DNA from: an uncultured Candidatus Saccharibacteria bacterium
GTDB taxonomy: Bacteria; Patescibacteriota; Minisyncoccia; Phycocordibacterales; WO2-35-19
Assembly (NCBI GenBank): GCA_964534305.1
Contig: CAZHPR010000001.1
Coordinates: forward strand, 26,944 to 90,943
DNA length: 64,000 nt
Reading direction: 5' to 3'
Part shown: one piece after another, positions 1-64,000 of the stretch
How positions within the stretch are numbered: the first letter of the stretch is position 1
Layout of the letters: each line of letters starts with the position of its first letter
Notes under the pieces: generated by a model
What the model was told of the DNA's origin: nothing
What the model saw: the letters and a program-made list of their open reading frames with translations, nothing else
Databases searched by the model: none
Translations under genes and position numbers: made by a program

Positions 1-91
1 CGTCCATAACCGAGATAGATCTTTCTATAACTGACTCAAAGAGGAGGTTGCCTATCCTCTCTATATACTTTTCTTGTTCCTCGCTATCCAT
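1..91 (-). CDS. Partial CDS (N-terminal 30 codons, MDSEEQEKYIERIGNLLFESVIERSISVMD...) that runs off the left edge; function unknown
   Basis: ATG at 91 on the minus strand with an open frame to position 1; too short to judge. Confidence 0.2.
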   Translation of the reverse strand, partial: MDSEEQEKYIERIGNLLFESVIERSISVMD

Positions 92-153
92 AGAGGTCAG
101 GCCGAAATCTTCTGCTATTTTGTTTTTTAGATTATTGTCCAATTTTTTGTTTT

Positions 154-3100
154 TTAGGCTACCATTTTCATAGGAGATTTTATATTTGAGACACCTTGGC
201 TGTGCTTCTCCATAACAAACCTACCAAGTCTCTTTGTGAAGTCTGCAACGTTCTCATTTTCATAAGGCTTTACATTGCCGTCTGTCATTTCGATAAGACC
301 CAAGAGTTGATCTCCGAATTCCTTATGCTTTGCTGATTTTGCAAGTTCGGAAACTACGTTTGGTGGCAACTTGGTATCAGCAGAATCATCTGTAAAGTAT
401 TTTATCACCTCATTCGCTGATAGTCCCTTCATTAATCCCCAGTCTTTTGTATTTGCTCCAATAACCTTACGTAGTCCAAGAAATCCCTCACTACCATAAG
501 CCCTCTGGATATCATTATTAAACGCTCTCTCTACTGCTGTATCCAAGCTTGAAAGGTCTCCTCCGTTATTTATGTTTCTTATCAAGTTATTTGTATCCCC
601 TCTCATTGTCCTGAGCGTATCAGGATTTATAATTCCCCTATTTGACGGCTCTACTATTTTTGAATCCCTCTCTAATTGTTCCAATCTCCCTCTCGCATTC
701 CTTATCTCATCTTCTAACACCTCCCTTTGAGGAAAAGCTCTATTATCTTGCAGTGAACCAGTTTTATTTCTAATCTCTTCTTCGATAAGTTTTTCTACTT
801 CACTTTGCAAACCATCAATCTTTTTCGATGTCCCTAGTACATCATCAATAACATCCACCCTACCACCAGGACCTGTATAATTATCTTTTACATAATTTAC
901 AGAATTTTTAAGCTCCAATATTTTATCTTCAAGAACCTTGATTCTATCAATGTCCACACCGAGTTCTCTTAGTTGGTTTATCTTTTCACTTATCCTGTCT
1001 ATTTTTTCTAAAGAACCACTCATAAAGGCGGCTCTCTCAGTTTCAGAAAAAATGCCTTTGTTTGATACAGGCGAATCTTCGATATCAGAAGATAGTGTTT
1101 TTGGTATTTCTGAAGGTTCTGGAGTCACTTTGTAAGAGTTTTCTATCTCTGTAGCTCTCTGTACCTCTTGGGCTTCTAGTTCAGGACTCATTCTCTCTGC
1201 TCTTGATATAACTTTTTCAAATTCAGCCTTGTCGTCAAAAGCCTCTGATAAATCAACTGGTTTGCCAACTTCAAGTTTTACACCATATTTAGGATCGGCT
1301 TCAAAGCCAAATTTCTCTGGAGAATTCAAAATCTTATTAGAATAGTAAGCCAATACGTTATTTTTCTGACCAACAGAAAGGGCAGCAAACCTTTCATTAT
1401 TCAAAAGAGCTTCTCTTGTAATGCCCCAAAGAGACCCCTCTTTTGGCACATTTTGCAACATAGCTTCTTTATAATTTGCACCGAACATTTCTTGCAAATC
1501 TACCGAGTCAGCATTTTCTGTAATCTCCGGCTTTACAGCTTCCACAGGTCTCATTTTTGGAACCTCAGTCGATTCTGAAGGAGCAGTTTTGGGTTTAACT
1601 AAATTTTCTGCAGCCCCTCCACCAGTTCCACTGTAGTAACTATTAAATAGTCCACCAGATACAGCACTGGTAATTCCTCCAGCAAGAGCGGCCATACCAA
1701 TCTTTTTAAGATTTAGATTTCTTAATCTTCTATCGAACTCTTTTTCCAGTTCTTCTATTCTTTTACTTTTTTCTTCAACAGAACCCTCCGAGTCTTTTAT
1801 TTTTTGTTCTTCTTGCGTTTTCCATTCTTGCAACTGCTCAGGCTTTAGTATTTTATTTGAAAGACCCATACCAAAACCGCTACCAACAAAAGCTCCAATA
1901 CCTCTTGCTAATCTATATCCTCCTGCACTAACGGCAGCCCCTAATGTGCCAGTCGGCGCCGCAAAAGCAACTCCAGCTGCAATAAGAGAAAATATGGTTG
2001 TATTTAAAGCAAATCTCTGGCCTCTAGTAAGGCCCGCATACCACTTCATACTCTTAGTACCGAGTAGACCTCTAAAACTCTCTTTGGCTTTGTCTAGAAT
2101 ATTTTCACCTCTTGCTGCTTTTATAGACGCATTATAGGAATCATTCTCAGATTTCAATACCTTATACAGCTCATCATCAAACTTAGATTTGACCAACTTT
2201 TCTTGCTCTGGTGTGAGAGGTCCATATACTTCACTTCCTCTTATCTCTGCCCCTATTTGTTTTAGGAGCTCTTCTTTTTTTGAATTATATTCATCTTTCA
2301 GAACAAAGAAACTTTTACCTGTTTTACCACTATAGTTGTGAGTTAGAGCATCCATCTCAGCAAGCTCTGACCTTATACTAGAAAGTTCCTGCAAAATTCT
2401 TTCCTTTTCAGGATTTTGGACTGCCTGCTCAACGTTATCAGCAACTTCTTCCACATTACCCAACTGAGTAGCCTCGGGGGACTCTTCCACACTTTCAACC
2501 TGCGGTTCAACAGCGGTTTTATCTTTCAAATATGGCAAAACTGTATTCCTAATAGCATTTAAAATATCTTCTCCTGTATTTAAAAAACCAACATCTAGGG
2601 TATTTGCTTCCTCCATATAAACAGGAAACACAACCTCCTCACCTTTTGTAATAATCTTAAAATTAGAGTCTTTTAGGATCCTCCTTTCATTTTCTTCTAA
2701 GTCTTGCAGGGCGCCGTCTATTTCCACCTTAAGATCATATTCTTCGGTAGACTTTTTTGGATCGTAATTGGATAAATCCACTCTTCCAAATTCAATCCCA
2801 TTGTTTTTTGGTTCCCTCAAGCCTTCCCGATCTTGATCCAACTGAGTAGACCCCAGTAATTCTCCCATGTTTTCAGCTTGCGGTTCAACAGCAGGCTTAT
2901 CCAAAATCGGATCTTCTTGAGACACACCCTCTTCTACAACAACATCTTGTTTTTCTTGAGGGGTGCTATTTTTAACTAATAATTTTTCCTCTTTTAAAAT
3001 TGGGATGACTGTATCCGTAACATATTGGTATATGTGTGTAGGCTCAGCATCAGCTCTTATTGTTAGCACCTTCTCAGATTCATCATAAACCGCAGAATTC

Positions 3101-3720
3101 ATCGCCCCCTCAACCAATCTTATTTTTATACCTTGAAAAAAATCTTTGATCTCTTTTTGAGTCTTCATTACTAAAGCCCTAAAAGCACGCGCGATATTGT
3201 CGTATGCTTTTATCTTTTCTTGCTCACTGAGATTTGTAAAATCCTCCCCTCTTATCAGCTCTATATTATTCCCAGTACTAGAAAAAACTCCTGCCAAATT
3301 TCTCACAGCACTAGCCAAACTAGTTGATTCTGGAGATACTGCGTTACTTAAGCTTACTACATCAAAACCCAATACAGGCTTTACTGGTCTCGGAACAGCA
3401 ACCTCACTTTGCTGAGTCCCACCAGGAATTTTGCTCTCTAGAGTTTCTGGTGCCTCTAAACCAATAGTATCTTGCGCTTGTTTAGCTTGTTTAGCTTGTT
3501 CTGCTCTTTCCAAAACTGTATTAGCCCACTTGCCTCTTTTGCTATGAGTTGTTTCTTTTTGATCAGGTACAACCTCGCCTTCATTCTCAGATATCCATTT
3601 CTTTTTATCACCAAGAGACCAGTTTTCAAAATTTTCTGGTCTTGAAGGTGTCTCATTACCATAGGTTTCTCCAAAATTAATCTCGCTAGTTGCCATGTTG
3701 AATTTAATTATAGAACACAA
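154..3720 (-). CDS. Giant hypothetical protein (1188 aa), acidic and coiled-coil rich, with internal repeats and two glycine-zipper-like hydrophobic segments
   Basis: Long uninterrupted ORF. Gly/Ala-rich hydrophobic stretches (AAGVAFAAPTGTLGAAVSAGGY...GAFVGSGFGMGL; GMAALAGGITSAVSGGLF) are flanked by Lys/Glu-rich coiled-coil-like sequence. No recognisable catalytic motif. Confidence 0.5.
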   Translation of the reverse strand: MCSIIKFNMATSEINFGETYGNETPSRPENFENWSLGDKKKWISENEGEVVPDQKETTHSKRGKWANTVLERAEQAKQAKQAQDTIGLEAPETLESKIPGGTQQSEVAVPRPVKPVLGFDVVSLSNAVSPESTSLASAVRNLAGVFSSTGNNIELIRGEDFTNLSEQEKIKAYDNIARAFRALVMKTQKEIKDFFQGIKIRLVEGAMNSAVYDESEKVLTIRADAEPTHIYQYVTDTVIPILKEEKLLVKNSTPQEKQDVVVEEGVSQEDPILDKPAVEPQAENMGELLGSTQLDQDREGLREPKNNGIEFGRVDLSNYDPKKSTEEYDLKVEIDGALQDLEENERRILKDSNFKIITKGEEVVFPVYMEEANTLDVGFLNTGEDILNAIRNTVLPYLKDKTAVEPQVESVEESPEATQLGNVEEVADNVEQAVQNPEKERILQELSSIRSELAEMDALTHNYSGKTGKSFFVLKDEYNSKKEELLKQIGAEIRGSEVYGPLTPEQEKLVKSKFDDELYKVLKSENDSYNASIKAARGENILDKAKESFRGLLGTKSMKWYAGLTRGQRFALNTTIFSLIAAGVAFAAPTGTLGAAVSAGGYRLARGIGAFVGSGFGMGLSNKILKPEQLQEWKTQEEQKIKDSEGSVEEKSKRIEELEKEFDRRLRNLNLKKIGMAALAGGITSAVSGGLFNSYYSGTGGGAAENLVKPKTAPSESTEVPKMRPVEAVKPEITENADSVDLQEMFGANYKEAMLQNVPKEGSLWGITREALLNNERFAALSVGQKNNVLAYYSNKILNSPEKFGFEADPKYGVKLEVGKPVDLSEAFDDKAEFEKVISRAERMSPELEAQEVQRATEIENSYKVTPEPSEIPKTLSSDIEDSPVSNKGIFSETERAAFMSGSLEKIDRISEKINQLRELGVDIDRIKVLEDKILELKNSVNYVKDNYTGPGGRVDVIDDVLGTSKKIDGLQSEVEKLIEEEIRNKTGSLQDNRAFPQREVLEDEIRNARGRLEQLERDSKIVEPSNRGIINPDTLRTMRGDTNNLIRNINNGGDLSSLDTAVERAFNNDIQRAYGSEGFLGLRKVIGANTKDWGLMKGLSANEVIKYFTDDSADTKLPPNVVSELAKSAKHKEFGDQLLGLIEMTDGNVKPYENENVADFTKRLGRFVMEKHSQGVSNIKSPMKMVA

Positions 3721-3896
3721 GACTAAAAGCGCAATTATAAATGTAGAAAGAGGTTCGCTTGACAGCCGAAACTCTCGGGTGTATAATGGTTCTAATACTG
3801 AATGATAGACACTCGCCTACCCGCGAGATTTTTCTTTTCAATTTTTGTATTATTTCGTATTAATTCGTTAATTTATTCATCTAATTTTCTAATAAA

Positions 3897-5051
3897 ATGT
3901 TTGATCTAAAGGTTATAAATTCGGTCCTTGCCCAATTAGAAGAGGAGCGAGGCATCGCCAGAGAAAAGGTCCTTGAGGCAATCGAGGCTGCTTTGGCAAC
4001 AGCTTACAAAAAGGAGTACGGCAAAAAAGGCCAGATAATAAAGGCAAAATTTGATCTAAACACTGGCGCAGTAGAGATGGAACAGGTAAAGATCGTGGTA
4101 GACGAGTCAAAGGTATTTATGGACAAAGAGTCTTACCAAGAGGCAATCCAAACCGCAGAAGAAACTGACGACGAGAGAGTATTGTTCAACCCAGAACACC
4201 ACATACTTTTGGAGGATGCCAAGAGAATAAAGAGAGACGCCGCAATAGGAGATGAAATCGTATTCCCTATTGAATCAAAAGGAGATTATGGCCGCATAGC
4301 ATCGCAGACAGCAAAGCAGGTTATTATGCAAAAAATAAGAGAAGCCGAGAGAGGTTCTGTACTCAAAGAATTTGGTGAGCGAGAAGGAGAAATAGTATCA
4401 GGAACAGTACAAAGAATAGAACGAGGCAATATATTTGTAGACGTTGGTAGAGCTGTCGGTATATTACCTTATGAAGAGCAGATCCCTGGAGAGAGATTTT
4501 CTCAAGGAGAAAGAGTTAGAGCTTATCTATACAAAGTGGAGGACGGCCCAAAGGGAGTCGCTCTGCGTCTATCTCGTTCTCATCCAAAATTCCTTGTAAA
4601 GCTTTTTGAAAACGAAGCTCCAGAACTTGCCGCTGGGACAATAGAGATAAGAGCTGTCGCAAGAGAGGCCGGCTCCAGGTCAAAGGTCGCCGTCTTTAGC
4701 AACGATACTTACATAGATCCAGTAGGATCTTTGGTTGGTCAGAGGGGCGTTAGGGTTGCAACAGTTACAAGCGAGCTTGGCGGAGAAAAGATCGATGTAA
4801 TAGAATGGTCCGACGATATAAAGACATTTATAGAAGACTCTCTCTCTCCTGCAAAGATAATATCTGTTGATATAGATGAAGAAAACAGACAGGCAAAGGT
4901 TGTTGTTTCTGAGGATCAGCAGTCTCTAGCTATCGGTAAAGGAGGCCAAAATGTTCGCCTTGCAGCAAAGCTTACCGGTTGGAGGATTGATATCAGCTCA
5001 ATAGCCGGCAAAGATCTTGGTAGCGCAGAAGGAGAGGTAGAATTATCCTAA
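3897..5051 (+). CDS. nusA: Transcription termination/antitermination factor NusA
   Basis: NusA N-terminal domain followed by S1 and tandem KH regions (…IGKGGQNVRLAAKLTGWRIDI…). Confidence 0.9.
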   Translation: MFDLKVINSVLAQLEEERGIAREKVLEAIEAALATAYKKEYGKKGQIIKAKFDLNTGAVEMEQVKIVVDESKVFMDKESYQEAIQTAEETDDERVLFNPEHHILLEDAKRIKRDAAIGDEIVFPIESKGDYGRIASQTAKQVIMQKIREAERGSVLKEFGEREGEIVSGTVQRIERGNIFVDVGRAVGILPYEEQIPGERFSQGERVRAYLYKVEDGPKGVALRLSRSHPKFLVKLFENEAPELAAGTIEIRAVAREAGSRSKVAVFSNDTYIDPVGSLVGQRGVRVATVTSELGGEKIDVIEWSDDIKTFIEDSLSPAKIISVDIDEENRQAKVVVSEDQQSLAIGKGGQNVRLAAKLTGWRIDISSIAGKDLGSAEGEVELS

Positions 5052-5144
5052 TTATTCTAATTAACCTAATCCCCAAAAATTGAATTTGAAAGATTAGTCA
5101 TTTTTTAGAATAATTAGAGAAATTATAAATTAGAATAATTTAAT

Positions 5145-5672
5145 ATGAACTTATGGCATGAAATAGATCCTGGCAATAAAGAGAGAATGACAGTTATTGT
5201 AGAAATCAACAAAGGATCAAAAAATAAATACGAAATAGACAAAAAGACGGGCCTAATCGCTCTGGACAGAGCTGCGCATACCGCTCAGGACTTCCCTTTT
5301 GACTATGGCTTTGTACCTCAGACACTCTGGCACGACAATGACCCTCTTGATGTGATCCTACTTACTACCTACCCATTACTACCTGGAGTAATGGTACACG
5401 CAAGACCGGTCGCTATTATGAATATGATTGATGGAGGCGACGCGGATGACAAAATAATCGCAGTACCATGTGAAGACCCGAGATGGGACGAGATAAAAGA
5501 TCTTTCTGATCTAAACAAGCATACACTCAAAGAAATAGAGCACTTCTATTCAACTTACAAAAAACTTCAGAACAAAGTAGTTGAGGTGCACGGGTTTAAA
5601 GGCAAGCAAGACGCCGAAAAAGCTTTTGAAGAGAGCCTTGAAATCTACAAAAAGAAGTACAAAAATGCTTAA
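5145..5672 (+). CDS. ppa: Inorganic pyrophosphatase
   Basis: Family I PPase motifs (…DPLDVIL…, DGGDADDKIIAV). Confidence 0.9.
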   Translation: MNLWHEIDPGNKERMTVIVEINKGSKNKYEIDKKTGLIALDRAAHTAQDFPFDYGFVPQTLWHDNDPLDVILLTTYPLLPGVMVHARPVAIMNMIDGGDADDKIIAVPCEDPRWDEIKDLSDLNKHTLKEIEHFYSTYKKLQNKVVEVHGFKGKQDAEKAFEESLEIYKKKYKNA

Positions 5673-5679
5673 ACACAAA

Positions 5680-5710
5680 AACCCCTTCCACAAAAAGGGG
5701 TTTTTGTTTT
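5680..5710 (+). terminator. Rho-independent terminator after ppa
   Basis: CCCCTTccacaaaAAGGGG hairpin followed by TTTTTGTTTT. Confidence 0.7.
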
Positions 5711-5781
5711 CTATATTAGTAGTACAATTCTAGTTGTACGGTTATGATCTTTAGAAATTAATTATTAAAAAAATAAATAAA

Positions 5782-6501
5782 ATGAAAAACTCAAAATTAA
5801 AAATAATTTCAGCTATGGTGCTAGGTGCGTTGATGCTACCGATTGTCTCTAGCGCACAGACAACCACTCCGGTAAAAAACAGAGAGGAAGTAAAGGCTCA
5901 AATAGAGCAGAGGAAGCAGGAGATGGAAGAAAAAAGAGAAGAATTAAAAAACGAGTTTGAACTAAAAAAACAAGAATTTGAGGCGAAGAGAGAACAGATA
6001 AAGCAGGAGATGGAACTAAAAAAGGAGGAGATAAAACAAAAGGTAGAAGAGAGAAAGCAGTTAGTAGATAGCAAAATAGAAGAAAGGCTGTCAAACTTCG
6101 TAGAGAAACTTGAAAAAAGATTTAATTCTGCGATAGAAAGATTGGAAGTATTGGTAACTAGGATAGAGTCTAGAATAGCAAAGATGGATGAAGAAGATAT
6201 AGACACAACAAAGGCTAAGGGATTGCTGGCTGAAGCCAAGACAAAAATAGCAACCGCAAAGACAAGTGTAGCCGCAATAAGCACAAAAGCAGACGAGGTA
6301 CTTGCGGGAGATACAAAAGCTCTATACCCAGAGCTTAAGGAAGCAGTAGAAAAGGCAAAAAATGATATAAAAGAGGCTCATGCTGCTCTAGTAAAGGTAG
6401 TGAGTGAGCTAAAACCTGGATTCTATAAGAGTCGAGATGGTAAAATGTCTACCACCACCCCTTCAACATCAACAACCACTGCTACGACAACATCAAATTA
6501 A
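5782..6501 (+). CDS. Secreted coiled-coil protein with a Thr-rich C-terminus (hypothetical)
   Basis: N-terminal signal peptide (MKNSKLKIISAMVLGALMLPIVSSAQ), heptad-like K/E repeats, C-terminal TTTPSTSTTTATTTSN. Confidence 0.5.
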   Translation: MKNSKLKIISAMVLGALMLPIVSSAQTTTPVKNREEVKAQIEQRKQEMEEKREELKNEFELKKQEFEAKREQIKQEMELKKEEIKQKVEERKQLVDSKIEERLSNFVEKLEKRFNSAIERLEVLVTRIESRIAKMDEEDIDTTKAKGLLAEAKTKIATAKTSVAAISTKADEVLAGDTKALYPELKEAVEKAKNDIKEAHAALVKVVSELKPGFYKSRDGKMSTTTPSTSTTTATTTSN

Positions 6502-6521
6502 CAAAATAATCAAAAAATAAA

Positions 6522-6833
6522 ATGGACACTTTTAACCCAAACCAAATGCCTCCTATGAGCGGGATGGAACCACAGAAAAAATCTTCTGGCCCACTTATAG
6601 CGGTAATAATAATACTTGCTCTAATAGTTATTGGAGGGTTGTACTTCCTAAAAGAGAAGATGGCTAGAGACACTTATGTCCCACCACAGGAAGACTCTGT
6701 CACACAGGAGCTACAGGCGCAAAGCACCTCCGATGATCTAAACAGCATTGAAGCTGATCTAAACGCAACAGATGTGGACAACCTAGATCAAGGAGCTTCT
6801 GTTATCCAAGCAGAGATAGAGTCTCAGATTTAA
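6522..6833 (+). CDS. Small single-pass membrane protein (hypothetical)
   Basis: One hydrophobic helix (LIAVIIILALIVIGGLYFL) followed by an acidic tail. Confidence 0.4.
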   Translation: MDTFNPNQMPPMSGMEPQKKSSGPLIAVIIILALIVIGGLYFLKEKMARDTYVPPQEDSVTQELQAQSTSDDLNSIEADLNATDVDNLDQGASVIQAEIESQI

Positions 6834-6854
6834 AAAATTACCAAAAAGGAAACA

Positions 6855-6886
6855 AAGCCCCGCCTTACGGCGGGGCTTTGTTTGAT
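6855..6886 (+). terminator. Rho-independent terminator
   Basis: AAAGCCCCGCCttacGGCGGGGCTTTGTTTG. Confidence 0.7.
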
Positions 6887-6918
6887 TAGTTTTTGTGTTT
6901 ATTGTAGACTTTGAAGCC

Positions 6919-7986
6919 ATGAGTCAATATAAACTAAAAACAAATAAGCTGCCAAAAGGAGAAATTGAGATAGAGGGAGAGATAGACTCTTCCCTACTTC
7001 TTGAAGCACGAAAAAAAGCATTAAAAAAGATTGGCCAAGATGTTGAGGTTGACGGATTTCGCAAAGGAAATGTGCCAGAGAAAATAATCATAGATAAATT
7101 TGGAGAATCTTTCATCATGGAAGAGGCGGCTGAAATACTTCTTCAAGAACACTACCCTCTTATAGTTAAAGAGATGGACCTAGACACCATAGGTAGACCA
7201 AATATTTCTATAACAAAATTGGCCTTGGGCAATCCGCTCCAGTTCAAAATAAAAACAGCAACCCTACCAGAAATAAAACTCCCTGATTACAAAAAGATTG
7301 CGAAAGAAAAAAACTCAAAAAAAATTGAGATCCCGGAAGTTACCGAAAAGGAAATTGATGAGATACTACTACAGATAAGAAAAAATAAAGCTCATTTTGA
7401 CTGGCATAAATCAAATCCAAAAGAAGATGGCCACAACCATCCTGATTTTGAAAAAGAAGAAAATCTTCCAGTCTTAGATGACCAGCTTGCAAAAGAAGCG
7501 GGAAACTTTAAGGATCTTGCCGAGATGAAAGAAAAGATAAAAGAGAATATAAAAAAAGACAAAGAACTTAGGGAAGTAGAAAAAAGAAGGGGTGAAATAA
7601 TCGACGCCCTTGTAAAAGAAACTGATTTTGAGGTACCAGACATTTTGGTAGAGGCGGAAGTTTCAAAATATATGGCACAAATGCAAGACGATATAGAGAG
7701 AGCTGGGGGCAAGTTTAGCGAGTATCTATCACACATAAAGAAAACTGAAGATGATCTGAGGAAGGAGTGGCGAGAGCCGGCTGAAAATAAAGCAAAGGTA
7801 CAGCTTATATTCAACAAAATTGCCGAGACAGAAAAGTTGGAACCAAACAAAGAAATCCTAGAAAATGAAGTAAAACACTTGCTAGAACATTACCCAAATT
7901 CTAGCGAAGAAAACGCTCGTATCTACGTTTCTACTATTCTCCTCAACAGCGAAGTCCTCAAACTCCTAGAGAACCAAAAGGCTTAA
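6919..7986 (+). CDS. tig: Trigger factor with ribosome-binding N domain and C domain but no recognisable PPIase domain
   Basis: N-terminal GFRKGNVP signature and a tig-clpP neighbourhood. No FKBP-like segment is seen. Start is probably MSQYKL at 6919 rather than the ORF-track start at 6895. Confidence 0.75.
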   Translation: MSQYKLKTNKLPKGEIEIEGEIDSSLLLEARKKALKKIGQDVEVDGFRKGNVPEKIIIDKFGESFIMEEAAEILLQEHYPLIVKEMDLDTIGRPNISITKLALGNPLQFKIKTATLPEIKLPDYKKIAKEKNSKKIEIPEVTEKEIDEILLQIRKNKAHFDWHKSNPKEDGHNHPDFEKEENLPVLDDQLAKEAGNFKDLAEMKEKIKENIKKDKELREVEKRRGEIIDALVKETDFEVPDILVEAEVSKYMAQMQDDIERAGGKFSEYLSHIKKTEDDLRKEWREPAENKAKVQLIFNKIAETEKLEPNKEILENEVKHLLEHYPNSSEENARIYVSTILLNSEVLKLLENQKA

Positions 7987-8679
7987 GGCGGCGATGGCGG
8001 CGGTTTCGGCGCGCAAAACAAGAGAACCCAGAGAATACACTTGGGCTTCTTTTTGTTTAAATAGATCTAACTCCTTTGGAGACCAGCCACCTTCAGGCCC
8101 GATGAATAAGTTTACAGACTCCAGATTATAGTTTTCAGTTCCCCTCTTCTTTGCAAGGAGAGGGGTTAGGGGTGAGGTAGAAGAAGGCTCCAATATAATC
8201 ACCCCTCCTTCTGTTTCCTCAATACTATCTGCTAACTGCTTAATGCTATTTATCTCCGGTACATCAGCTCTGCCGCACTGCTCGCTTGCCTCTATCGCAA
8301 TCCTCTTTGCTCTTTCAAGGTTAAAACCTTTTTTCTCACTTCTTTCTGAAAGGATTGGAATTATTTTTGAGACCCCAAGTTCTGTCGCCTTTTCTATCAC
8401 CAGCTCAAGGTTATCTTTTTTTATCAAAGAAATATAAAGACTAATTTTATTTTTAGGGACCACTCCCCCTCTCTCTTCTAAGAGTCTCACCCAAGCTTCT
8501 CGATTGTTTATTGTTTCTATAACGTATAGGTATTCGCTCCCCCTACCGTCAAAGAGGACAACCTCGCTCCCAACATTGTATCTAAAGACACTTCTCCACT
8601 GGTGCATCAAATCTCTATCCTGCAACAGGGTCCTATCGCTACCTAAATCCTTTTTTATATAAAACCTATGTAGTCGCAT
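7966..8679 (-). CDS. rsmE: 16S rRNA (uracil1498-N3)-methyltransferase RsmE carrying a 15-aa in-frame repeat-element insertion
   Basis: RsmE family motifs (…LFIGPEGGWSPKE…, N-terminal PUA-like domain). The STSPLTPLLAKKRGT segment is encoded by the palindromic element at 8139-8183. Confidence 0.8.
   Translation of the reverse strand: MRLHRFYIKKDLGSDRTLLQDRDLMHQWRSVFRYNVGSEVVLFDGRGSEYLYVIETINNREAWVRLLEERGGVVPKNKISLYISLIKKDNLELVIEKATELGVSKIIPILSERSEKKGFNLERAKRIAIEASEQCGRADVPEINSIKQLADSIEETEGGVIILEPSSTSPLTPLLAKKRGTENYNLESVNLFIGPEGGWSPKELDLFKQKEAQVYSLGSLVLRAETAAIAALSLLVL
8139..8183. repeat. G+C-rich palindromic element (solo copy) inserted in frame within rsmE
   Basis: GTTCCCCTCTTCTTTGCAAGGAGAGGGGTTAGGGGTGAGGTAGAA. 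The same 45-bp unit is also at 11931-11975. Confidence 0.85.
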
Positions 8680-8728
8680 AACTACCCAATACTAGCGCAA
8701 ATTTGAAAATTGTGCTATACTAATTGGT

Positions 8729-9322
8729 ATGAAAAACACAAAAAATTCAATATTGGTCCCTACCGTTATAGAAAAGGTGCCCGGAGGAGAAAGAGCCTTT
8801 GATATATACTCTCGTCTACTTAAAGAGAGGATAATATTCCTAGGTGGTCCGATAGAAGACACAATGGCAAACCTAATAATCGCCCAGCTTCTGTTTCTCC
8901 AGAGTGAGGATCCAAAGAAAGACATTTCTATCTACATAAACTCTCCCGGAGGATCGGTAACTTCAACCCTCGCAATTATAGACACTATGAACTTTATAAA
9001 GCCAGATGTGTCTACTGTTTGCGTCGGTATTGCAGCTTCGGGTGCCGCGATGGTGCTTTCCGCTGGTAAGAAAGGAAAGAGACTTATACTTCCAAACGCA
9101 GAAGTCATGATTCACCAGCCACTTGGTGGAGCCGAGGGACAAGCAACAGATATTGCAATAACCGCAAAACACATACTAAAGACCAAGGACAGGCTAAACA
9201 AAATGCTCGCAGACAACACAGGAAGACCGCTTTCTCAAATAGAGAAGGACGTAGAGAGAGACTTCTTTATGGACAGCGAAGAAGCCAAAAGATACGGAAT
9301 TATAGACAAGGTAATCTCATAA
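8729..9322 (+). CDS. clpP: ATP-dependent Clp protease proteolytic subunit
   Basis: ClpP Ser-His-Asp context (…[14 protein letters not shown]…, HQPLGG). Confidence 0.9.
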
Positions 9323-9336
9323 ATCTATAAAATTTA

Positions 9337-9380
9337 GCAAGACCCGCCTCAAAAAGGCGGGTCTTGCTAAAAAGTGTTAT
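9337..9380 (+). terminator. Rho-independent terminator after clpP
   Basis: GCAAGACCCGCCtcaaaaaGGCGGGTCTTGC followed by an A/T-rich tail. Confidence 0.75.
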
Positions 9381-9543
9381 TCTTTGTATACTTATAGTAT
9401 TAATATTTAATTCAAAGTGATTTTGTTTTCCGAAAGACTTTATCGATAGAAAATCCAAAAACAAATAAAATATGTTTAAAATATACAAAAACAGAAATAC
9501 TGAACAAAAAAGTGTAAAAGAAAACACAGTCACTCGTTAGAAC

Positions 9544-11073
9544 ATGTCATTAAAAATAGTAATACTTCTAGCTGGATTCTCGGCTCTGATCGGGATCGCT
9601 TTTGGGTATTTCCTTAGATGGATAATATCCTTAGGCCAGAGAGGTTCGGTTGAGCTTCGAATAAAGCAGATGGAACTCCATGCAAGAGAGGAGGCAAAGA
9701 AGATAGTTGAAGAGGCTGAGACAAAAGCAGAAGAAACCCAAAAAGAGATCCGGGCGGAAATAAAAGAAAAGGAAGATAAGTTCAAAAAGACTGAAGATAG
9801 GCTTATCAAGAAAGAAGAGTTTTTGGACAAGAGACAGGTAGATATAGATAAGGAAATAGAACAAATAAAAGAAAAGGTTGCTGAAGTAAAGGCAATCAGA
9901 GAAAAGGCAGAGCAAATAGAAAAACAAAAGTACGAAGAACTACAAAAGGTTGCAAATATGTCTGAGGAGGACGCCAAGAGAGAACTCTTAAATCTTGTAG
10001 AGAGAAGATCTGAAGAAGATTTTATGGTTAGGATGCAAAAATTAGAGCAACAAGGCACAGAGAAGATGGAAAAGAGGGCCAAAGAAATACTCACAACCTC
10101 TATACACAGACTAGCAAATGCTGTTTCCTCTGATGTGTTTTCTACCAGCGTAGAGATACCGTCAGATGAGATAAAGGGCAAAATAATCGGAAAAGAAGGT
10201 AGGAATATAAAAGCCTTTGAGAGAGCGAGCGGAGTTGAGGTTATTGTAGATGATACCCCAGGACTTATAACCATATCTTCTTATGACCCAGTAAGGAGGC
10301 AGGTTGCCAGAATGGCCCTCGAAAACCTTATCTCTGATGGAAGGATCCAACCTGCAAAGATAGAAGAGATGGTTGAAAAAGCAAAGCAGGATATAAACAA
10401 AATAATAAAAGAGAAGGGTGAACAAGCGGCATATGAATGTGGAGTTTTCAATTTAGACCCTAGAATCTTGGCGATTCTCGGCAGACTACACTTCCGTACT
10501 TCTTATGGCCAAAATGTGCTCCAACACTCAATTGAGATGTCGCACGTGGCAGGAATGATCGCTGAGGAGATCGGAGCTAATGTACCTATCGCAAAGGCAG
10601 GGGCCCTACTCCATGACATAGGCAAGGCAGTCGATCACGAAATCGCCGGCACTCACGTAGAGATCGGTAGAAGGATCTTGCAAAAATTTGGAGCGGATCC
10701 ACTCATCATAAAAGCAATGGAAGCTCATCACGGTGAATATCCTTATGAGACTCTGGAGTCTTATATTGTCCAAGCAGCCGATGCAATCTCTGGTGCAAGA
10801 CCGGGAGCAAGAAGAGACAGTGTAGAAAATTATTTGAAACGTCTCGGCGAGCTAGAAACAATTGCAACTTCCTTCAAGGGAGTAGACAAGGCTTATGCTC
10901 TACAGGCCGGCAGAGAAGTAAGAGTATTTGTAACCCCATCTGAAGTTACCGACCTCGAAGCAAGGAACATCGCTCGCGACATTGCAACAAGAATAGAAAA
11001 CGAACTCAAATACCCAGGAGAAATCAAAGTCCTCGTCATCCGCGAGTCTAGAAATATCGAATTTGCAAGATAG
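9544..11073 (+). CDS. rny: Ribonuclease Y
   Basis: N-terminal TM segment, coiled coil, KH domain (IGKEGRNIKAFE) and HD domain (LLHDIGKAVDHE). Confidence 0.9.
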   Translation: MSLKIVILLAGFSALIGIAFGYFLRWIISLGQRGSVELRIKQMELHAREEAKKIVEEAETKAEETQKEIRAEIKEKEDKFKKTEDRLIKKEEFLDKRQVDIDKEIEQIKEKVAEVKAIREKAEQIEKQKYEELQKVANMSEEDAKRELLNLVERRSEEDFMVRMQKLEQQGTEKMEKRAKEILTTSIHRLANAVSSDVFSTSVEIPSDEIKGKIIGKEGRNIKAFERASGVEVIVDDTPGLITISSYDPVRRQVARMALENLISDGRIQPAKIEEMVEKAKQDINKIIKEKGEQAAYECGVFNLDPRILAILGRLHFRTSYGQNVLQHSIEMSHVAGMIAEEIGANVPIAKAGALLHDIGKAVDHEIAGTHVEIGRRILQKFGADPLIIKAMEAHHGEYPYETLESYIVQAADAISGARPGARRDSVENYLKRLGELETIATSFKGVDKAYALQAGREVRVFVTPSEVTDLEARNIARDIATRIENELKYPGEIKVLVIRESRNIEFAR

Positions 11074-11109
11074 GATAAAGTGTTGTAGTATCCAACCGGA
11101 GGTTATTCC

Positions 11110-11634
11110 GTGACTAGTGAAGAACGATGTTCCATTTTGGAAGATGCCTACGAGGTGTTTTTCAAGGCAATGATGTCTGGATATGCTGGAAACAGCAATC
11201 GGGCAGTCAAAACAACAACAAACAATGGATGCACCAAAAAGGTGGAATACACCGAGGGTGATTACACCGTCACTGACACTTGGCACACACACCCAGAATC
11301 AGACAAATCGTCTGGGTCAACCCTGATCATCTTCCAAGGTAAGCCAGTTTGGTGGGTGTCATACTTTGGGAGCTACCCAAAGGAAGTGATTCCATTCCTG
11401 AAAGAGACTCTCAGGGAAACATACGGAAAAAACAATTTCATCGGCGGGCGTGGACCGACAGATTTTGTCAAAGATCAGTACTGGTACAAAAACTGTCCGA
11501 GACTATCACCGGGCGGCGATTTTACTGAATTCTGTGATTTCGCTGGTTCGGAAGCGATTTACAGAAACACAAACTTTGAAGGTCCCGGCGAGATGATTGG
11601 TTACCATCATTATCATGGTCATTCTATGATCTGA
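11110..11634 (+). CDS. Hypothetical protein in a G+C-rich island (GTG start, His-rich C-terminus HHYHGHSMI)
   Basis: GGAGG Shine-Dalgarno-like motif 7 nt upstream of the GTG. Codon and G+C usage differ from the surrounding genes. No confident family assignment. Confidence 0.4.
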   Translation: MTSEERCSILEDAYEVFFKAMMSGYAGNSNRAVKTTTNNGCTKKVEYTEGDYTVTDTWHTHPESDKSSGSTLIIFQGKPVWWVSYFGSYPKEVIPFLKETLRETYGKNNFIGGRGPTDFVKDQYWYKNCPRLSPGGDFTEFCDFAGSEAIYRNTNFEGPGEMIGYHHYHGHSMI

Positions 11635-11660
11635 CCACCATCACCGGACACACAATACCT

Positions 11661-11693
11661 AGGCGCGACCGCAGGTCGCGCCTTTGCTTTTTC
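11661..11693 (+). terminator. Rho-independent terminator
   Basis: GGCGCGACCgcaGGTCGCGCC followed by TTTGCTTTTT. Confidence 0.7.
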
Positions 11694-11739
11694 ATACAGA
11701 ACCCCCCCTTAACAAATCTAAAAGTAACCCGTTTTTCTT

Positions 11740-11779
11740 CCCTCCCCTGATCAAGGGGAGGGTTGGGTGGGGTTATTCC
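11740..11779. repeat. Palindromic element variant (solo copy) directly after the stop codon of the MBL ribonuclease gene
   Basis: CCCTCCCCTGATCAAGGGGAGGGTTGGGTGGGGTTATTCC. The hairpin loop resembles the 17609 element and the tail resembles the main family. Confidence 0.7.
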
Positions 11780-11788
11780 AAGATGGGG

Positions 11789-13237
11789 TTAATCCAAAAA
11801 GTATTCCTTACCGGGTTCGGGATAAATTGCTTCTATATCTAAGTACTCACGGATGCGTTGAGAGAGAAAGAGCGAAGAACGCGGTTCACCCATGATAGTA
11901 AAAACTTTTTTGAGAGAGTGTTGTTGTGTGGTTCCCCTCTCCTTTGCAAGGAGAGGGGTTAGGGGTGAGGTAGAACCTTCCGAAGCCTCCTCGACAAACT
12001 CCACCAAATTATCAGAATCTTTGTGTGAAGAGTAACCCTTTATTGTCTCTATCTTTGCTCTTACTTTTATTTTTTGACCATTTATCTTGACCTCACTCTT
12101 GCCGTCCTCAAGAGCCCGGCCCAAGCTACCCAGAGTTTGATACCCAACAAGGAGGAGGGTGTTTTTGTGATCGTCCAAAATATCAGCTTCATGAGCCAAA
12201 ACCCTCCCCCCTTCAGACATACCAGAGCCAGCAATTATTATCTTCGGGCCACCTTTTTTTATAACAGACTTACTTTCTTCAAAACCGTCTACAATATTGA
12301 GGCCAGGAAAATCAAATATGTTATCGCCCCTTTTTATCTCTTCTTGTACTTCCTTTTTAAAATCAGTTGCGTATTTTTTATAGATGTTTGTTACTTTTAT
12401 AGCCAGTGGAGAATCAAGATAGACAGGGACTTTCTCTATCTCCCCATCTTCTATCATGTTGTTTAGTTCGTACAGCATTACCTGAGTCCTTTCTATAGAA
12501 AAAGCTGGTATAACAATGGTTCCACCCCTCTTTATCCCCTCTTGGATCACCCCCTTAAACCTCTCTCTTCTTTCTTCTTTACTCTCATGATTTCTATCTC
12601 CATAAACACTCTCCATAACAATATAATTTGCTCCTTCTGGAATTTCTGTATCCGGTAATAATGGCGAAGGAGAATTGCCCAAATCTCCTGTAAAGGAAAT
12701 CTTGCGTACTTCATTCAAATCGAAAGATCCATAAGAAATATTTATTATGGCAGAACCGAGTATATGGCCAGCATTTTGCATATCTATCTTTATATCTTTA
12801 CCTAGGTTTATTGTTTGATTGTAATCGCAACCCTCCCACAAAGACATCGTTTTTTCTATATCCTTCTCTTCATAGAGATTTTTGTCGCGATGCCTAGACC
12901 TAAAAACTTTAAGAGCATCTAGGAGCATTGGCCTTGCAAGCTCCAGGGTTTCCTTTGTTGAAATTATTTTTCCACCAAAGCCCTCTCTCACAAGCTTTGG
13001 TATTTTGCCAATATGATCCATATGAGCATGAGTCACCAGTAGAAAATCAAAAGAAGACGGGTCGTATTTGAATGGCTCAAAGTTTTTTAGTTCATCATTG
13101 AAACTACCCTGGAGCAGACCACAATCAACCATAATCTTTGTACCAGCATAAAGAAATTCTATGTTTGCACCGGTTGCGGTCCCTACCCCACCCCAAAAAA
13201 TTAGTTTTGCATTTTTATCTTTATTTTGTTGACTCAT
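11789..13237 (-). CDS. MBL-fold beta-CASP ribonuclease (RNase J / CPSF-like) carrying a 15-aa in-frame repeat-element insertion
   Basis: HxHxDH motif (VTHAHMDHIG) and a beta-CASP-like central region. The C-terminal segment STSPLTPLLAKERGT is encoded by the element at 11931-11975. Confidence 0.7.
   Translation of the reverse strand: MSQQNKDKNAKLIFWGGVGTATGANIEFLYAGTKIMVDCGLLQGSFNDELKNFEPFKYDPSSFDFLLVTHAHMDHIGKIPKLVREGFGGKIISTKETLELARPMLLDALKVFRSRHRDKNLYEEKDIEKTMSLWEGCDYNQTINLGKDIKIDMQNAGHILGSAIINISYGSFDLNEVRKISFTGDLGNSPSPLLPDTEIPEGANYIVMESVYGDRNHESKEERRERFKGVIQEGIKRGGTIVIPAFSIERTQVMLYELNNMIEDGEIEKVPVYLDSPLAIKVTNIYKKYATDFKKEVQEEIKRGDNIFDFPGLNIVDGFEESKSVIKKGGPKIIIAGSGMSEGGRVLAHEADILDDHKNTLLLVGYQTLGSLGRALEDGKSEVKINGQKIKVRAKIETIKGYSSHKDSDNLVEFVEEASEGSTSPLTPLLAKERGTTQQHSLKKVFTIMGEPRSSLFLSQRIREYLDIEAIYPEPGKEYFLD
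11931..11975. repeat. G+C-rich palindromic element (solo copy) inserted in frame within the MBL ribonuclease gene
   Basis: GTTCCCCTCTCCTTTGCAAGGAGAGGGGTTAGGGGTGAGGTAGAA. Confidence 0.85.
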
Positions 13238-13664
13238 TTTGAGTTAAAATATTTTTGTCGTCGATGCCAATCTCTTTTATGTAAGCATACAGACAGGCTG
13301 ATATTGCACCTAGAGTATCCATAACAATATCTAGTGAGGTATCAAACGGATATTCCAAATCGTTTACATCTGTTGATCCTACAAGGAGTTCAAACATCTC
13401 CCACAAAACGCCAACAAATATAACCGACAAAATAGAAACAATTAAAAAATCTTTTAGCTTCCTGTTTTTGGGTTCAAAAAAACCTGAATAAAAATATAAC
13501 CAGAGGAAAAGCACAGCAACCCAAGCACCCCCAAGAAAGTGAACCAAGCTATCAAACTCACTCAGCGTCCAGTAAAGATAAAACTTTATTGCGAGCAGAT
13601 TTAGTACAGCAACAACAAACAACAAATAAAACAGTTCTCTAAAAAGTGGTTTTCTTATCATCAT
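13221..13664 (-). CDS. Small polytopic membrane protein (hypothetical)
   Basis: Four hydrophobic helices. Overlaps the 5' end of the MBL gene by 17 nt. Confidence 0.4.
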   Translation of the reverse strand: MMIRKPLFRELFYLLFVVAVLNLLAIKFYLYWTLSEFDSLVHFLGGAWVAVLFLWLYFYSGFFEPKNRKLKDFLIVSILSVIFVGVLWEMFELLVGSTDVNDLEYPFDTSLDIVMDTLGAISACLYAYIKEIGIDDKNILTQNESTK

Positions 13665-13702
13665 TTGATTTTAACATATAAAATTTTGCCAAACTCCCTA
13701 GA

Positions 13703-13734
13703 ATGCAAAAACCTGCAGGAGCAGGTTTTTGCAT
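13703..13734. other. Perfect 14-bp-arm palindrome (ATGCAAAAACCTGC agga GCAGGTTTTTGCAT), bidirectional terminator-like, not next to any gene end
   Basis: Seen directly in the sequence. Lies at the edge of a G+C-rich island. Confidence 0.5.
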
Positions 13735-13940
13735 TAGGACCGCCCGGCATATATTCCCTAATTGAAAAATATTAGGTGGGTGGCCTCGACCATAATTCTT
13801 CTGAACGAATTAACGCTCATCTTATTATGGAAAGTTAGCCTCCCTGAATATGTGCAACTTAGAAAAATATCCGAGTGATCCTCCCTCTATTATACCAAAC
13901 TTCATCATATTGCTTTTATTGACTAAATGTGTAATATGGT

Positions 13941-14570
13941 TTGCAGTTAGCTCTTATCACAATCAGCTTGAAAGGAGGCGGCATGTCCGTCCTAATGCAA
14001 CTCCTGGGCGGGGTATTCTACCTCCTCCAGAAAATATTTCTCTCAGTCGCTGAACGCACAGAGCGAGAAAATCCAACCAACAAGAAATGGCGGATCTGGT
14101 CTTGGGTCGTATACCTCATGGGACTACCGCCGTGGGTCATAATCTTCGTCTTGCACCGTAATTGGATAGCGGCTGCTTTGGAAGCTAGTGGCGCTCCCTC
14201 AATGATTTTAGGTCTTGTAGTGGCCATCCGCGGCAAGGGCAAGAAGCCAAAGTGGCTTGATTACATTTCGCTCGTTGCGATTTTCTTGGGACTCGGATAC
14301 AGTCTCTATGACTTCCGAGGTATCACCACTTGGAACCAGGTCCTTGAGATCGGTATTGTGGTTGGTTTCCTCGTTGGCACATACCAACTTGCTCATGAAA
14401 GACCAGACGGATATCTCTGGTACATCCTAATGTGCGGTTCAAATACTGCACTCATGCACGTCCAACACTATCCGTGGCTAGTTGCCCAACAGATAGTGTC
14501 CCTCGTCTTCATCTTCGATGCGTACTTTGCGCAACGCGCAAAGTCTCAACCCGAAACAAAAGAGGGTTAG
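13941..14570 (+). CDS. Trp-rich polytopic membrane protein in a G+C-rich island. A PnuC-like transporter is a weak possibility. Start is probably the internal Met at 13983
   Basis: Multiple TM helices. G+C is clearly above the flanking DNA. Confidence 0.35.
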   Translation: MQLALITISLKGGGMSVLMQLLGGVFYLLQKIFLSVAERTERENPTNKKWRIWSWVVYLMGLPPWVIIFVLHRNWIAAALEASGAPSMILGLVVAIRGKGKKPKWLDYISLVAIFLGLGYSLYDFRGITTWNQVLEIGIVVGFLVGTYQLAHERPDGYLWYILMCGSNTALMHVQHYPWLVAQQIVSLVFIFDAYFAQRAKSQPETKEG

Positions 14571-14595
14571 CCTCTTCCATATGTTCATCAACACA

Positions 14596-14640
14596 AAAGC
14601 CGCGCTGGCCACAAACCAGCGCGGCTCTTCATTTATTTTT
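14596..14640. terminator. Bidirectional rho-independent terminator between the 13941 gene and ndk
   Basis: AAAGCCGCGCTGGccacaaaCCAGCGCGGCT flanked by A-run and T-run. Confidence 0.75.
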
Positions 14641-14646
14641 AAAAAA

Positions 14647-15252
14647 TTATTCCAAGATTCCGTCGAGGTTTACATCATAAAGAATTTGCTCTTGTACCAG
14701 ACGATAATTAACAATCTCCTTTTCATCAAACCAGAGTTTTACCTCCTTTTCTGCGTCCTCTTTAGTACCAGAAGCGTGTATCAGGTTCCTTACCGACCTG
14801 CCATCAGTATCCGCCATTAAATACGAATCCAGCACAAAGTCACCCCTTATAGTACCAATATCCGAATTCCTCGGTTCTGTACCTCCTGTGATCTTGCGCA
14901 CTACATCCACTGCATGCGCTCCCTGCCAGACCATTGCGACAACCGGCCCGCTTGTCATATATTTTTTGAGTTTCTGCATTACTATCTTTGTTATCTCAAG
15001 CGGATCTCTTGATGGCGGTTCTTCTCCGGCTTCCAGAGCAGCCTTTATCCTCTTCTCACCTGTCTTCCTACCCCACTCTGGGTCAATGTTATAGTGTCTT
15101 TCAACAAAATCTTCAGTTGGTACAACCATCTTGATACCAACCATCTTAAGCCCTACCCTTTCATATCTTTTTATAATTTCTCCGATGAGAGTTCTCTGTA
15201 CCCCATCGGGTTTTATTACAATAAGTGTTTTTTCATTTTTTGGATGAGACAT
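14647..15252 (-). CDS. ndk: Nucleoside diphosphate kinase with a C-terminal extension
   Basis: NDK active-site region (…NLIHASG…) and N-terminal TLIVIKPDGVQR. Confidence 0.9.
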   Translation of the reverse strand: MSHPKNEKTLIVIKPDGVQRTLIGEIIKRYERVGLKMVGIKMVVPTEDFVERHYNIDPEWGRKTGEKRIKAALEAGEEPPSRDPLEITKIVMQKLKKYMTSGPVVAMVWQGAHAVDVVRKITGGTEPRNSDIGTIRGDFVLDSYLMADTDGRSVRNLIHASGTKEDAEKEVKLWFDEKEIVNYRLVQEQILYDVNLDGILE

Positions 15253-15296
15253 AGTTTAAAAGTTAAAAAGGCGCAAGTTGGAAAGTCTAATACAAA

Positions 15297-15641
15297 CTAC
15301 AAAGCACGTATAAACCCCGCTAGCATTTTTGATATATCCACCGATAATAGATACATTCTATCGTAATCTACCTTAGAAATATAACCCAACTCAAGTCCTA
15401 ATTGCAACATAGAACGTACTTCACCACACGATCCTTTGGAAATGTATAGAAACCTGGACAGTTCTTTATTACCCTTTCTTTCAAATCCCTCTGCAATATT
15501 ATTCATCACGGAAACAGCAGCTCTCTGTATTTGGTCTCTAAAACCATAATCCTTACTACTAGAAAAAATCTTATACGTAATGACACTCAATTCTTTTGCT
15601 TTCTGCCAAGCTTTTATTTCTTCAAAAGATTTGATCGTCAT
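15297..15641 (-). CDS. Four-helix-bundle protein (23S rRNA intervening-sequence protein family)
   Basis: Characteristic …NIAEGF.R…EL.RFL.IS.GSC.E… signature. Confidence 0.8.
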   Translation of the reverse strand: MTIKSFEEIKAWQKAKELSVITYKIFSSSKDYGFRDQIQRAAVSVMNNIAEGFERKGNKELSRFLYISKGSCGEVRSMLQLGLELGYISKVDYDRMYLLSVDISKMLAGFIRAL

Positions 15642-15657
15642 ACAATTTTATAGTTTT

Positions 15658-16362
15658 CTAATCTTCATTTCTCACCGCAATAAATACTTTTGGTTCTGTA
15701 TCTATGATTGCATCTCGGATTTCTGGAAACTTATCACCTCTCTGAATCTTTTCTGATAATTCAACGATATCTCCATCGTAGGGATAAACAAATGCATCAC
15801 AAGAAAAATCACCCATGGGCACACGAGTTGTTTGTTCTGGAAGTTCCTCAATTATGTAATCAGCGAGTCTAAAAATCTCACTTTCCGAAAATGTTCTCGG
15901 ACTAGTTTCTTTTGTGATTGCTTTCTTAACAATTGATTGTAGGTAACTCTTAAATTCCTCATTTTTATGGTAGAAATCATATAAGAATTTGACCTTTAAT
16001 TTGAAAGTGTTATTGGCAATTACACTCCATTTAACATAATGGATTCTGGATATTTCCTCTGGAGAAAAAGTCTTCTCAACTTCTTGCCTAACTTGTTCTA
16101 GCAAATCTGTTCCTAACTGCTCGGCCATTTGTAAGGCTTTCTCATATTTAATTCTTTTTCTGACCTCAAGGTTTATTGCATGAATAGAATCTGCAACATA
16201 CACAATTACGTTTTCACGAGTATACAAAAGAGACCACCGAATTAACTCTATTATATTTTCTACTGTAAACCATTTATTACCAAGACTAATACCGACACCG
16301 ATGTTGTATTTCTTGGCTTCTAAATCTTCTACTGTTCCTCCTCTAATTTTATACAGCTGCAT
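15658..16362 (-). CDS. Candidate tRNA-dependent cyclodipeptide synthase (CDPS, AlbC-like)
   Basis: Size is about 234 aa. Motifs line up with the AlbC family: IGVGISLGNKWFT matches IGISAGNSYFS, VIVYVADSIHA matches VVYVDTHID, DYIIEELP matches NYVLAEAP (catalytic Tyr/Glu), and VYPY matches CYH. This comparison is from memory of the family, not a database search. Confidence 0.5.
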   Translation of the reverse strand: MQLYKIRGGTVEDLEAKKYNIGVGISLGNKWFTVENIIELIRWSLLYTRENVIVYVADSIHAINLEVRKRIKYEKALQMAEQLGTDLLEQVRQEVEKTFSPEEISRIHYVKWSVIANNTFKLKVKFLYDFYHKNEEFKSYLQSIVKKAITKETSPRTFSESEIFRLADYIIEELPEQTTRVPMGDFSCDAFVYPYDGDIVELSEKIQRGDKFPEIRDAIIDTEPKVFIAVRNED

Positions 16363-16373
16363 ACATCCACGTA

Positions 16374-17150
16374 CTATTTAGTCAAAATTATTATTTTCCC
16401 ATCATAACCGACGGCGACGGTGTGCTCGAAGTGAGCAGAGAGAGATTTGTCTGCCGTTCGATAGGTATAACCATCAGAGAGCTTTTTTATTTCACGGCTG
16501 CCGAGAGAAAACATCGGCTCGATCGCAATCACAAGCCCCGGACGAAGCTCTGGTCCTTCTCCTCTCTTGGCCCGATTAGGAACAAAAGGTTCTTCATGCA
16601 CACTGTAGCCGACCCCGTGGCCCGAGAGACCTTCTACAACCCCAAAACCATGCCTTATCGCAACTTCCATAACAGCAGCTCCAATATCACCTATATGTCC
16701 CCCGACTCTCATCGCCGCAATCCCTTTGTTTAAAGCTTCTTTGGTTGCACTCACAAGCTCCTCTGATTTTTTATCAACCCTGCCGACAGGCACAGTAATT
16801 GCCGCATCTGTTATAAGGCCCTTGTAAGTAAGGCCGAGATCAAGGGTCACAATATCTCCTTCAAAAAGGATCTTGCCCCCTCCCTCGTTTGGTATCCCGT
16901 GTACAATCTCTTCATTGATGGAGACACAAAGAGAAGCTGGATAAGGTCTCTTTGCATCCATTGGTTGATAACCAAAAAATGATGCGACTCCCCCAGCCTC
17001 GTCTATGAGCTTTTCGGCGTAAGCATTTAGTTCATCTGTTTTGACACCAGGGAACACCTTCTTTGCAACCTCACGCAAAATACGAGCATGGATCGCTCCA
17101 CCCTCTTTCATAATTTCTATTTCTTCTTCTGTTTTGTATCTGATACCCAT
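16374..17150 (-). CDS. map: Methionine aminopeptidase type I
   Basis: MetAP metal-ligand motifs (…HGIPN…, …FEHTVAV…). Confidence 0.9.
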   Translation of the reverse strand: MGIRYKTEEEIEIMKEGGAIHARILREVAKKVFPGVKTDELNAYAEKLIDEAGGVASFFGYQPMDAKRPYPASLCVSINEEIVHGIPNEGGGKILFEGDIVTLDLGLTYKGLITDAAITVPVGRVDKKSEELVSATKEALNKGIAAMRVGGHIGDIGAAVMEVAIRHGFGVVEGLSGHGVGYSVHEEPFVPNRAKRGEGPELRPGLVIAIEPMFSLGSREIKKLSDGYTYRTADKSLSAHFEHTVAVGYDGKIIILTK

Positions 17151-17199
17151 TGGGCTAAATATAGCATTATTATTTTATTTATAAACCCCCTCCGGCTTA

Positions 17200-17635
17200 A
17201 AGCCACCTCCCCCTTAATCAGGGGGAGGAAACACCCCACCCATCACAAATTATTTCTTATTTTTAAAATTACTTCCTCCACCCCATTATCAATCTCTTTA
17301 TTCCAAAACCTTAAAGTCTTATACCCCAAGTCTTCCATAAACAACTGTCTTACCCTGTCATACTCTTTATTTTGATTGTGAATTTCTCCGTCAATTTCGA
17401 TAACTAATTTTTTCTCTGGACAAAAGAAATCAACTACATAACCTCCAATACTATGCTGTCTCCTAAATTTCACCCCCAACTGACTACGTCTCAAATACCA
17501 CCAAATTTTATTCTCTTGCGGAGTTGGGTTTCTTCTAAGTTCCTTTCTATGCTCCCGGAGGCTGTATAGATTATGCAACTTCTTCATAACGATAAGTAGC
17601 AGTTTTTTCTTTCCCCTGATTAAGGGGAAAGTGGC
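17200..17635. mobile_element. Small cassette of one DUF559 endonuclease gene flanked by about 30-bp inverted repeats, inserted between adk and map
   Basis: Left arm AAGCCACCTCCCCCTTAATCAGGGGGAGGAAA (17200-17231). Right arm TTTCTTTCCCCTGATTAAGGGGAAAGTGGCC (17605-17635) is its imperfect reverse complement. Confidence 0.55.
17243..17587 (-). CDS. DUF559 (Vsr-like, PD-(D/E)xK) endonuclease-domain protein
   Basis: …ENKIWWYLRRSQLGVKFRRQHSIGGYVVDFFCPEKKLVIEIDG…LRFWN… The ORF-track start at 17638 reads through the right inverted repeat. The Met at 17587 is the more likely start. Confidence 0.8.
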   Translation of the reverse strand: MKKLHNLYSLREHRKELRRNPTPQENKIWWYLRRSQLGVKFRRQHSIGGYVVDFFCPEKKLVIEIDGEIHNQNKEYDRVRQLFMEDLGYKTLRFWNKEIDNGVEEVILKIRNNL

Positions 17636-17652
17636 CAAAGGCCGATAGGGGT

Positions 17653-18243
17653 TTACAGGTTTATTTTTTCTAATATCTCCCTATGCACATCTTCTATTGG
17701 TTGTTCACCATTTATTTCTACAAATTTGTAGTAAGGATTTGATTTAAAATGTTCTAGCGCAGGCTTTACACTCTTTTCGTACCATTCCATTCTTCTTTTT
17801 ATCTCTTCTGATTTATCATCCACCCTCCCCCTCTCCTCAAGCCTTTCAGTTGCCCATTCTGGGGAAACAAGAATTGAGATTATAGTAGGATTCTCTCTCT
17901 TATAAAACTGGAGCGCCGTATCCAAGATCCAAGCCTCATGCACCTTCCTTGATATACCATCTATTACCAAATGCTCACTCCCCGTCATATTATCAACAAA
18001 GAATTGTGACCAAAGCCATATCGGAAGAAATTCTGGCATAAGCCCGCCCGAATCAATAACCTCCTTGGTTTTCTTTGCAGAAAAAGAATCCTGTTTTGCA
18101 AATTCTCGTAGTTTGCCTCCAGTTTCTAGGTACAAAACTTTCTTTTCTGGATCAACTTGCTCTAACTTTTCTATAAGCAATTTTGCCTGTGTACCCTTAC
18201 CAGAACCAGAAGGACCAAAAAATATAAATGTTTGAGGATTCAT
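17653..18243 (-). CDS. adk: Adenylate kinase
   Basis: P-loop GPSGSGKGTQ. Confidence 0.9.
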   Translation of the reverse strand: MNPQTFIFFGPSGSGKGTQAKLLIEKLEQVDPEKKVLYLETGGKLREFAKQDSFSAKKTKEVIDSGGLMPEFLPIWLWSQFFVDNMTGSEHLVIDGISRKVHEAWILDTALQFYKRENPTIISILVSPEWATERLEERGRVDDKSEEIKRRMEWYEKSVKPALEHFKSNPYYKFVEINGEQPIEDVHREILEKINL

Positions 18244-18338
18244 AATTTTAGATTTAAGATTTATAAAGTAAGAATAATAGGAAAGGTAGTTGATAGCAAG
18301 CCCAGAATTTTCTTAAATCTAGATTCTTGAATCTGCCC

Positions 18339-19610
18339 CTAGTATTCCCTAGCAGAAATCTGAGCGTCCAATTTTTTGAGTAGATCAATGACGACTGAAA
18401 CAACGATCAAGAGACCAGTTCCACCGATGGCCACAGCGTTAATACCGGTGAGCGCTTGTATCACAAGCGGCAAGACAGCAATAAGTCCCAAGAAGAGCGC
18501 CCCGATAAGAGTCAGTCTAAAAAGTATTTTAGCAATATGAGAAGACGTAGAAGGCCCTGGTCTTACACCGGGTATAAAGGCACCACTTCTTTGCAAATTC
18601 TTCGATATAGAATCTGGATCAAATGTAACAGCCGTATAGAAATAAGTGAATACAAACACCAACAGGAAGTAAGCTATCGCATAAAATAGCTGATCAGAAA
18701 GGAAAGACAGTATAGATGAAGAGACCTTTTGTATCAGAGCGTTACTAGAGTTTGCCAAGAATCTTACAATCATTTGTGGGAAAAGTAGGATAGAAAGAGC
18801 AAAGATTATCGGCATCACACCAGCCTGATTTACACGTAGTGGCAAGTATGTTGATACTCCACCATAAACCTTGTTACCCCTTACCTGCTTTGCATAGGTA
18901 ACTGGTATCGGCCTCTCTGCCTCTGTTATAACAACCACACCCCAGATAACCAAAACCGCAGCCGCAATAAATCCAAGATAAGAAGGGAGCATCGAGACAT
19001 CAAACGAAAGGAGTAGCCTACTAACAGCAGACGGTAGCGCAGAGACTATACCAGCAAATATGATGAGCGAAACACCGTTACCGATACCAAACTCAGTTAT
19101 AAGCTCTCCAAGCCACATAAGAAGAAGTGAACCGGCTGATATTACTATTAGGTTTGTAGCAAGTTCAAAAGTAGAAAGTCTTGCAAGTATTCCCTGGTTC
19201 TGAAGAAGGACTATAAAGCTGAAGCCCTGTATCAGAGCAAGTGGTACGGTGAGCAATCTTGAGTACTGAGTAAACTTCCTTCTACCAACCTCCCCGTCTT
19301 CTTGATACATCTCTTTTAGTCTTGGGAACATAACGGTAAGCAGCTGCATTATGATTGAAGCAGTAATATAAGGAGAAACACCGAGCATTATTATGGAAAG
19401 ATTTGATAAGCCACCTCCAGAAAATATGTTTAGCAGACCGAAGAAATCATTACCAGATATAAACTGTTCTAGACGGATTGGATCAATGCCTGGTATAGGT
19501 ATAACAGCCATAACACGAAAGATAGCAAGAACAACCAGAGTAAAGATTATTCTGTTTCTCAAAACACTATCCCCCCAAACGAGCTTTATTTTGTGAAAGA
19601 AAGAATTCAT
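18339..19610 (-). CDS. secY: Preprotein translocase subunit SecY
   Basis: Ten TM helices, SecY signature, and position after rplO. Confidence 0.9.
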   Translation of the reverse strand: MNSFFHKIKLVWGDSVLRNRIIFTLVVLAIFRVMAVIPIPGIDPIRLEQFISGNDFFGLLNIFSGGGLSNLSIIMLGVSPYITASIIMQLLTVMFPRLKEMYQEDGEVGRRKFTQYSRLLTVPLALIQGFSFIVLLQNQGILARLSTFELATNLIVISAGSLLLMWLGELITEFGIGNGVSLIIFAGIVSALPSAVSRLLLSFDVSMLPSYLGFIAAAVLVIWGVVVITEAERPIPVTYAKQVRGNKVYGGVSTYLPLRVNQAGVMPIIFALSILLFPQMIVRFLANSSNALIQKVSSSILSFLSDQLFYAIAYFLLVFVFTYFYTAVTFDPDSISKNLQRSGAFIPGVRPGPSTSSHIAKILFRLTLIGALFLGLIAVLPLVIQALTGINAVAIGGTGLLIVVSVVIDLLKKLDAQISAREY

Positions 19611-19626
19611 TTATTTTTTAAGAGTA

Positions 19627-20067
19627 CTACTCTATATTACCACCTAGGGCAATTATTGCCTTGCTTGCACCCTCAGAAACCAAAACGCCTTTTATAGTAA
19701 GCTTCTTTTTAAGCTCACCACTTGCAAGTATTTTTATAGTAGGGTTCTTGCCACTCACTGTAGTTATAAGACCTTTTTCAGTTAGAGTCTTTGGAGAAAC
19801 AACATCACCCGCCGAAAAATTCTTCTCCAAGAGAGAAAGGTTTATAGCGACATTGTCCTTCTGTATAGATTTTAGAGAATTCTTACCTCTACCTCTTAGC
19901 TTTGGTATTCGCTTTATGATATCTCTGAGTTCTGGTCTCTTTTTTCTTCCGCTTCTTGCGTTTTGTCCCTTTGTCCCTCTACCAGAAGTTTTGCCCTTAA
20001 CACCGCCGCGACCGACTCTCATCTTTTTCTTATTTGCTTTATTCTTTTTTAGATTATTTAACTGCAT
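19627..20067 (-). CDS. rplO: 50S ribosomal protein L15
   Basis: …RVGRGGVKGKTSGRG… signature. Confidence 0.9.
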   Translation of the reverse strand: MQLNNLKKNKANKKKMRVGRGGVKGKTSGRGTKGQNARSGRKKRPELRDIIKRIPKLRGRGKNSLKSIQKDNVAINLSLLEKNFSAGDVVSPKTLTEKGLITTVSGKNPTIKILASGELKKKLTIKGVLVSEGASKAIIALGGNIE

Positions 20068-20076
20068 ATTTTTGTT

Positions 20077-20682
20077 TTATGCTCTTATCTTTGCAAGCGC
20101 TTTTATTGTTGCTCTTGCTATGTTTAGCTTGTTTTTTGATCTAGAAAGTATCTTGGTTGATACCTCTTTCACCCCAGCAAGCTCCAAGACTGTCCTCACA
20201 GAACTTCCAGCAACAACTCCTTTACCTGGAGCTGGCATTATAACAACACTTGAGCTTGAGTACTTTGCTTCCACCTGATGAGGTATAGAAGATTTTTTGT
20301 TTAGGTTTATTTGGACCATGTTCTTCTTTGCATCCCTAACCGCTTTTTCTACTGCGATTGGAGTGTCTCCTGCCTTGCCAAGACCAACTCCGACCCGACC
20401 CTTTCTGTCTCCCACCACGATAGCCGCACTAAAGCTAAACCTTCTTCCTCCTGATACCACTCTGGTCACTCTCCTGATGCTTATAAGTTTGTTGTCAAAC
20501 TCCTGTCTTACTTTTTCTGGTCTCCTAGATGGCTTTCTCTCATTCTTTCTCTTTTCAAATCTTTTTTTGCCAGAAACAGCTGTGTTTTCTGAAACATTTT
20601 CTTCAGATACAGAATCAACAACCGGAGATTCATCGATTACTCCTTCATCAACTTTTATTTCTTTTTCGTTTAGATCTGACAT
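20077..20682 (-). CDS. rpsE: 30S ribosomal protein S5 with an acidic N-terminal extension of about 60 aa
   Basis: …RVTRVVSGGRRFSF… S5 core. Only 9 bp separate it from rplO, leaving no room for an rpmD (L30) gene. Confidence 0.9.
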   Translation of the reverse strand: MSDLNEKEIKVDEGVIDESPVVDSVSEENVSENTAVSGKKRFEKRKNERKPSRRPEKVRQEFDNKLISIRRVTRVVSGGRRFSFSAAIVVGDRKGRVGVGLGKAGDTPIAVEKAVRDAKKNMVQINLNKKSSIPHQVEAKYSSSSVVIMPAPGKGVVAGSSVRTVLELAGVKEVSTKILSRSKNKLNIARATIKALAKIRA

Positions 20683-20694
20683 ATATTATTTTTA

Positions 20695-21042
20695 TTAAAA
20701 CTTAAGACCGGCTTCTCTTGCACCATCTGCCATAGAAGCAATCGATCCAGTATACAAATATCCACCCCTATCAAAGACTGCTACCTCTATACCTTTTGAT
20801 TTTGCAATTTCTGCTATTTTTTTGCCTGCCTCAAAGGCTCTTTCTTTATTTGTTTTTGCTTTACTTCCCTTTGTGGTAGCAAAAGCAAGAGTTTCGCCCT
20901 TTGTATCGTCTACAAGCTGAGCATTTACGTACTTGTTTGATCTAAATACAGAGAATCTAGGTTTAACAGAAGTACCAAAAACCTTAGCTCTGATTCGCTT
21001 CCTTCTCCTGTCTCTTTGATTTTTTTTGATTTTGGTATCCAT
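20695..21042 (-). CDS. rplR: 50S ribosomal protein L18
   Basis: L18 family sequence and conserved order. Confidence 0.9.
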   Translation of the reverse strand: MDTKIKKNQRDRRRKRIRAKVFGTSVKPRFSVFRSNKYVNAQLVDDTKGETLAFATTKGSKAKTNKERAFEAGKKIAEIAKSKGIEVAVFDRGGYLYTGSIASMADGAREAGLKF

Positions 21043-21063
21043 GTTCTTTAGTAATTAGAAATT

Positions 21064-21597
21064 TTATACACTCTTCTTACCTTCCTTTCTTCTGATAACT
21101 TCTCCCTCGTATCTAAATCCTTTGCCTTTGTAAGGTTCTGGCTTCTTGAGGCTTCTTACCTTAGCTGCAAAGCTTCCGACATCCTCCTTATTGATACCTG
21201 TTATTGTTATTATATTCTTTTCAGCGGTAGCGGTTATACCATCAGGGATTGCGACCTCAACAAGATGTGAGAATCCTAGCGCTAATACCAGTTTGTTTGC
21301 CTTGACCTCTGACTTGAAACCAACACCCTCAAGGATAAGTTTTTTCTGAAATGGAGTGTTTACACCCTGTATCATATTTTTGATATGAGAAGCATATGTT
21401 CCCCAGAGAGCGGCGTTTTGCTTGTTTTCTTTTTCTGGCAAGAAAGAGATGTGGCTACCATCAATAGTTATCTTTATTCCCGGTCTAAAAAGTCTCTCTA
21501 GAGACCCCTTTGGCCCCTTTACTGTAACAAAATTATTAGCAACAGTTACTTCTGTGTTTGCTGGTATGTCTATTCCTTTTTTACCAATTCTACTCAT
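21064..21597 (-). CDS. rplF: 50S ribosomal protein L6
   Basis: L6 family sequence and conserved order. Confidence 0.9.
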   Translation of the reverse strand: MSRIGKKGIDIPANTEVTVANNFVTVKGPKGSLERLFRPGIKITIDGSHISFLPEKENKQNAALWGTYASHIKNMIQGVNTPFQKKLILEGVGFKSEVKANKLVLALGFSHLVEVAIPDGITATAEKNIITITGINKEDVGSFAAKVRSLKKPEPYKGKGFRYEGEVIRRKEGKKSV

Positions 21598-21639
21598 TTT
21601 ATTTGTTATGATTTTTGTGTATTCGTGTGATTTGTAGGT

Positions 21640-22035
21640 TTACCATATATTAAACAGAACTTCTCCACCCAGATTTTCTTTCTTTGCATCAGCATCAGCC
21701 ATTATGCCTTTCGGAGTAGAGAGTACGTGCATACCATAACCACCTCTATACTTTTTGAGGTTCTTTGCCTTTTCATAAATCCTCTTTGATGGCTTTGATA
21801 TTCTTTTTACGTCTCTTATCTTTGGGCTTCCGTCCTTTTCGTATAAAAGAGTTATGTTTAAGAATTTCAGTGTTTCTCCTTTTGTCTTTTTTGATATAGC
21901 ACCAACAAAACCCTTATTAGAAAGTATTTCTGCTATTGCAGATTTCATTTTTGAAAAAGGCACCGAAACGCTACCTCTACCAGCAGCTCCGGCATTCTTG
22001 ATTCTTATTAAAAAGTCTCCTATTGGATCAGTCAT
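21640..22035 (-). CDS. rpsH: 30S ribosomal protein S8
   Basis: S8 family sequence and conserved order. Confidence 0.9.
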   Translation of the reverse strand: MTDPIGDFLIRIKNAGAAGRGSVSVPFSKMKSAIAEILSNKGFVGAISKKTKGETLKFLNITLLYEKDGSPKIRDVKRISKPSKRIYEKAKNLKKYRGGYGMHVLSTPKGIMADADAKKENLGGEVLFNIW

Positions 22036-22102
22036 ATTTTTCGAGGCAGTTTCGAGTTTGGCTCTGACCCTTCGCTTTGCTCAGGATCTCGCTTCGCTCG
22101 AC

Positions 22103-22288
22103 TTACCAAGATGATTTTTTAACTCCTGGGATTCTTCCTTCGTTTGCAAGTTCCCTGAAGCAGATTCTGCAAAGACCGAAATCTCTGATATAAGCCCTCT
22201 TTCTGCCACATTTGAAGCAGCGATTAACAGCCCTAGTGCTAAACTTAGGCGTTTTTTGGGATCTTGCGATTACTGATTTCTTTGCCAT
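22103..22288 (-). CDS. rpsZ: 30S ribosomal protein S14 type Z (zinc-binding)
   Basis: 61 aa with a C…C…C…C zinc-ribbon ([20 protein letters not shown]). Confidence 0.9.
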
Positions 22289-22419
22289 CTTTACTTTATA
22301 AAATGCCCATACCAGGGCAACCCTAATAACCTATCAGATATATAAAAAAGAGTCAATGGCGTTAATTAAAAATAGGAAACACTCAAATAATATGTTAGTC
22401 TTGCCGGCAGGAGGCTGGA

Positions 22420-22638
22420 ATGAAAAGGCTGCTCGAAGTGATACAGGAAGAAGTAAAGAGGGACCCACTGGGTTATACGGTCAGCTTAGTGACTCTAATA
22501 GCTTGCTTTGCACTGTACCAAGACGTTAGAGGGCTGATGCCTTGGTACCTGTTCGTAGTAGCTTGTATCATTGGTCTTTCTGTGGGTCTTATTCTTGTTG
22601 TATTTGTCATAAAAAAAATACTCGAGAAGACGGACTAA
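22420..22638 (+). CDS. Small two-TM membrane protein (hypothetical)
   Basis: Hydrophobic profile only. Confidence 0.3.
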   Translation: MKRLLEVIQEEVKRDPLGYTVSLVTLIACFALYQDVRGLMPWYLFVVACIIGLSVGLILVVFVIKKILEKTD

Positions 22639-22671
22639 CCACAAAAAGACTGTTCCGCAAACATGACACCT

Positions 22672-22703
22672 GACCCCGCCACGGCGGGGTCATTCCTTAT
22701 TTA
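22672..22703 (+). terminator. Rho-independent terminator
   Basis: GACCCCGCCacgGCGGGGTC followed by ATTCCTTATTT. Confidence 0.65.
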
Positions 22704-22753
22704 TAAATACTTATATAGAAAAAGGTTTGGCACTGTGATAACCTAATTAAGTT

Positions 22754-22843
22754 GGAGACGTGGCTGAGCTGGTCGAAAGCGCCTCACTGCTAACGAGGTA
22801 GGCCCTTTAAAAGGTCTCGAGGGTTCGAATCCCTCCGTCTCCG
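22754..22843 (+). tRNA. tRNA-Ser (anticodon GCU), class II with a long variable arm
   Basis: Manual fold: acceptor GGAGACG/CGTCTCC, anticodon loop CTGCTAA, long variable arm, T-loop GGTTCGAATCC. No encoded CCA. Confidence 0.8.
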
Positions 22844-23026
22844 CAGGAGCCAAAAAGCTAAGAGCTTTTTGGAGGAGCAAGTGCTTTGAATAGCACTTGC
22901 GTGGGGATTCGAAGACCTTTTGAGACTAAAATTGATTTTAAGAAAATTTTAGCCAAAAGGTGTACTGAAACTGTAAGTTTCGAAATTCCTTACACCTTAC
23001 CCAAATTAGTTTGCTATAATAGCCAT

Positions 23027-23311
23027 ATGAAATCAATAATAGGAAGTAAATATTTTGCGCTAGTTGTTGTTGCAATCGTTTTTGTAGCTGGAGCATTTTT
23101 GTACATAAACAACCCCGATCCAGTAGAATATGAGGGTGAAGAAGAGATTGTCTGTACTCAGGATGTGCTCCTATGTCCTGACGGATCTTATGTCGGGAGA
23201 GAAGGTAAAGACTGCCAGTTCAAAGCCTGCCCTCCCCCTCCGGAAGGTACACAGTTTGAAGACGGCACCATAGAGAGTGGAGATAATAATATTTCTATTC
23301 CTGAAAATTAA
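23027..23311 (+). CDS. Small secreted Cys- and Pro-containing protein (hypothetical). Start is probably the internal Met with a signal-like segment
   Basis: MKSIIGSKYFALVVVAIVFVAGAFL followed by Cys-rich acidic sequence. Confidence 0.3.
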   Translation: MKSIIGSKYFALVVVAIVFVAGAFLYINNPDPVEYEGEEEIVCTQDVLLCPDGSYVGREGKDCQFKACPPPPEGTQFEDGTIESGDNNISIPEN

Positions 23312-23696
23312 TTTCAAAAGGATACATCCCCATACTACAAGTCCCTTTGAGGACAGAGACTTTTGGGATACCCAAATCTATTTCTACAACACCAGTGGGT
23401 GGGAGGCTTTGGCTAATATCCATCTTTGGTATCCTAACAGAAGAAGAACAGTCAAAGGTGTTCTTGGTTTCCATCTTTAATATGGTAGGAATGCCAGCCT
23501 TGGCATAAGTTTTTCTAGGACTAAACCCTCCTTTTGCTTTTATTTCTATAATTTGTTTACCTTGATCAACAAAAACGTTTTGAACAGGCTCATTATATTC
23601 CGATGTTTTGTTATTTGGATCACCCCCAGAACTTAAAATAAAATACGCAAGCAAAGAAAACACAGAAAGCATTATAATTAGAGTAGATATTTTCAT
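23295..23696 (-). CDS. Cupredoxin-like secreted protein, probably copper binding
   Basis: Signal peptide and a C…C.MGM motif (GTCSMGMY). It sits next to a copper ATPase module. Confidence 0.45.
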   Translation of the reverse strand: MKISTLIIMLSVFSLLAYFILSSGGDPNNKTSEYNEPVQNVFVDQGKQIIEIKAKGGFSPRKTYAKAGIPTILKMETKNTFDCSSSVRIPKMDISQSLPPTGVVEIDLGIPKVSVLKGTCSMGMYPFEINFQE

Positions 23697-23717
23697 CTTG
23701 GTATTATAATAATTTGA

Positions 23718-24749
23718 TTAAAAATTAAAAACTGGAGGCAAGAGATCTATAACGACCAGACTATTTATTATATTGAATATAGAAAACAAGATAACAATAA
23801 TCCCAGCGGTCTTGAAAAACACTCCTTTCTTTGAATTGTTTTTTATACTAAAAGAACTAAAGCTTACAAGAGCCAGTATCGGTAAAGTACCCAGAGCAAA
23901 AATAAGCATAGTGAGGCCCCCCTTTAAGAAACTCGCGGTGGTTAGGGTGTAAAATTGCATTGACTGAGTAAAACCGCAGGGCAAGAAGAATGTGGCAATA
24001 CCTAAGATTATAGGAGTCACAGAGTGATTATAATTTGAAATATTGTGCGCATATTTACCTACTGATTTTGGGATAGATAATTGTAGTTTTTTTGCCCAAG
24101 GAAATACCTCAAGAAGATTTATACCGAGAATAAGCATAACTAACCCGACCAATAAGCTGAGTAAAAATGTTGCAAACGGAGAAAGTGTAAAGGCTGAACC
24201 AAGCATACCAATAACCCCACCGAGAAAAAAGAAAGAGACAATTCTACCTATATGGAACATCAACTGTGGTTTTAGGCTGTTTTGTTCTTTTGCAAATGTT
24301 GCTGACACAGAAAGCAGAAGTCCGCCCACAACAGCCATACAAGAAGATAGTGAAGCGACAATACCGATAGCAAATACCGTGCCATAACCAACGTTAGAAG
24401 CATCTACAAAATTTACAATACCCACCTTTTGAAGAAAAATAAAAAGGAAAGCAAAAAGAAGTGCAAACGGAACTGCCAACTTAAACTCTGACCAATTTGC
24501 CTTTTTGAGCTCCTTTTCTACGGATAATTTATAACCATAACCCTCTATAAGAGCAGAGAGTTTTTCTGCAACACTAGATGGCGAGAGGTTACCAAAATCT
24601 CCAGAAACTTCGAGCGTATTTGAGGAAAGATTTGCTTCAGCCCGATTTACAGCCGGAGACTCCTTTGTTTTACTTTCTATAAGTACTACACAAGAAGCAC
24701 AGTGCATCCCATGAACATGAAATATATATTTTTTATTTTTTTCTTGCAT
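23718..24749 (-). CDS. HMA-domain (MxCxxC) protein fused to a polytopic membrane domain (DsbD_2/TauE-like); putative heavy-metal transporter
   Basis: N-terminal GMHCASCVVLIE heavy-metal-associated motif, about 8 TM helices, conserved Cys in the membrane part. Confidence 0.55.
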   Translation of the reverse strand: MQEKNKKYIFHVHGMHCASCVVLIESKTKESPAVNRAEANLSSNTLEVSGDFGNLSPSSVAEKLSALIEGYGYKLSVEKELKKANWSEFKLAVPFALLFAFLFIFLQKVGIVNFVDASNVGYGTVFAIGIVASLSSCMAVVGGLLLSVSATFAKEQNSLKPQLMFHIGRIVSFFFLGGVIGMLGSAFTLSPFATFLLSLLVGLVMLILGINLLEVFPWAKKLQLSIPKSVGKYAHNISNYNHSVTPIILGIATFFLPCGFTQSMQFYTLTTASFLKGGLTMLIFALGTLPILALVSFSSFSIKNNSKKGVFFKTAGIIVILFSIFNIINSLVVIDLLPPVFNF

Positions 24750-24755
24750 ATAATT

Positions 24756-27071
24756 TTAATTTAATTTTTTTGTTTTTATTCTAAGAGAATTGACCACCAC
24801 AGAAACACTTGAAAGAGCCATCGCAAACCCAGCAAATACAGGACTAAGCAACCAACCAAAGATCGGATAGAACACTCCCGCCGCAAGAGGGATCCCTACA
24901 ATATTGTAGATAAAGGCCCAAAAAAGATTTTGTTTTATACCCCGCATCGTTATCTTTGAAAGTTTTATTGATTTTACCAACTTTGATATATCGCCATGCA
25001 AAAGAGTTATCCCTGCTGACTCTATTGCAACATCAGTACCAGTGCCCATAGCAATTCCGATATCAGCCTGAGCCAGGGCCGGTGCATCGTTTACTCCATC
25101 CCCTGCCATGGCAACTATCCTACCCTCAGATTGAAGCTCTTTTATTTTTGATAATTTATCTTGAGGCAAAACGTTTGCAACAACCTGATCAATACCGACA
25201 CTTGAAGCGATATACTCCGCCGTCTTCTTATCATCTCCGGTAAGCATAACCACCTTTATTCCAATTTTGTGGAGATCCTTTATTGCGTCTTTTGATTCTG
25301 GTTTGACCTTGTCTGCAACCATCACAAAACCCAATAATTTCTCTTTGGTAGCAAACAAAACTGGAGTCTTACCTTGCTCTGTAAAAGCTTCCAGATCTGG
25401 TAAGTCAAGGTTTGTGAGTAAACTCTTTACAAACCTGACACTACCAACATAATAATCAACGCCTTCAATATTCGCCTTGACACCCTTTCCTTCAATATTC
25501 TCAAAATTAGATACTTCTTTTACTTCTAAACAAGTCTCTCCTGCATAGTTTACAATTGCATTAGCAATTGGATGTTCTGATTTTTTCTCAATAGAAGCAA
25601 TCAATGATACGAATTTATCATCTTCCAAATCAGATAAATTTTTTGTATCAACAACAACCGGCTTTCCCAAAGTGATTGTCCCTGTTTTATCAACAACAAC
25701 AGTATCAACTTTATGAAGCTTTTGGAGTGTAGTGGCATCTTTGATCAGAATACCCTCCCTAGCTCCCTTACCCACCCCGACAATTATGGCAGTTGGTGTC
25801 GCAAGACCAAGCGCACAAGGACAAGCAATAACAAGGACACTAACAAAAGAAACAACTCCGAAAGAAAAGGCTTGTGAAAAACCAAGATATTGTGTGCCCA
25901 ACAAAATCCAAACCGCCAAAGAAAGAGTAGCGATAACCAACACAGTAGGTACAAAAACGCTAGATATCTTGTCTGCAAGGGCCTGAATCGGTGCCCTACT
26001 ACCCTGGGCATTTTCTACCATCGTTATTATCTGAGAAAGAAGAGTTTCTTTTCCTATCTTTGTTGCTTTAAAAATAAAATGGCCATTAGTATTTAGCGTG
26101 CCGGAGACAACACTGTCTCCAACATTTTTTTCTATTGGTATTGGCTCTCCTGTAACCATTGATTCGTCAACAAAAGAATGGCCCTCCACAATATTTCCAT
26201 CAACTGGTATCTTTGCTCCTGGCTTTACTACGATACTATCACCAAGAATTACTTCGTTTATAGAAACTTCTTTTTCTTGGCCATCACGGACAACAATAGC
26301 GGTTTTTGCTTGAAGATTTAGGAGTTTTTCTATAGCATCTCCAGTTTTTAACTTTGATCTAGCTTCAAGATATTTTCCGAGAGTTATAAAAGTTATAACC
26401 ACAATTGTTATGTCATAATAAGTATATTCAACGTTTAAAAAAGGCCTCAAAGTTTCTTCAAAAGCTGAGACGACAAAACTGTAAACATAAGCTGTTAGTG
26501 TTCCTATGCCAATTAAAGTGTCCATATTCGCCTTGCCATAACGCAAAAAACGGTAAATACCAACAAGATATGGTTTACCGACTACAAAAAGAATATAGGT
26601 AGCTATAACCGGCAATAGATGATGAAAAAATTCACTTAAGACATCCCCCATCATTGGAACAAGTTCGTATTTTGATAGAATCTCCCAAAACATTATAAAA
26701 ACAGCAATAATACTTAGAAAAACTGAGGAAAAAACTTTGGATCTCATTTCTTCTATCTCTTTAATTTTTTCTGCCTTTGATTGGTTTAGTCCGAGGTGTT
26801 TTGCATGCTCTTCTTCGCTCATACCTGCCTGTGCAGACAGGCCCATATCTTCGGCACTCTGCCCATAAAGAGAATAGCCCAGCGGCTCTATTTTTTTAGA
26901 GAGTTGCAAGAGATCTACTTTTTTGTGATCAAAAGAAATTTTTGCACTTTCTGTCGCATAATTAACCTCAGCCGAATTTACACCAGAAGTTTTTTTGAGA
27001 GTATCTTCTATTATGCTTGCACAAGAAGCGCAGTGCATACCTTTTACTTTATAAGTTTTTTGGTTATCCAT
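24756..27071 (-). CDS. copA: Copper-translocating P1B-type ATPase
   Basis: N-terminal HMA domain ([12 protein letters not shown]), CPC motif in TM6 ([11 protein letters not shown]), DKTGTIT phosphorylation site, [10 protein letters not shown]. Confidence 0.9.
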
Positions 27072-27091
27072 TTTAAAAAATTATCTTGTAA

Positions 27092-27358
27092 TTAACTTAC
27101 CTTCTTTAGACGATAGACTTCTAATATCTCTTTTGTTGCCTTAGAGCTATCACCCTTTTTTATCTGTGGAATAACACAAGAATTGAGATGGTTTTCCATA
27201 ATCGCGTCTTCTATCGCAGAGAGAGCTCTTCTGGCAGCGGATGATTGGGTGATTATATCTACACAATAAACACCTTTTTCGGTCATATCTTGGAGACCTC
27301 TTATCTGGCCTTCTATTATCTTTAGTCTGCGCATTATCCTTGATTTTGGTGTGATCAT
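27092..27358 (-). CDS. csoR: CsoR/RcnR-family metal-sensing transcriptional repressor
   Basis: DUF156-type sequence with the conserved C…H…C ligand pattern (…VYCVDIITQ…NHLNSC…). Confidence 0.8.
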   Translation of the reverse strand: MITPKSRIMRRLKIIEGQIRGLQDMTEKGVYCVDIITQSSAARRALSAIEDAIMENHLNSCVIPQIKKGDSSKATKEILEVYRLKKVS

Positions 27359-27375
27359 AATACTTTTTATATTTT

Positions 27376-27424
27376 AATCTTTAATCTTTAATCTTTAATC
27401 TTTAATTTTTAATTTTTAATTTTT
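27376..27424. repeat. Heptanucleotide tandem repeat (AATCTTT)x4 followed by (AATTTTT)x3 in the csoR/recG divergent intergenic region
   Basis: Direct reading. Period 7, seven units. Confidence 0.85.
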
Positions 27425-27457
27425 ATTTCTAATCTCTAATTTCGTATTTTATATATT

Positions 27458-27474
27458 ATACCCCCTGGGGGTAT
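27458..27474. promoter_or_regulatory. Candidate CsoR operator: perfect G+C-rich palindrome ATACCCCC-T-GGGGGTAT
   Basis: Resembles the TACCC…GGGTA pseudo-palindromes bound by CsoR-family repressors. About 100 bp upstream of csoR. Confidence 0.55.
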
Positions 27475-27540
27475 TGTCAACAAGGAGGTGTTTATAAGCC
27501 TGTATCAAACAAATCAATTGTTATACTATTCTTTATACGT

Positions 27541-29712
27541 ATGCCTATCCAAAAAGAAATAAAAATTACCGAACAAACCCCCATAGAAAACTTGTTTAGA
27601 CTCTCCCCTTTTCAAAAAAAGTCTCTCCAGTCAATGGGAATAAAAAACGTACTATCTCTACTCAGATATTTTCCAAGACAATATGAATCACCAAATAGTA
27701 TAAAAGCAATAGAATACATATTGCCTGGAGAAAACGCGGTTATATTTGGAAAGATTAAACACACAAAAGCTAGAAAAACATTTAGGAGTAGAGTGGCAAT
27801 TACAGAAGCAGAAATAGAAGACGCTTCCGGAAAGGTAAAGGCAATTTGGTTCAACCAGCCTTATATATCAAAGATGTACGGGGAAGGAGAGGAAGTAAGA
27901 ATAGAAGGCAAGGTTTCAGAAAAAAATGGAGTTCTCTGCTTTTCAAACCCCAAGATAGAAAAGCTGGGAGAGAAAATGGTGGGCGCTGGAGGGTCGCTCT
28001 TTGGGCCAGAATCTGACCATTTTTTAAATCCAATTTATAGAGAGAGCCGGAATATCTCGTCCAACTGGATACACCACTCGATCCAAAAGATTTTTAAAAG
28101 TGGCATCCTTGAGACATTAGAGGACCCAATACCCGAAGATATTTTAAAAAAATACAACCTACCAAAACTCAAGACAGCACTTATATGGATACACACCCCC
28201 AAAAAACTAGAAGACAGCGAGGTGGCAAAAAAGAGGTTTGCCTTTGAAGAAATCTTTCTGATTCAGCTAGATCGTCAAAGAGAAAGACTGATGGCAAAAA
28301 AAGAAAAATCTTTCAAAATAGAAAAAACAAATACTGATATAGAAAATTTTATAAAATCATTCCCCTTCCCTCTTACTTCTGCGCAAAACAAAACCTTGGA
28401 TACAGTTTTGCAAGATTTTAAAAAGGGAGAACCAATGTCTAGACTCCTCGAAGGAGATGTGGGGAGTGGCAAGACTGCCGTCGCCGCAAGTGCTGCCTAT
28501 GCGGCGATTTCAACCCCACCACCCGAGAGAAAGTATGGAGCGCTACAAGTCGCCTACATGGCACCAACAGAGATACTTGCCGAACAACACTTTGAATCCT
28601 TTATAGAATACTTTGCAAAATACAACATCCAGATAGGGTTGCTCACAAGTAGCGGCGCAAAAAAGTTTCCTTCTAAAATAAATAAGGGTTGGACCAAAAT
28701 ATCCAAACCTCAACTACTCAAATGGGTAGAAACCGGAGAAATACCGATACTTATAGGCACCCACTCACTTATACAGAAAAAGGTGAAGTTCAAAAATCTA
28801 GCTTTTATAATCATAGATGAGCAACACCGCTTTGGAGTAAAGCAAAGAATGGAACTCCGCAAAAAACACGATATAGTACCGCACCTTCTATCGATGACAG
28901 CAACCCCAATCCCCCGCACCTTGGCACTAACCATCTTCGGAGACCTTGACCTCTCAGTCCTAGACGAACTTCCTCCGGGCAGGAAACCAGTAGAGACAAA
29001 AATAGTTTTGCAAAACGAAAGAAAAGCAACTTATGAAAAGGTAAGAGCAGAGTTAAAGACTGGTAGGCAGGCCTATGTAATATGCCCAAGGATAGACCCG
29101 TCTGATCCAAATAACGAATTCGCAATAAATACAAAGTCAGTAAAAGAAGAAGCTGAAAGTCTAAAAAAAATATTCCCAGAATTCAAGGTAGCTCTTCTTA
29201 CCGGCAAAATGAGTCCAAAAGAAAAAGAAGACACAATGCGAGACTTCAAGGACGGCAAGTATAATATTTTGGTTGCTACTTCTGTGATCGAGGTTGGAGT
29301 AAATGTACCAAACGCCACGACAATAATAATAGAAAATGCCGAACGCTTCGGTCTGGCCCAGCTCCATCAGCTCCGCGGTAGAGTCCTAAGAAGCTCCTAC
29401 AAACCATATTGTTATGTCTTTGCAGACACACAATCAAAAACAAGCCTTGATAGACTAAAGTCTTTTGCTTCTTCGAGCAATGGATTTTTGCTAGCAGAAG
29501 CAGATTTGAAACAGAGAGGGGCGGGCAATCTCCTAAGCGGCAAACAATGGGGAGTATCCGACATTGCCATGGAAGCACTAAAAAATATCAAGATGGTAGA
29601 GGCCGCGAGAGAAGAGGCGGTAAGAATAGTAGAAAATGATTTTGATTTAGATAACTATCCCCTCTTACACAACTTGGTTGTAAAAAAAGAAAAACAAATC
29701 CATTTGGAGTAG
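27541..29712 (+). CDS. recG: ATP-dependent DNA helicase RecG
   Basis: Wedge/OB region followed by DEAD-box helicase motifs (GDVGSGKT, DEQHRFG) and RecG C-terminal domain. Confidence 0.9.
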   Translation: MPIQKEIKITEQTPIENLFRLSPFQKKSLQSMGIKNVLSLLRYFPRQYESPNSIKAIEYILPGENAVIFGKIKHTKARKTFRSRVAITEAEIEDASGKVKAIWFNQPYISKMYGEGEEVRIEGKVSEKNGVLCFSNPKIEKLGEKMVGAGGSLFGPESDHFLNPIYRESRNISSNWIHHSIQKIFKSGILETLEDPIPEDILKKYNLPKLKTALIWIHTPKKLEDSEVAKKRFAFEEIFLIQLDRQRERLMAKKEKSFKIEKTNTDIENFIKSFPFPLTSAQNKTLDTVLQDFKKGEPMSRLLEGDVGSGKTAVAASAAYAAISTPPPERKYGALQVAYMAPTEILAEQHFESFIEYFAKYNIQIGLLTSSGAKKFPSKINKGWTKISKPQLLKWVETGEIPILIGTHSLIQKKVKFKNLAFIIIDEQHRFGVKQRMELRKKHDIVPHLLSMTATPIPRTLALTIFGDLDLSVLDELPPGRKPVETKIVLQNERKATYEKVRAELKTGRQAYVICPRIDPSDPNNEFAINTKSVKEEAESLKKIFPEFKVALLTGKMSPKEKEDTMRDFKDGKYNILVATSVIEVGVNVPNATTIIIENAERFGLAQLHQLRGRVLRSSYKPYCYVFADTQSKTSLDRLKSFASSSNGFLLAEADLKQRGAGNLLSGKQWGVSDIAMEALKNIKMVEAAREEAVRIVENDFDLDNYPLLHNLVVKKEKQIHLE

Positions 29713-29755
29713 AATATTGAATCTAGTAAAAAATGAGGTATACTCTATTCTATTA

Positions 29756-29830
29756 ACCGCCCTTAGCTCAGTTGGTTAGAGCACAGAGCTTATACCTCTG
29801 GGGTCCTAGGTTCGAATCCTAGAGGGCGGA
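29756..29830 (+). tRNA. tRNA with anticodon UAU (tRNA-Ile2-type, AUA-reading)
   Basis: Manual fold: acceptor CCGCCCT/AGGGCGG, D-arm GCTC…GAGC, anticodon stem CAGAG/CTCTG with loop CTTATAC, T-arm CTAGG-TTCGAAT-CCTAG. No encoded CCA. Confidence 0.7.
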
Positions 29831-29870
29831 CAAGCGTTAGAAAAAACTCAAATACTTGTGACGACAAACA

Positions 29871-30368
29871 CTATGAGTTTGCGAGAGCGCAAGTTGTATC
29901 GGTTGCACCAAAGTTTGCCCAGGTGATTTGTCTAGAGACGCCAGTACTATCTACACACCATCCTAAAGCTGAGCTGCTTCGAAGCTGCACAGCAATAACA
30001 TAAGCAGAAGCACTTGAAACACACTTTGCCGCAGTAGCGGCATTTTGGCCGCTTTTGGCAACAGCATCGTCTATGTATTGTTGAACAGCAGTATCAGAAA
30101 ACCCGCCAGCAACAGCCCCTCCACAGTTTGCTGTATAAGCCTGGACACCATAACTATTCGGGGTTTGGCTTCCATAATAAAGCTCCATTGCAGCTCTAAG
30201 CCCAGAAATATTAGACTTTATAGCAGAATCAGTTGCTCTCGTTCTTGATTGATTGAGAGAGACGAGAACAATAGAAGAAAGAACACCAATAATAGCAATA
30301 ACTACCAATAACTCTATAAGAGTAAAGCCTTTCTTAGAATTTATCATATATATATGATACCTCCCCAC
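29871..30368 (-). CDS. Type IV pilin / pseudopilin (prepilin-type N-terminal cleavage/methylation domain)
   Basis: KKGFTLIELLVVIAIIGVL prepilin motif and a C-terminal disulfide-type domain (WCVDS…TTC). Confidence 0.8.
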   Translation of the reverse strand: MGRYHIYMINSKKGFTLIELLVVIAIIGVLSSIVLVSLNQSRTRATDSAIKSNISGLRAAMELYYGSQTPNSYGVQAYTANCGGAVAGGFSDTAVQQYIDDAVAKSGQNAATAAKCVSSASAYVIAVQLRSSSALGWCVDSTGVSRQITWANFGATDTTCALANS

Positions 30369-30404
30369 AATAAAACCGCCATCTTTTTATCCACAATAAA
30401 TTAT

Positions 30405-32318
30405 TTATGAAGAAGCCTCCTGAGCCCTTTTGGGTTGGATGCCGTTTGCAATAAGCATACTTTCAAATTCTTCTCTTTCTATAGTTTCCTTTTCTATGAG
30501 TCTCTTTGCGATCGCATCTAGAAGTGGTCTGTGATCATTTATTATTTTGTTTGCCTTTTCAAAAGCATCATTCATTATTTTAGAAACCTGTTGGTCTATC
30601 ATCGCCCCGACTTCTTCTGAATATTCCTTTTCGTTTACGCCCTTTCCAAAAAGTGGCCGGCCCCCAGAAGATTCTAGCGCAATAGGACCGAGGGTCTCAG
30701 ACATTCCATATTTTGTAACCATGTCCCTTGCCATTGCGGTAGATACTTGCAAATCATTTGATGGACCAGTCGTGATATCGCCAAAGACTATTTTTTCTGT
30801 CGCATAACCACCAAGCGACATCGCAATATCATCTAAAAACTCGTTTCTGCTTTGTAGCTTCCTATCTTCTATTGGAAGCTTGAGAGTATACCCCGCTGCC
30901 CTTCCACGAGATATGATAGAAATCTTGTGTACCGGATCAGCGAATGGCAAGACGCTCGCAACCAAAGCGTGCCCAGCTTCATGGTAAGCAGTTATTTCTT
31001 TCTCTTTATTTGAGAGTATATGACTTCTTCTTTCAGGACCAAGCATCACCTTTTCTATTGACCTGATAAGATCGTACTGAGAAATCTTGGTCCGGTTTTC
31101 TCTGGCAGCAAGGATCGCGCCCTCATTCATAAGAGAGTAGAGGTCAGCACCAGAAAATCCTGGTGTTCTCTCTGCAATTACAGAAAGGTTTACATCTTCG
31201 GCAAAAGGTTTCTCTTTTGAATGGATCCTGAGTATCTCTTCTCTGTCTCCCCTATCTGGCAAATCTATAGTGACCCGTCTATCAAACCTACCTGGACGAA
31301 GCAAGGCTGGGTCAAGTACGTCTGGCCTGTTTGTCGCCGCCATTATCACAAGCTTTTCGGTCGGTTCAAAGCCGTCCATCTCTACCAATATTTGATTGAG
31401 GGTTTGCTCTCTCTCATCATTGCCTCCGCCCAAGCCTCCCCCTCGCACTCTACCCACCGCGTCTATCTCATCTATAAAGATTATTGCTGGGCCAGTTTTC
31501 TTTGCCATCTGAAAAAGATCACGCACCCTAGAAGCTCCTACTCCCACAAACATTTCAACAAACTCAGAACCAGAAATAGAGAAGAAAGCAACGTTTGCCT
31601 CTCCTGCCACAGCCCGCGCGAGTAAGGTCTTGCCCGTACCCGGAGCTCCCATAAGGAGTATTCCCTTTGGAATTCTTGCTCCTATTTCAAAAAATTTCTT
31701 TGGATTTTTTAGAAAATCTACGATCTCAAGCAGTTCTTCCTTTGCTTCCTTGCAACCCGCCACATCCTTAAAGGTAACTCGCTTACTAGAATCATCTGGG
31801 CTTGTTATCCTTGCTCTTGATTGCCCAAAGGAGAAGGCTTGCATCCCAGCGCCCTTTATCTGTCTTGTCATCATATAAATAAATACCGCAATAAAGAGTA
31901 TTGGGAAAAGTATCGGAGAAAGGTTTATTATCCAAAACAACACCCCTCCTTCTTCTTTGACATCAACCTTTACTTTGCTCAACTCTTCTGGGGTTACTCC
32001 ATAAGCAAAGAGAGATTCAGAGATGTTTGAGGTGCCTTCTTTTTTGGAAGTTTTTGTACTATCGTCCAGAAACTTTGCTTCTATGCTTCCACCTTTGACC
32101 ACCATCTCCTTTACATTGCCCGCCCTCACCGAAGAAGCCAACTCTGAAATACTAACGACCTCTTTATTTTTGCTACCATCAAAAACTGAATAGAGCGAAA
32201 CTATAATCAGTATTATAAGTATGGTAGATACAAAGGTGCTAAAAAAAGAGTTACTAAACTTTGGACCGGAGGCATTTGAAGACCTCTTTTCTGTTTTTTT
32301 GTTGTGTGTTTTGGCCAT
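30405..32318 (-). CDS. ftsH: ATP-dependent zinc metalloprotease FtsH
   Basis: AAA+ Walker A GPPGTGKT, SRH, HEAGH zinc motif. Confidence 0.9.
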
Positions 32319-32370
32319 ATTTTTACTATTATAACATAAAAAATAACCATTTTGTGCTATTATTCTGGCT

Positions 32371-32814
32371 ATGAACCTAGTTCAAAATAAAAAGGCACAT
32401 TTTAATTATGAAATACTAGAAAAATACGAAGCAGGTATTGAGCTTTTGGGTTTTGAAGTAAAATCTCTAAAAGCTGGCCAGGGCTCACTAGAAGGCTCTT
32501 ATATAAAAATCCGCGGAGGAGAAGCCTTTGTTACCGGTATGAATATCCCGCCCTATCAAGTAAACAACACTCCAAAAGAATACGACCCCGCAAGAAGCCG
32601 CAAATTACTCCTTACAAAAAAAGAAATAGCGGAGCTAGAAAAAACGGAACAAAAGGCTGGATTGACAATAGTACCACTTTCGGTGTATAATAAGGGTAGA
32701 AAAATCAAGATAGAACTTGCTGTAGCTAAAGGCAAAAAGACTCATGACAAAAGAGAGACTACCAAGAAAAGAGAAGCAGATAGAGAGATTAGAAGAACTT
32801 TGAAAAATACATAG
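32371..32814 (+). CDS. smpB: SsrA-binding protein SmpB
   Basis: SmpB family N-terminus (…FNYEILEKYEAGIELLGFEVKSL…). Confidence 0.9.
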   Translation: MNLVQNKKAHFNYEILEKYEAGIELLGFEVKSLKAGQGSLEGSYIKIRGGEAFVTGMNIPPYQVNNTPKEYDPARSRKLLLTKKEIAELEKTEQKAGLTIVPLSVYNKGRKIKIELAVAKGKKTHDKRETTKKREADREIRRTLKNT

Positions 32815-32955
32815 TTGTCTACCAAAAATTCCCGAAAAGGAGTTGCGGAGCGAATAAAAATAAAATTTCAAAAGTCTGGCCGAAGCTTGCCCTCAAGCAA
32901 GCGAGGAGACCCGAGGACTTTTGCAAATTTTGATTTTTATGAGCGACTACTTTTC

Positions 32956-33373
32956 GGGGATGATCGGCCTAGACAATAAGAATATCTTTATAAATGCCAA
33001 AGAGAGCTGTGGTGACTCTTAAATCCGCCATAAATGATAACTGCAAACAAGGTTGTCACAAAAGCTAAGTCCGTTGCTTCTCCATACTTTGGGGTCAACG
33101 ATTTCGCTTTCGCTTACGTTAGAGCTTAATTAAGTTTCTTTCCTAAGCGACGCTATCCTTCTTATGTCTCATACGGAAGATCATGGTGTAATAAATTGAG
33201 GCTCTGGAAAATAGTTCTCCCCTATTTTCCGAAATGTTGGGAGATCGAAACTTTAGAATTTCGTCTGTTTGTATCTAGAGTTTTTAAATGGGCCTAGCCC
33301 AAAAAGCAGTCTATCTCTGGTAGAAATTTATAAAATACCTTATTGCATGCGCGTTCGATTCGCGCCATCTCCA
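32956..33373 (+). ncRNA. ssrA: tmRNA (SsrA)
   Basis: 5' GGGGAUGAUCGG… pairs with 3' …CAUCUCC-A. tRNA-like T-arm GCGCGTTCGATTCGCGC. Lies immediately downstream of smpB. Candidate tag frame ends in …FAFAYVRA-TAA. Confidence 0.7.
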
Positions 33374-33446
33374 CAAAATTAACGAGCGAACAAGGTGAGC
33401 GACTATAATTTTGTAGGACCCTGAGTTTATCGAAGGGTTTTTAATT

Positions 33447-34094
33447 GTGTCCTTACTTTCCAATAATGTTAAAATAAATAAAATGAAATTTATCAAATTT
33501 ATTTTTGTGGGTATTCTTGTAACACTAGCCGGAGAATACCAAATCAATATACTTATACACCAACTACCAGTTGAAAAATACCTGATGGTGTTTGTTGTCT
33601 ATTCTCTACTGGTAAGTATTTTTTACATTTTTGGAAAATTTTTGGATAAAAAATTTTTATCCGCAAAGGCTGACTTGATTTACTATTTTGTAGCAGGATT
33701 TGTAGGTCTTGCGTTTGAATGGTTTGTTATAGGAAATTCTTTATACGAAAACCCAAGTGCAAATCAAGCTGGTATGTTTTGTTGGTGGACAGCTGTATTT
33801 TTGATACCTAGAATATTTACCAAAACTTCTAATCCAGACTTAGAGATAGTAAAGAAAAAAATATACTACGTACTTATTCCCTACTCAATAATTTCATTAA
33901 TAATAGTCTCTCTAATTCCAGCAGACCCTGTTATGGCAAGAATTGCCGTTACTGCACTGGCTATGATATTTAGTTTTGTTTTTGTTAATTATTATTTGAT
34001 ACGTTATCTAATCTCACAAAACCCACACTTAAAGAAAAAGTTGACTTATTTCTATATAATTTTGGTTATACTAGCTCTCGTAAATTTATTTTGA
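33447..34094 (+). CDS. Polytopic membrane protein (hypothetical)
   Basis: Hydrophobic profile with 6 or more helices. Confidence 0.4.
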   Translation: MSLLSNNVKINKMKFIKFIFVGILVTLAGEYQINILIHQLPVEKYLMVFVVYSLLVSIFYIFGKFLDKKFLSAKADLIYYFVAGFVGLAFEWFVIGNSLYENPSANQAGMFCWWTAVFLIPRIFTKTSNPDLEIVKKKIYYVLIPYSIISLIIVSLIPADPVMARIAVTALAMIFSFVFVNYYLIRYLISQNPHLKKKLTYFYIILVILALVNLF

Positions 34095-34106
34095 TAGATT
34101 TAACAA

Positions 34107-35015
34107 ATGAATCTGTTTAAGAAAAAGATAAGAGTGGCGACGCACAATGGAAGCTTCCATGCTGACGAAGTGTTTGCTATCGCTACCCTCTTAATTTGGG
34201 CTGATAAAAAAGGCTTTAAATTAGATATAACAAGAACTAGGGATGAGTCGTTGCTCAGCGAAGCAGATATCGTTTTGGACGTAGGTAGTATTTATGACCC
34301 AGAAAAAAAGAGGTTTGATCATCATCAGAAGGATGGAGCGGGGGCACATGAAAACGGTATCCCCTATGCGTCCTTTGGCTTAATCTGGAAACATTTTGCA
34401 AAAGAAATCTGTAGTGAAGAAGTAGCGGAAGATATCGAAAAGAGACTCGTGCTACCCATAGACGGCAGAGACAACGGTATGAATATTACAAAAGCTTTGA
34501 GAGAAGACCTACTGGAATACACCTTATCAAAGGACATAATATCCGCATTCAGACCAACCTGGAAAAACCCGAACGATAATGACAAAAACTTTTTTGAAGC
34601 AGTTTCTTTTGCAAAGACACTTTTGGAAAAAGAAATAAGGAATTCGGCAGAGACAATAGAAGGAGAAAATATAGTAAGAGCAGAAATTGAAAAACAAAAA
34701 GAGCCGGAGATTCTCCTGCTTGAGCAAGATCTCCCTTGGGATTATGTAGTATCAAAGTTTAAAAATATAAAATGCGTTATCTACCCAGAGTCTGATCAAG
34801 ACGCTTGGTGCGCTGAGTTTACAAAGGACAACCCAAAAGATTTCACAACCAACCGAGGCGAATTTAACCCAGAATGGAAAGGTTTAAGAGATGAGGAGCT
34901 AAGAAGAGTAAGCGGAGTAGCGGGGGCAATCTTCTGTCATCGCGGTGGCTTCTTTGCCGTCGCAAAAACAAAAGAATCCGCTATTGAAATGGCTCTCCTA
35001 TCCCTAAAAAAATAA
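34107..35015 (+). CDS. MYG1/UPF0160-family metal-dependent protein hydrolase
   Basis: N-terminal …ATHNGSFHADEVFA… and …DHHQ… motifs. Confidence 0.7.
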   Translation: MNLFKKKIRVATHNGSFHADEVFAIATLLIWADKKGFKLDITRTRDESLLSEADIVLDVGSIYDPEKKRFDHHQKDGAGAHENGIPYASFGLIWKHFAKEICSEEVAEDIEKRLVLPIDGRDNGMNITKALREDLLEYTLSKDIISAFRPTWKNPNDNDKNFFEAVSFAKTLLEKEIRNSAETIEGENIVRAEIEKQKEPEILLLEQDLPWDYVVSKFKNIKCVIYPESDQDAWCAEFTKDNPKDFTTNRGEFNPEWKGLRDEELRRVSGVAGAIFCHRGGFFAVAKTKESAIEMALLSLKK

Positions 35016-36152
35016 TTAATTACAACTTGTATCTCCAATGGATAGCCCAGCAGAGATTGCTTGTGAGCTGCCATAAGAATCAACGCACCATAATCCTTTT
35101 GTATCTGGTAAAGTAGAATACATCGCATAAGACTGACCGCTTGATCGACACCCGACCATATTTTTAGCGATAAGATCTTTTATATAAGATATTATATTAT
35201 CATCTCCAAACATCCCCCCTGTACAACTATTAGTTACCACACCATAACTTCCTTTTTGGTTGTAGTAAATTTCTGCATACGCCCTGACTCCAGATAATTT
35301 GGACACTACATCATTGTTTGTAATAGAAACAGGAGGAATCTTTTCTTCATTACTACTTAACGACTTTAGAACAACTTTTTCTGTAATTGCACTTTTATCA
35401 AAATCTATAACAATCCTACCGTCCGCATTTTGTATATCAGACAATTTTGAACGATAGGGAGTAAAATCATCCATACCATATATTAGATCAATCCTATTAA
35501 CATCCACAGGTACCCATGTATGTAGAGAAACCTTCCTATCAGAGAGCGGTTCAATATTATAGCTTGAAAAAGGGACCGCCCCCAAAGAAGCGAGCCTTGC
35601 CACAACCTCTCCATTTCTTGATTCGTAATAAAGTATCTTTATTATGTCGCCAGTTACGTTAATTTTACTATTGTTTGAAACGTCTATATCAATACCGATT
35701 AAAGATTTGTTACTGGTTTCTGGATCAGAGGGATCATTGCTATAACACCCGGCAAGACGCACTAGATTTGTTACTTCTTGTGGAAAATTTTGAGAACAAC
35801 CAACAACTTCCAACCCCTCAACTCTAACAATTTTTGAAATAGAGAAATCTACACTAGGAAAAGCTTGCATTTGAAATTTACCCTTCTCAAGATCTTCAAC
35901 ATAACTAATAGAATATTTAGAATTTCTCTGGTCATAACTATTGTAATCAATGTTTTGCCCCTGCTCTACTAAACCTGTTGCTGTTTTATACTGATCCAAC
36001 TCTCTTTGTTTATTTAGAAGTTGAAGTAATAAATAAGCGACAGCCAAAATCACTGCAACAATCAAAATAACTAATAAAATTCTTGTACGTTTTGGATTAT
36101 TTGAAGAAGAGTTGGTCGTATTGATATTTTGAGGAGCTTGATCAGGGTTCAT
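35016..36152 (-). CDS. Membrane-anchored protein with a pilin-like C-terminal domain (hypothetical)
   Basis: N-terminal TM helix. C-terminus …SYAMYSTL…WCVDSYGSSQAIS…DTSC resembles the C-terminus of the 29871 pilin. Confidence 0.4.
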   Translation of the reverse strand: MNPDQAPQNINTTNSSSNNPKRTRILLVILIVAVILAVAYLLLQLLNKQRELDQYKTATGLVEQGQNIDYNSYDQRNSKYSISYVEDLEKGKFQMQAFPSVDFSISKIVRVEGLEVVGCSQNFPQEVTNLVRLAGCYSNDPSDPETSNKSLIGIDIDVSNNSKINVTGDIIKILYYESRNGEVVARLASLGAVPFSSYNIEPLSDRKVSLHTWVPVDVNRIDLIYGMDDFTPYRSKLSDIQNADGRIVIDFDKSAITEKVVLKSLSSNEEKIPPVSITNNDVVSKLSGVRAYAEIYYNQKGSYGVVTNSCTGGMFGDDNIISYIKDLIAKNMVGCRSSGQSYAMYSTLPDTKGLWCVDSYGSSQAISAGLSIGDTSCN

Positions 36153-36231
36153 AAAATATAGTTAGCGGCTAATATTAAAATTATACCAATAATTAAAATT
36201 TTAGCTGTAAGTCTTGGTACCAAAACAAACG

Positions 36232-36268
36232 AAAACCGCCCGGACGCTTGCGCGACCCGGGCGGGTTG
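36232..36268 (-). terminator. Rho-independent terminator for the 36328 gene
   Basis: On the minus strand: CCCGCCCGGGTCGCGCAAGCGTCCGGGCGG followed by TTTTCGTTTG. Confidence 0.6.
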
Positions 36269-36327
36269 TGAGAGACGATAGTTGGCTGCCTCTCAAAAGA
36301 ACATGTCCTGCCAACTCAGGATGAGGA

Positions 36328-36738
36328 TCAGGAGTCCTTCGGAACCCCTTCACCCAAGAAAAGAGCAGCGTACTCGGGGGTCAGGAAGTGATTGATGGCT
36401 TCCATTGGAGTCATCTCCCCCACCTCCTTGTACTTGTAGGGTTCAGCTCGGAATGTTGGATCCTTCGGATCCAACATCGAGCACACCGTCGCCGTACTCG
36501 ACGATTCCATCCTCTCTTCACAGGAGGGAACCCAAGCCCCTCGATCGTCCTTGAGCCACCCCTTCTCACAGAGGTAGGCTTCGGCTTCTTGTTCGGTCCC
36601 AAAGGGACCGACATATGGGGACGTAAATGCCATCCTCTCCTGATCATCGCCCTCCGAGAAGGGAGCGGCATGGTCAAACAGGGGGTCTCCCTTCTTGACC
36701 AACTCGCAAAGCGAACAAAAACTGACGAAGAACAACAT
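36328..36738 (-). CDS. Hypothetical protein in a strongly G+C-rich island
   Basis: Three overlapping ORFs exist here. This is the longest, and the terminator sits on its strand. No family assignment. Confidence 0.3.
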   Translation of the reverse strand: MLFFVSFCSLCELVKKGDPLFDHAAPFSEGDDQERMAFTSPYVGPFGTEQEAEAYLCEKGWLKDDRGAWVPSCEERMESSSTATVCSMLDPKDPTFRAEPYKYKEVGEMTPMEAINHFLTPEYAALFLGEGVPKDS

Positions 36739-36939
36739 GTAGGTTCCTCCCTTTCTTCCTATATTATAGCACCTTTTGGTTTTTGTGTCAAGAAAAATGG
36801 GGTGTTTTTGAGACGAGATTTACCAAAATATGGCTAAAAATAAGGGTATTATTGAAATAGCCGAGATTTTATAATCCCAGGTTTAATCCCATTTTAGGCC
36901 TATTTTTAGCCCTTTTACCTACTTTTGTCCTATTTTTGC

Positions 36940-38472
36940 CTATACCTGCACTTTTGGACGATAAGAGATAGCTTCTAGGATATGGTTTGGTGTTATCTCT
37001 AACGAGGACTCGAGGTCGGCAATGGTACGCGCCAGCTTGATTATACGGTGATAACTCCTCGCTGAGAGGTCTAAAGTTTTCGCAGACTTATTGAGTATTT
37101 CTTTTACTTCATTTGAAAGGCTTAGGATGGTTGCAATATCTCGTGCATTCATTTCTGAATTGGTATTTATATTCCTATTTAATTTAACAAATCTCTCTCG
37201 TTGTATTTCTCTTGCCCTTATTACCCTACTTCTAGCTGGCAAGCTCTCACTCTTCTCTGCCCTCTCGGTAAGCTTGTCATGATCTACTTTTGAGACTTCG
37301 GTCCAAATATCAATACGATCGATGATGGGTCCAGAAATTTTTCTTTTGTATCTCTCTATTTGCATCGCAGAACACCTACAAGACTTGCCTTTGATACCAA
37401 AGTTGCCACAGGGGCATGGGTTCATCGCCGCCACCAAGATAAAGTGTGCAGGGAACTTTACAGTACCTCTCGCTCTTGAGACGGAGACATTTCTTTCTTC
37501 GAGAGGTTCGCGCAAAGCTTCTATTGTTTTATTTTCAAATTCTGGAAACTCATCAAGAAAAAGTACCCCTTTGTGTGAAAGAGTGATTTCTCCCGGTTTT
37601 GGATTTGCTCCTCCACCAACGAGCGCAACATAGGAAGAAGTGTGATGTGGAGAACGAAAAGGTCTCTCGGTAACAAGCAGCCCGTCAAGAGCCCCCGCAA
37701 TAGAATGTATCTCTGTGACCTCCATTATTTCATTGAAAGAAAGTGGGGGTAGGATACTACGCAGAGCCTTCGCGAGCATGGTCTTGCCAGTACCCGGAGG
37801 GCCATAGAGAGCAATATTATGCCCGCCAGCAGCAGCGATCTCGAGGGCTCTCTTGGCAGACTCTTGGCCTTTTATATCGGAGAGATCAAACGATATGGAA
37901 TGATTTACTTTTATTTCTTGTTTTCTTTCTGGTTTTATTTTATCTCTGGATTCGTTGCTTTCTAGATGGGAAATTATTTCTCTTAGCGTCTCTGCTCCGA
38001 ATATAGCTACCCCATCAACCAAAGAGGCTTCTTTGCTATTTATCTTTGGTAAAAATATTTCTTTAAAACCTTCCTCCTTAGCCTTCCTAGCAAAGGCCAG
38101 GGCTCCCTTTATCGGACGAAGCGAACCATCCAAAGAAAGCTCTCCTAGGAAAATCTTTTTGTCTGATACAAAATTTATCTCTCCATCCGCAAGAAGATAA
38201 GCAAGTGCCATCGCAACATCAAGTCCCGAACCTTCTTTTTTGACCTCTGCTGGAGCGAGAGAAACAACAACTTTGTGGTTTTTGGATTTTGGAGATTCAA
38301 ATCCAGAATTTTTTATCGCAGCACTCACCCGATCTCTCGCCTCTTCGACAGCTTTGTCCGGAAGACCAACAATAGAAAACGAATGTAGACCCCGAGAGAG
38401 GTCTACCTCGACATCGACTATGTAAGGTTTGAGTAAAGAAGCTTGTGCACTATAAACCTTTGCGTATGACAT
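36940..38472 (-). CDS. comM: YifB/ComM-family Mg-chelatase-like AAA+ ATPase
   Basis: Lon-like N-terminal domain, Walker A GPPGTGKT, ChlI-type C-terminal domain. Confidence 0.85.
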   Translation of the reverse strand: MSYAKVYSAQASLLKPYIVDVEVDLSRGLHSFSIVGLPDKAVEEARDRVSAAIKNSGFESPKSKNHKVVVSLAPAEVKKEGSGLDVAMALAYLLADGEINFVSDKKIFLGELSLDGSLRPIKGALAFARKAKEEGFKEIFLPKINSKEASLVDGVAIFGAETLREIISHLESNESRDKIKPERKQEIKVNHSISFDLSDIKGQESAKRALEIAAAGGHNIALYGPPGTGKTMLAKALRSILPPLSFNEIMEVTEIHSIAGALDGLLVTERPFRSPHHTSSYVALVGGGANPKPGEITLSHKGVLFLDEFPEFENKTIEALREPLEERNVSVSRARGTVKFPAHFILVAAMNPCPCGNFGIKGKSCRCSAMQIERYKRKISGPIIDRIDIWTEVSKVDHDKLTERAEKSESLPARSRVIRAREIQRERFVKLNRNINTNSEMNARDIATILSLSNEVKEILNKSAKTLDLSARSYHRIIKLARTIADLESSLEITPNHILEAISYRPKVQV

Positions 38473-38476
38473 AGTT

Positions 38477-38839
38477 TTACATATGCTCTTTGCAAGTACG
38501 GGCGGCTGGGTTTGCTTCTAGTCTATCCCTCTCTATTGGCTTTCCATCTACTTCACAGAGACCATATCTCCCTTCTTCGATTTTTTTTAGAGCGTCCTTT
38601 ACTTCGTTGTATCTAATCTCAAGTTCACCGAGAACGGCTGAGTTTTCTTCATATTCTTCTATTTTATCAGCAACCTCACTTTCATCCGCACTGTCGGTGT
38701 CTAGATCAGCTGGCTCTGCTTCCCAATCCGTCTTTACATCAGGATTTTTCCTACCGACAAAGTTGAGTTCTTCTTCCAAACCCCTTAATTCTTCCTCTAA
38801 TTTGGACTTTAGGTCCTGTATGTTTATGTCTTGATTCAT
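38477..38839 (-). CDS. DksA/TraR-family zinc-finger protein
   Basis: Acidic coiled-coil N-terminus plus a C-terminal Cx2[CD]…Cx2[CH]-type finger (CEVDG…TCKEH). Confidence 0.6.
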   Translation of the reverse strand: MNQDINIQDLKSKLEEELRGLEEELNFVGRKNPDVKTDWEAEPADLDTDSADESEVADKIEEYEENSAVLGELEIRYNEVKDALKKIEEGRYGLCEVDGKPIERDRLEANPAARTCKEHM

Positions 38840-38861
38840 AGGAGTATTATATCACATTCTA

Positions 38862-39800
38862 CTATCTTATAACAGATCTGGAGGCAAATATTGAAGATAT
38901 TTCACCTATTGAATTTATACTACTCGATATGAGTACTGTGTTTTTATCCAAAAATGTATACACAATCACAGCTTCACCCCCATCTGTCAAAGCCCTAGTG
39001 TCTTTGTTCCTCACGATTACATCTTTCCAAACTGGATTTGTAATTATTTCCTGATCTTGGTCTAGGTCTGTTAGAACCTCTGCTTCGTTATTTTTTTCCA
39101 AGTCCTTTATTAAAAAGGAAAGATCTTTTTCTAGTGTAGCCTCCCACTCAAGCATCCCCGAAAAAGCTCTGCCAAAATCATTTACAGAGATAATTACAAA
39201 GTAGTCTGTATTGTTTTCATTTTTGATAGAACCAAGAAAAAATTCTTGACCCATAGTTCTTGTGATTGAACTCGGCGGAGTTGCTCCAACAAAAGAAAGA
39301 AAACTGCTTGTATTATCTATCGGAGCGCCGTTTATATCAGAAATCCTTATTGCCGTAACTCCATTACCAGAAGAGATCTTCTTTAGCTCTGAAGACAGCG
39401 TTTCCTTTGTAATATTTGCAAGTGAGAGCTCGCTGTTATAAGGAATTATTTCTTGCTTTATTACTATTGTCTGATCTTCTTTACCAAGAAAGTCAACCAC
39501 AAAGAAAACTGTAAGAGAACCAGCAAGAATGAGTAGGAGGCTCAAAACGATAGCTACAAAATTTATTCTAAAACCTTCACCCTTTTTGCTCTCTACCACC
39601 GCTTCTTCTCTTTCTTCCGCTCTTCTTTTTTCTTTTTCTTTTACGGCGATAGACGTCACTGATTCGTTCTTTTCTTTTATAAATTCAGCAACATCACCTT
39701 GATAGGTGCGCAAAGTCGGCAGAGGGCTCGCTTTGTGAAGCGCTCCGACTATATTGCCTTCTTTGTTCTCTGAGGTATTTGGATTATTTTCCTCATTCAT
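38862..39800 (-). CDS. Membrane-anchored hypothetical protein
   Basis: Single TM helix (FVAIVLSLLLILAGSLTVFFVV) after a charged N-terminus. Confidence 0.4.
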   Translation of the reverse strand: MNEENNPNTSENKEGNIVGALHKASPLPTLRTYQGDVAEFIKEKNESVTSIAVKEKEKRRAEEREEAVVESKKGEGFRINFVAIVLSLLLILAGSLTVFFVVDFLGKEDQTIVIKQEIIPYNSELSLANITKETLSSELKKISSGNGVTAIRISDINGAPIDNTSSFLSFVGATPPSSITRTMGQEFFLGSIKNENNTDYFVIISVNDFGRAFSGMLEWEATLEKDLSFLIKDLEKNNEAEVLTDLDQDQEIITNPVWKDVIVRNKDTRALTDGGEAVIVYTFLDKNTVLISSSINSIGEISSIFASRSVIR

Positions 39801-39812
39801 CTTTTTGATTGT

Positions 39813-41909
39813 TTATTTTTGTTTTATGAAATTTGGATCAGCGTCTTTTATAGAAAGCTTCATCCTCCCCTTTTCATCAACCCCCTTAACCACAACCGGG
39901 ACGACCATACCAACTGACAAATATTTTTCTGTGCGGTCTATCCTAAACGAAGCAATCTCAGATATGTGAACCAGACCATCGCTGTTTTTACCGAGCTTTA
40001 CTATTGCACCAAAATCAGCAACTCTCACCACTTCACCCATAAACTTATCTCCCGTTTTGTACTCTCTCACGATATCTTCTATTGAACTTCTAGCCTTCTC
40101 TGCGCCATCCTTCTCTCCAGTTATAAATATTGTACCATCTTCTTCTATATCTATCTCTACTCCAGTGTTATCTTTTATTTCATTTATAACCTTGCCGCCA
40201 GTACCGATCACCATTCCTATCTTGTCTGGATTTATCTTCATCGAAATTATTCTTGGTGCCCGAGGAGAAAGCTCTGCGCGAGGAGCCTTTATCTCACTTT
40301 CTAACAAATCAAGTATTTTCATTCTAGCCACTTTTGCTTTTTCAAAAGCTTCTTTGAGAACTTCAAGCGGTATACCGTCTACCTTTACATCCATTTGTAC
40401 CGCCGTGACCCCCTCTCTTGTCCCGGCAACTTTGAAGTCCATATCTCCGTGCTCATCTTCTGGGCCTTGGATATCAGTTAGAACTTTATACTTACCACCC
40501 ATAGACATGAGTCCAGAAGCAATACCCGCTACAGGCTTTTTTATCGGTACTCCAGCATCCAAGAGGGCAAGAGTAGAAGCGCATACAGAACCCATGGAAG
40601 TAGAGCCGTTGCTTGCAAGAGCTTCAGAAACAATCCTGATCGTATAAGGAAAATCTTCCTTGTTTGGTATCACCGGCAAAAGAGCCTTTTCTGCAAGAGC
40701 ACCATGCCCAACCATTCTTCTGTTTGTAGAACCGACCCTACCTACTTCTCCGGCAGAAAATGGTGGGAAGTTGTAATGATGCATAAATCTTTTGTTTACT
40801 TGAGTTTCCATACCATCTATCACCTGAGAATCTCCTGGAGCACCGAGAGTCAGAGCAGAAAAAATATGCGTCCCTCCTCGATAAAATATCCCTGAGCCAT
40901 GAAGCACCGAGGAGAGACCTCCAGCTTTTGCATACAAACTCCTAAGTTCATCAAAACCTCTACCATCTACTCGCCTGTTTTGTTCCAAAGAAACTTTATG
41001 TACAAAATCATTTACCGCCTCATGAAAAAGATTTCTGGCTACCCTCTTGTCATGCTCTGGGATCTGTTCACCGAGGAGTGCAAACCAGGCGTCTTCTATT
41101 TCATAAATCTTTGACTTGCCTACCGAACCGAGGATTTCAGGAAACCTTGGTTCAATATATTCTGAAAACAAATTTCTGACACTTTCTGGTACTTCTATAG
41201 GCTTTACTTCCTTCTTATTTTTACCAATTTCAGCTATTATCTTTTTTTGAAAATCTTCTATTTTTTTAAGCTCTTCGTTTGCTCTTTCTAGCGCTTTCAT
41301 CAGAACCTCTTCTCCAGCTTCATTTGCACCCACTTCTATCATATTTATAGCTCCGTTTTTGCCACAAGCAATAAGGTCAAGCTCGTAGTCAGGACTTTCC
41401 CTCTCTTCATAACTTGGGTTTACAATAAAGTCATCATTGCCCTTTAACTTACCAATCCTTACTCCGGATACCGGACCGTTCCAAGGAATATCTGAGACCC
41501 CAAGAGCAAGAGAAGAAGCCACTACTCCCAAAACATCTGGATCATACTTATCCAAAGAAAGTATTGTTATAACAACCTGAACTTCGTTTCGAAGATTGTT
41601 GTCAAAGAGAGGTCTGATCGTCCTATCTACTATTCTGCCAGAAAGTATCGCCTCGTCCGACGGTCTGCCCTCTCTCCTTATAAACCTGCTTCCGAGTATC
41701 TGCCCAGAAGCATAAAATCTTTCTTCGTACTCAACTGTAAGCGGAAAGTAGTCTAACTCTTTCTCCCCCTTGGACATCACAGCTGTTGCAAGCACCACAG
41801 TATCATCGAGGCGAAGCATCACCGAGCCGTGAGCGTTTTCTGCCAAATCACTGAACTCTGCTTCCATTTTTTGACCACCAATCTCAAAAGAATATTTCTT
41901 AGTTTGCAT
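39813..41909 (-). CDS. pnp: Polynucleotide phosphorylase
   Basis: Two RNase PH domains plus KH and S1 domains. Confidence 0.9.
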   Translation of the reverse strand: MQTKKYSFEIGGQKMEAEFSDLAENAHGSVMLRLDDTVVLATAVMSKGEKELDYFPLTVEYEERFYASGQILGSRFIRREGRPSDEAILSGRIVDRTIRPLFDNNLRNEVQVVITILSLDKYDPDVLGVVASSLALGVSDIPWNGPVSGVRIGKLKGNDDFIVNPSYEERESPDYELDLIACGKNGAINMIEVGANEAGEEVLMKALERANEELKKIEDFQKKIIAEIGKNKKEVKPIEVPESVRNLFSEYIEPRFPEILGSVGKSKIYEIEDAWFALLGEQIPEHDKRVARNLFHEAVNDFVHKVSLEQNRRVDGRGFDELRSLYAKAGGLSSVLHGSGIFYRGGTHIFSALTLGAPGDSQVIDGMETQVNKRFMHHYNFPPFSAGEVGRVGSTNRRMVGHGALAEKALLPVIPNKEDFPYTIRIVSEALASNGSTSMGSVCASTLALLDAGVPIKKPVAGIASGLMSMGGKYKVLTDIQGPEDEHGDMDFKVAGTREGVTAVQMDVKVDGIPLEVLKEAFEKAKVARMKILDLLESEIKAPRAELSPRAPRIISMKINPDKIGMVIGTGGKVINEIKDNTGVEIDIEEDGTIFITGEKDGAEKARSSIEDIVREYKTGDKFMGEVVRVADFGAIVKLGKNSDGLVHISEIASFRIDRTEKYLSVGMVVPVVVKGVDEKGRMKLSIKDADPNFIKQK

Positions 41910-42080
41910 AAATATAGACTACTTGTTTAATGAAAACATCTTATCACCAAAACTTCATTTTTTGAATTAAAATCCCTCGCTCTTTACAAACTCTCAAAAT
42001 ACTTGCAAAAGTAGATAAAATTGGTATAGTTTACGAGGAAGCAACAAGTCACAAGCTACTTCAAAACAAGGAGGCAAGAA

Positions 42081-42815
42081 TTGAGTACGATCGATCGTGA
42101 AATTTTGAGGCAACTTTCAATCTTACAATCGGAGCTAGCCCGCTATCTCGGAACATCACGACAAGCTGTGTGCGCTGGAATCAAACAAGGTAAGGATTAC
42201 CTCGACTCACGCCGTCTGCTTCAGCTCTATGATGCGCTTCATGCAAATGGTGACAGACGAGCAACTTTGGTTGCTAACCGCCTGAAGAATATCTACGGGT
42301 TAGAAGCAAATCCACCCACTCTAACTTCGACAATGCACGGTGATCCTGAATCCTTCCCACAAAGGTTTGAGGAGATGTGGGTTTTGGGAGATGAACTACT
42401 TGAACTCACTTCACCTCACTATGCCACCAGAATGCAAAAGCATTACGAGTCACCGAAAAAGACCCTGCTCTACTTTGTTAGTAGACCAGAGATCGGCGAC
42501 AGGCTAACACAACGCATAAAGCTGGAAGTAGGCCGACATAAACGAAGCGGCCAACAAACCGCCAAAATATGTATTCTGCTCTGCAATGCTGTCATGTTCA
42601 TGCCACACTTGATGATCTTTGATCCAATCAGTAATGAAGCTGAAGGGTACGTGAGAACGTCCAGAGGTTTCGTGAAAATGGATCAGGTGCTGACAAGTAT
42701 CATGGTGGCAAACTTCACTGTTGCAGGAGTCAGACCTTTTGGTAAAGAGGGTGCCATCTTGGCAAACGATGCTGGGTTTGGCGGTGTATCATTCAAGATC
42801 CTTCATCAGTTTTGA
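42081..42815 (+). CDS. HTH-domain protein (hypothetical) in a G+C-richer island
   Basis: N-terminal helix-turn-helix (LSILQSELARYLGTSRQAV). G+C above the flanks. Confidence 0.4.
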   Translation: MSTIDREILRQLSILQSELARYLGTSRQAVCAGIKQGKDYLDSRRLLQLYDALHANGDRRATLVANRLKNIYGLEANPPTLTSTMHGDPESFPQRFEEMWVLGDELLELTSPHYATRMQKHYESPKKTLLYFVSRPEIGDRLTQRIKLEVGRHKRSGQQTAKICILLCNAVMFMPHLMIFDPISNEAEGYVRTSRGFVKMDQVLTSIMVANFTVAGVRPFGKEGAILANDAGFGGVSFKILHQF

Positions 42816-42846
42816 CAAATCTTACCGCCCACGACGAGACACAAAA

Positions 42847-42875
42847 GGTCCGTTGGAGGGCGGACTTTTTTATAT
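42847..42875 (+). terminator. Rho-independent terminator
   Basis: GTCCGttggagggCGGAC followed by TTTTTTAT. Confidence 0.6.
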
Positions 42876-42935
42876 AAAAATTTTTAAGATGTAATTTGTT
42901 TTGAAATAGTGTATAAATCTAATAGGAGTAACCTT

Positions 42936-43034
42936 ATGTTTTGGAAACTGTTCGGCTGGGTATCTTACCAGATACTCAAGTTTTTTAACTGGTTAGGTTC
43001 CCGGAAGAAGAAATGGGCGCTGACCAAACAGTAA
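42936..43034 (+). CDS. Unannotated small ORF (32 aa, aromatic-rich then basic: MFWKLFGWVSYQILKFFNWLGSRKKKWALTKQ)
   Basis: AGGAG 8 nt upstream of the ATG. A hairpin plus T-run terminator (43035-43075) follows directly. Confidence 0.4.
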   Translation: MFWKLFGWVSYQILKFFNWLGSRKKKWALTKQ

Positions 43035-43090
43035 GGGCTGATCGCAAGATCAGCCCTTAACCATTTTATTATTTATGTGTTTTTTGTTTT

Positions 43091-43140
43091 CCTCCCCTCT
43101 CCTCTTGCAAGGAGAGGGGTTGGGGGTGAGGTAGATTATT
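43091..43140. repeat. Palindromic element (solo copy) abutting or overlapping the fusA stop codon
   Basis: CCTCCCCTCTCCTCTTGCAAGGAGAGGGGTTGGGGGTGAGGTAGATTATT. Confidence 0.8.
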
Positions 43141-45292
43141 TCCTAGCCTCTGCAATAGAAGCAGCAACGTTTGGAGGCACTATTGCATAGTGATCAAACT
43201 CAATGTTTGCATTACCCCTACCTTCTGTCATAGATCTGAGGCTTGTGACATACCCGAAGAGCTCTGCTAGAGGCACTTTTGCCCTCACAACCTTGAGCCC
43301 AGCCCTATCATCCATACCCTCAATACTACCTCGCTTGGAAGAAAGATAACCGGTAACATCGCCCATGAATTGTTCTGGGACAGTCACTTCAACTTTCATC
43401 ACCGGCTCTAGGATCACAGGTTTTGCTTTCTTGGCAGCTTCCTGAAAGGCTTGAGAAGCAGCAATCTTGTAAGCAATTTCAGAAGAGTCAACATCGTGGT
43501 AAGAACCGAAGGTTAGCTCACAAGAAACATCTGTCATCTTGTAGCCAGCGACAATACCTCTCTCCATTGCCTCCTTTACTCCCTTCTCAACAGCTGGGAT
43601 AAATTCTGCGGGGATAACACCTCCTTTGATAGAATCAATGAATTCAAACCCTTCATCTCGATGGACATTTTTTGGCAACTTAGCATCTGGGTTTTCTAGA
43701 GGTTGTAGCGGTTTTATATTTAGCTTGACGTGACCATACTGACCCTTACCTCCAGTTTGTTTGATATATTTTGTCTCTGCTTCTGCGGTACCGGTAATTG
43801 TCTCTTTATAAGCAACCTGTGGAGCACCAACATTTGCTTCAACATTAAACTCTCTCTTCATACGGTCTACAATAATGTCTAGGTGTAGCTCACCCATACC
43901 TTGTATAACGGTCTCTCCTGTTTCGCTATCCCCTTTTACTCTAAACGTCGGATCCTCATCCGAAAGCCTCCTGAGAGCGGTACCCATTTTCTCTTGGTCT
44001 GCCTTTGTCTTTGGTTCAATACGTAGCGAGATAACAGGCTCTGGGAAAACTATTGATTCCAGAACGATAGGGTTGTTTTCATCAGCAAAGGTGTGAGATG
44101 TTTTTGCATTCTTGAGTCCTACCGCTGCAGCAATTTCTCCAGCAAAAACCTTTTTAACTTCTTCTCTTTGATCAGCCTGGAGACGGACAATTCTTCCAAG
44201 TCTCTCCCTCTCTCCAGTGCTTGCATTGTATATATAAGATCCAGATTCAATTGTTCCAGAGTAAACTCTGAAGAAAGTTAGCTGACCAACAAAAGGGTCT
44301 GCTTGCAACTTGAAAGCAAGTGCTGAGAATGGCTCTTCATCACTAGGATGTCTCTCAATCTCTTCACCTGTCTTTGGATCAGTACCCTTTATAGCAGGGA
44401 TATCAAGCGGAGAAGGCAGGAAATCTACAACCGCATCGAGCACAAGCTGGACACCTTTGTTTTTAAGTGCTGAACCAGTAAAGACTGGGAATATTTTGTT
44501 CTCAACAACCGCCTTTCTGAGTATTTTTTTTAAGGTGCTTACATCTATTTCTTCCCCAGATAGATATTTGTTCATCGCCTCGTCATCATTCTCCACAATC
44601 CTCTCAACGAGTTCTGCTCTATACTTTTCGGCATCAGCTCTTAGGTTTTCAGGAAAAGCGATTTCTACAACATTGTCTCCCAACTTACCCTCAAAGCCAT
44701 AAGCTTTCATCAGCAAAAGGTCTACAACTCCTTCGTGCTTGTCTTCTTCTCCTATAGGTATTTGCATTCTTACTGCCTTTTTTGAAAGCCTTTTTAGAAT
44801 CGAGTCATACGACTTTTCAAAATTCGCCCCTGTTCTGTCTAGTTTGTTTATAAAACAAAGCCTAGGTACGTTTGCTTCTTCTGCGTATCTCCAGTTGGTT
44901 TCGGATTGAGGCTCCACCCCAGCAACACCATCAAAGACGCAGACCGCGCCGTCGAGCACTCTCATTGACCTCTTTACTTCTACAGTAAAGTCTATGTGTC
45001 CAGGAGTATCTATAATATTGAAACGATACTTATTCTCTTTTTTGTTTCTTTCTTCTGGAGAAAGGTAGGTAGGTCCCCAGAAACAGGTTATCGCAGCAGC
45101 TGTGATGGTGATACCTCTTTCTCTCTCCTGTTCCATCCAGTCTGTTGTCGTCTGTCCTTCGTGCACTTCACCTATTTTGTGTTGACTTCCGGTGTAGTAC
45201 AAAATTCTCTCGGAAGTTGTCGTCTTCCCTGCGTCAATATGGGCTATAATCCCAAAATTTCTAACTCTCTCTAGTGGATAATCACGTTGCAT
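43136..45292 (-). CDS. fusA: Elongation factor G
   Basis: G-domain [21 protein letters not shown]. Confidence 0.9.
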
Positions 45293-45411
45293 AATAAATT
45301 ATTAACTACTAACTATTTTAAATTTAACTAAACAAAACCCTGGACCACTCGATAAATAAATTGAACAAACTTATTCCAGACAAGCAGCCAGTAATTTTTG
45401 CTAAGCAAAAA

Positions 45412-45888
45412 TTACCAAGCAAAGTGAGCGAATGCCTTGTTTGCTTCTGCCATCTTGTGGACGTTTTCTCGTTTTTTGATCGCCTCGCTGGTACTGTCGT
45501 TTTTGCTTGCAAGTACAATCTCTTCTGCCAATTTTTGATGCATAGGCTTGCCCTTCTTGTTCCTCGCAGCATCGATAATCCACTTCATAGAAAGATACAT
45601 TCTTCTCTCTGGCCTTACCTCTCTAGGGACCTGATAGTTTGCGCCTCCAACCCTTCTAGACCTTACTTCTACTGTCGGACCAGTGTTCTTTAGGGCGGTA
45701 TCAAAAATTTCTATCGGATTCTCTACTTTTGCATCCTTTTTTATAAGGTCAAAAGCTTCGTAGACTATCTTTCTTGCGGCGTTCTTCTTGCCTCTTTCCA
45801 TACAATAGTTTATAAACTTCTCCACCTTTGTTGAATTGAAGTTTATATCAGGCTTTACGATATTTCTGTTTTTTACTTTTCTTCTCAT
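45412..45888 (-). CDS. rpsG: 30S ribosomal protein S7
   Basis: S7 family sequence; position rpsL-rpsG-fusA. Confidence 0.9.
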   Translation of the reverse strand: MRRKVKNRNIVKPDINFNSTKVEKFINYCMERGKKNAARKIVYEAFDLIKKDAKVENPIEIFDTALKNTGPTVEVRSRRVGGANYQVPREVRPERRMYLSMKWIIDAARNKKGKPMHQKLAEEIVLASKNDSTSEAIKKRENVHKMAEANKAFAHFAW

Positions 45889-45904
45889 GTTTTGTTTTTG
45901 TATT

Positions 45905-45950
45905 TTCCTCCCCTCTCTTAGATTAAGAGAGGGTTAGGGTGAGTTATTTT
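45905..45950. repeat. Palindromic element (solo copy) filling the rpsL-rpsG intergenic spacer
   Basis: CCTCCCCTCTCTTAGATTAAGAGAGGGTTAGGGTGAGTTATTTTTA. Confidence 0.8.
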
Positions 45951-46360
45951 TATGACTTGGGCTTCTTTACTCCATAACTAGATCTTGAGGTTCTTCTCTT
46001 ATCTACTCCAGCTGCATCCAGTCTTCCTCTTACAATTGTGTATCTAACTCCAATATCCTTCACTCTACCACCTCTTAGAGTCACAACTGAGTGCTCTTGC
46101 AAATTGTGCCCAATACCTGGGATATAAGCTGTAACCTCCATACCGTTTGTAAGACGAACCCTGGCTATCTTTCTAATAGCAGAGTTAGGCTTTCTTGGAG
46201 TCTTTGTTGTTACCTTTGTGCAAACCCCCTTCTTAAAAGGAGATGGGTAATATACTGGCTTATTTTTGAGCGTATTAAAACCACGAGCCAAAGCAACAGC
46301 CTTTGACTTCGTCTTTACTATCTTTCTTTTCTTTCTTACTAATTGATTTATTGTAGCCAC
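45948..46360 (-). CDS. rpsL: 30S ribosomal protein S12
   Basis: …[11 protein letters not shown]… S12 signature. Confidence 0.9.
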
Positions 46361-46427
46361 GTTTTTATTAAAAAATTTGCACTAAAAACAGCTCATTCGC
46401 TGCCTCAACAATCTAATATAAAGGCAA

Positions 46428-47039
46428 CTAAAATGCAAGCCCTGTAATAAGAGTAAACGACTTAAACACAATAGGGCTAAAAAATTGCCAAAAGAATGCA
46501 ACAAAAATAAACACCAAGAAAAAGCCGTATTGCTCCATATTTCTCCGCAATGATTCCATCTTTAGTGGCAAAAAGGCGAAAAGTATCTTTGAGCCATCGA
46601 GCGGAGGCACCGGGATCAGATTAAAAAATGCCAAAGTTAGGTTTATAAGGACAACAAAGCTAAGTACCGGAGTAATACTTGATATTTCTAAAGACCTTAT
46701 TATAAACCCAAATACAACTGCAATACCTATATTTGAAAGAGGACCAGCAAAGGCAACTAAAGCTTCCCCAAACCTCGCTGGCAGACCCCACCTTCTAGGG
46801 TCTAGGTTATAAGGATTGAATGGTACCGGTCTTGCCCAACCGACGATAAAGCCTCCAAGAAAATAACCTACAAGTGGCACAAGCACCGAACCAACCGGAT
46901 CAAGATGTTTTATTGGATTTAGAGTTAGCCTGTCTTGATATTTGGCTGTCGGGTCGCCGAGGGCCAAGGCTGCATAGCCATGCGCCACCTCATGGATAAC
47001 TACCGACATTATTAAAATTGCTACTACAAATAAAAACAT
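46428..47039 (-). CDS. Site-2-protease-like membrane zinc metalloprotease (M50-like, HExxH)
   Basis: HEVAHGYAA within a TM helix; several TM segments; …PLDGS…. Confidence 0.55.
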   Translation of the reverse strand: MFLFVVAILIMSVVIHEVAHGYAALALGDPTAKYQDRLTLNPIKHLDPVGSVLVPLVGYFLGGFIVGWARPVPFNPYNLDPRRWGLPARFGEALVAFAGPLSNIGIAVVFGFIIRSLEISSITPVLSFVVLINLTLAFFNLIPVPPLDGSKILFAFLPLKMESLRRNMEQYGFFLVFIFVAFFWQFFSPIVFKSFTLITGLAF

Positions 47040-47077
47040 TGCTTTTGTTATTACTATATGTTAGCATACTCTCCACT

Positions 47078-47320
47078 ATGGCAAGAAGTTGCGCAATAAC
47101 AGGAAAATCATCACAAGTCGGGGGCGGCTATAGCAACCGCACTCGTGCAACCCAGTTCAACCCAACTGGGTCTAGGAGGCGCTATGCCAATCTTCAGAAA
47201 AAGAAGGTTTTTGTGCCTGAACTCGGCAAATCTTTCAACCTTACCCTATCAGCCAAAGCCATCAAAACTATCCAGAAAAAAGGCGCCTTTGCCACTCTCA
47301 AAGACGCAGGGATAATATAG
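47078..47320 (+). CDS. rpmB: 50S ribosomal protein L28
   Basis: MARSCAITGK…NRTRATQFNP… L28 family sequence. The ORF-track start at 47018 overlaps the neighbouring gene, so the internal Met was chosen. Confidence 0.75.
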   Translation: MARSCAITGKSSQVGGGYSNRTRATQFNPTGSRRRYANLQKKKVFVPELGKSFNLTLSAKAIKTIQKKGAFATLKDAGII

Positions 47321-47383
47321 TAGCTAGCATCTAGCATTAAGTATCTAAGTAAAAGTCCTAAACCAAGGTTATTTTTTGTTTGT

Positions 47384-47428
47384 CCCCCTCTCTTAATTTA
47401 AGAGAGGGGTTAGGGGTGAGTTATTTTT
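47384..47428. repeat. Palindromic element (solo copy) that encodes the last 5 codons and the stop codon of the ComEC MBL-domain gene
   Basis: CCCCCTCTCTTAATTTAAGAGAGGGGTTAGGGGTGAGTTATTTTT. Confidence 0.85.
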
Positions 47429-48300
47429 AGATTTACCCCATCACTCTTGAAAATAATGCTACCAGAAGTATCAGTGCGGAGAGTTTTTATATTTAATTTC
47501 TCCAAGAGGGCTAGTACTTCTTGATGCGGATGACCGTAGCGATTGTCCTTACCACTAGAGACAACTGCATACTCCGGATTTACCGCTCTTACAAAATTAT
47601 CAGAACTAGAAGTTCTTGAGCCGTGATGTCCAAGTTTTAATACATCACTTTCTAGTCCCAAGGAGAGTCCTTGGGATCTATATTTGTTTACCAAATAATT
47701 TTCTATTGCACTCGGCGAATCTCCGGTAAGCAAAAATTCATTCTCGCCATAAACAAGACGAGCAACGATTGAGGCAGTATTTGTCTCCCACCCACTTACA
47801 TCTTTTTCTGGAAACAAGATTTCCAAAAATGCTCCCCCACCCAAATTGATTTGCATGCCAGCTCTTGCAAGAATCTTTTTTATTTTTCCTCCACTTTCTA
47901 ACTTGCCAACTTGCGTCTTTAAACTTTCATATATATCTGTATCCGACTCTACCCCGGGTTCCAAAAAAAGATCTACCTCATAATTCTCTAAAATATCAAC
48001 GAGTCCCCCCACATGATCCGCATCTGGATGAGTTGCAACAACAACATCAAGAGACCGATCATAAAACTTCATCACCTTAGAAATTTCTCGAAGTACCCCC
48101 CTCCCCACCCCACCATCAACAAGAACTTGGTTGCCTGAGGGAGACTCTATAAAAATGGCATCCCCTTGCCCAACGTCCAAAAAGGCAACCGTGAGCAGTC
48201 CTCTATTATTTCTGAGATCCAAAAAAACAAAGAGAGAAATTAGGATAGCGAGAATAAACAGGATGCTCACTAAGAGTCTAATTTTTAATTTTGAACTCAT
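47410..48300 (-). CDS. Stand-alone ComEC-type metallo-beta-lactamase domain protein
   Basis: N-terminal TM anchor followed by …VAFLDVGQGDAIFIE… and …ATHPDADHVGG… (the MBL part of ComEC). Confidence 0.7.
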   Translation of the reverse strand: MSSKLKIRLLVSILFILAILISLFVFLDLRNNRGLLTVAFLDVGQGDAIFIESPSGNQVLVDGGVGRGVLREISKVMKFYDRSLDVVVATHPDADHVGGLVDILENYEVDLFLEPGVESDTDIYESLKTQVGKLESGGKIKKILARAGMQINLGGGAFLEILFPEKDVSGWETNTASIVARLVYGENEFLLTGDSPSAIENYLVNKYRSQGLSLGLESDVLKLGHHGSRTSSSDNFVRAVNPEYAVVSSGKDNRYGHPHQEVLALLEKLNIKTLRTDTSGSIIFKSDGVNLKITHP

Positions 48301-48346
48301 ACATATATGATACTATTGTAGTAATTAAGAAACTAACAAAACCAAT

Positions 48347-48943
48347 ATGAAGCAGTTTGAAGCAAAACAATTCAACATAGGAGAACTAAAAGGAATATCA
48401 GCAAAAACAATAGAAGAACATCTGAAGCTTTACCAAGGATATGTAAAACACAGCAATTTAATCTTAGAAAAAATTGAGGAGCTCGCGATAGATGCTGAAA
48501 AAAATGCCTATGCCTTAGGAGAAGTACAGAGAAGATTTGGATTTGAATACAACGGAATGAGAAATCACGAAATTTATTTTGACTCTCTTTCTCTCGGAGC
48601 AAAAGAATTAGAAGAAGGAAGTAGATTCAAGGATCAAATAGAAAAAGATTTTGGGAGCTTCGACGGCTGGCTAAATAAATTTAAATCGATCGCCCTTACT
48701 CGAGGTATCGGTTGGGCAATTCTTTATTGGGACAGGAAAGACAAAAGGTTTCTAAACGCATGGATTGATGAACAACACCTAGGCCAACTTCAAGATTGTA
48801 CCCCAATCCTTGCGCTCGATATGTGGGAGCATTCTTTTGTTGCAGACTATGCGCCGAGCGGAAAGAAAAATTATGTCGAAGATTTCTTCATCAATTTAAA
48901 CTGGCAGAAAGTAGAAGAAAACTTTGCAATGGCTACCGAATAA
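48347..48943 (+). CDS. Fe/Mn superoxide-dismutase-family protein with a divergent N-terminal His cluster
   Basis: …NHEIYF… and …LDMWEHSF… match the SOD His81 and DxWEH regions. The N-terminal HHGKHH region is replaced by EEHLKLYQGY. Confidence 0.55.
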   Translation: MKQFEAKQFNIGELKGISAKTIEEHLKLYQGYVKHSNLILEKIEELAIDAEKNAYALGEVQRRFGFEYNGMRNHEIYFDSLSLGAKELEEGSRFKDQIEKDFGSFDGWLNKFKSIALTRGIGWAILYWDRKDKRFLNAWIDEQHLGQLQDCTPILALDMWEHSFVADYAPSGKKNYVEDFFINLNWQKVEENFAMATE

Positions 48944-48962
48944 AATTTGGTATTGCATAAGA

Positions 48963-48999
48963 AACAAAAACACCCAGAACCTACTGGGTGTTTTTGTTT
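48963..48999. terminator. Bidirectional terminator between the SOD-like gene and the ComEC membrane-domain gene
   Basis: AACACCCAGaacctaCTGGGTGTT flanked by A-run and T-run. Confidence 0.7.
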
Positions 49000-50435
49000 A
49001 GACGGTGAAACAAAAATCCAAAGCCAAAATAACAAAGGATAGCAACATAATACGGAAACACTCCAACTTTGAGTGTTGCAAAGGTAAGAGAGGAAGAATG
49101 CTCAACAACTTTTATGATTATCTCTGTGAGTGTGTACGAGAGTATTCCAAACGGCCAAGAGAGAATGGTAGAAAATATTCCGACAACAGAAGTTGTGAAT
49201 CCAAAAAACATAACCACGGGGATTATTGGTAATACCAAAGGATTAACAAAAAAAGAAATTATTGAAACTTGACCAGATAAATAAAGAAGCATCGGCAACA
49301 AAAATATCTGAACAGAAAAAGTTGTTGAGACAATTTCTCTAATACCAAATTTCTCCACAAAAATATTTTTTAATTTTGAGTTCAAAATAAAATTAGAAAC
49401 GAACGGACTAAAAACTATGAGGCCGAGAGTGGCGAGGAAAGATAATTGAAAAGACGGATCATCAAAGAGGATTGGTGGATTCCAAAGTATCATCAAAAAG
49501 GCAGCAACAAAGAGCGACCGCAGAGCACTCTCTGGTCTACCCAGATACTTTGCAAGTAGTGCAATAAGAGACATTATAATCGACCTTATTACCGTCGCAC
49601 CGAGCCCGACCATAACTCCAAACAAAATTACAAATACAGCACCAACAAAAAATCCTAAATTTCTTCTTCCAAGATAAGAAGCGAGATAGAGTAAAGCTGA
49701 AGCGACAATGGTTATATTGTAGCCAGAGAGAACAACTATATGGACAAGACCCACATCTCTAAATTTGTCGAGCAACTCTGTTCCTAGAGATTGCTTGGCA
49801 CCAAAAAGTAGGCCCGCCGCAAGAGAGGCATTGGGTTCTGGAACAACCTCTTTTATATTAGCAACCAAAAAATTTTTTATAGAAAATATTTTTTTGAAAA
49901 AACTATTACCGCTTTTTTCTAGAGTTATTTTGGGTTGATACAAAATAAAATGTATTTTGTCTTTTGCTAAGTAAGAAACATAATCAAATTCCAAACCTGT
50001 ATCTGTCGTAAAGTTTTTTGGTAGCGACAATTTACCAGAAATATTTACCCTGTCTCCATAGTCAAACTTGAGAGACCGAGAAGATACGACCAACACCCGA
50101 CTCTCCGAGTGATCAGGTTGCACCACATACCGATAGCTATCATCTCTCTCGTCTCTCTCTTCAACTATATTTGCTCCAAAGGATACTTCTTTACCCACAC
50201 TATTATAAAAATATGGATCTACCGTTGCAGCGGCAAAAAACATCCTGAGCAGTCCAACAAAAAACAATACCGAGATTATAAATAAATTTTTTGTTAAGTT
50301 TCTTTTATAAACAATTACAAAAAATAAGGAAACAAAAAATAACAAACCAAGAAACAATAAAAAGTATAAGTCCGGATTAAAATATTTTTGAAAAATTATA
50401 CCAACCAAAAAAGATATTACTGCGTAATATATCAT
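48981..50435 (-). CDS. comEC: ComEC/Rec2 membrane (DUF4131 + competence) domain protein lacking the MBL domain
   Basis: Many TM helices with a periplasmic OB-like insert. The MBL domain is encoded separately at 47410-48300. Confidence 0.7.
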   Translation of the reverse strand: MIYYAVISFLVGIIFQKYFNPDLYFLLFLGLLFFVSLFFVIVYKRNLTKNLFIISVLFFVGLLRMFFAAATVDPYFYNSVGKEVSFGANIVEERDERDDSYRYVVQPDHSESRVLVVSSRSLKFDYGDRVNISGKLSLPKNFTTDTGLEFDYVSYLAKDKIHFILYQPKITLEKSGNSFFKKIFSIKNFLVANIKEVVPEPNASLAAGLLFGAKQSLGTELLDKFRDVGLVHIVVLSGYNITIVASALLYLASYLGRRNLGFFVGAVFVILFGVMVGLGATVIRSIIMSLIALLAKYLGRPESALRSLFVAAFLMILWNPPILFDDPSFQLSFLATLGLIVFSPFVSNFILNSKLKNIFVEKFGIREIVSTTFSVQIFLLPMLLYLSGQVSIISFFVNPLVLPIIPVVMFFGFTTSVVGIFSTILSWPFGILSYTLTEIIIKVVEHSSSLTFATLKVGVFPYYVAILCYFGFGFLFHRLNKNTQ

Positions 50436-50926
50436 TCTTTAAACTTATATCCGGATTCATCTCCTTCGTATAGATCAATATGACTACCATCTGCCATGGT
50501 GGTTGCAATCTCGTCACACCTTTCGTTGAGTTCGTGCCCCGAGTGGCCGGCTACTTTTTTCCATTCTACATTTCTCTTTTGTGTCTCTAGAAGTAGCGTC
50601 TCCCATAAGTCTTGGTTCAAAACTGGATCTTTGCTTTTTGTCCGCCAACCATTTTTTTGCCAAGAATGTACCCACATTGTAATCCCCTTTATCAAATATT
50701 CAGAGTCTGAATAAATTTCTATTTCTGAGTTCTCTCCAGTACTCCTTAGGGATTCTATTGCGGCGATCATCTCCATCCTGTTGTTAGTCGTCCTCTCCTC
50801 CCTCCCCCCAAGTTCTTTGATCTGGATACTAGATGCTTGCTGCTCACTGCTTATTATTATAGCCCCCCATCCTCCCGGCCCCGGATTGCCCTTGGACGAC
50901 CCATCAGTGTAAATTCTAATTTTCAT
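50432..50926 (-). CDS. rnhA: Ribonuclease HI
   Basis: …IYTDGSSKGNPGPGGWG…, …E…D… catalytic residues, …VKGHSGHELNERCDE…. Confidence 0.85.
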   Translation of the reverse strand: MKIRIYTDGSSKGNPGPGGWGAIIISSEQQASSIQIKELGGREERTTNNRMEMIAAIESLRSTGENSEIEIYSDSEYLIKGITMWVHSWQKNGWRTKSKDPVLNQDLWETLLLETQKRNVEWKKVAGHSGHELNERCDEIATTMADGSHIDLYEGDESGYKFKE

Positions 50927-51202
50927 ACAAAAATATTATCACATAAATAATCTTCTTGGTCCCCCGTCCGCTTCGATAAGGCATCCAACAATCCTTATAT
51001 AAAAAATGGTTGCAAAAAATTATATTTGGGTTATAATCTTAAATGGAAAACTCAACAACCTTGATCTCTCGGTTTCCTGATCAAGAGGGGCTCGGAAGAA
51101 GAGCGTTCCATAATATAGAGAGATTCTATAGTATACACTACCCAAGTGGTAGTGACTTGGAAAAGGAAAAAGGCAGGTAGTCTCCAAACGGTGACCCTGC
51201 CT

Positions 51203-51889
51203 TTAATTTTTGCCCGAACCAAACGATCCGGAGAGACGGGAGCTGAACCATCGGCGCTCAGACCATCTGACCCTGATTTCCCTTTTCCACTTTTTGTTAA
51301 ACTCCTTCACTATCTCTTTGTGGACACGGGATTGAAATTCAGGAGAAATCTCTGCTGGTCTGTGAGTGTATCTCACCTCAAGTTCATGACGAACAAAACC
51401 AGAAACTCGGTACATATACCGATGCGGAAGAATCCACTGCCAAGCATCATGCTCAAGCAACTGGCTCAAATCCTGCGCCGGAAAAACAATGAAGTCCAAG
51501 GTCCACTTAAGGTATAGAGACTTGTTGCCCCTTGGAATACAGAGCTTCTCGCAGGCTTCGAGGAGAAATCTTATCCTGCTAAAAAAGTTCTGTTTTGCAA
51601 AACAACTCCTCGAGTCTCTAAAAAGATTGAGCCGAACCTGCTTAAATGTCTCCTGAAATTCGTACTTATCAGCAAACAACGACTCGTTTCCCAAAGAAAG
51701 ATCATGGTAGTGACTCAATGTCTTTTTGAATCGATATAAGGATACAACTATCATCCTCACATCATCATCGTCAAGCGAAAAGTCTGAGACCATCTTGCTT
51801 AGGATACGAGCCTCAGCAGAACTCATGCTGGCAACCATTGCTTCGTGAGAAACATTGGTGCCAACAAGCACATCGATCAATGTCTCCAC
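51203..51889 (-). CDS. Hypothetical protein in a G+C-richer island
   Basis: Long ORF with a terminator hairpin at 51164-51208. No family assignment. Confidence 0.35.
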   Translation of the reverse strand: METLIDVLVGTNVSHEAMVASMSSAEARILSKMVSDFSLDDDDVRMIVVSLYRFKKTLSHYHDLSLGNESLFADKYEFQETFKQVRLNLFRDSRSCFAKQNFFSRIRFLLEACEKLCIPRGNKSLYLKWTLDFIVFPAQDLSQLLEHDAWQWILPHRYMYRVSGFVRHELEVRYTHRPAEISPEFQSRVHKEIVKEFNKKWKREIRVRWSERRWFSSRLSGSFGSGKN

Positions 51890-51922
51890 GAAACACCTCC
51901 ATTTAAAACTATAACATTATTA

Positions 51923-53599
51923 CTAGAAAAAATCAACAATACGAAGGCGGACTTCTGGGTGATCACCACGCCAGAAAGATAACTCAATTTGAGCGCAAAC
52001 GTTGGTAGAAATGCCTTCTTTTAGACTATCCCCCCACGAATCAGGATTGGAGAAAAAGGAAATCGCCTTTACTGTCTTGCTTCCATCTCTAAGGGTAATC
52101 GAGAGGTGGTCTTTGTTCTTGCCAAACCGTTCTACCCTCTCTGGCAAAACGTTATAAAAAACAAACTTCGGCTTTTCGTTGCCGACCCCAAACGGCGCCA
52201 GTCTATTTATCATCTCAGCAGTTTGTATATTTACATCTTTTAGTCTCAGCTCAAGATCAACTATTTCCTCTGTTTCGGATTTTAATATATGAGTACCCGC
52301 CTCAACTAAGTTGCTTTCCAAATTATGAATGGCCTCTTCAGAAATTGAGAACCCACCAGAGAGTTTGTGACCACCAAATTCTATAAAACTTGTCTTTGTC
52401 CTCTCCATAAGGGCAACGAGATCTGTAGAACCATCTGATCGGCAAGAACCTTTTATCACCATACCGCTCTCCCTACCCCAAACAAAAACCGGTCTTTTGT
52501 ATTCTTCTGATATAGAGTTTGCAGCAAGTCCCAAAAGAGAAGGTCTCCAGTCTACATTGCCTACAACTATAACAGACTTCTCACCCTCACTTTCAAACCT
52601 ATTTTTTAAAGTATGTTTTATTTCTTTTACTATAGCAGCGACAATACCCTTTCTCTCATTGTTTAGTTTTTCAAGATGCTTTGCAATACCTTCCGCCTCT
52701 GCTTCATTCTCTACAACCAACAAATCAAAGGCGTCCCGAGGTTTACCCATACGAGAGGCAGCATTTATTCTAGGAGTTATGAGAAAACCGATATCATCTT
52801 CGTTTATATTTTTTGAATTTATATTGAGCGTTTTGTAGAGCTTTCTGAGCCCCGGACGCTTTGTCTTACCAAGTACTTTTAGCCCAAAGTGAGCCAGAGC
52901 TCTGTTTTCACCAAGAAGTGGTACCATATCAGAAAGGGTTGCAATACCAACTAAATCAAGCAACCACTTCTCCTGTCCTTCTTTAAGCAAACCTCTTTTT
53001 TTTATTAAAATTGCCTGAATTAATTTCCAAACAATCCCAGACCCACAAAGAAAATTTTCTGGATACTTTGAATCTGGCATCTTATGGTTCACTATTGCAA
53101 AAGCATCTGGCAATGACTCCCCGGCCTCGTGATGGTCTGTGATTATTACTTCTAGGCCCAACTTATTTACATGGTCTACCTCCTCGACATCTCTTATTCC
53201 GCAATCTACTGTTATCATAAGCTGGACTCCTGAACTTGCGATTTCTGCAACTCCTTCACTGTTTAAACCATAACCTTCTTCGTGCCGGTGAGGGATGTAG
53301 TTTATAAAATTATTAAATCCGATCAACTTAAAAAAATCATGGAGAAGAGCTCCTCCTGGAATACCGTCCGCATCATAATCACTCCAAATACAAATCTTTT
53401 GATTACTATCTATTGCAAAGATTATCCTATCAACCGCTCTTTCCATATCTGGCAAAAGAAACGGATCGTGTAGGTGGTCATCAAAGTCGGGGTTTAGAAA
53501 CTTACTTTTCTGCTCTGCGGTTTCTATCCCTCGGTTATACAGAAGTTGATCCACCAAGTCTGTGTATTTGCTTTCTTTGACTGAGTATTTTTTTGGCAT
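51923..53599 (-). CDS. recJ: Single-stranded-DNA-specific exonuclease RecJ
   Basis: DHH motifs (…ITDHHEAG…) and DHHA1 domain. The ORF-track N-terminal 112 codons look spurious, so the start was set at the Met at 53599. Confidence 0.8.
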   Translation of the reverse strand: MPKKYSVKESKYTDLVDQLLYNRGIETAEQKSKFLNPDFDDHLHDPFLLPDMERAVDRIIFAIDSNQKICIWSDYDADGIPGGALLHDFFKLIGFNNFINYIPHRHEEGYGLNSEGVAEIASSGVQLMITVDCGIRDVEEVDHVNKLGLEVIITDHHEAGESLPDAFAIVNHKMPDSKYPENFLCGSGIVWKLIQAILIKKRGLLKEGQEKWLLDLVGIATLSDMVPLLGENRALAHFGLKVLGKTKRPGLRKLYKTLNINSKNINEDDIGFLITPRINAASRMGKPRDAFDLLVVENEAEAEGIAKHLEKLNNERKGIVAAIVKEIKHTLKNRFESEGEKSVIVVGNVDWRPSLLGLAANSISEEYKRPVFVWGRESGMVIKGSCRSDGSTDLVALMERTKTSFIEFGGHKLSGGFSISEEAIHNLESNLVEAGTHILKSETEEIVDLELRLKDVNIQTAEMINRLAPFGVGNEKPKFVFYNVLPERVERFGKNKDHLSITLRDGSKTVKAISFFSNPDSWGDSLKEGISTNVCAQIELSFWRGDHPEVRLRIVDFF

Positions 53600-53622
53600 A
53601 AAAAAGATGATACCATAATGCC

Positions 53623-54003
53623 ATGAATAACTGCATTTTTTGCAAAATAGTAAAAAAAGAGATACCAGCCCATATTGTCTACGAAGACAATAATTTCTTG
53701 GCCTTTCTTGATATAAACCCAACTTCTCCTGGACATGTACAAGTAATTCCCAAAGAGCATCACAGATGGGTTTGGGACGTTCCAAATATCGGTGAATATT
53801 TCGAAATAGTAAGAAAAATAGCAAAGGCACAACAAAAAGCCTTTGGTACAGATTGGATACTTTCAAAAATAGTCGGTGAGGATGTAGAGCACGCCCACAT
53901 CTGGGTCTTTCCTGGCTCGTCGGCAGGCGGACCAAACAAAGAAATAAAAGCAGATCTCAAAGATTTTGAAACAAACAAAAATAAAATTATAGAGAATTTA
54001 TAG
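53623..54003 (+). CDS. HIT-family (histidine triad) protein
   Basis: …CIFCKI… N-terminus and HxHxHxx motif (HAHIWVF). Confidence 0.85.
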   Translation: MNNCIFCKIVKKEIPAHIVYEDNNFLAFLDINPTSPGHVQVIPKEHHRWVWDVPNIGEYFEIVRKIAKAQQKAFGTDWILSKIVGEDVEHAHIWVFPGSSAGGPNKEIKADLKDFETNKNKIIENL

Positions 54004-54020
54004 TGATTTCTTTTTTATTT

Positions 54021-54983
54021 TTAATCTAACGCTTCGATTCCAGGGAGGGTCCCATTGGCAAGGAAGTCGAGCATGGCGCCGCCAGCAGTCGAGACGAAGG
54101 TAAATTTGTCTTCTATATTAAGTTCTTTGATAGCCGAGAGAGTATCTCCACCGCCCACTATCACCTCCACTTTTTCATGTAATTCTGCTAGTCCTTGGGC
54201 AAGGGCTTTGGTCCCCTCAGTATATCCATTTTCATAATTACCCAAAGGGCCGTTCCACAAAACAAATTTAGAGACTCTCGCCTTTTCTAAAATAAGATCA
54301 ACAGTTGGCAAATCGGCATCGAGAGCTGAGTAATCACAGAGAGGAAAAAATATTTTAGGATTGGAAGAAAGTTTGGGGTCTTTCGAAGCCGGTAGAGCAA
54401 GAGTGCCCCCAACAAACACTACATCCGCAATATCTAAAAACTTTTCTAAAAGTGGAATCTTGGTCTCAAGTTTTGCACCACCAAGTATAAACAGAAATGG
54501 GTGGAGCGGATTAAAGGCTTTTGAAAGATTCTCTACTTCTTTCATAAAATTTATTCCTGCATACTTTTCACTCATAAAATTTGGTACTCCCACTACTGAA
54601 GCATGGCTTCGGTGAGAAACCGAAAACGCTTCATTAACATAAATCTCCCCCTGAGCAGCGAGCTCTTTTGCAAAACTTTCATCGTTTTCTTCTTCTCTAC
54701 TATCTATTCTTAGATTTGGCAAAAATTCTACGTGTGTTTTTAAAATAGGAAATTTGTTTTTTGCATATTCAAAAACCGGATCCATAGATTCTCCTGCCCT
54801 ACCAAAATGGCTCATCAAAACAACCTTGCCATTATTATCCAGTATATATTTTATTGTTTCTAATGAGGCAAAAATCCTTGAATCATCAGAAACCCTACCG
54901 TTTTTATCTACTGGCACATTCCAATCAACTCGGAGTAATACCCTTTTACCATCAAAATTTTTGACTGAAGTTATTGGCTTCAT
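54021..54983 (-). CDS. pgk: Phosphoglycerate kinase (compact, 320 aa)
   Basis: N-terminal …KRVLLRVDWNVPVD…DDSRI…S…TI… PGK signature. Confidence 0.8.
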   Translation of the reverse strand: MKPITSVKNFDGKRVLLRVDWNVPVDKNGRVSDDSRIFASLETIKYILDNNGKVVLMSHFGRAGESMDPVFEYAKNKFPILKTHVEFLPNLRIDSREEENDESFAKELAAQGEIYVNEAFSVSHRSHASVVGVPNFMSEKYAGINFMKEVENLSKAFNPLHPFLFILGGAKLETKIPLLEKFLDIADVVFVGGTLALPASKDPKLSSNPKIFFPLCDYSALDADLPTVDLILEKARVSKFVLWNGPLGNYENGYTEGTKALAQGLAELHEKVEVIVGGGDTLSAIKELNIEDKFTFVSTAGGAMLDFLANGTLPGIEALD

Positions 54984-55063
54984 ACTTTATATTTTAGCAG
55001 ATTAATAACTCACCCCCTATCCCCCTCTCTTACAACAAGAGAGGGGGGACCAAAAAATACAAT

Positions 55064-55624
55064 CTATTTCTGATTAAAATACTCTGGAATCTCATTTGCT
55101 TTAATAATAATCCTGTTTGGGAACATATTTCGTAGCTCATCCACCAAGGGATAAAATTTTGTGTTAACCACTAAAGATCCTACATTAATTTTAAACAAAC
55201 CTGTTTCGTCTGGTCTTTGTGGTTTTCCACCTGGAAATGGGTTGTCTTTTTCTAAAACAACTAAAAAATTACACTGGGTCATAAATCCTCCAAACATACC
55301 GCCTAATTTTCCAACGTCTCCTTTTATTCCACCATTTGAAAGAATGTTCAGAGCTGCTGTTACCCATTCAAGGTCTCTACCCCTAGTAATTCCGTGTGCC
55401 AAATAATTATTTAAAACTTCTGTTGGTATATCTCTCAGATAATAGTCAATGGCATTTTGATACCTTTCGGTTGCAAAAGGAGGATTCCATCCGTTTACAT
55501 CTTGATTAGCTTGAGCTGTTATTTCGGCATCGTATTTTTCAAGTAGCTCCTGAGCCACTTTCTCAGATTCCCCAAAAGGGACGAATTCTTGTTTTGGTTG
55601 TGGGTTTTGTGGTTGATTTTCCAT
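55064..55624 (-). CDS. Hypothetical protein (cargo gene of the cassette)
   Basis: ORF only. Gly-rich central segment. No family assignment. Confidence 0.4.
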   Translation of the reverse strand: MENQPQNPQPKQEFVPFGESEKVAQELLEKYDAEITAQANQDVNGWNPPFATERYQNAIDYYLRDIPTEVLNNYLAHGITRGRDLEWVTAALNILSNGGIKGDVGKLGGMFGGFMTQCNFLVVLEKDNPFPGGKPQRPDETGLFKINVGSLVVNTKFYPLVDELRNMFPNRIIIKANEIPEYFNQK

Positions 55625-55647
55625 ATTATCCAGGCCGCTAATTATTC

Positions 55648-55998
55648 TTATAATTTTAATTCTGTACTTCTTCTGATATTTTCTAAAACTTTATCCAAGT
55701 TGTTTAAAATATCATTATTCCAAAATCTTATAGTTCTTATATCTTTATCTTTTAAAAAGTCCTCGCGTTCTTGGTCGTATTCTACAGCACTTTTATGTTG
55801 TTCACCATCTAGTTCTATCGCAAGTCTTTTTTCTGCACAAAAGAAATCTAGTATATACGGGCCTGCACTATATTGTCTTAAAAATTTTAAATTGTTTACT
55901 TGTCTGTTCCTAATTTTTGACCAAAGGAGTCTTTCTGCTTCAGTTTGATTTGACCTGAGTTCACGTCGTCGCTCTAGTTGGTTTTGGTCGTTATACAT
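55648..55998 (-). CDS. DUF559 (Vsr-like) endonuclease-domain protein
   Basis: …EAERLLWSKIRNRQVNNLKFLRQYSAGPYILDFFCAEKRLAIELDGEQH…IRFWNN… Start set at the ATG at 55998; the ORF-track TTG start reads into the repeat. Confidence 0.85.
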   Translation of the reverse strand: MYNDQNQLERRRELRSNQTEAERLLWSKIRNRQVNNLKFLRQYSAGPYILDFFCAEKRLAIELDGEQHKSAVEYDQEREDFLKDKDIRTIRFWNNDILNNLDKVLENIRRSTELKL

Positions 55999-56171
55999 AT
56001 TTGTATGATTCCGGTTTCCCCCTTGTTGTAAGGGGTGAGAATGCGCAGTATTCGCAAGACTTTTTGAGATATTTTTATGCAATTAAAATATCCAAAAAGT
56101 GTACAGTCCTTGTAAGGGATTAGGGGGGTTATTCCCCCTATCTTGTTGTAAGAGAGGGGTTAGGGGGTGAG

Positions 56172-56939
56172 TTATTTTACATCCACACTTTTCAAAATTT
56201 CTGGAAACTCTTCTTTTTTTAGTGAAGCATGACCAACAAGAAATCCTTCTACATTACCGTAGTCTATTATGGCTCTAGCATTCGGGGCCTCAACAGCAGC
56301 TCCATAGAGGATACGCACAGAAGAAGCAATATCTTTACCAAACAATTCACCCAAAGATTTTCTGATAAAAAGGACTGTCTCGTGTATATCAGTTGGACTC
56401 ATTGCTTCTCTATAAGATTTTCCTATCGTCCAGACCGGCTCATAGGCGATAATAAGTCCCAACATATATTTCTTTTGTAAGCCGGAGATAGAATTTTTAA
56501 GTTGTTCTTTTAAGAACTCGAGATGACTTCCTTCTCTATCTCTAACACTTTCCCCGATACACAGGATTGGAGTAAGACCAGCTTCAAACACTGACTCTAA
56601 TTTTTTGTTTATTATTTTATTATCCTCACCCATTGCCCTCCTCTCAGAGTGCCCGACCAAAACAAACCTAACTCCCAAATCTTTGAGCATTTGATTGCTC
56701 ACTTCCCCAGTAAAGGCGCCCTTTTCTTCAAAATACGAGTTTTGTGCTGTAATAAATAGATTTTTAGGTCTGCTTATTTTTGACAACAGCCCAAGATACA
56801 CAAAAGGAGGAGCGACCAAAACCTCTGTATTTTTGAGTACTGAGGCGGTCTTTTTTGTAAAATTAAATATACTTTTTGCTTCTTCAAGAGAACTCGGGTT
56901 CATCTTCCAATTTGCTATAACTATATTTTTCTTTTTCAT
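56172..56939 (-). CDS. tpiA: Triosephosphate isomerase
   Basis: …IANWKMN… and …VGHSERR… motifs. Its stop codon lies inside the right inverted repeat. Confidence 0.9.
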   Translation of the reverse strand: MKKKNIVIANWKMNPSSLEEAKSIFNFTKKTASVLKNTEVLVAPPFVYLGLLSKISRPKNLFITAQNSYFEEKGAFTGEVSNQMLKDLGVRFVLVGHSERRAMGEDNKIINKKLESVFEAGLTPILCIGESVRDREGSHLEFLKEQLKNSISGLQKKYMLGLIIAYEPVWTIGKSYREAMSPTDIHETVLFIRKSLGELFGKDIASSVRILYGAAVEAPNARAIIDYGNVEGFLVGHASLKKEEFPEILKSVDVK

Positions 56940-56984
56940 AATCGCATTATAACAATAAAAACAAAAAGCGGGGATAGCGGTTTT

Positions 56985-58460
56985 TTACAGGACCTCTTGC
57001 CAAGAAATTATTTCATATTGATCAGAAGTTAGTGGGAATGAAGGAGGTGGACCATATAACAAATTTGCATCATATATAATGTCTCTGTTTTGGTAACCAG
57101 TGCCATCGGTATAAGCAAATCCATATCTTAAGTTTGTCGCAATCATTCCATACAAAGTCAGACTGTTTCGTATGTGATAAGGCGAGCAATCAGATTCATA
57201 ATAATACCTACCCACCCTACCATTCTGAGAAACAAGGGCTGCATCAATACGCAAATTTGTATCAGAAACAAGACCGACGTTTAAATTACCTTGCGATATA
57301 AGAGCAATAACATCGGTACCATCATAGTTTGTATAGGTGAGGTCATTGTTAACTGTAAGTTGTGGTCTTGTGGCCGGATTATCTGGAAATCTTCCTACCG
57401 CAATAGTTACCCTAGCACTATCAATACTTCCTTCTACCCAAAGATTGTCTTCAACAAAAATTAATCCATTCGCAGGAATCGGATAAGTACCAACGTTGAC
57501 AGTGTTGTTTACACTCCAAATACCCCAACCTGTCTGTCCTGCAGTATTATCACAATTATTGTCAGTATACTGAGAGGTTACCCTACGAATATTGAAGGTA
57601 TCATCTGTGTTTAAGGTTATCCTATAACCTTGAGATCCTGAGGCCGCAAAATACCTTCCGTTTGCCTGTGCCTCAGCCTTTATACTAGACAAATTATTTG
57701 TAAGACCGGTAAAATCAACTGCTGGTACCGGAAACTGTCTACCCACCTCGAAGACATCTGTCCTATTTGGTACCGGGTTTGTAGGCGGCGCCTCAAGTGG
57801 CCTAAAAGAATTATTCACCCCAACAGAAGGAGGAGCGTTTATATGAGTGTGAACAGCAAATTCATTGCCTCCGGTATGATCTGGATCGTCGTAAGAAGTT
57901 TGGGCACTAGTTATAAGATTATGAGCAAGCCCATCAAACCTTATGCCCCTATTTGAATGAATCGGACCAAAAACCTCTGTTCCCTCTCCAAACCTCATCA
58001 CATCATTTGCAGCAACAGCGTATTTTGCAAGAGAAGGTATCGCAAGCTCCACCTTTATAGTACGACTTATTGAAGAGTTCGCTGGTGTGCCGGTTGATTC
58101 TATTGTCACCTTTGTAGATCCCGTTATTGGTGGAATTATATTCAGACTATACTCTCCAACCAAGTTACCGTCCTTATCAAAAACCTGATGCACATATGGC
58201 CCCGGAGCACCGGTACCATCCTCATAATCAGTCTTGTCATGAGCGAGATGCCACCTATAATAATCAATCCCCGACTCGGCAAGTTGTATCGCCTTCTCTC
58301 TTGTAAGTAGTTGTCTGTTGGCTTCTACTGTTGTTTTGGTCCAGTTCATCAAACCGCCCATTATAATTATGGCGACCGCAGAAAATATTATTATCGGAAT
58401 AAGCAGCTCCCCTTTCTTATACTTTAGATTTAAGATTTTAGATTTAAGATTATTTTTCAT
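56985..58460 (-). CDS. Type IV pilus minor-pilin-like protein (PilX-like N-terminus)
   Basis: N-terminal hydrophobic anchor (LLIPIIIFSAVAIIIMGGL), large beta-rich C-terminal part, and position in the pilin operon. Confidence 0.45.
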   Translation of the reverse strand: MKNNLKSKILNLKYKKGELLIPIIIFSAVAIIIMGGLMNWTKTTVEANRQLLTREKAIQLAESGIDYYRWHLAHDKTDYEDGTGAPGPYVHQVFDKDGNLVGEYSLNIIPPITGSTKVTIESTGTPANSSISRTIKVELAIPSLAKYAVAANDVMRFGEGTEVFGPIHSNRGIRFDGLAHNLITSAQTSYDDPDHTGGNEFAVHTHINAPPSVGVNNSFRPLEAPPTNPVPNRTDVFEVGRQFPVPAVDFTGLTNNLSSIKAEAQANGRYFAASGSQGYRITLNTDDTFNIRRVTSQYTDNNCDNTAGQTGWGIWSVNNTVNVGTYPIPANGLIFVEDNLWVEGSIDSARVTIAVGRFPDNPATRPQLTVNNDLTYTNYDGTDVIALISQGNLNVGLVSDTNLRIDAALVSQNGRVGRYYYESDCSPYHIRNSLTLYGMIATNLRYGFAYTDGTGYQNRDIIYDANLLYGPPPSFPLTSDQYEIISWQEVL

Positions 58461-59107
58461 AAGTTGTCTTTCAGATTACGCAAAGTTACTTGGCTCACTA
58501 CTATTATAAGGCCTGGCAATTTGTTTATATCTTTTTCTATTGGGACACTTATCCTGATATGCCTCACAGCTGGTATATTTATCGGAAAAGTAAGAGGTGA
58601 ACTTGTGCCAGAATAATTTTGGTCATAGTAATCAAATATCGGAGTAGTTGTTGGTTGAATATCTCTTATCAATGTAGAGACTACTTCGTTTGCTGGGTTG
58701 TAAGTCAAAGGTGATCCAGAGGGTTTTGTAACACCTTTTTTAAAAGTAGTACCTTGCAAGAAGTATCTGATCTGTTCCTTGTTTGCGTCACTGTCTATAT
58801 TGCTAAAGAAGGTAATAGAAGAGGTACTGACAGACGCTATTGGGTAAGCTCCGAGGCTTGATGGAGAAGTGCTTCGAAGCTCTTTGACCATTGTTTTCAA
58901 GACTCTTCTGCCATCAGTCTGCGCGTTTAAGTTGGCACCGGCTGTAGAGTTTATAGAAAATATGTCTTGACCAAATTGCAAAACAACCAAAAATATTCCT
59001 CCGGCAATAGCAACAGTGACAACTACTTCGGCCAAGCTAAATCCCGCGTTATTTTTTAATCCATTCATTTTTCTCAGGATCTCTGATTTGTAATTTATAA
59101 TTTTCAT
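58457..59107 (-). CDS. Prepilin-type N-terminal-domain protein (minor pseudopilin)
   Basis: GFSLAEVVVTVAIAGGIFLVV prepilin cleavage/methylation motif. Confidence 0.65.
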   Translation of the reverse strand: MKIINYKSEILRKMNGLKNNAGFSLAEVVVTVAIAGGIFLVVLQFGQDIFSINSTAGANLNAQTDGRRVLKTMVKELRSTSPSSLGAYPIASVSTSSITFFSNIDSDANKEQIRYFLQGTTFKKGVTKPSGSPLTYNPANEVVSTLIRDIQPTTTPIFDYYDQNYSGTSSPLTFPINIPAVRHIRISVPIEKDINKLPGLIIVVSQVTLRNLKDNL

Positions 59108-59110
59108 TTT

Positions 59111-60901
59111 TTATATTGGCGACATTAAAACATCAACCTCTTGCCAAGCACTATCTATTGTTACCGGTAAACTCTGATTAACAAATCCCGGAGCGGATAC
59201 ATCCAAAGAGTAGCCACCGTTTGATAGTGATCCGAAATTTACTTGACCTGGTGGTATGCAGGAAGAAGAGAAAGAAATAATAAAATCAGAAACATTTGGA
59301 GTGTAGGATTGGTCGGCAGTAGAAAGAAACATTTTGTATCTTATATATCTATCACCGTTATGGACTCCGTTTATATTGTTGTTAGAAATTGTATAAAAAG
59401 TTGAAGCAGTACCATCAGGACCCTTAAAATCCCAAGTTGTAGTTGCGGTATTATCTATAGATGTTGCTATTTGGAATCTAACACTGTTTGGTCCTGATTG
59501 TAGAGGCTGATCTGTTGGAACAATATCGACCCTGCTCCAATTAGAAGAGGTGCCCGTATCAAATATAGAAGAAGTGATCTCACCACTTAAAACATAATTG
59601 CCCAGAGAATTAAGCAGCTTTAGCTCTCCAGCAGGGTTTGATATTTCTATATTTCCATCTTGATTATCAAACCTAGTCGAATCAACAAAGTTTGTTTGAC
59701 CACTACCACCAGACCAATCAGTCTGCCTCAAAAATCCCCTATCGGTCTCTAGTGTACCAACACCAGAAAGAGTGACGGAGGCGCCGGATATAGGTAGACT
59801 AGTTGCTACATCTTTAACCTTTACCAACAAAATATTTGGACTCTTGTCAGAAACTGAGATATCTACACTCTGCACCGAATCGGGCAAAACAGAGAGCGCA
59901 CCAACGGGATTCGTCCCAGCAGAATAAAAACCTCCAGTTAGAGAGAAAGATAAAGAATCCCACTCAACACCAGAAATATTTCTAAGACCAGAGGTGTCGG
60001 TACTGCCACTATAAGACCATTTGTAGATATTTGGACTTGTCCCAATAAGTTTGGTCCCTCTTATACTAAGCGGTACGTTAGGGACGACTTCACAAAAATT
60101 ATTTATCGTTCTTATGTTCAAGCTGCTTGTCTTGTCTATAACAAAAGAATTCTGAGTTACCTGCTGCAACACAACAGTTGAATCAGGGTTGGTTGGGTTT
60201 GGATTTGATACAGAAGAAGCATAGGTACGATCTGAAGTAAACCCGAGTTTACTAACAATAATATTGTAAGCATTTATTCCAGGTACAGCATCAACGATAT
60301 CCAGAGAACCTTGGTTGTTTGTTGTTTCGTCTATATATATCCCCTGACTACTATTTGTAACCTGAACTCTTGCTTGAGGAACCGGGTTACCATTGGCATC
60401 AAATACCTTTATAAAAAGGGCTCCATTGGTTGACGCTGTCTCCAAATTTTTTGGAGCAATGTGACCGGTTGCCACCATCTCTTGTGGGTCTTTACATGAA
60501 GTACAGGCAATGGAGACCTCAAAAAGCTTGTAATCAGCAGGTGAAAGATCATTTGGAGAGCCACCAATAGTACCATCAAAAGGGTCATCAACATTCCTAA
60601 CCGTTCTTGTTATCAAGAATGTTCTCCCATCTCTAACAACCGTCGATGTAGCAGAGAGGACCCCAGACGGAATACCGCCGATTATACCGACTGAACTAAA
60701 CGGCAAATTACGAGCGATTTCAAATTGTTCATTTATAAGATCAGCACTCGTAACCTTCTCTCTAGAAACGGCTATCAATCTATTTAAAGAGAAAAAACCT
60801 TGATAGACAGAAATCGCAATAACAGAAAATATACTAGCGGCAATTATAACCTCTATAAGAGACATCCCGTCTGAATTATATTTTAGATTTTTAAATTTCA
60901 T
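59111..60901 (-). CDS. Large prepilin-type N-terminal-domain protein (minor pilin or tip-adhesin-like)
   Basis: GMSLIEVIIAASIFSVIAISV prepilin motif followed by about 550 aa of beta-rich Ser/Thr/Asn-rich sequence. Confidence 0.55.
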   Translation of the reverse strand: MKFKNLKYNSDGMSLIEVIIAASIFSVIAISVYQGFFSLNRLIAVSREKVTSADLINEQFEIARNLPFSSVGIIGGIPSGVLSATSTVVRDGRTFLITRTVRNVDDPFDGTIGGSPNDLSPADYKLFEVSIACTSCKDPQEMVATGHIAPKNLETASTNGALFIKVFDANGNPVPQARVQVTNSSQGIYIDETTNNQGSLDIVDAVPGINAYNIIVSKLGFTSDRTYASSVSNPNPTNPDSTVVLQQVTQNSFVIDKTSSLNIRTINNFCEVVPNVPLSIRGTKLIGTSPNIYKWSYSGSTDTSGLRNISGVEWDSLSFSLTGGFYSAGTNPVGALSVLPDSVQSVDISVSDKSPNILLVKVKDVATSLPISGASVTLSGVGTLETDRGFLRQTDWSGGSGQTNFVDSTRFDNQDGNIEISNPAGELKLLNSLGNYVLSGEITSSIFDTGTSSNWSRVDIVPTDQPLQSGPNSVRFQIATSIDNTATTTWDFKGPDGTASTFYTISNNNINGVHNGDRYIRYKMFLSTADQSYTPNVSDFIISFSSSCIPPGQVNFGSLSNGGYSLDVSAPGFVNQSLPVTIDSAWQEVDVLMSPI

Positions 60902-60908
60902 CCAAAAA

Positions 60909-62117
60909 TTATTTTATGGCATCAACAAGCGAGTATGTTGGCAAAAGCATTGCAATTGCAAAGAGACCCACTGCGATACCTATAAATATCATAAGTATTG
61001 GTTCTATTATGGTAGAAAGATCCTTGGTCTTTTGATCAACCTCCGCTTCATAAAAATCGGCTATATTGTCTAGCATATCTGTCACCTTTCCGGTCTCCTC
61101 ACCAACTGCAAGCATCTCACTCACAAATATTGGGTATAGATTAAAGGGTTTGGATAAACACTCAGAAAGTAATTCTCCTGTTTGAACTCTTTTGGTAGCT
61201 CCTTGAATAATTGCCTTAAAATAATGGTTTCTTAGAACTCCAGCGGTTATATCAAGGGCTGAAACTATATCCACCCCAGACGATATAAGAGAAGATAGGG
61301 TACGAGATGTTCTAGCAGCGTTGACTTCTCTAGTCATCGTACCAATAACTGGCAGATGAAGAAAAACAAAATCAGCAATATTCTTACCTCTCTTGGTTTT
61401 TAAGAAACTTGTGACACCAAATATAACCGCGACCGCAACCCCGAAGTTTATAAGCAAATTGTTTCTAATAAAATCACTTATCGCAATAATTATCCTTGTT
61501 GGTAAGGGCAGGTTTATATTCAGTCCTCTAAAAGTTTCGGTGAGAGTCGGCACCATATAAATCATAAGCAGGATACCCATTACAATCATAAGACTGATTA
61601 TTATGGAGGGATACATCATTGCCCCCTTTATTTTTTTGGTCAATTGACTTGATTTTTCTAGCTGACTTGCTACAACTCGCAACGAAAAAGAAAGCTTACC
61701 AGATTCTTCGCCTGCCTTAACCATCGAAACAAATATATCAGAGAAAATATCTTTATAGCTCTCCATTGCCTTGGATAGAGTATCTCCTTTGTTTATAGAA
61801 TCATAAAGCCCTTGGAGGACCGAAACAAATTTTTTATTCTTTGACTGTTTCTGCATGATGCTTATCGCCCTTGAAACAGAGAGACCAGCATCTATCATAA
61901 CCGCCAAATTTTTGGCAAAAGATATCACTTCTTGCGCCTTAACCCTTTTTAGAAAAGAGAAATTTAGAGATATTTTTCTACCAGAAACCTCTTCAACCGA
62001 GACAACGGTTGCCAGGTTTTTGCGCACCGCAAGGTAAAGCTCCTGTTTATTCTCAAATTCTCTTGTCTCTTCGTATTCTTTACCGTCCTTTATTGCTTTA
62101 TATTTGTACAACGACAT
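60909..62117 (-). CDS. pilC: Type IV pilus assembly platform protein PilC (GspF family)
   Basis: Two T2SS-F repeats and three TM helices. Confidence 0.85.
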   Translation of the reverse strand: MSLYKYKAIKDGKEYEETREFENKQELYLAVRKNLATVVSVEEVSGRKISLNFSFLKRVKAQEVISFAKNLAVMIDAGLSVSRAISIMQKQSKNKKFVSVLQGLYDSINKGDTLSKAMESYKDIFSDIFVSMVKAGEESGKLSFSLRVVASQLEKSSQLTKKIKGAMMYPSIIISLMIVMGILLMIYMVPTLTETFRGLNINLPLPTRIIIAISDFIRNNLLINFGVAVAVIFGVTSFLKTKRGKNIADFVFLHLPVIGTMTREVNAARTSRTLSSLISSGVDIVSALDITAGVLRNHYFKAIIQGATKRVQTGELLSECLSKPFNLYPIFVSEMLAVGEETGKVTDMLDNIADFYEAEVDQKTKDLSTIIEPILMIFIGIAVGLFAIAMLLPTYSLVDAIK

Positions 62118-62235
62118 AAATAGAAAATTAATTTTCTATTTAATTATATCAGTATAAAAAAATTTTTTTATAGAATATGTAAATAACTCACCCCCTGCCC
62201 CCTCTCTTACAACAAGAGAGGGGGTAAGAAAAAAA

Positions 62236-62610
62236 TTACTCAGGTCTGCAATATATCTCTAATCTAATATCACTCGGATCATCAAACCAGATAAATTCTT
62301 TATCACCATACTTATCAATTTTGATTCCGCTGTTTTTTATACCTACTTTATTTAAAACTCTCTCGAGTTCTCTTAATTCCTCTCCTGTTTTTACTCCAAA
62401 AGCCAAATGGTTCAAACTGGTTTTGTCTTTATCTGATTTTTCGTATTCTCCATAAGGCAGACCAAAAAATATTTTGGTTTCTCCAATTTTGTAAGCAACC
62501 TGATTTTTATCTTGATAGTCTGGTTTACCAAGAAAAGAAGAATAGAATTTTTCTGTCTTCTCAATGTTCTTAACTATCAAAACTATGTGGTCTATATATT
62601 TAGGGTGCAT
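62236..62610 (-). CDS. VOC-family (glyoxalase/bleomycin-resistance/dioxygenase) protein
   Basis: …IDHIVLIVKNIEKTEKFY… N-terminal beta-alpha-beta-beta-beta module. Confidence 0.7.
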   Translation of the reverse strand: MHPKYIDHIVLIVKNIEKTEKFYSSFLGKPDYQDKNQVAYKIGETKIFFGLPYGEYEKSDKDKTSLNHLAFGVKTGEELRELERVLNKVGIKNSGIKIDKYGDKEFIWFDDPSDIRLEIYCRPE

Positions 62611-62614
62611 ATTT

Positions 62615-62968
62615 TTATAGTTTATTTTTTAAAGAATTTTCTATTATAACTTTCAAAACTCCTTCAATATCTTTTACTACTTCATTATTCCAAAATCTTA
62701 TAGTTCTTATATCTTTATCTTTTAAAAAGTCCTCGCGTTCTTGGTCGTATTCTACAGCACTTTTATGTTGTTCACCATCTAGTTCTATCGCAAGTCTTTT
62801 TTCTGCACAAAAGAAATCTAGTATATACGGGCCTGCACTATATTGTCTTAAAAATTTTAAATTGTTTACTTGTCTGTTCCTAATTTTTGACCAAAGGAGT
62901 CTTTCTGCTTCAGTTTGATTTGACCTGAGTTCACGTCGTCGCTCTAGTTGGTTTTGGTCGTTATACAT
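62615..62968 (-). CDS. DUF559 (Vsr-like) endonuclease-domain protein, second near-identical copy
   Basis: Identical to the 55648 copy except for the C-terminal 20-25 residues. Confidence 0.85.
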   Translation of the reverse strand: MYNDQNQLERRRELRSNQTEAERLLWSKIRNRQVNNLKFLRQYSAGPYILDFFCAEKRLAIELDGEQHKSAVEYDQEREDFLKDKDIRTIRFWNNEVVKDIEGVLKVIIENSLKNKL

Positions 62969-63141
62969 ATTTGTATGATTCCGGTTTCCCCCTTGTTGTA
63001 AGGGGTGAGAATGCGCAGTATTCGCAAGACTTTTTGAGATATTTTTATGCAATTAAAATATCCAAAAAGTGTACAGTCCTTGTAAGGGATTAGGGGGGTT
63101 ATTCCCCCTATCTTGTTGTAAGAGAGGGGTTAGGGGGTGAG

Positions 63142-64000
63142 TTATTCCGAAACCACCCTGAGCACTTCCTCAATTGTTGTCAATCCTTGAGCAGCCTTGA
63201 AGATACCATCTTCCATCATGGTGAGCATCCCCTCTTTTTTTGCTTGCAGTTCTATATCTTCAGTTGTTCCGCCTTTGATAATTATATCCTTGATCGCACT
63301 TGAAACGTTGAGCACCTCATAGATACCAACTCTACCCTTAAAACCCTCCTCACCCACATCTTTGTTTGGTTTGTAAAAAGGTACGTTTTTCCATTCGTCT
63401 TTATTTCCTATTATTTTCTCTTCTTTCAAAGCCTTGAGTACTCTGTCCATATCAATAACCTTTGCAATGGAATCAACCTCGGCTTGAGTAAGGTAGTGTT
63501 TCTCACCTCGATCTACCAACTTTCTTACCAATCTCTGACCGATAACAACATCAAGAGTTGAGATCATGAGAAATGGCTCTACCTTCATATCTATAAGTCT
63601 AGGCACAGCACCAGCCGCTGAGTTGGTGTGTAAAGTAGAGAGAACCAGGTGTCCAGTAAGAGAAGCGTTGATAGCAAGAGAGGCGGTCTCATTGTCTCTA
63701 ATCTCTCCAACCATTATGATATCCGGGTCCTGTCTCACAAGAGTACGGAGTCCGGCTGCAAAGGTAAGACCTATTTCAGGCTTAACCTGAGTCTGATTAA
63801 CTCTTTTCATCTGGTATTCAATCGGATCTTCAATAGTAGAAATATTTACGTCTGGAACATTTAAGATATCAAGCATTGTATAGAGGGTGGTGGACTTTCC
63901 GCTTCCAGTAGGACCAGTTGTAAGTACCATACCGGTTGTGTGCTGCAAAGCCTTGTGCAAAACATCAAGACCTTCTCCATGAAAACCAAGGGCTTCTAGA
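63142..64000 (-). CDS. pilB: Type IV pilus assembly ATPase PilB/GspE, C-terminal ATPase domain; the gene continues beyond the window end
   Basis: Walker A GPTGSGKSTT, Asp box, Walker B and His box of GspE-family ATPases. Its stop codon lies inside the right inverted repeat of the cassette. Confidence 0.8.
   Translation of the reverse strand, partial: LEALGFHGEGLDVLHKALQHTTGMVLTTGPTGSGKSTTLYTMLDILNVPDVNISTIEDPIEYQMKRVNQTQVKPEIGLTFAAGLRTLVRQDPDIIMVGEIRDNETASLAINASLTGHLVLSTLHTNSAAGAVPRLIDMKVEPFLMISTLDVVIGQRLVRKLVDRGEKHYLTQAEVDSIAKVIDMDRVLKALKEEKIIGNKDEWKNVPFYKPNKDVGEEGFKGRVGIYEVLNVSSAIKDIIIKGGTTEDIELQAKKEGMLTMMEDGIFKAAQGLTTIEEVLRVVSE

Follow-up and report, generated by a model that had tools for sequence, protein, structure and literature searches.

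The locus raises the question of how two gene cassettes with different cargo genes, lying in different gene clusters, came to share one long stretch without a single difference. Base-by-base comparison showed that two segments of the window (the whole 64,000-nt stretch of DNA analysed) were identical over 465 bp, both on the minus strand:

55712..56176, minus strand: repeat copy A, right end of cassette E1, with 0 mismatches against 62682-63146; Logan contigs L120 and L219 terminate or begin 30 nt within it
62682..63146, minus strand: repeat copy B, right end of cassette E2, identified by base comparison; the Logan contigs L129 and L216 start at 62711, 30 nt inside it

The repeat comprised the 44-nt right terminal repeat, a 135-nt leader and about 287 nt from the start of the DUF559 open reading frames, which begin with ATG, and its identity ended sharply on both sides. 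To the right, the flanks were without relation (3′-end of tpiA versus 3′-end of pilB), and to the left the 3′ tails of the DUF559 genes were about 59% identical (41 of 70 aligned columns). A preliminary description had given 464 bp of perfect identity, protein divergence in the last 20-25 residues, and a recombination breakpoint within the gene. These points were confirmed: the true run had one extra base at the left, the proteins differed in the last 21-22 residues after ...RTIRFWNN, and the tails, cargo genes and left repeats all differed beyond this point. The claim that the window is otherwise unique held in part, since a terminal motif of 40-45 nt was present about 10 times. No other pair of direct repeats longer than 64 nt was found in the 64-kb window, and chance is excluded as the source of the identity.

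The cassettes shared one layout, consisting of a terminal repeat, leader, DUF559 (Vsr-fold) nuclease gene, unrelated cargo gene and inverted terminal repeat, with the following parts:

55004..56176, minus strand: cassette E1, with inverted 44-nt motifs at both ends, between tpiA (56172-56939) and pgk (54021-54983)
56134..56176, minus strand: E1 right terminal BoxC/TM-like motif, with Y-arm, loop, R-arm, TTA and G-rich mirror strand
56000..56133, minus strand: E1 leader, with identical sequence at 62970-63103 in E2
55648..55998, minus strand: DUF559 copy 1, 116 aa from ATG, Vsr-fold PD-(D/E)XK, Pfam PF04480 (E 4e-33)
55064..55624, minus strand: E1 cargo, 186-aa ORF without a family match
55004..55048, plus strand: E1 left terminal TM-like motif, in opposite orientation to the right motif, 12/12 allowed triads by the three-block triplex detector
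62182..63146, minus strand: cassette E2, between a pilB-like ATPase gene (from 63142) and pilC (60909-62117)
63104..63146, minus strand: E2 right terminal TM-like motif, with the pilB TAA stop inside its AATAAC end
62615..62968, minus strand: DUF559 copy 2, 117 aa, Pfam PF04480, with the C-terminal 22 aa unlike copy 1
62236..62610, minus strand: E2 cargo, VOC/glyoxalase-family gene of 124 aa, Pfam PF00903
62182..62224, plus strand: E2 left terminal TM-like motif, found by the triplex detector

The 44-nt arms of the terminal inverted repeats were 93% complementary, and the tpiA TAA stop was situated in the AATAAC end of the E1 right motif. Within the leader, an 83-nt indel divided a second tandem TM unit, which was degenerate, and about 20 nt upstream of the ATG lay a short CCCCTTACAACAAGGGG hairpin; a promoter scan gave nothing convincing. 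The 186-aa ORF had 13 homologue clusters and no match in Pfam, NCBIfam or PADLOC, and in the two contexts of its homologues that were examined, no DUF559 was called and the scan revealed no TM motif. Homologues of the VOC cargo (80% to 89% identity, in other Paceibacterota) likewise had ordinary surroundings in which neither DUF559 nor TM motifs were present. The possibility that the cargo genes are dedicated partners of DUF559 was thus rejected.

Both nuclease genes belong to the DUF559/Vsr-like PD-(D/E)XK family, as judged by Pfam (PF04480; 113.9 and 114.1 bits, gathering cutoff 20.6, over 104 of 109 model positions), core residues and profile matches to PDB entries (3HRL, E 4e-27; 3R3P, the homing endonuclease I-Bth0305I, a weak match at E 0.016). 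Residues D51, E62, D64, G65 and H68 (the D in ...DF(Y/F)C, E-x-D-G and H) were invariant in 13 sequences from several phyla, including both copies from the window, and NCBIfam matched copy 1 as PRK09767/YcjD-like. Nuclease activity and substrate are inferred from the sequence alone. The family is large (about 22,000 clusters at 50% identity), and its one studied member, Caulobacter VsrA, has been interpreted as a nuclease of T/G mismatch repair (PMC12907096). Within the element, Pfam, PADLOC and NCBIfam detected only DUF559 and cargo and no recognisable transposase or integrase; the flanked gene had no match to Y1_Tnp, and PADLOC returned no significant defence-system match.

Since an exact 465-bp repeat is longer than short-read k-mers, the first objection is that one copy, or the perfect identity, is an artefact of repeat collapse or of a chimeric join in a metagenome-assembled contig. 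In favour of this, the independent Logan short-read assemblies of this population cannot cross the repeat, and the complete E2 DUF559 protein had no exact record in any other assembly. The k-mer contigs of SRR13355620-22 (Logan), 100% identical to the window, stopped exactly 30 nt (k-1) inside the repeat, and such breaks were present at both boundaries of the E1 copy and at the left boundary of the E2 copy, three of the four in all. Breaks of this kind mean that the assembly graph branches and that the reads connect the shared segment with three or more different flanks; the repeat is therefore seen in at least two contexts and is no collapse artefact. Moreover, the unique parts, VOC plus pilC and ORF186 plus pgk, were each assembled independently, and in strains without E2 the assembly ran straight through E1. 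An artefact is accordingly very unlikely. The repeat is real, though small interior differences between the copies are not excluded by the contig data, and the warning of an assembly hazard in the preliminary description held, as the exact repeat does interrupt short-read assemblies.

Comparison with related strains revealed a feature that the preliminary description had missed, namely that one of the copies lies in a strain-specific insertion. E1 was found in all related strains examined (L123-L128). In contrast, three strains (L127, L128 and L130) had only a 71-nt spacer between pilB and pilC, and no E2, and the segment missing from these empty alleles corresponded to 62190-63142 (953 bp). 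Related strains thus possess E1 while their pilB-pilC junction is empty, which makes E2 a strain-specific 953-bp insertion, known only from this population and the only insertion polymorphism found. On the pilB side of E2 there were 13 mismatches in 75 nt at the junction versus about 1.3% further out; this patch of divergence (~66-75 nt) was almost wholly synonymous, with just 2 amino acid changes in 285. It is probably a co-converted donor flank, although the evidence comes from one locus only. No target-site duplication was found when the empty and filled pilB-pilC junctions were compared. The empty allele keeps GAGTTATT, identical to the last 8 nt of the element, and insertion and excision are therefore indistinguishable; derivation of a target-site rule from this single empty/filled pair had an ambiguous outcome and was set aside. 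In this genome, the positions of the cassettes match those of recombination breakpoints and of a strain-specific insertion within conserved glycolysis and pilus gene clusters.

These observations bear on the origin of the identity, for which the preliminary description had offered recent duplication, transposition or gene conversion. This was supported, with the evidence favouring the last: the 465-bp identity is likely (probability about 0.72) to result from recent intragenomic gene conversion between the upstream ends of two paralogous DUF559 cassettes. What is established by observation is the identity itself, the anatomy of the cassettes, the polymorphic insertion, the patch of flank divergence and the general adjacency of DUF559 and TM motifs. 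As the DUF559 tails, the cargo genes (186-aa ORF versus VOC/glyoxalase) and the left repeats differ, the tract would be a partial conversion and not a duplication of the whole element. At about 4-5 positions in the terminal repeat and leader, E1 and E2 of the window agreed where the E1 orthologues (L126 and L127) differ, and these shared variants favour homogenisation within this genome.

In the proposed course of events, E1 is common to the whole strain cluster, and E2, seen only in this population, probably came in via homologous recombination from a diverged donor already carrying it at pilB-pilC. Once both cassettes were in one genome, non-reciprocal recombination would have overwritten 465 bp of one with the other. 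Outwards, the tract would extend as far as homology is shared, up to the outermost base of the terminal repeat; inwards, it would stop at the RFWNN codons, the best conserved of DUF559, past which the copies are too different to pair. The DUF559 nuclease may start such recombination by cutting at or near the flanking triplex/hairpin repeats, and this cutting would copy the cassette, homogenise copies and destabilise TM loci; this step is inferred, there being no biochemical evidence of TM binding or cutting by any DUF559 protein. The direction of conversion remains ambiguous from the sequence, with neither donor to be preferred: the DUF559 coding part equalled that of the E1 orthologues, pointing to E1 as the donor, whereas the repeat and leader variants were window-specific, pointing to E2 as the donor or to two events.

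Two other origins were considered. Firstly, the 465-bp unit might be an allele in circulation that entered each cassette independently from other cells or loci, by homing or inter-genomic recombination. Consistent with this, the DUF559 coding sequence was 100% identical among strains whose flanking genes differ by 1-6%, suggesting recent horizontal spread of the E1 interior (compared with L127, 1 substitution in 951 nt, with flanks differing by 1.05% and 5.98%), and E2 has its own donor-flank patch. However, the variants common to E1 and E2 of the window were missing from E1 of L125-L128, and a single intragenomic event explains the lack of any difference over 465 bp more parsimoniously than two independent imports; independent arrival is thus considered unlikely. 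Secondly, the whole element might have been copied from one site to the other by duplicative transposition, with its cargo end replaced afterwards. Its inverted terminal repeats, its presence or absence among strains and its nuclease gene do recall an insertion sequence, but with unrelated cargo, DUF559 tails of about 59% identity and left terminal repeats of 86% identity, E2 is no copy of E1, and both a target-site duplication and a recognisable transposase were absent. This alternative was largely refuted by the non-homologous left halves and is very unlikely.

The preliminary description had called the cassette ends merely inverted repeats. They satisfied the three-block rule (Y-arm, complementary R-arm and mirror third strand; G*G-C and A/T*A-T triads; short loops) and are AT-shifted members of the BoxC/PIT/TM intrastrand-triplex repeat family, as shown for the three-block pattern, whereas triplex formation is inferred from sequence alone. 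Repeats of the BoxC, PIT and TM (TMECO) type (Bergler 1992; Hoyne & Maher 2000, 2002; Holder et al. 2015, PMC4666352) have been known since their first description in 1992. They are conserved even between distantly related bacteria and tag loci that are unstable, and their spread is unexplained. In the window, eight three-block units were found by the detector and the two right ends were checked by eye, versus 0 in five shuffles; up to 9-12 of 10-12 triads were allowed in units of the family. Hairpin stabilities ranged from -10.6 to -12.7 kcal/mol (z -2.8 to -5.7) across the motifs, with -12.4 kcal/mol (z -4.9) for the E1 left motif and -12.7 kcal/mol (z -5.4) for that of E2. The window units took the form CCCCTCTCTTA...TAAGAGAGGGG TTA GGGGTGAGTT, and the strict TMECO pattern, CCCTCNCCC N3-6 GGGNGAGGG N3 GGGNGAGGG, had 0 matches in the window; it was present in seven other sequences (L198, L200, L172, L019, L040, L117 and E. 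coli L228).

The motif was dispersed, with about 10 copies in the 64 kb, as singles and as inverted pairs (pairs occurring in many loci). Solo copies included:

47384..47425, minus strand: solo TM-like motif of the same subfamily as the terminal motifs, encoding the last codons and stop of an MBL/ComEC-like gene and kept in all related strains
45910..45947, minus strand: solo TM-like motif, 2 nt past the rpsL stop codon
43094..43133, minus strand: solo TM-like motif of the GGGGTGAGGTA subfamily, 2 nt past the fusA stop codon

The solo motifs showed no polymorphism, being fixed in every strain retrieved. In-frame insertions of TM motifs were observed in conserved genes (rsmE), and some motifs thus lie inside coding sequences. 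Rfam contained no RNA family for the motif or the leader (gathering and E-value scans), and searching the literature with raw motif strings gave only unrelated primer matches. A terminator as the main role of the repeats was rejected: the sequence after the hairpin on the transcribed strand was A-rich, not U-rich, and terminator-like matches fell on the non-transcribed strand.

The pairing of DUF559 with these motifs, likewise absent from the preliminary description, proved to be general. As the motif varies and the hairpin is self-complementary, searches with head strings and exact inverted repeats were uninformative, and structural detectors were used in their place. Among 58 DUF559 loci picked blind to the motif (by a protein alignment-based locus search with a 5-sequence alignment), 48 had a TM motif within 200 nt upstream of DUF559, 49 had one within 250 nt downstream, and 43 had both, compared with about 0.03-0.04 expected beside DUF559 from a TM background of 0.137/kb. 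DUF559 start and stop codons were often embedded in a TM motif. The terminal motif was present in at least 119 loci from many phyla, and motifs of about 35 nt were nearly identical across unrelated phyla. The strict TMECO pattern flanked DUF559 in L198, L200 and L172 and adjoined ycjD of E. coli. These findings establish that DUF559-TM adjacency is general, extending over many phyla including E. coli.

The cassettes were then compared with known systems. Like BoxC/PIT/TM repeats, their ends run from a pyrimidine arm through a 3-6-nt loop to a purine arm, and then through a second short loop, often TTA, to a G-rich mirror third strand. The motifs are likewise intergenic and dispersed, both singly and in inverted pairs, with strong conservation across taxa and a location at variable loci. 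They differ in that the window units are AT-shifted without a strict TMECO match, that units of this type occur in Patescibacteria and many non-proteobacterial phyla with some inside coding sequences, and that no associated mobility or nuclease gene has been reported for the published repeats, whereas the repeats here bracket DUF559 genes. The arrangement also resembles REP/REPIN-RAYT systems, with short palindromic units having an asymmetric "head", many solos, inverted doublets, positions just downstream of genes, a single nuclease-type gene between inverted copies of the dispersed palindromic unit of the genome, and no target-site duplication. Unlike in those systems, the flanked gene encodes a Vsr-fold PD-(D/E)XK nuclease and not a Y1 HUH (IS200/IS605-like) transposase, DUF559 can be multi-copy, and the flanking units are near-identical across phyla, suggesting horizontal transfer. 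RAYTs are inherited mainly vertically.

With free-standing homing endonuclease genes the cassettes share a catalytic fold related to that of I-Bth0305I ("EDxHD"), presence/absence at a fixed site, flank co-conversion (at the single locus) and recombinational homogenisation of copies. They are, however, not located in an intron or intein, have structured repeats at their ends, can carry cargo, and have no demonstrated cognate cleavage site. With Vsr and Vsr-like repair nucleases (E. coli Vsr and Caulobacter VsrA, PMC12907096) they share the superfamily, both copies possessing the DUF559-family invariant columns, judged without alignment to Vsr itself; unlike these, they have no linked cytosine methyltransferase, and triplex repeats flank polymorphic genes. 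The literature searched contained nothing on Vsr-like genes with inverted repeats as a mobile element. Terminal inverted repeats are shared with insertion sequences and MITEs, but here there is no target-site duplication and no transposase or integrase. Rickettsia palindromic elements (Ogata et al. 2000) and MITEs are small structured repeats that insert in frame in conserved protein genes and adjoin stop codons. The present motifs differ from these in lacking a TA or other duplication and in having three-block triplex symmetry, not simple terminal inverted repeats. An analogy with integron cassettes (attC-like hairpins, VOC cargo) was set aside: attC sites have an R''/R' core consensus, which the cassette ends do not fit, and the related strains had only a Phage_integrase-family gene, several kb off.

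From the adjacency, DUF559 is proposed as the nuclease partner of BoxC/PIT/TM repeats, which is inferred and not demonstrated. TM loci are hypervariable in E. coli, and neither a mobility gene nor a function has been found for them (Holder et al. 2015, PMC4666352). A bolder reading is that DUF559 is the missing enzymatic partner of these repeats in a pan-bacterial selfish system, REP-RAYT-like, with a Vsr-fold nuclease and homing-like, recombination-dependent copying. As recognition and cleavage of TM are inferred, this is offered as tentative and falls a little short of being the favoured account. If it is true, the triplex/hairpin unit would be recognised or cut by the nuclease, and through the breaks so made the gene would pass from one TM site to another, copies would be homogenised (the 465-bp tract being an example) and nearby genes would be taken up as cargo; the hypervariability of TM loci reported in E. 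coli, so far unexplained, would be accounted for as well.

Alternatively, the triplex/hairpin repeats might be host elements, such as 3′-end mRNA stabilisers, insulators or DUF559 regulators, with DUF559 a repair or structure nuclease merely lying between them and the identity a product of ordinary ectopic recombination between dispersed repeats. This remains possible: solo motifs abut housekeeping stop codons in one orientation and are fixed across strains, DUF559 start and stop codons within motifs could serve autoregulation, and Caulobacter VsrA has been interpreted as a repair enzyme. Hoyne & Maher observed no promoter or terminator activity, as summarised in Holder et al. 2015 (PMC4666352), which leaves the role of the repeats undefined and not excluded. 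Against a host role stand the near-identity of the ~35-nt motifs across unrelated phyla, the in-frame insertions in conserved genes, the polymorphism of a whole cassette with its donor flank, the hypervariability of TM loci in E. coli, and the absence, on the transcribed strand, of a U-tract downstream of the hairpin. Cross-phylum near-identity, in-frame insertion, cassette polymorphism and TM hypervariability are traits of selfish or mobile DNA and not of conserved regulators.

The close and statistically strong DUF559-TM link, which spans phyla, merges two puzzles, the function of the repeats and that of a large nuclease family of unknown function, into one testable hypothesis. BoxC was first described in the envM paper (Bergler 1992) and is reported to have lain upstream of envM; ycjD, the DUF559 gene of E. 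coli, neighbours a TMECO/BoxC copy in the upstream region of fabI (envM). As the link includes this region, it is testable in a tractable model (YcjD plus TM copies). Two observations count against the preferred explanation. The upstream and downstream motifs of one locus were just a little more alike than random pairs, and across the 58 loci the third strands faced the gene in 34 and outward in 2, the window cassettes having the outward arrangement of the minority.

Base-by-base comparison showed that nt 55712–56176 and 62682–63146 were identical over 465 bp with 0 mismatches, the identity being cut off abruptly at both ends. Both copies were the upstream (right) ends of minus-strand cassettes, which were designated E1 and E2:

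55004–56176, minus strand: E1, between tpiA (56172–56939) and pgk (54021–54983)
62182–63146, minus strand: E2, between the gene for a PilB-like T2SSE ATPase (63142–) and pilC (60909–62117)

The preliminary description had claimed, from sequence alone, 464 bp of identity (55713–56176 and 62683–63146); this held, with the true run one base longer, and its reading as a recent duplication, transposition or gene conversion with a breakpoint inside the gene was supported. In a whole-window repeat search this was the only direct repeat to exceed 64 nt in length, the sole further repeated family being a motif of about 45 nt, and chance is excluded as the source of the identity. A 64-nt direct repeat (2460–2523 and 2838–2901, 75% identical, 378 nt apart) inside ORF 154–3696 probably reflects a repeated protein module. 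The repeat had also been called a likely assembly hazard, which held, as independent contigs were shown to break inside it. Same-population and related contigs were pulled from independent assemblies by exact-protein look-up, and those of SRR13355620-22 were 100% identical to the window and, at three places, reached exactly 30 nt into the repeat before ending:

E1 right end: contig L120
left boundary in E1: contig L219
left boundary in E2: contigs L129 and L216

These breaks represent k=31 graph behaviour at a true repeat with several flanks. Since these contigs break 30 nt inside, and contigs from samples without E2 cross E1 uninterrupted, the repeat is very likely a genuine two-copy sequence and not an artefact.

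Along the direction of transcription, both cassettes consisted of a terminal motif, a leader, a DUF559 gene, a cargo gene and the motif inverted. The 44-nt opening motif was AATAACTCACCCCC-TAA-CCCCTCTCTTA-CAAC-AAGA(G/T)AGGGGG, whose AATAAC end contained the TAA stops of tpiA and pilB, and the 135-nt leader held degenerate motif copies. The identical tract took in the right motif and leader together with DUF559 as far as the RFWNN codons, past which the DUF559 tails of E1 and E2 were about 59% identical; the left motifs were 86% identical. An 83-nt indel in the leader (about 56027–56119 and 62997–63089), splitting a second tandem motif unit, occurred in the two window copies as well as in the related strain L126 and was missing from strains L125, L127 and L128, in which DUF559 was preceded by two intact tandem motif units. 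The cargo genes were unrelated to each other, that of E1 being a 186-aa ORF without a family match and that of E2 a VOC/glyoxalase gene. DUF559 was absent from the contexts examined for cargo homologues elsewhere (L220–L226 for VOC, L230–L231 for the 186-aa ORF), as was the motif from the four such contexts scanned; the cargo genes are likely to be ordinary genes that were captured. In L220 (Paceibacterota MAG GCA_964440955.1), a tRNA-like gene not called by ARAGORN lay immediately upstream of the VOC homologue and was interrupted by a group I intron (nt 3177–3439, Rfam RF00028, 78 bits).

The predicted DUF559 proteins matched PF04480 (E about 4e-33), with the D...E-x-D-G...H core conserved, and, among solved structures, the Neisseria "endonuclease-like protein" 3HRL (E 4e-27); the homing endonuclease I-Bth0305I was matched weakly in its catalytic domain (3R3P, E 0.016). 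The family comprised 22,471 clusters at 50% identity (E <= 1e-3).

A scan for AACTCACCCC-N1-6-CCCCTCTCTTA in one genome per species returned at least 119 loci in Patescibacteria, Bacteroidota, Ignavibacteriota, Zixibacteria, Proteobacteria, Nitrospirae, Aminicenantes and others, including megabase contigs and one complete chromosome. Inverted doublets occurred at many of these loci, and at the 10 with a DUF559 gene within 1.5 kb the motif mostly bracketed the gene. In nine Saprospiraceae MAGs, the hairpin loop carried an insert of about 35–45 nt on the same head and stem, a lineage-specific enlarged variant that was often clustered. In E. coli K-12, the DUF559 gene ycjD lies between sapF and fabI and is followed, about 170 nt downstream, by CCCCTCT-GGGG-AGAGGG-TTA-GGGTGAGGGG; a 49-nt probe of this sequence hit a median of 17 places per genome in 5,426 E. 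coli genomes. This sequence is BoxC, a repeat that Bergler et al. 1992 were the first to describe, in their paper on envM (= fabI); its later names are PIT element and, after that, TM/TMECO, the repeat being a potential intrastrand triplex (PMC4666352). Holder et al. report TM motifs to be widespread and their loci hypervariable, and state that "we never found ... transposases or integrases" (PMC4666352). Downstream of ycjD in NC_000913.3 (nt 16240–16420 of the retrieved locus), a duplicated ycjD 3′-end fragment is followed by a degenerate motif and then by a complete TMECO. Homology to the ycjD locus ends about 36 nt before TMECO in about 38% of the 5,426 genomes; an O157:H7 strain, the only one of these to be examined, has a TetR/RND efflux island at the break.

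Like BoxC/TM, the window units had three blocks, namely a pyrimidine arm, a purine arm and, after a TTA loop, a G-rich mirror strand, and they obeyed the purine-motif triad rule (8 by detector and the two right ends by eye), while five shuffles gave 0 triplex units with the same detector. They differed from strict TMECO as an AT-shifted variant, none matching the strict regex, which flanked DUF559 genes in E. coli and in loci L198 (both sides), L200 and L172.

Eighty metagenomic loci were chosen solely by DUF559 protein similarity, and 58 had enough flank for analysis. The full three-block motif was present within 200 nt upstream of DUF559 in 48/58, within 250 nt downstream in 49/58 and on both sides in 43/58, against 0.03–0.04 expected per flank from the background density elsewhere in the same loci (0.137 per kb); the corresponding counts with a simpler hairpin detector were 51, 55 and 48. 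Adjacency of DUF559 to the triplex motif is thus shown. Third strands most commonly faced the gene (34/58), with the ATG in ...GGGGAGTT-ATG and the stop in G-TAA-CYCCC, whereas those of the window cassettes and their closest relatives pointed outward. Upstream and downstream motifs of one locus were slightly more alike than random pairs (0/2000 permutations reached the observed mean) and usually belonged to two different subtypes, a mix resembling the type A and type B inverted pairs of E. coli. No paper linking DUF559 to BoxC/TM repeats was found in the literature searched; the nearest published hint is that "DUF559 domain-containing protein" is 14-fold enriched among predicted programmed-inversion targets (PMC9881135), which fits inverted repeats flanking the gene.

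In related strains L127, L128 and L130, pilB was followed by a 71-nt spacer and pilC, the PilC protein being identical to that of the window (with 15 nucleotide substitutions in pilC versus L127). E1 was also carried by L127 and L128, while the sequence of L130 stopped short of its locus. The extra sequence in the window was nt 62190–63142 (953 bp), the empty junction being GTTTCTGAGTA|GAGTTATTTACA and the filled one GTTTCGGAATA|ACTCACCCCC...GGGGGT|GAGTTATTTACA, without a target-site duplication. Because the empty allele retains GAGTTATT, which matches the final 8 nt of the element exactly, insertion at a preferred target cannot be distinguished from excision that left a footprint. Of the 75 nt nearest the junction in pilB, 13 differed from L127, compared with about 1.3% farther out, and in 285 codons there were only 2 amino-acid changes; on the pilC side, 72 nt were identical. 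The divergent patch probably represents a co-converted donor flank, and E2 is likely to have been acquired through homologous recombination, its donor being a diverged lineage already carrying it at pilB-pilC. No second insertion polymorphism was found, and the junction of this one is ambiguous.

The DUF559 coding sequence of the E1 orthologues in L125–L128 was the same as in the window, whose E1 differed from them, within the right motif and leader, at 4–5 positions at which it equalled window E2. As E1 and E2 have these derived states in common, homogenisation inside this one genome is indicated, most probably by E1-E2 gene conversion; its direction is unresolved, the coding part looking native to E1 and the motif variants being window-specific. 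Versus L127, the E1 interior had 1 substitution in 951 nt (0.1%), and the flanks (54034–56939 compared) diverged by 1.05% in tpiA and 5.98% on the pgk side. This jump across E1 indicates that the cassettes coincide with inter-strain recombination breakpoints; recent spread of the E1 interior itself is possible.

The bare repeat is ordinary, a case of two paralogous cassettes undergoing ectopic gene conversion; its context, which exposes a pairing of uncharacterised nucleases with decades-old orphan repeats, is not. The cassettes, their polymorphism, the donor-flank patch and the homogenisation of the copies are observed; the mechanism is inferred, without biochemistry. The DUF559 nuclease would recognise or cut the structured repeats on either side of its gene, and homologous-recombination repair would then copy the cassette into other motif-bearing sites or convert one copy by the other, producing the 465-bp tract; such cutting and repair may also render TM loci unstable. 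The limits of the tract fit this model, one falling at the final base of the shared homology and the other at the final conserved block of DUF559. The system resembles REP/REPIN-RAYT in layout but fails its defining enzyme test, having no Y1 transposase, and resembles homing endonuclease genes in behaviour, although the defining cleavage activity has not been demonstrated. Alternatively, the repeats may have a host function and DUF559 may serve in repair or structure processing; Caulobacter VsrA points to this reading, which is not excluded, and the fixation of solo motifs in all strains retrieved is a weak point of the mobile one. A conserved functional partnership between the large DUF559 family and the BoxC/TM repeats remains an inference, directly testable in E. 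coli.

The solo motifs checked (45910 and 47384) showed no polymorphism and had identical positions in all related strains retrieved. The solo motifs at 43094–43133 (fusA) and 45910 (rpsL) lay 2 nt past the respective stop codons, and that at 47384–47425 encoded the last four codons and stop (ITHP*) of an MBL/ComEC-like gene, the G-rich third strand being toward the gene end in all three. In the related strain of L214 (nt 1–850, SRR12404947), the place downstream of rpsG that fusA occupies in the window and other strains was taken by a PaaX_M-like gene. Near the beta-CASP/RNase J-like ORF (11789–13237, minus strand), one of the motifs at 11740–11774 and 11933–11972 lay inside its 3′ part, exactly at the end of the RMMBL match, and the second, of another subtype, about 13–15 nt past the stop codon. 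A BoxC-like motif at 8141–8179 was in frame inside an rsmE-like 16S rRNA methyltransferase gene (ORF 7966–8679, minus strand) and translated as TSPLTPLLAKKRG, the Pfam Methyltrans_RNA match (aa 77–235) spanning the insertion. Unrelated to the repeat, a tmRNA gene (32956–33376) and two tRNA genes (22754–22843 and 29757–29830) were identified as Rfam gathering matches.

Follow-up and report, generated by a model that had tools for sequence, protein, structure and literature searches.

Inverted BoxC/PIT/TM-type repeats around a DUF559 nuclease gene and its passenger in the pilB–pilC operon of a Candidatus Saccharibacteria bacterium

Why should two genes that are neighbours in most related genomes be held apart, in one genome, by a nuclease gene and a glyoxalase-fold gene lying between inverted repeats? 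The neighbours are pilB and pilC, of a type IV pilus operon, and the DNA is a stretch of 64,000 nucleotides (‘the window’) from an uncultured Candidatus Saccharibacteria bacterium. An earlier note on this DNA held that pilB and pilC are normally adjacent, and the synteny comparison agrees: of 70 related genomes, 61 have a gap of no more than 116 nt between them. Here the gap contains a cassette of 965 bases (62182–63146). It belongs to a family of small cassettes, each made up of two inverted units of ~45 nt with, between them, a DUF559 gene and then a slot for one exchangeable passenger. We ask what the parts of the cassette are, how widely they occur together, and what might keep them together and move them.

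The cassette and its repeat units

The genes of the locus (pilB, DUF559, VOC and pilC) all lie on the minus strand:

60909–62117, minus strand: pilC, T2SSF platform protein (E = 4e-57)
62182–62227, plus strand: downstream repeat unit, which has the upstream unit in inverted orientation (nhmmer E = 3e-15; hairpin z = -5.3)
62236–62610, minus strand: VOC/glyoxalase-fold passenger gene, 124 amino acids (PF00903, E = 2.7e-5)
62615–62968, minus strand: DUF559 nuclease gene (Vsr-like PD-(D/E)XK), 117 amino acids (PF04480, E = 3.7e-33)
62969–63102, minus strand: leader, from the upstream unit to the DUF559 start
63103–63146, minus strand: upstream repeat unit, BoxC/PIT/TM type (nhmmer E = 2e-13)
63142–64000 and beyond, minus strand: pilB, T2SSE ATPase, 3' part, truncated by the window end (E = 1e-79)

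The bounds of the cassette are those of the inverted repeat, whose arms (62182–62224 and 63104–63146) are 43 nt each, 93% complementary and 879 nt apart. As the earlier note observed, they bracket the glyoxalase-family gene and DUF559, and the TAA stop codon of pilB (63142–63144) sits within the right arm. This arm is the upstream unit, which reads AATAACTCACCCCC-TAA-CCCCTCTCTTA-caac-AAGATAGGGGG. The 25-nt hairpin core of the arm has five matches in the window and none in 100 shuffles; its 15-nt end has seven, against a shuffle mean of 2.0, with no shuffle reaching seven. The leader carries a second, degenerate hairpin unit, split by an extra segment of 74 nt (63006–63079) that is missing from cassette 1 of strain L001. 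Intrinsic terminators were considered as a reading of the arms and rejected, a scan of the gene strand having found no terminator-like site at the arm hairpins; the E. coli motifs discussed below had no terminator activity in tests cited by Holder et al. (PMC4666352). Searches of Rfam, with gathering cut-offs and with permissive ones, found no match for the arms or the leader, and the PADLOC defence models gave no meaningful match.

DUF559 is, to our knowledge, a large nuclease family to which no function has been assigned. The protein of this cassette scores 114 bits against PF04480 (gathering cut-off 20.6), falls in the NCBIfam family PRK09767/YcjD, and matches the DUF559 protein of N. gonorrhoeae in the PDB (3HRL; E = 8e-18). 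Its active-site core (D52, E63-x-D65 and H69) is intact, and D52, E63, D65, H69, R79, R92 and N95 are invariant in 14 elements.

For the passenger, the earlier note suggested a test for resistance of the bleomycin, fosfomycin or methylglyoxal type; such a role finds no support. The VOC protein falls below the NCBIfam cut-offs for the fosfomycin, bleomycin and glyoxalase I families (FosB: 32.7 bits, cut-off 171), and even its best NCBIfam match, to the SMU1112c/YaeR family, reaches 50.6 bits where 140 are required. We rejected the resistance-gene reading on these scores, which lie under all curated cut-offs; homologues with 89%, 83% and 80% identity occur in ordinary chromosomal contexts, without DUF559 and without the element ends.

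The repeat unit, of ~45 nt, comprises a GC hairpin of 10–11 bp and a mirror-image third block ending in ATAACTCAYCCC. This is the architecture of a triplex motif: two blocks pair as a Watson–Crick hairpin, and the third is a mirror of the purine arm. Structural selection acts on the unit. Its stem is 98.4% paired, with compensatory changes in five of the ten pairs, a result reached by none of 500 shuffles; the third block, moreover, co-varies with stem pair 4 (18 C/C/G, 8 T/T/A and one exception), and its state can differ between the two ends of a single element. Palindromic co-variation of this kind could also come from a protein that binds duplex DNA, rather than from folded DNA. Solo units occur at five further places in the window:

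8140–8179, minus strand: in frame within an RsmE-like ORF (peptide ...STSPLTPLLAKKRG...)
11932–11972, minus strand: in frame within a beta-CASP/MBL ORF (peptide ...STSPLTPLLAKERG...)
43092–43133, minus strand: immediately after the fusA stop codon
45908–45948, minus strand: rpsL–rpsG spacer
47383–47425, minus strand: last codons and stop of the metallo-beta-lactamase-fold ORF 47410–48300

No polymorphism of the solo units was found between strains (they are kept in L169 and L172). Since those at 43–48 kb hold the same positions in a strain diverged by 1.8%, no recent movement of units is seen. Rickettsia palindromic elements and similar repeats are put in frame into protein-coding genes. The in-frame solo units resemble them in adding a short peptide (e.g. 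STSPLTPLLAKERG), but belong to another sequence family and another host, and have a nuclease gene linked to them.

Judged by sequence and co-variation, the arms are triplex-motif units of the BoxC/PIT/TM type and not transposon ends. The earlier note's picture of a cargo-bearing element inserted without harm to either reading frame holds in part: the cassette is self-contained, is set off by repeats and carries a passenger, and the pilB and pilC frames are whole, but the arms call for the reading just given. The BoxC/PIT/TM family has been known since the 1990s (PMC4666352), and such intrastrand triplex motifs, TM_ECO among them, were described in E. coli, cyanobacteria and others by Holder et al. 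(2015, PMC4666352). The reverse complement of our unit, CCCCTCTCTT..AAGAGAGGGG TTA GGGGGTGAG, corresponds to the E. coli catalogue pattern CCCTCTCCC..GGGAGAGGG TTA GGGTGAGGG. Both consist of a pyrimidine stem arm, a loop, a purine stem arm, TTA and the mirror third block GGGGTGAG; both are dispersed, often as inverted pairs, and tied to strain-to-strain rearrangement. The units here differ in being AT-extended (ATAACTCA end, TTACAACAAG loop), in occurring in a Patescibacteria genome, and in bracketing nuclease and passenger genes. Two copies, furthermore, are in frame inside coding genes, whereas all 23 copies in E. coli MG1655 are intergenic, with no associated protein and no mobility gene found near any of them (PMC4666352).

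A family of DUF559 cassettes

The window contains two more DUF559 elements:

55004–56176, minus strand: sister cassette (cassette 1) between tpiA and pgk, whose two inverted units enclose DUF559 and then the gene for a 186-aa protein of unknown family
17182–17655, minus strand: third, minimal element, with a 43% identical DUF559 protein and no passenger

The earlier note called the pilB–pilC unit a second cassette with repeats of the same family, and the tpiA–pgk cassette does carry the same arms. Starting at the outer end and reaching the C-terminal part of DUF559, ~470 nt of the two cassettes are 100% identical, and this tract stops abruptly inside the DUF559 gene; their DUF559 proteins are the same over the first ~100 residues. 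The upstream unit provides the stop codon of the upstream gene in both, that of tpiA lying inside the arm just as that of pilB does. The tpiA–pgk gap is no more than 195 nt in 48 of 50 genomes. Contigs of the same species that cover tpiA–pgk break inside the repeat. The third element has an inverted pair of its own, of 50 nt and of a different GC-hairpin type.

The association extends well beyond the window. All 19 of the closest DUF559 relatives in metagenomes (62–78% identity) have ATAACTCAYCCC 55–115 nt upstream and GGGRTGAGTTAT downstream, and all follow one order: a unit, DUF559, at most one variable passenger and an inverted unit. About half are minimal (470–550 nt), and about half carry one co-oriented passenger (730–1410 nt). 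Flanking inverted repeats scoring at least 14 were found at 22 of 60 real positions and at 1 of 153 decoy positions. The passengers found in cassettes are VOC, nucleoside hydrolase, HIT, LysE, GNAT, peptidase S51 and ITPase-like proteins. Other hairpin subtypes, or units turned the opposite way, accompany the 43%-identical DUF559 at 17.2 kb and the remoter relatives. In E. coli, the only DUF559 gene, ycjD, ends inside one unit and is followed by CCCTCGCCCCTCTGGGGAGAGGGTTAGGGTGAGGGG; the copy beside it, read directly, is TM_ECO no. 9 of the 23 in Table 1 of PMC4666352. This case is a single locus, with units only downstream of the gene. YcjD (PRK09767) and 3HRL belong to the same DUF559 protein family as the cassette protein but lack a passenger slot. 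Presence and absence are seen for ycjD as well: between sapF and fabI, it is found instead of eefRABCD (PMC12817139). The link between DUF559 and these repeats appears to be undescribed in the searchable literature.

The arrangement recalls the REPtron of the REP–RAYT–REPIN system (PMC8266576; bioRxiv 10.1101/2021.07.10.451892). There, too, inverted palindromic repeats stand on either side of a single-copy-type gene, further copies of these repeats are scattered singly or as inverted doublets (here, solo units and a miniature pair), the elements reside long-term at fixed sites and are inherited vertically, and protein subtype tracks repeat subtype. The differences are equally clear. The protein here is a Vsr-like PD-(D/E)XK nuclease, for which Pfam and NCBIfam return only DUF559, MTES_1575 and PRK09767, and not an HUH Y1 transposase (TnpA_REP); the block 5' of the palindrome is ATAACTCAYCCC rather than the tetranucleotide GTAG; and the units have a triplex third block and the cassettes a passenger slot, which REPtrons do not.

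By this analogy, DUF559 may be the nuclease partner of the units, as RAYT is of REP, and the cassette may persist and be exchanged by recombination; we favour this reading tentatively, at somewhat short of an even chance. The nuclease would recognize or cut its own flanking units, as a nuclease–repeat pair comparable with the RAYT transposase and REP, and the breaks made there would then be mended by recombination. Such repair would hold the cassette at fixed intergenic sites and homogenize copies within the genome; it would swap cassettes or empty alleles between strains after uptake of DNA; and it would turn over the passenger slot and seed solo and miniature units. The presence of the same DUF559 at two sites in the window argues against recognition of two unrelated flanks and for recognition of the units that they share. 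The reading also draws on the association in close relatives and in E. coli, on the pairing of nuclease subtypes with unit subtypes, on the structural selection of the unit, on the invariant nuclease core, and on the dispersed solo and miniature units. Against it count the fixed positions of the solo units, the single E. coli locus with units on one side only, a possible duplex-binding protein behind the co-variation, the intrinsic instability of triplex motifs, and the possibly vertical inheritance of shared sites. That recombination rather than transposition is the mover is suggested by the 470-nt identity tract, by a one-sided tract of 12 changes described below, by the absence of target duplications, and by the varied passengers at orthologous sites.

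Occupied and empty sites, and competing explanations

The cassette is present in some and absent from other strains that are ~98.4% identical. L003 and L088 are occupied at pilB–pilC, the former being 100% identical to the window. In L001, L002 and L004, whose PilC is identical to that of the window, pilB is followed by 71 nt and then pilC, with no cassette, and the empty-site sequence is GTTTCTGAGTAGAGTTATTTACAT. Compared with this empty allele, the pilC side has no differences in the first 160 nt, and the pilB side has a distinct tract:

63154–63232, no strand: 3' end of pilB, with synonymous differences from the empty allele

The tract holds 12 synonymous differences (12/79 nt, 15%), against 1.3% further upstream. 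Outgroups L089 and L005 gave no polarity of gain or loss for these differences, which fall within the final 80 nt of pilB: over 45 positions, L089 shows 12 differences from the window and likewise 12 from L001.

In the closest other lineages (L089, L097 and L005), the pilB–pilC and tpiA–pgk sites hold related DUF559 cassettes with other passengers, or miniature relics (e.g. in L005, a miniature inverted pair of units without a gene), and five other groups of orthologous sites have cassettes bearing different passengers or none. Because related cassettes lie at the same sites in other lineages, the pilB–pilC site may be long occupied, and the empty allele might have arisen by loss; cassettes at shared sites may be plain vertical inheritance. 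The earlier note preferred a mobile insertion to ancient fixed synteny, and named VOC plus DUF559 throughout the lineage, with decayed repeats, as the pattern that would speak for the latter. The comparison does not show that pattern.

Could the nuclease be a homing endonuclease, cutting the empty pilB–pilC junction rather than the units, with repair copying the cassette and the nearby flank? We consider this unlikely, if not negligibly so. Like free-standing homing genes and I-Bth0305I (an EDxHD enzyme of the Vsr fold; PMC3239194), this is a small nuclease gene of related catalytic fold, wedged between conserved adjacent genes and present or absent among near-identical strains, with an altered flank and no target duplication. 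The 12 synonymous changes resemble a co-conversion or immunity tract; L089 is occupied at pilB–pilC as well; the states observed run from intact through decayed and relic to empty, as in a homing cycle; and the empty allele holds GTAGAGTTAT, which matches the right end at 8 of 10 bases. The difference tract is one-sided, however, and one and the same nuclease stands at two unrelated sites of one genome. Unlike homing genes, the cassette is bounded by repeats and has a passenger gene, and it is not in a phage, intron or intein; neither the unit pattern nor a DUF559 relative was found in viral contigs. The 117-aa protein has no extra DNA-binding domain, and I-Bth0305I is absent from its PDB sequence matches at E ≤ 1. 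Homing leaves the conserved units, the solo copies and the E. coli association unexplained.

Alternatively, the nuclease might play no part. Fragile, triplex-forming units would stall replication and provoke indels, and DUF559 and passengers would merely accumulate at such hotspots. The intrinsic instability of triplex motifs could account for the polymorphism with no nuclease involved: triplex formation in vitro was shown for the E. coli motifs, rearrangement between strains is much commoner at their loci than at control sites (by megaBLAST, 38% of motif regions are unchanged, compared with >90% of controls), and no mobility genes were noticed near them (PMC4666352). Operon spacers of this species and its relatives also carry unrelated small inserts (L171, L008, L057 and L012). 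We nevertheless judge a passive hotspot improbable. It does not explain why it is DUF559 that is found with the units, always placed and oriented alike with respect to them, in all 19 of the close relatives, in more distant ones and beside a BoxC copy in E. coli, why nuclease subtype tracks unit subtype, or why the catalytic core is invariant.

A cut-and-paste transposon or insertion sequence, with the 43-nt arms as terminal inverted repeats and DUF559 as transposase, is very unlikely. Terminal inverted repeats are present, with sharply defined ends (ATAAC...GTTAT) conserved over 22 elements; one genome has several copies at different sites; and a gene-less miniature exists, in L005. But no target-site duplication was found at any of the 22 elements, with empty and filled sites also compared directly; there is no transposase of known class (Pfam gives only DUF559/MTES_1575, and neither a DDE or HUH domain nor that of a serine or tyrosine recombinase); and the elements remain at orthologous sites across lineages. 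The triplex third block accounts for the conservation of the ends, and solo units possess one end only. Least credible is an invertible switch, in which the inverted 43-nt arms flip the cassette and so toggle its genes or pilC: predicted targets of programmed inversion are enriched in DUF559 proteins (odds ratio 14; PMC9881135), but this is expected of any gene between inverted repeats, all occupied contigs (the window, L003 and L088) have a single orientation, and no invertase is nearby. Integron gene cassettes were rejected, as the ends (AAATAAC/GTTATTT) misfit the attC cores RYYYAAC/GTTRRRY, the units are inverted, and the cassette has no integrase.

DUF559 nucleases and the spread of repeats

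The partnership of DUF559 with its units can be stated more broadly, and then becomes rather doubtful: DUF559 proteins, from E. coli YcjD to the Patescibacteria, might be dedicated nucleases of BoxC/PIT-type repeats, and so form a second nuclease–repeat system, independent of HUH enzymes and parallel to RAYT–REP. The Patescibacteria version would also have gained a slot for a single passenger gene, and with it would ferry accessory genes through conserved operon spacers. The 2015 survey found the mechanism behind BoxC/PIT/TM repeats unclear, with no mobility function near them (PMC4666352). The pairing of DUF559 with these repeats, from E. coli to the candidate phyla radiation, gives a testable hypothesis for both partners; if it is true, dedicated DUF559 nucleases would explain the spread of the repeats and the instability of their loci. 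For the streamlined Patescibacteria, it suggests how accessory genes may pass, one at a time, into and out of core operons without polar damage.

Anatomy of the two cassettes

From 43 to 64 kb, every gene of the window is on the minus strand. In gene-strand order, the pilB–pilC cassette (window 62182–63146) and its neighbors, followed by the sister cassette, are:

63142 to beyond 64000, minus strand, pilB (T2SSE)
63104–63146, repeat arm, 43 nt
leader, 134 nt, between this arm and the DUF559 gene
62615–62968, minus strand, DUF559 gene
62236–62610, minus strand, VOC-fold gene (the passenger)
62182–62224, inverted arm
spacer, 64 nt, between the inverted arm and pilC
60909–62117, minus strand, pilC (T2SSF)
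55004–56176, sister cassette between tpiA and pgk, with the same arms and a DUF559 gene

The two arms of the pilB–pilC cassette are 93% complementary, and the pilB stop codon, TAA, is included in the arm. The window contains their hairpin core five times, and none of 100 shuffles contains it. The cassette is real, beyond chance; the anatomy given in the earlier note (inverted-repeat arms, VOC and DUF559 genes, pilB stop within an arm) is borne out by the window sequence. The passenger of the sister cassette is a 186-aa protein of unknown family. Starting at the outer end, the two cassettes share ∼470 nt with 100% identity, and this tract stops sharply within the DUF559 C-terminus. Both also carry, in the loop of a second (leader) hairpin, a 74-nt extra segment (56036–56109 and 63006–63079) with a strong hairpin fold of its own and a duplication of CCCTTACAA at its bounds. 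This segment is missing from the sister cassette of strain L001, which implies that both window copies were homogenized after it arose. Elsewhere in the window, and unrelated to the cassette, Rfam identifies one tmRNA and two tRNA genes (32956–33376, 29757–29830 and 22754–22843).

Occupied and empty sites

The gap between pilB and pilC is at most 116 nt in 61 of the 70 related Patescibacteria genomes that have both genes, which are thus normally adjacent, as the earlier note had stated; the tpiA–pgk gap does not exceed 195 nt in 48 of 50. Contigs of other sequencing runs whose encoded PilC is exactly the same as that of the window are of two kinds. L003, which is 100% identical to the window, and L088 are occupied; in L001, L002 and L004, which are empty, pilB is followed by 71 nt and then pilC. 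The empty junction reads ...GTTTCTGAGTAG|AGTTATTTACATATTC..., and the occupied one ...GTTTCGGA, then the cassette from ATAACTCACC to GGTGAGTTAT, then TTACATATTC.... Comparison of the two reveals no target duplication, and GTAGAGTTAT in the empty allele agrees with the cassette's right end at eight of ten bases. Between the window and L001, the last 79 nt of pilB differ at 12 positions (15%), all synonymous, pilB further upstream differs by 1.3%, and on the pilC side there is no difference over the first 160 nt. Such a one-sided pattern argues that the alleles differ by recombinational replacement, probably through exchange with a diverged allele at points within pilB and at the cassette's right end. 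The interpretation in the earlier note is borne out for the occupied/empty polymorphism; a recent insertion is not established, and the outgroups give no polarity to the two states.

The residence may be long, with turnover of passengers. In L089 (PilB 84% and PilC 65% identical), a DUF559 cassette with a decayed methyltransferase, flanked by relic ends, occupies the same junction, and in L097 a LysE-bearing cassette directly follows a tpiA-like 3′ end, before pgk. In L005, of all genomes in the collection the closest, the pilB–pilC site holds a miniature inverted pair of units with no gene, and the tpiA–pgk site a decayed relic ending GGGATGAGTTAT (L005:1350–1535 and 6386–6551). They are MITE- or REPIN-like derivatives, located where the window has its cassettes. 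Five more groups of elements share flanking genes and differ in passenger content (e.g. L092 versus L095, and L093 versus L101). DUF559 copies group by lineage, not by site: those of L089 and L097 are 81% identical, and same-site pairs from different lineages 74% and 69%. Taken with the 470-nt tract of identity, this clustering suggests that gene conversion acts among resident copies. VOC homologues of 80–89% identity occur in ordinary contexts without DUF559, and so the passenger originates in the phylum's normal gene pool; to imply a resistance gene, as had been done, was wrong. In two other genomes, a tRNA gene upstream of VOC homologues (L174:3150–3490 and L181:3210–3490) is interrupted by an intervening sequence of ∼270 nt, perhaps a group I intron.

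The pilB–pilC spacer of four other Patescibacteria genomes is occupied by unrelated inserts of 0.7–1.1 kb (L008:4970–6000, L070, L057:200–1150 and L012:5320–5998). These contain a 140-aa or a 90-aa ORF without Pfam match, or no clear ORF, and none contains DUF559. In another strain of the window species, rpsG and fusA are separated by an unrelated insert of 1.2 kb (L171:2146–3377; window 45294–45391), comprising a PaaX-like gene inside its own ∼22-nt inverted repeat (CACACATCACTGACGGTCGTCA) and a small gene on the opposite strand. Small cassettes seem to land generally in the operon spacers of this species.

The repeat unit

A profile of the units detects nine full copies in the window. Four belong to the two cassettes, and five are solo:

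after fusA
between rpsL and rpsG
47383–47425, contributing the final five codons (KITHP) and stop codon of a metallo-beta-lactamase (MBL)-fold ORF, 47410–48300
8140–8179, in frame inside an RsmE-like ORF, 7966–8679
11932–11972, in frame inside a beta-CASP/MBL ORF, 11789–13237

Each in-frame unit adds the peptide STSPLTPLLAK(K/E)RG to its ORF. The MBL-fold gene is called six residues shorter in strain L169 (290 aa versus 296 aa), though L169 has the unit as well.

In a set of 27 units, taken from the window and its relatives, pairing within the 10-bp stem reaches 98.4%, with compensatory C–G to T–A changes at five pairs, a result equaled by none of 500 shuffles. The stem is mirrored by a conserved outer block, ATAACTCAYCCC, whose Y position co-varies three ways with stem pair 4 (18 C/C/G, 8 T/T/A and one exception); one element may carry different states at its two ends. 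Judged by sequence, the units have the architecture of the BoxC/PIT/TM ‘intrastrand triplex motif’, known from Escherichia coli (23 copies in MG1655, all intergenic) and many other bacteria (PMC4666352). The arms belong, then, to a known repeat family, and are not the transposon ends that had been implied. The E. coli motifs form triplexes in vitro, and their loci are unusually rearranged among strains; the authors report no mobility function in their vicinity (PMC4666352).

DUF559 genes and their repeats

A metagenome scan with the window DUF559 protein yielded 80 loci. All 19 of the closest relatives examined have ATAACTCAYCCC 55–115 nt upstream of the DUF559 gene and GGGRTGAGTTAT downstream. 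Eleven are minimal elements, most of 469–546 nt and one of 329 nt with a truncated nuclease gene. The other eight (727–1410 nt) carry one co-oriented passenger downstream of DUF559: a tRNA-binding domain protein, nucleoside hydrolase, LysE-type exporter, HIT protein, peptidase S51, ITPase-like protein, 61-aa ORF of unknown family or decayed methyltransferase. A more distant relative, L145, has a GNAT acetyltransferase in the same slot. Among more distant DUF559 genes, and in the third window copy, the hairpins are of other subtypes or the units are oppositely oriented; that copy (17182–17655; protein 43% identical) is a minimal element within a different, 50-nt inverted pair, TAAACCCCCTCCGGCTTAAAGCCACCTCCCCCTTAATCAGGGGGAGG, and a solo-like hairpin of this type lies at 11727–11765 (∼11.7 kb). 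In a geometry-matched control, flanking inverted repeats scoring at least 14 were found at 22 of 60 real positions and 1 of 153 decoys. The nuclease core (D52, E63-x-D65, H69, R79, R92 and N95) is invariant; the nearest solved structure, 3HRL, is uncharacterized.

The window protein matches the NCBIfam model of E. coli YcjD. In MG1655, the ycjD reading frame ends within a degenerate unit (TCACCCTCTCCC...), and ∼150 nt beyond it lies CCCTCGCCCCTCTGGGGAGAGGGTTAGGGTGAGGGG, copy no. 9 of the published motif table (PMC4666352). With 23 copies in 4.6 Mb, chance placement of one beside the only E. coli DUF559 gene is unlikely. A 56-nt query around this motif has a median of 19 matches per E. coli genome. 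The ycjD site is a presence/absence locus in E. coli: in phylogroups A, B1 and C, ycjD is reported to replace the eefRABCD operon there (PMC12817139). In this region of MG1655 (L183, 1,351,204–1,351,830), a perfect 17-bp palindrome, TCACCTCATTCTGACAA...TTGTCAGAATGAGGTGA, precedes ycjD, and a duplicated fragment of its 3′ end follows, between two BoxC-type units. Among the papers searched, none links DUF559 or ycjD with BoxC-type repeats.

Our preferred reading, held tentatively, is a nuclease–repeat partnership, in which DUF559 would act upon its own flanking units and the breaks would be repaired by recombination; the enzyme-activity steps we infer. Pure site-specific homing by DUF559 is improbable, the strongest argument against it being one and the same nuclease at two unrelated sites. 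We consider a purely passive fragile site just as doubtful, given an intact nuclease gene in a fixed position beside the units across phyla. Classical transposition is disfavored by the lack of target duplications and of a known transposase, and by long residence at orthologous sites. Under the nuclease–repeat partnership, recombinational repair would maintain, homogenize and exchange cassettes, and may seed solo units. That BoxC-type repeats pair consistently with DUF559 genes and a passenger slot has apparently not been described before.
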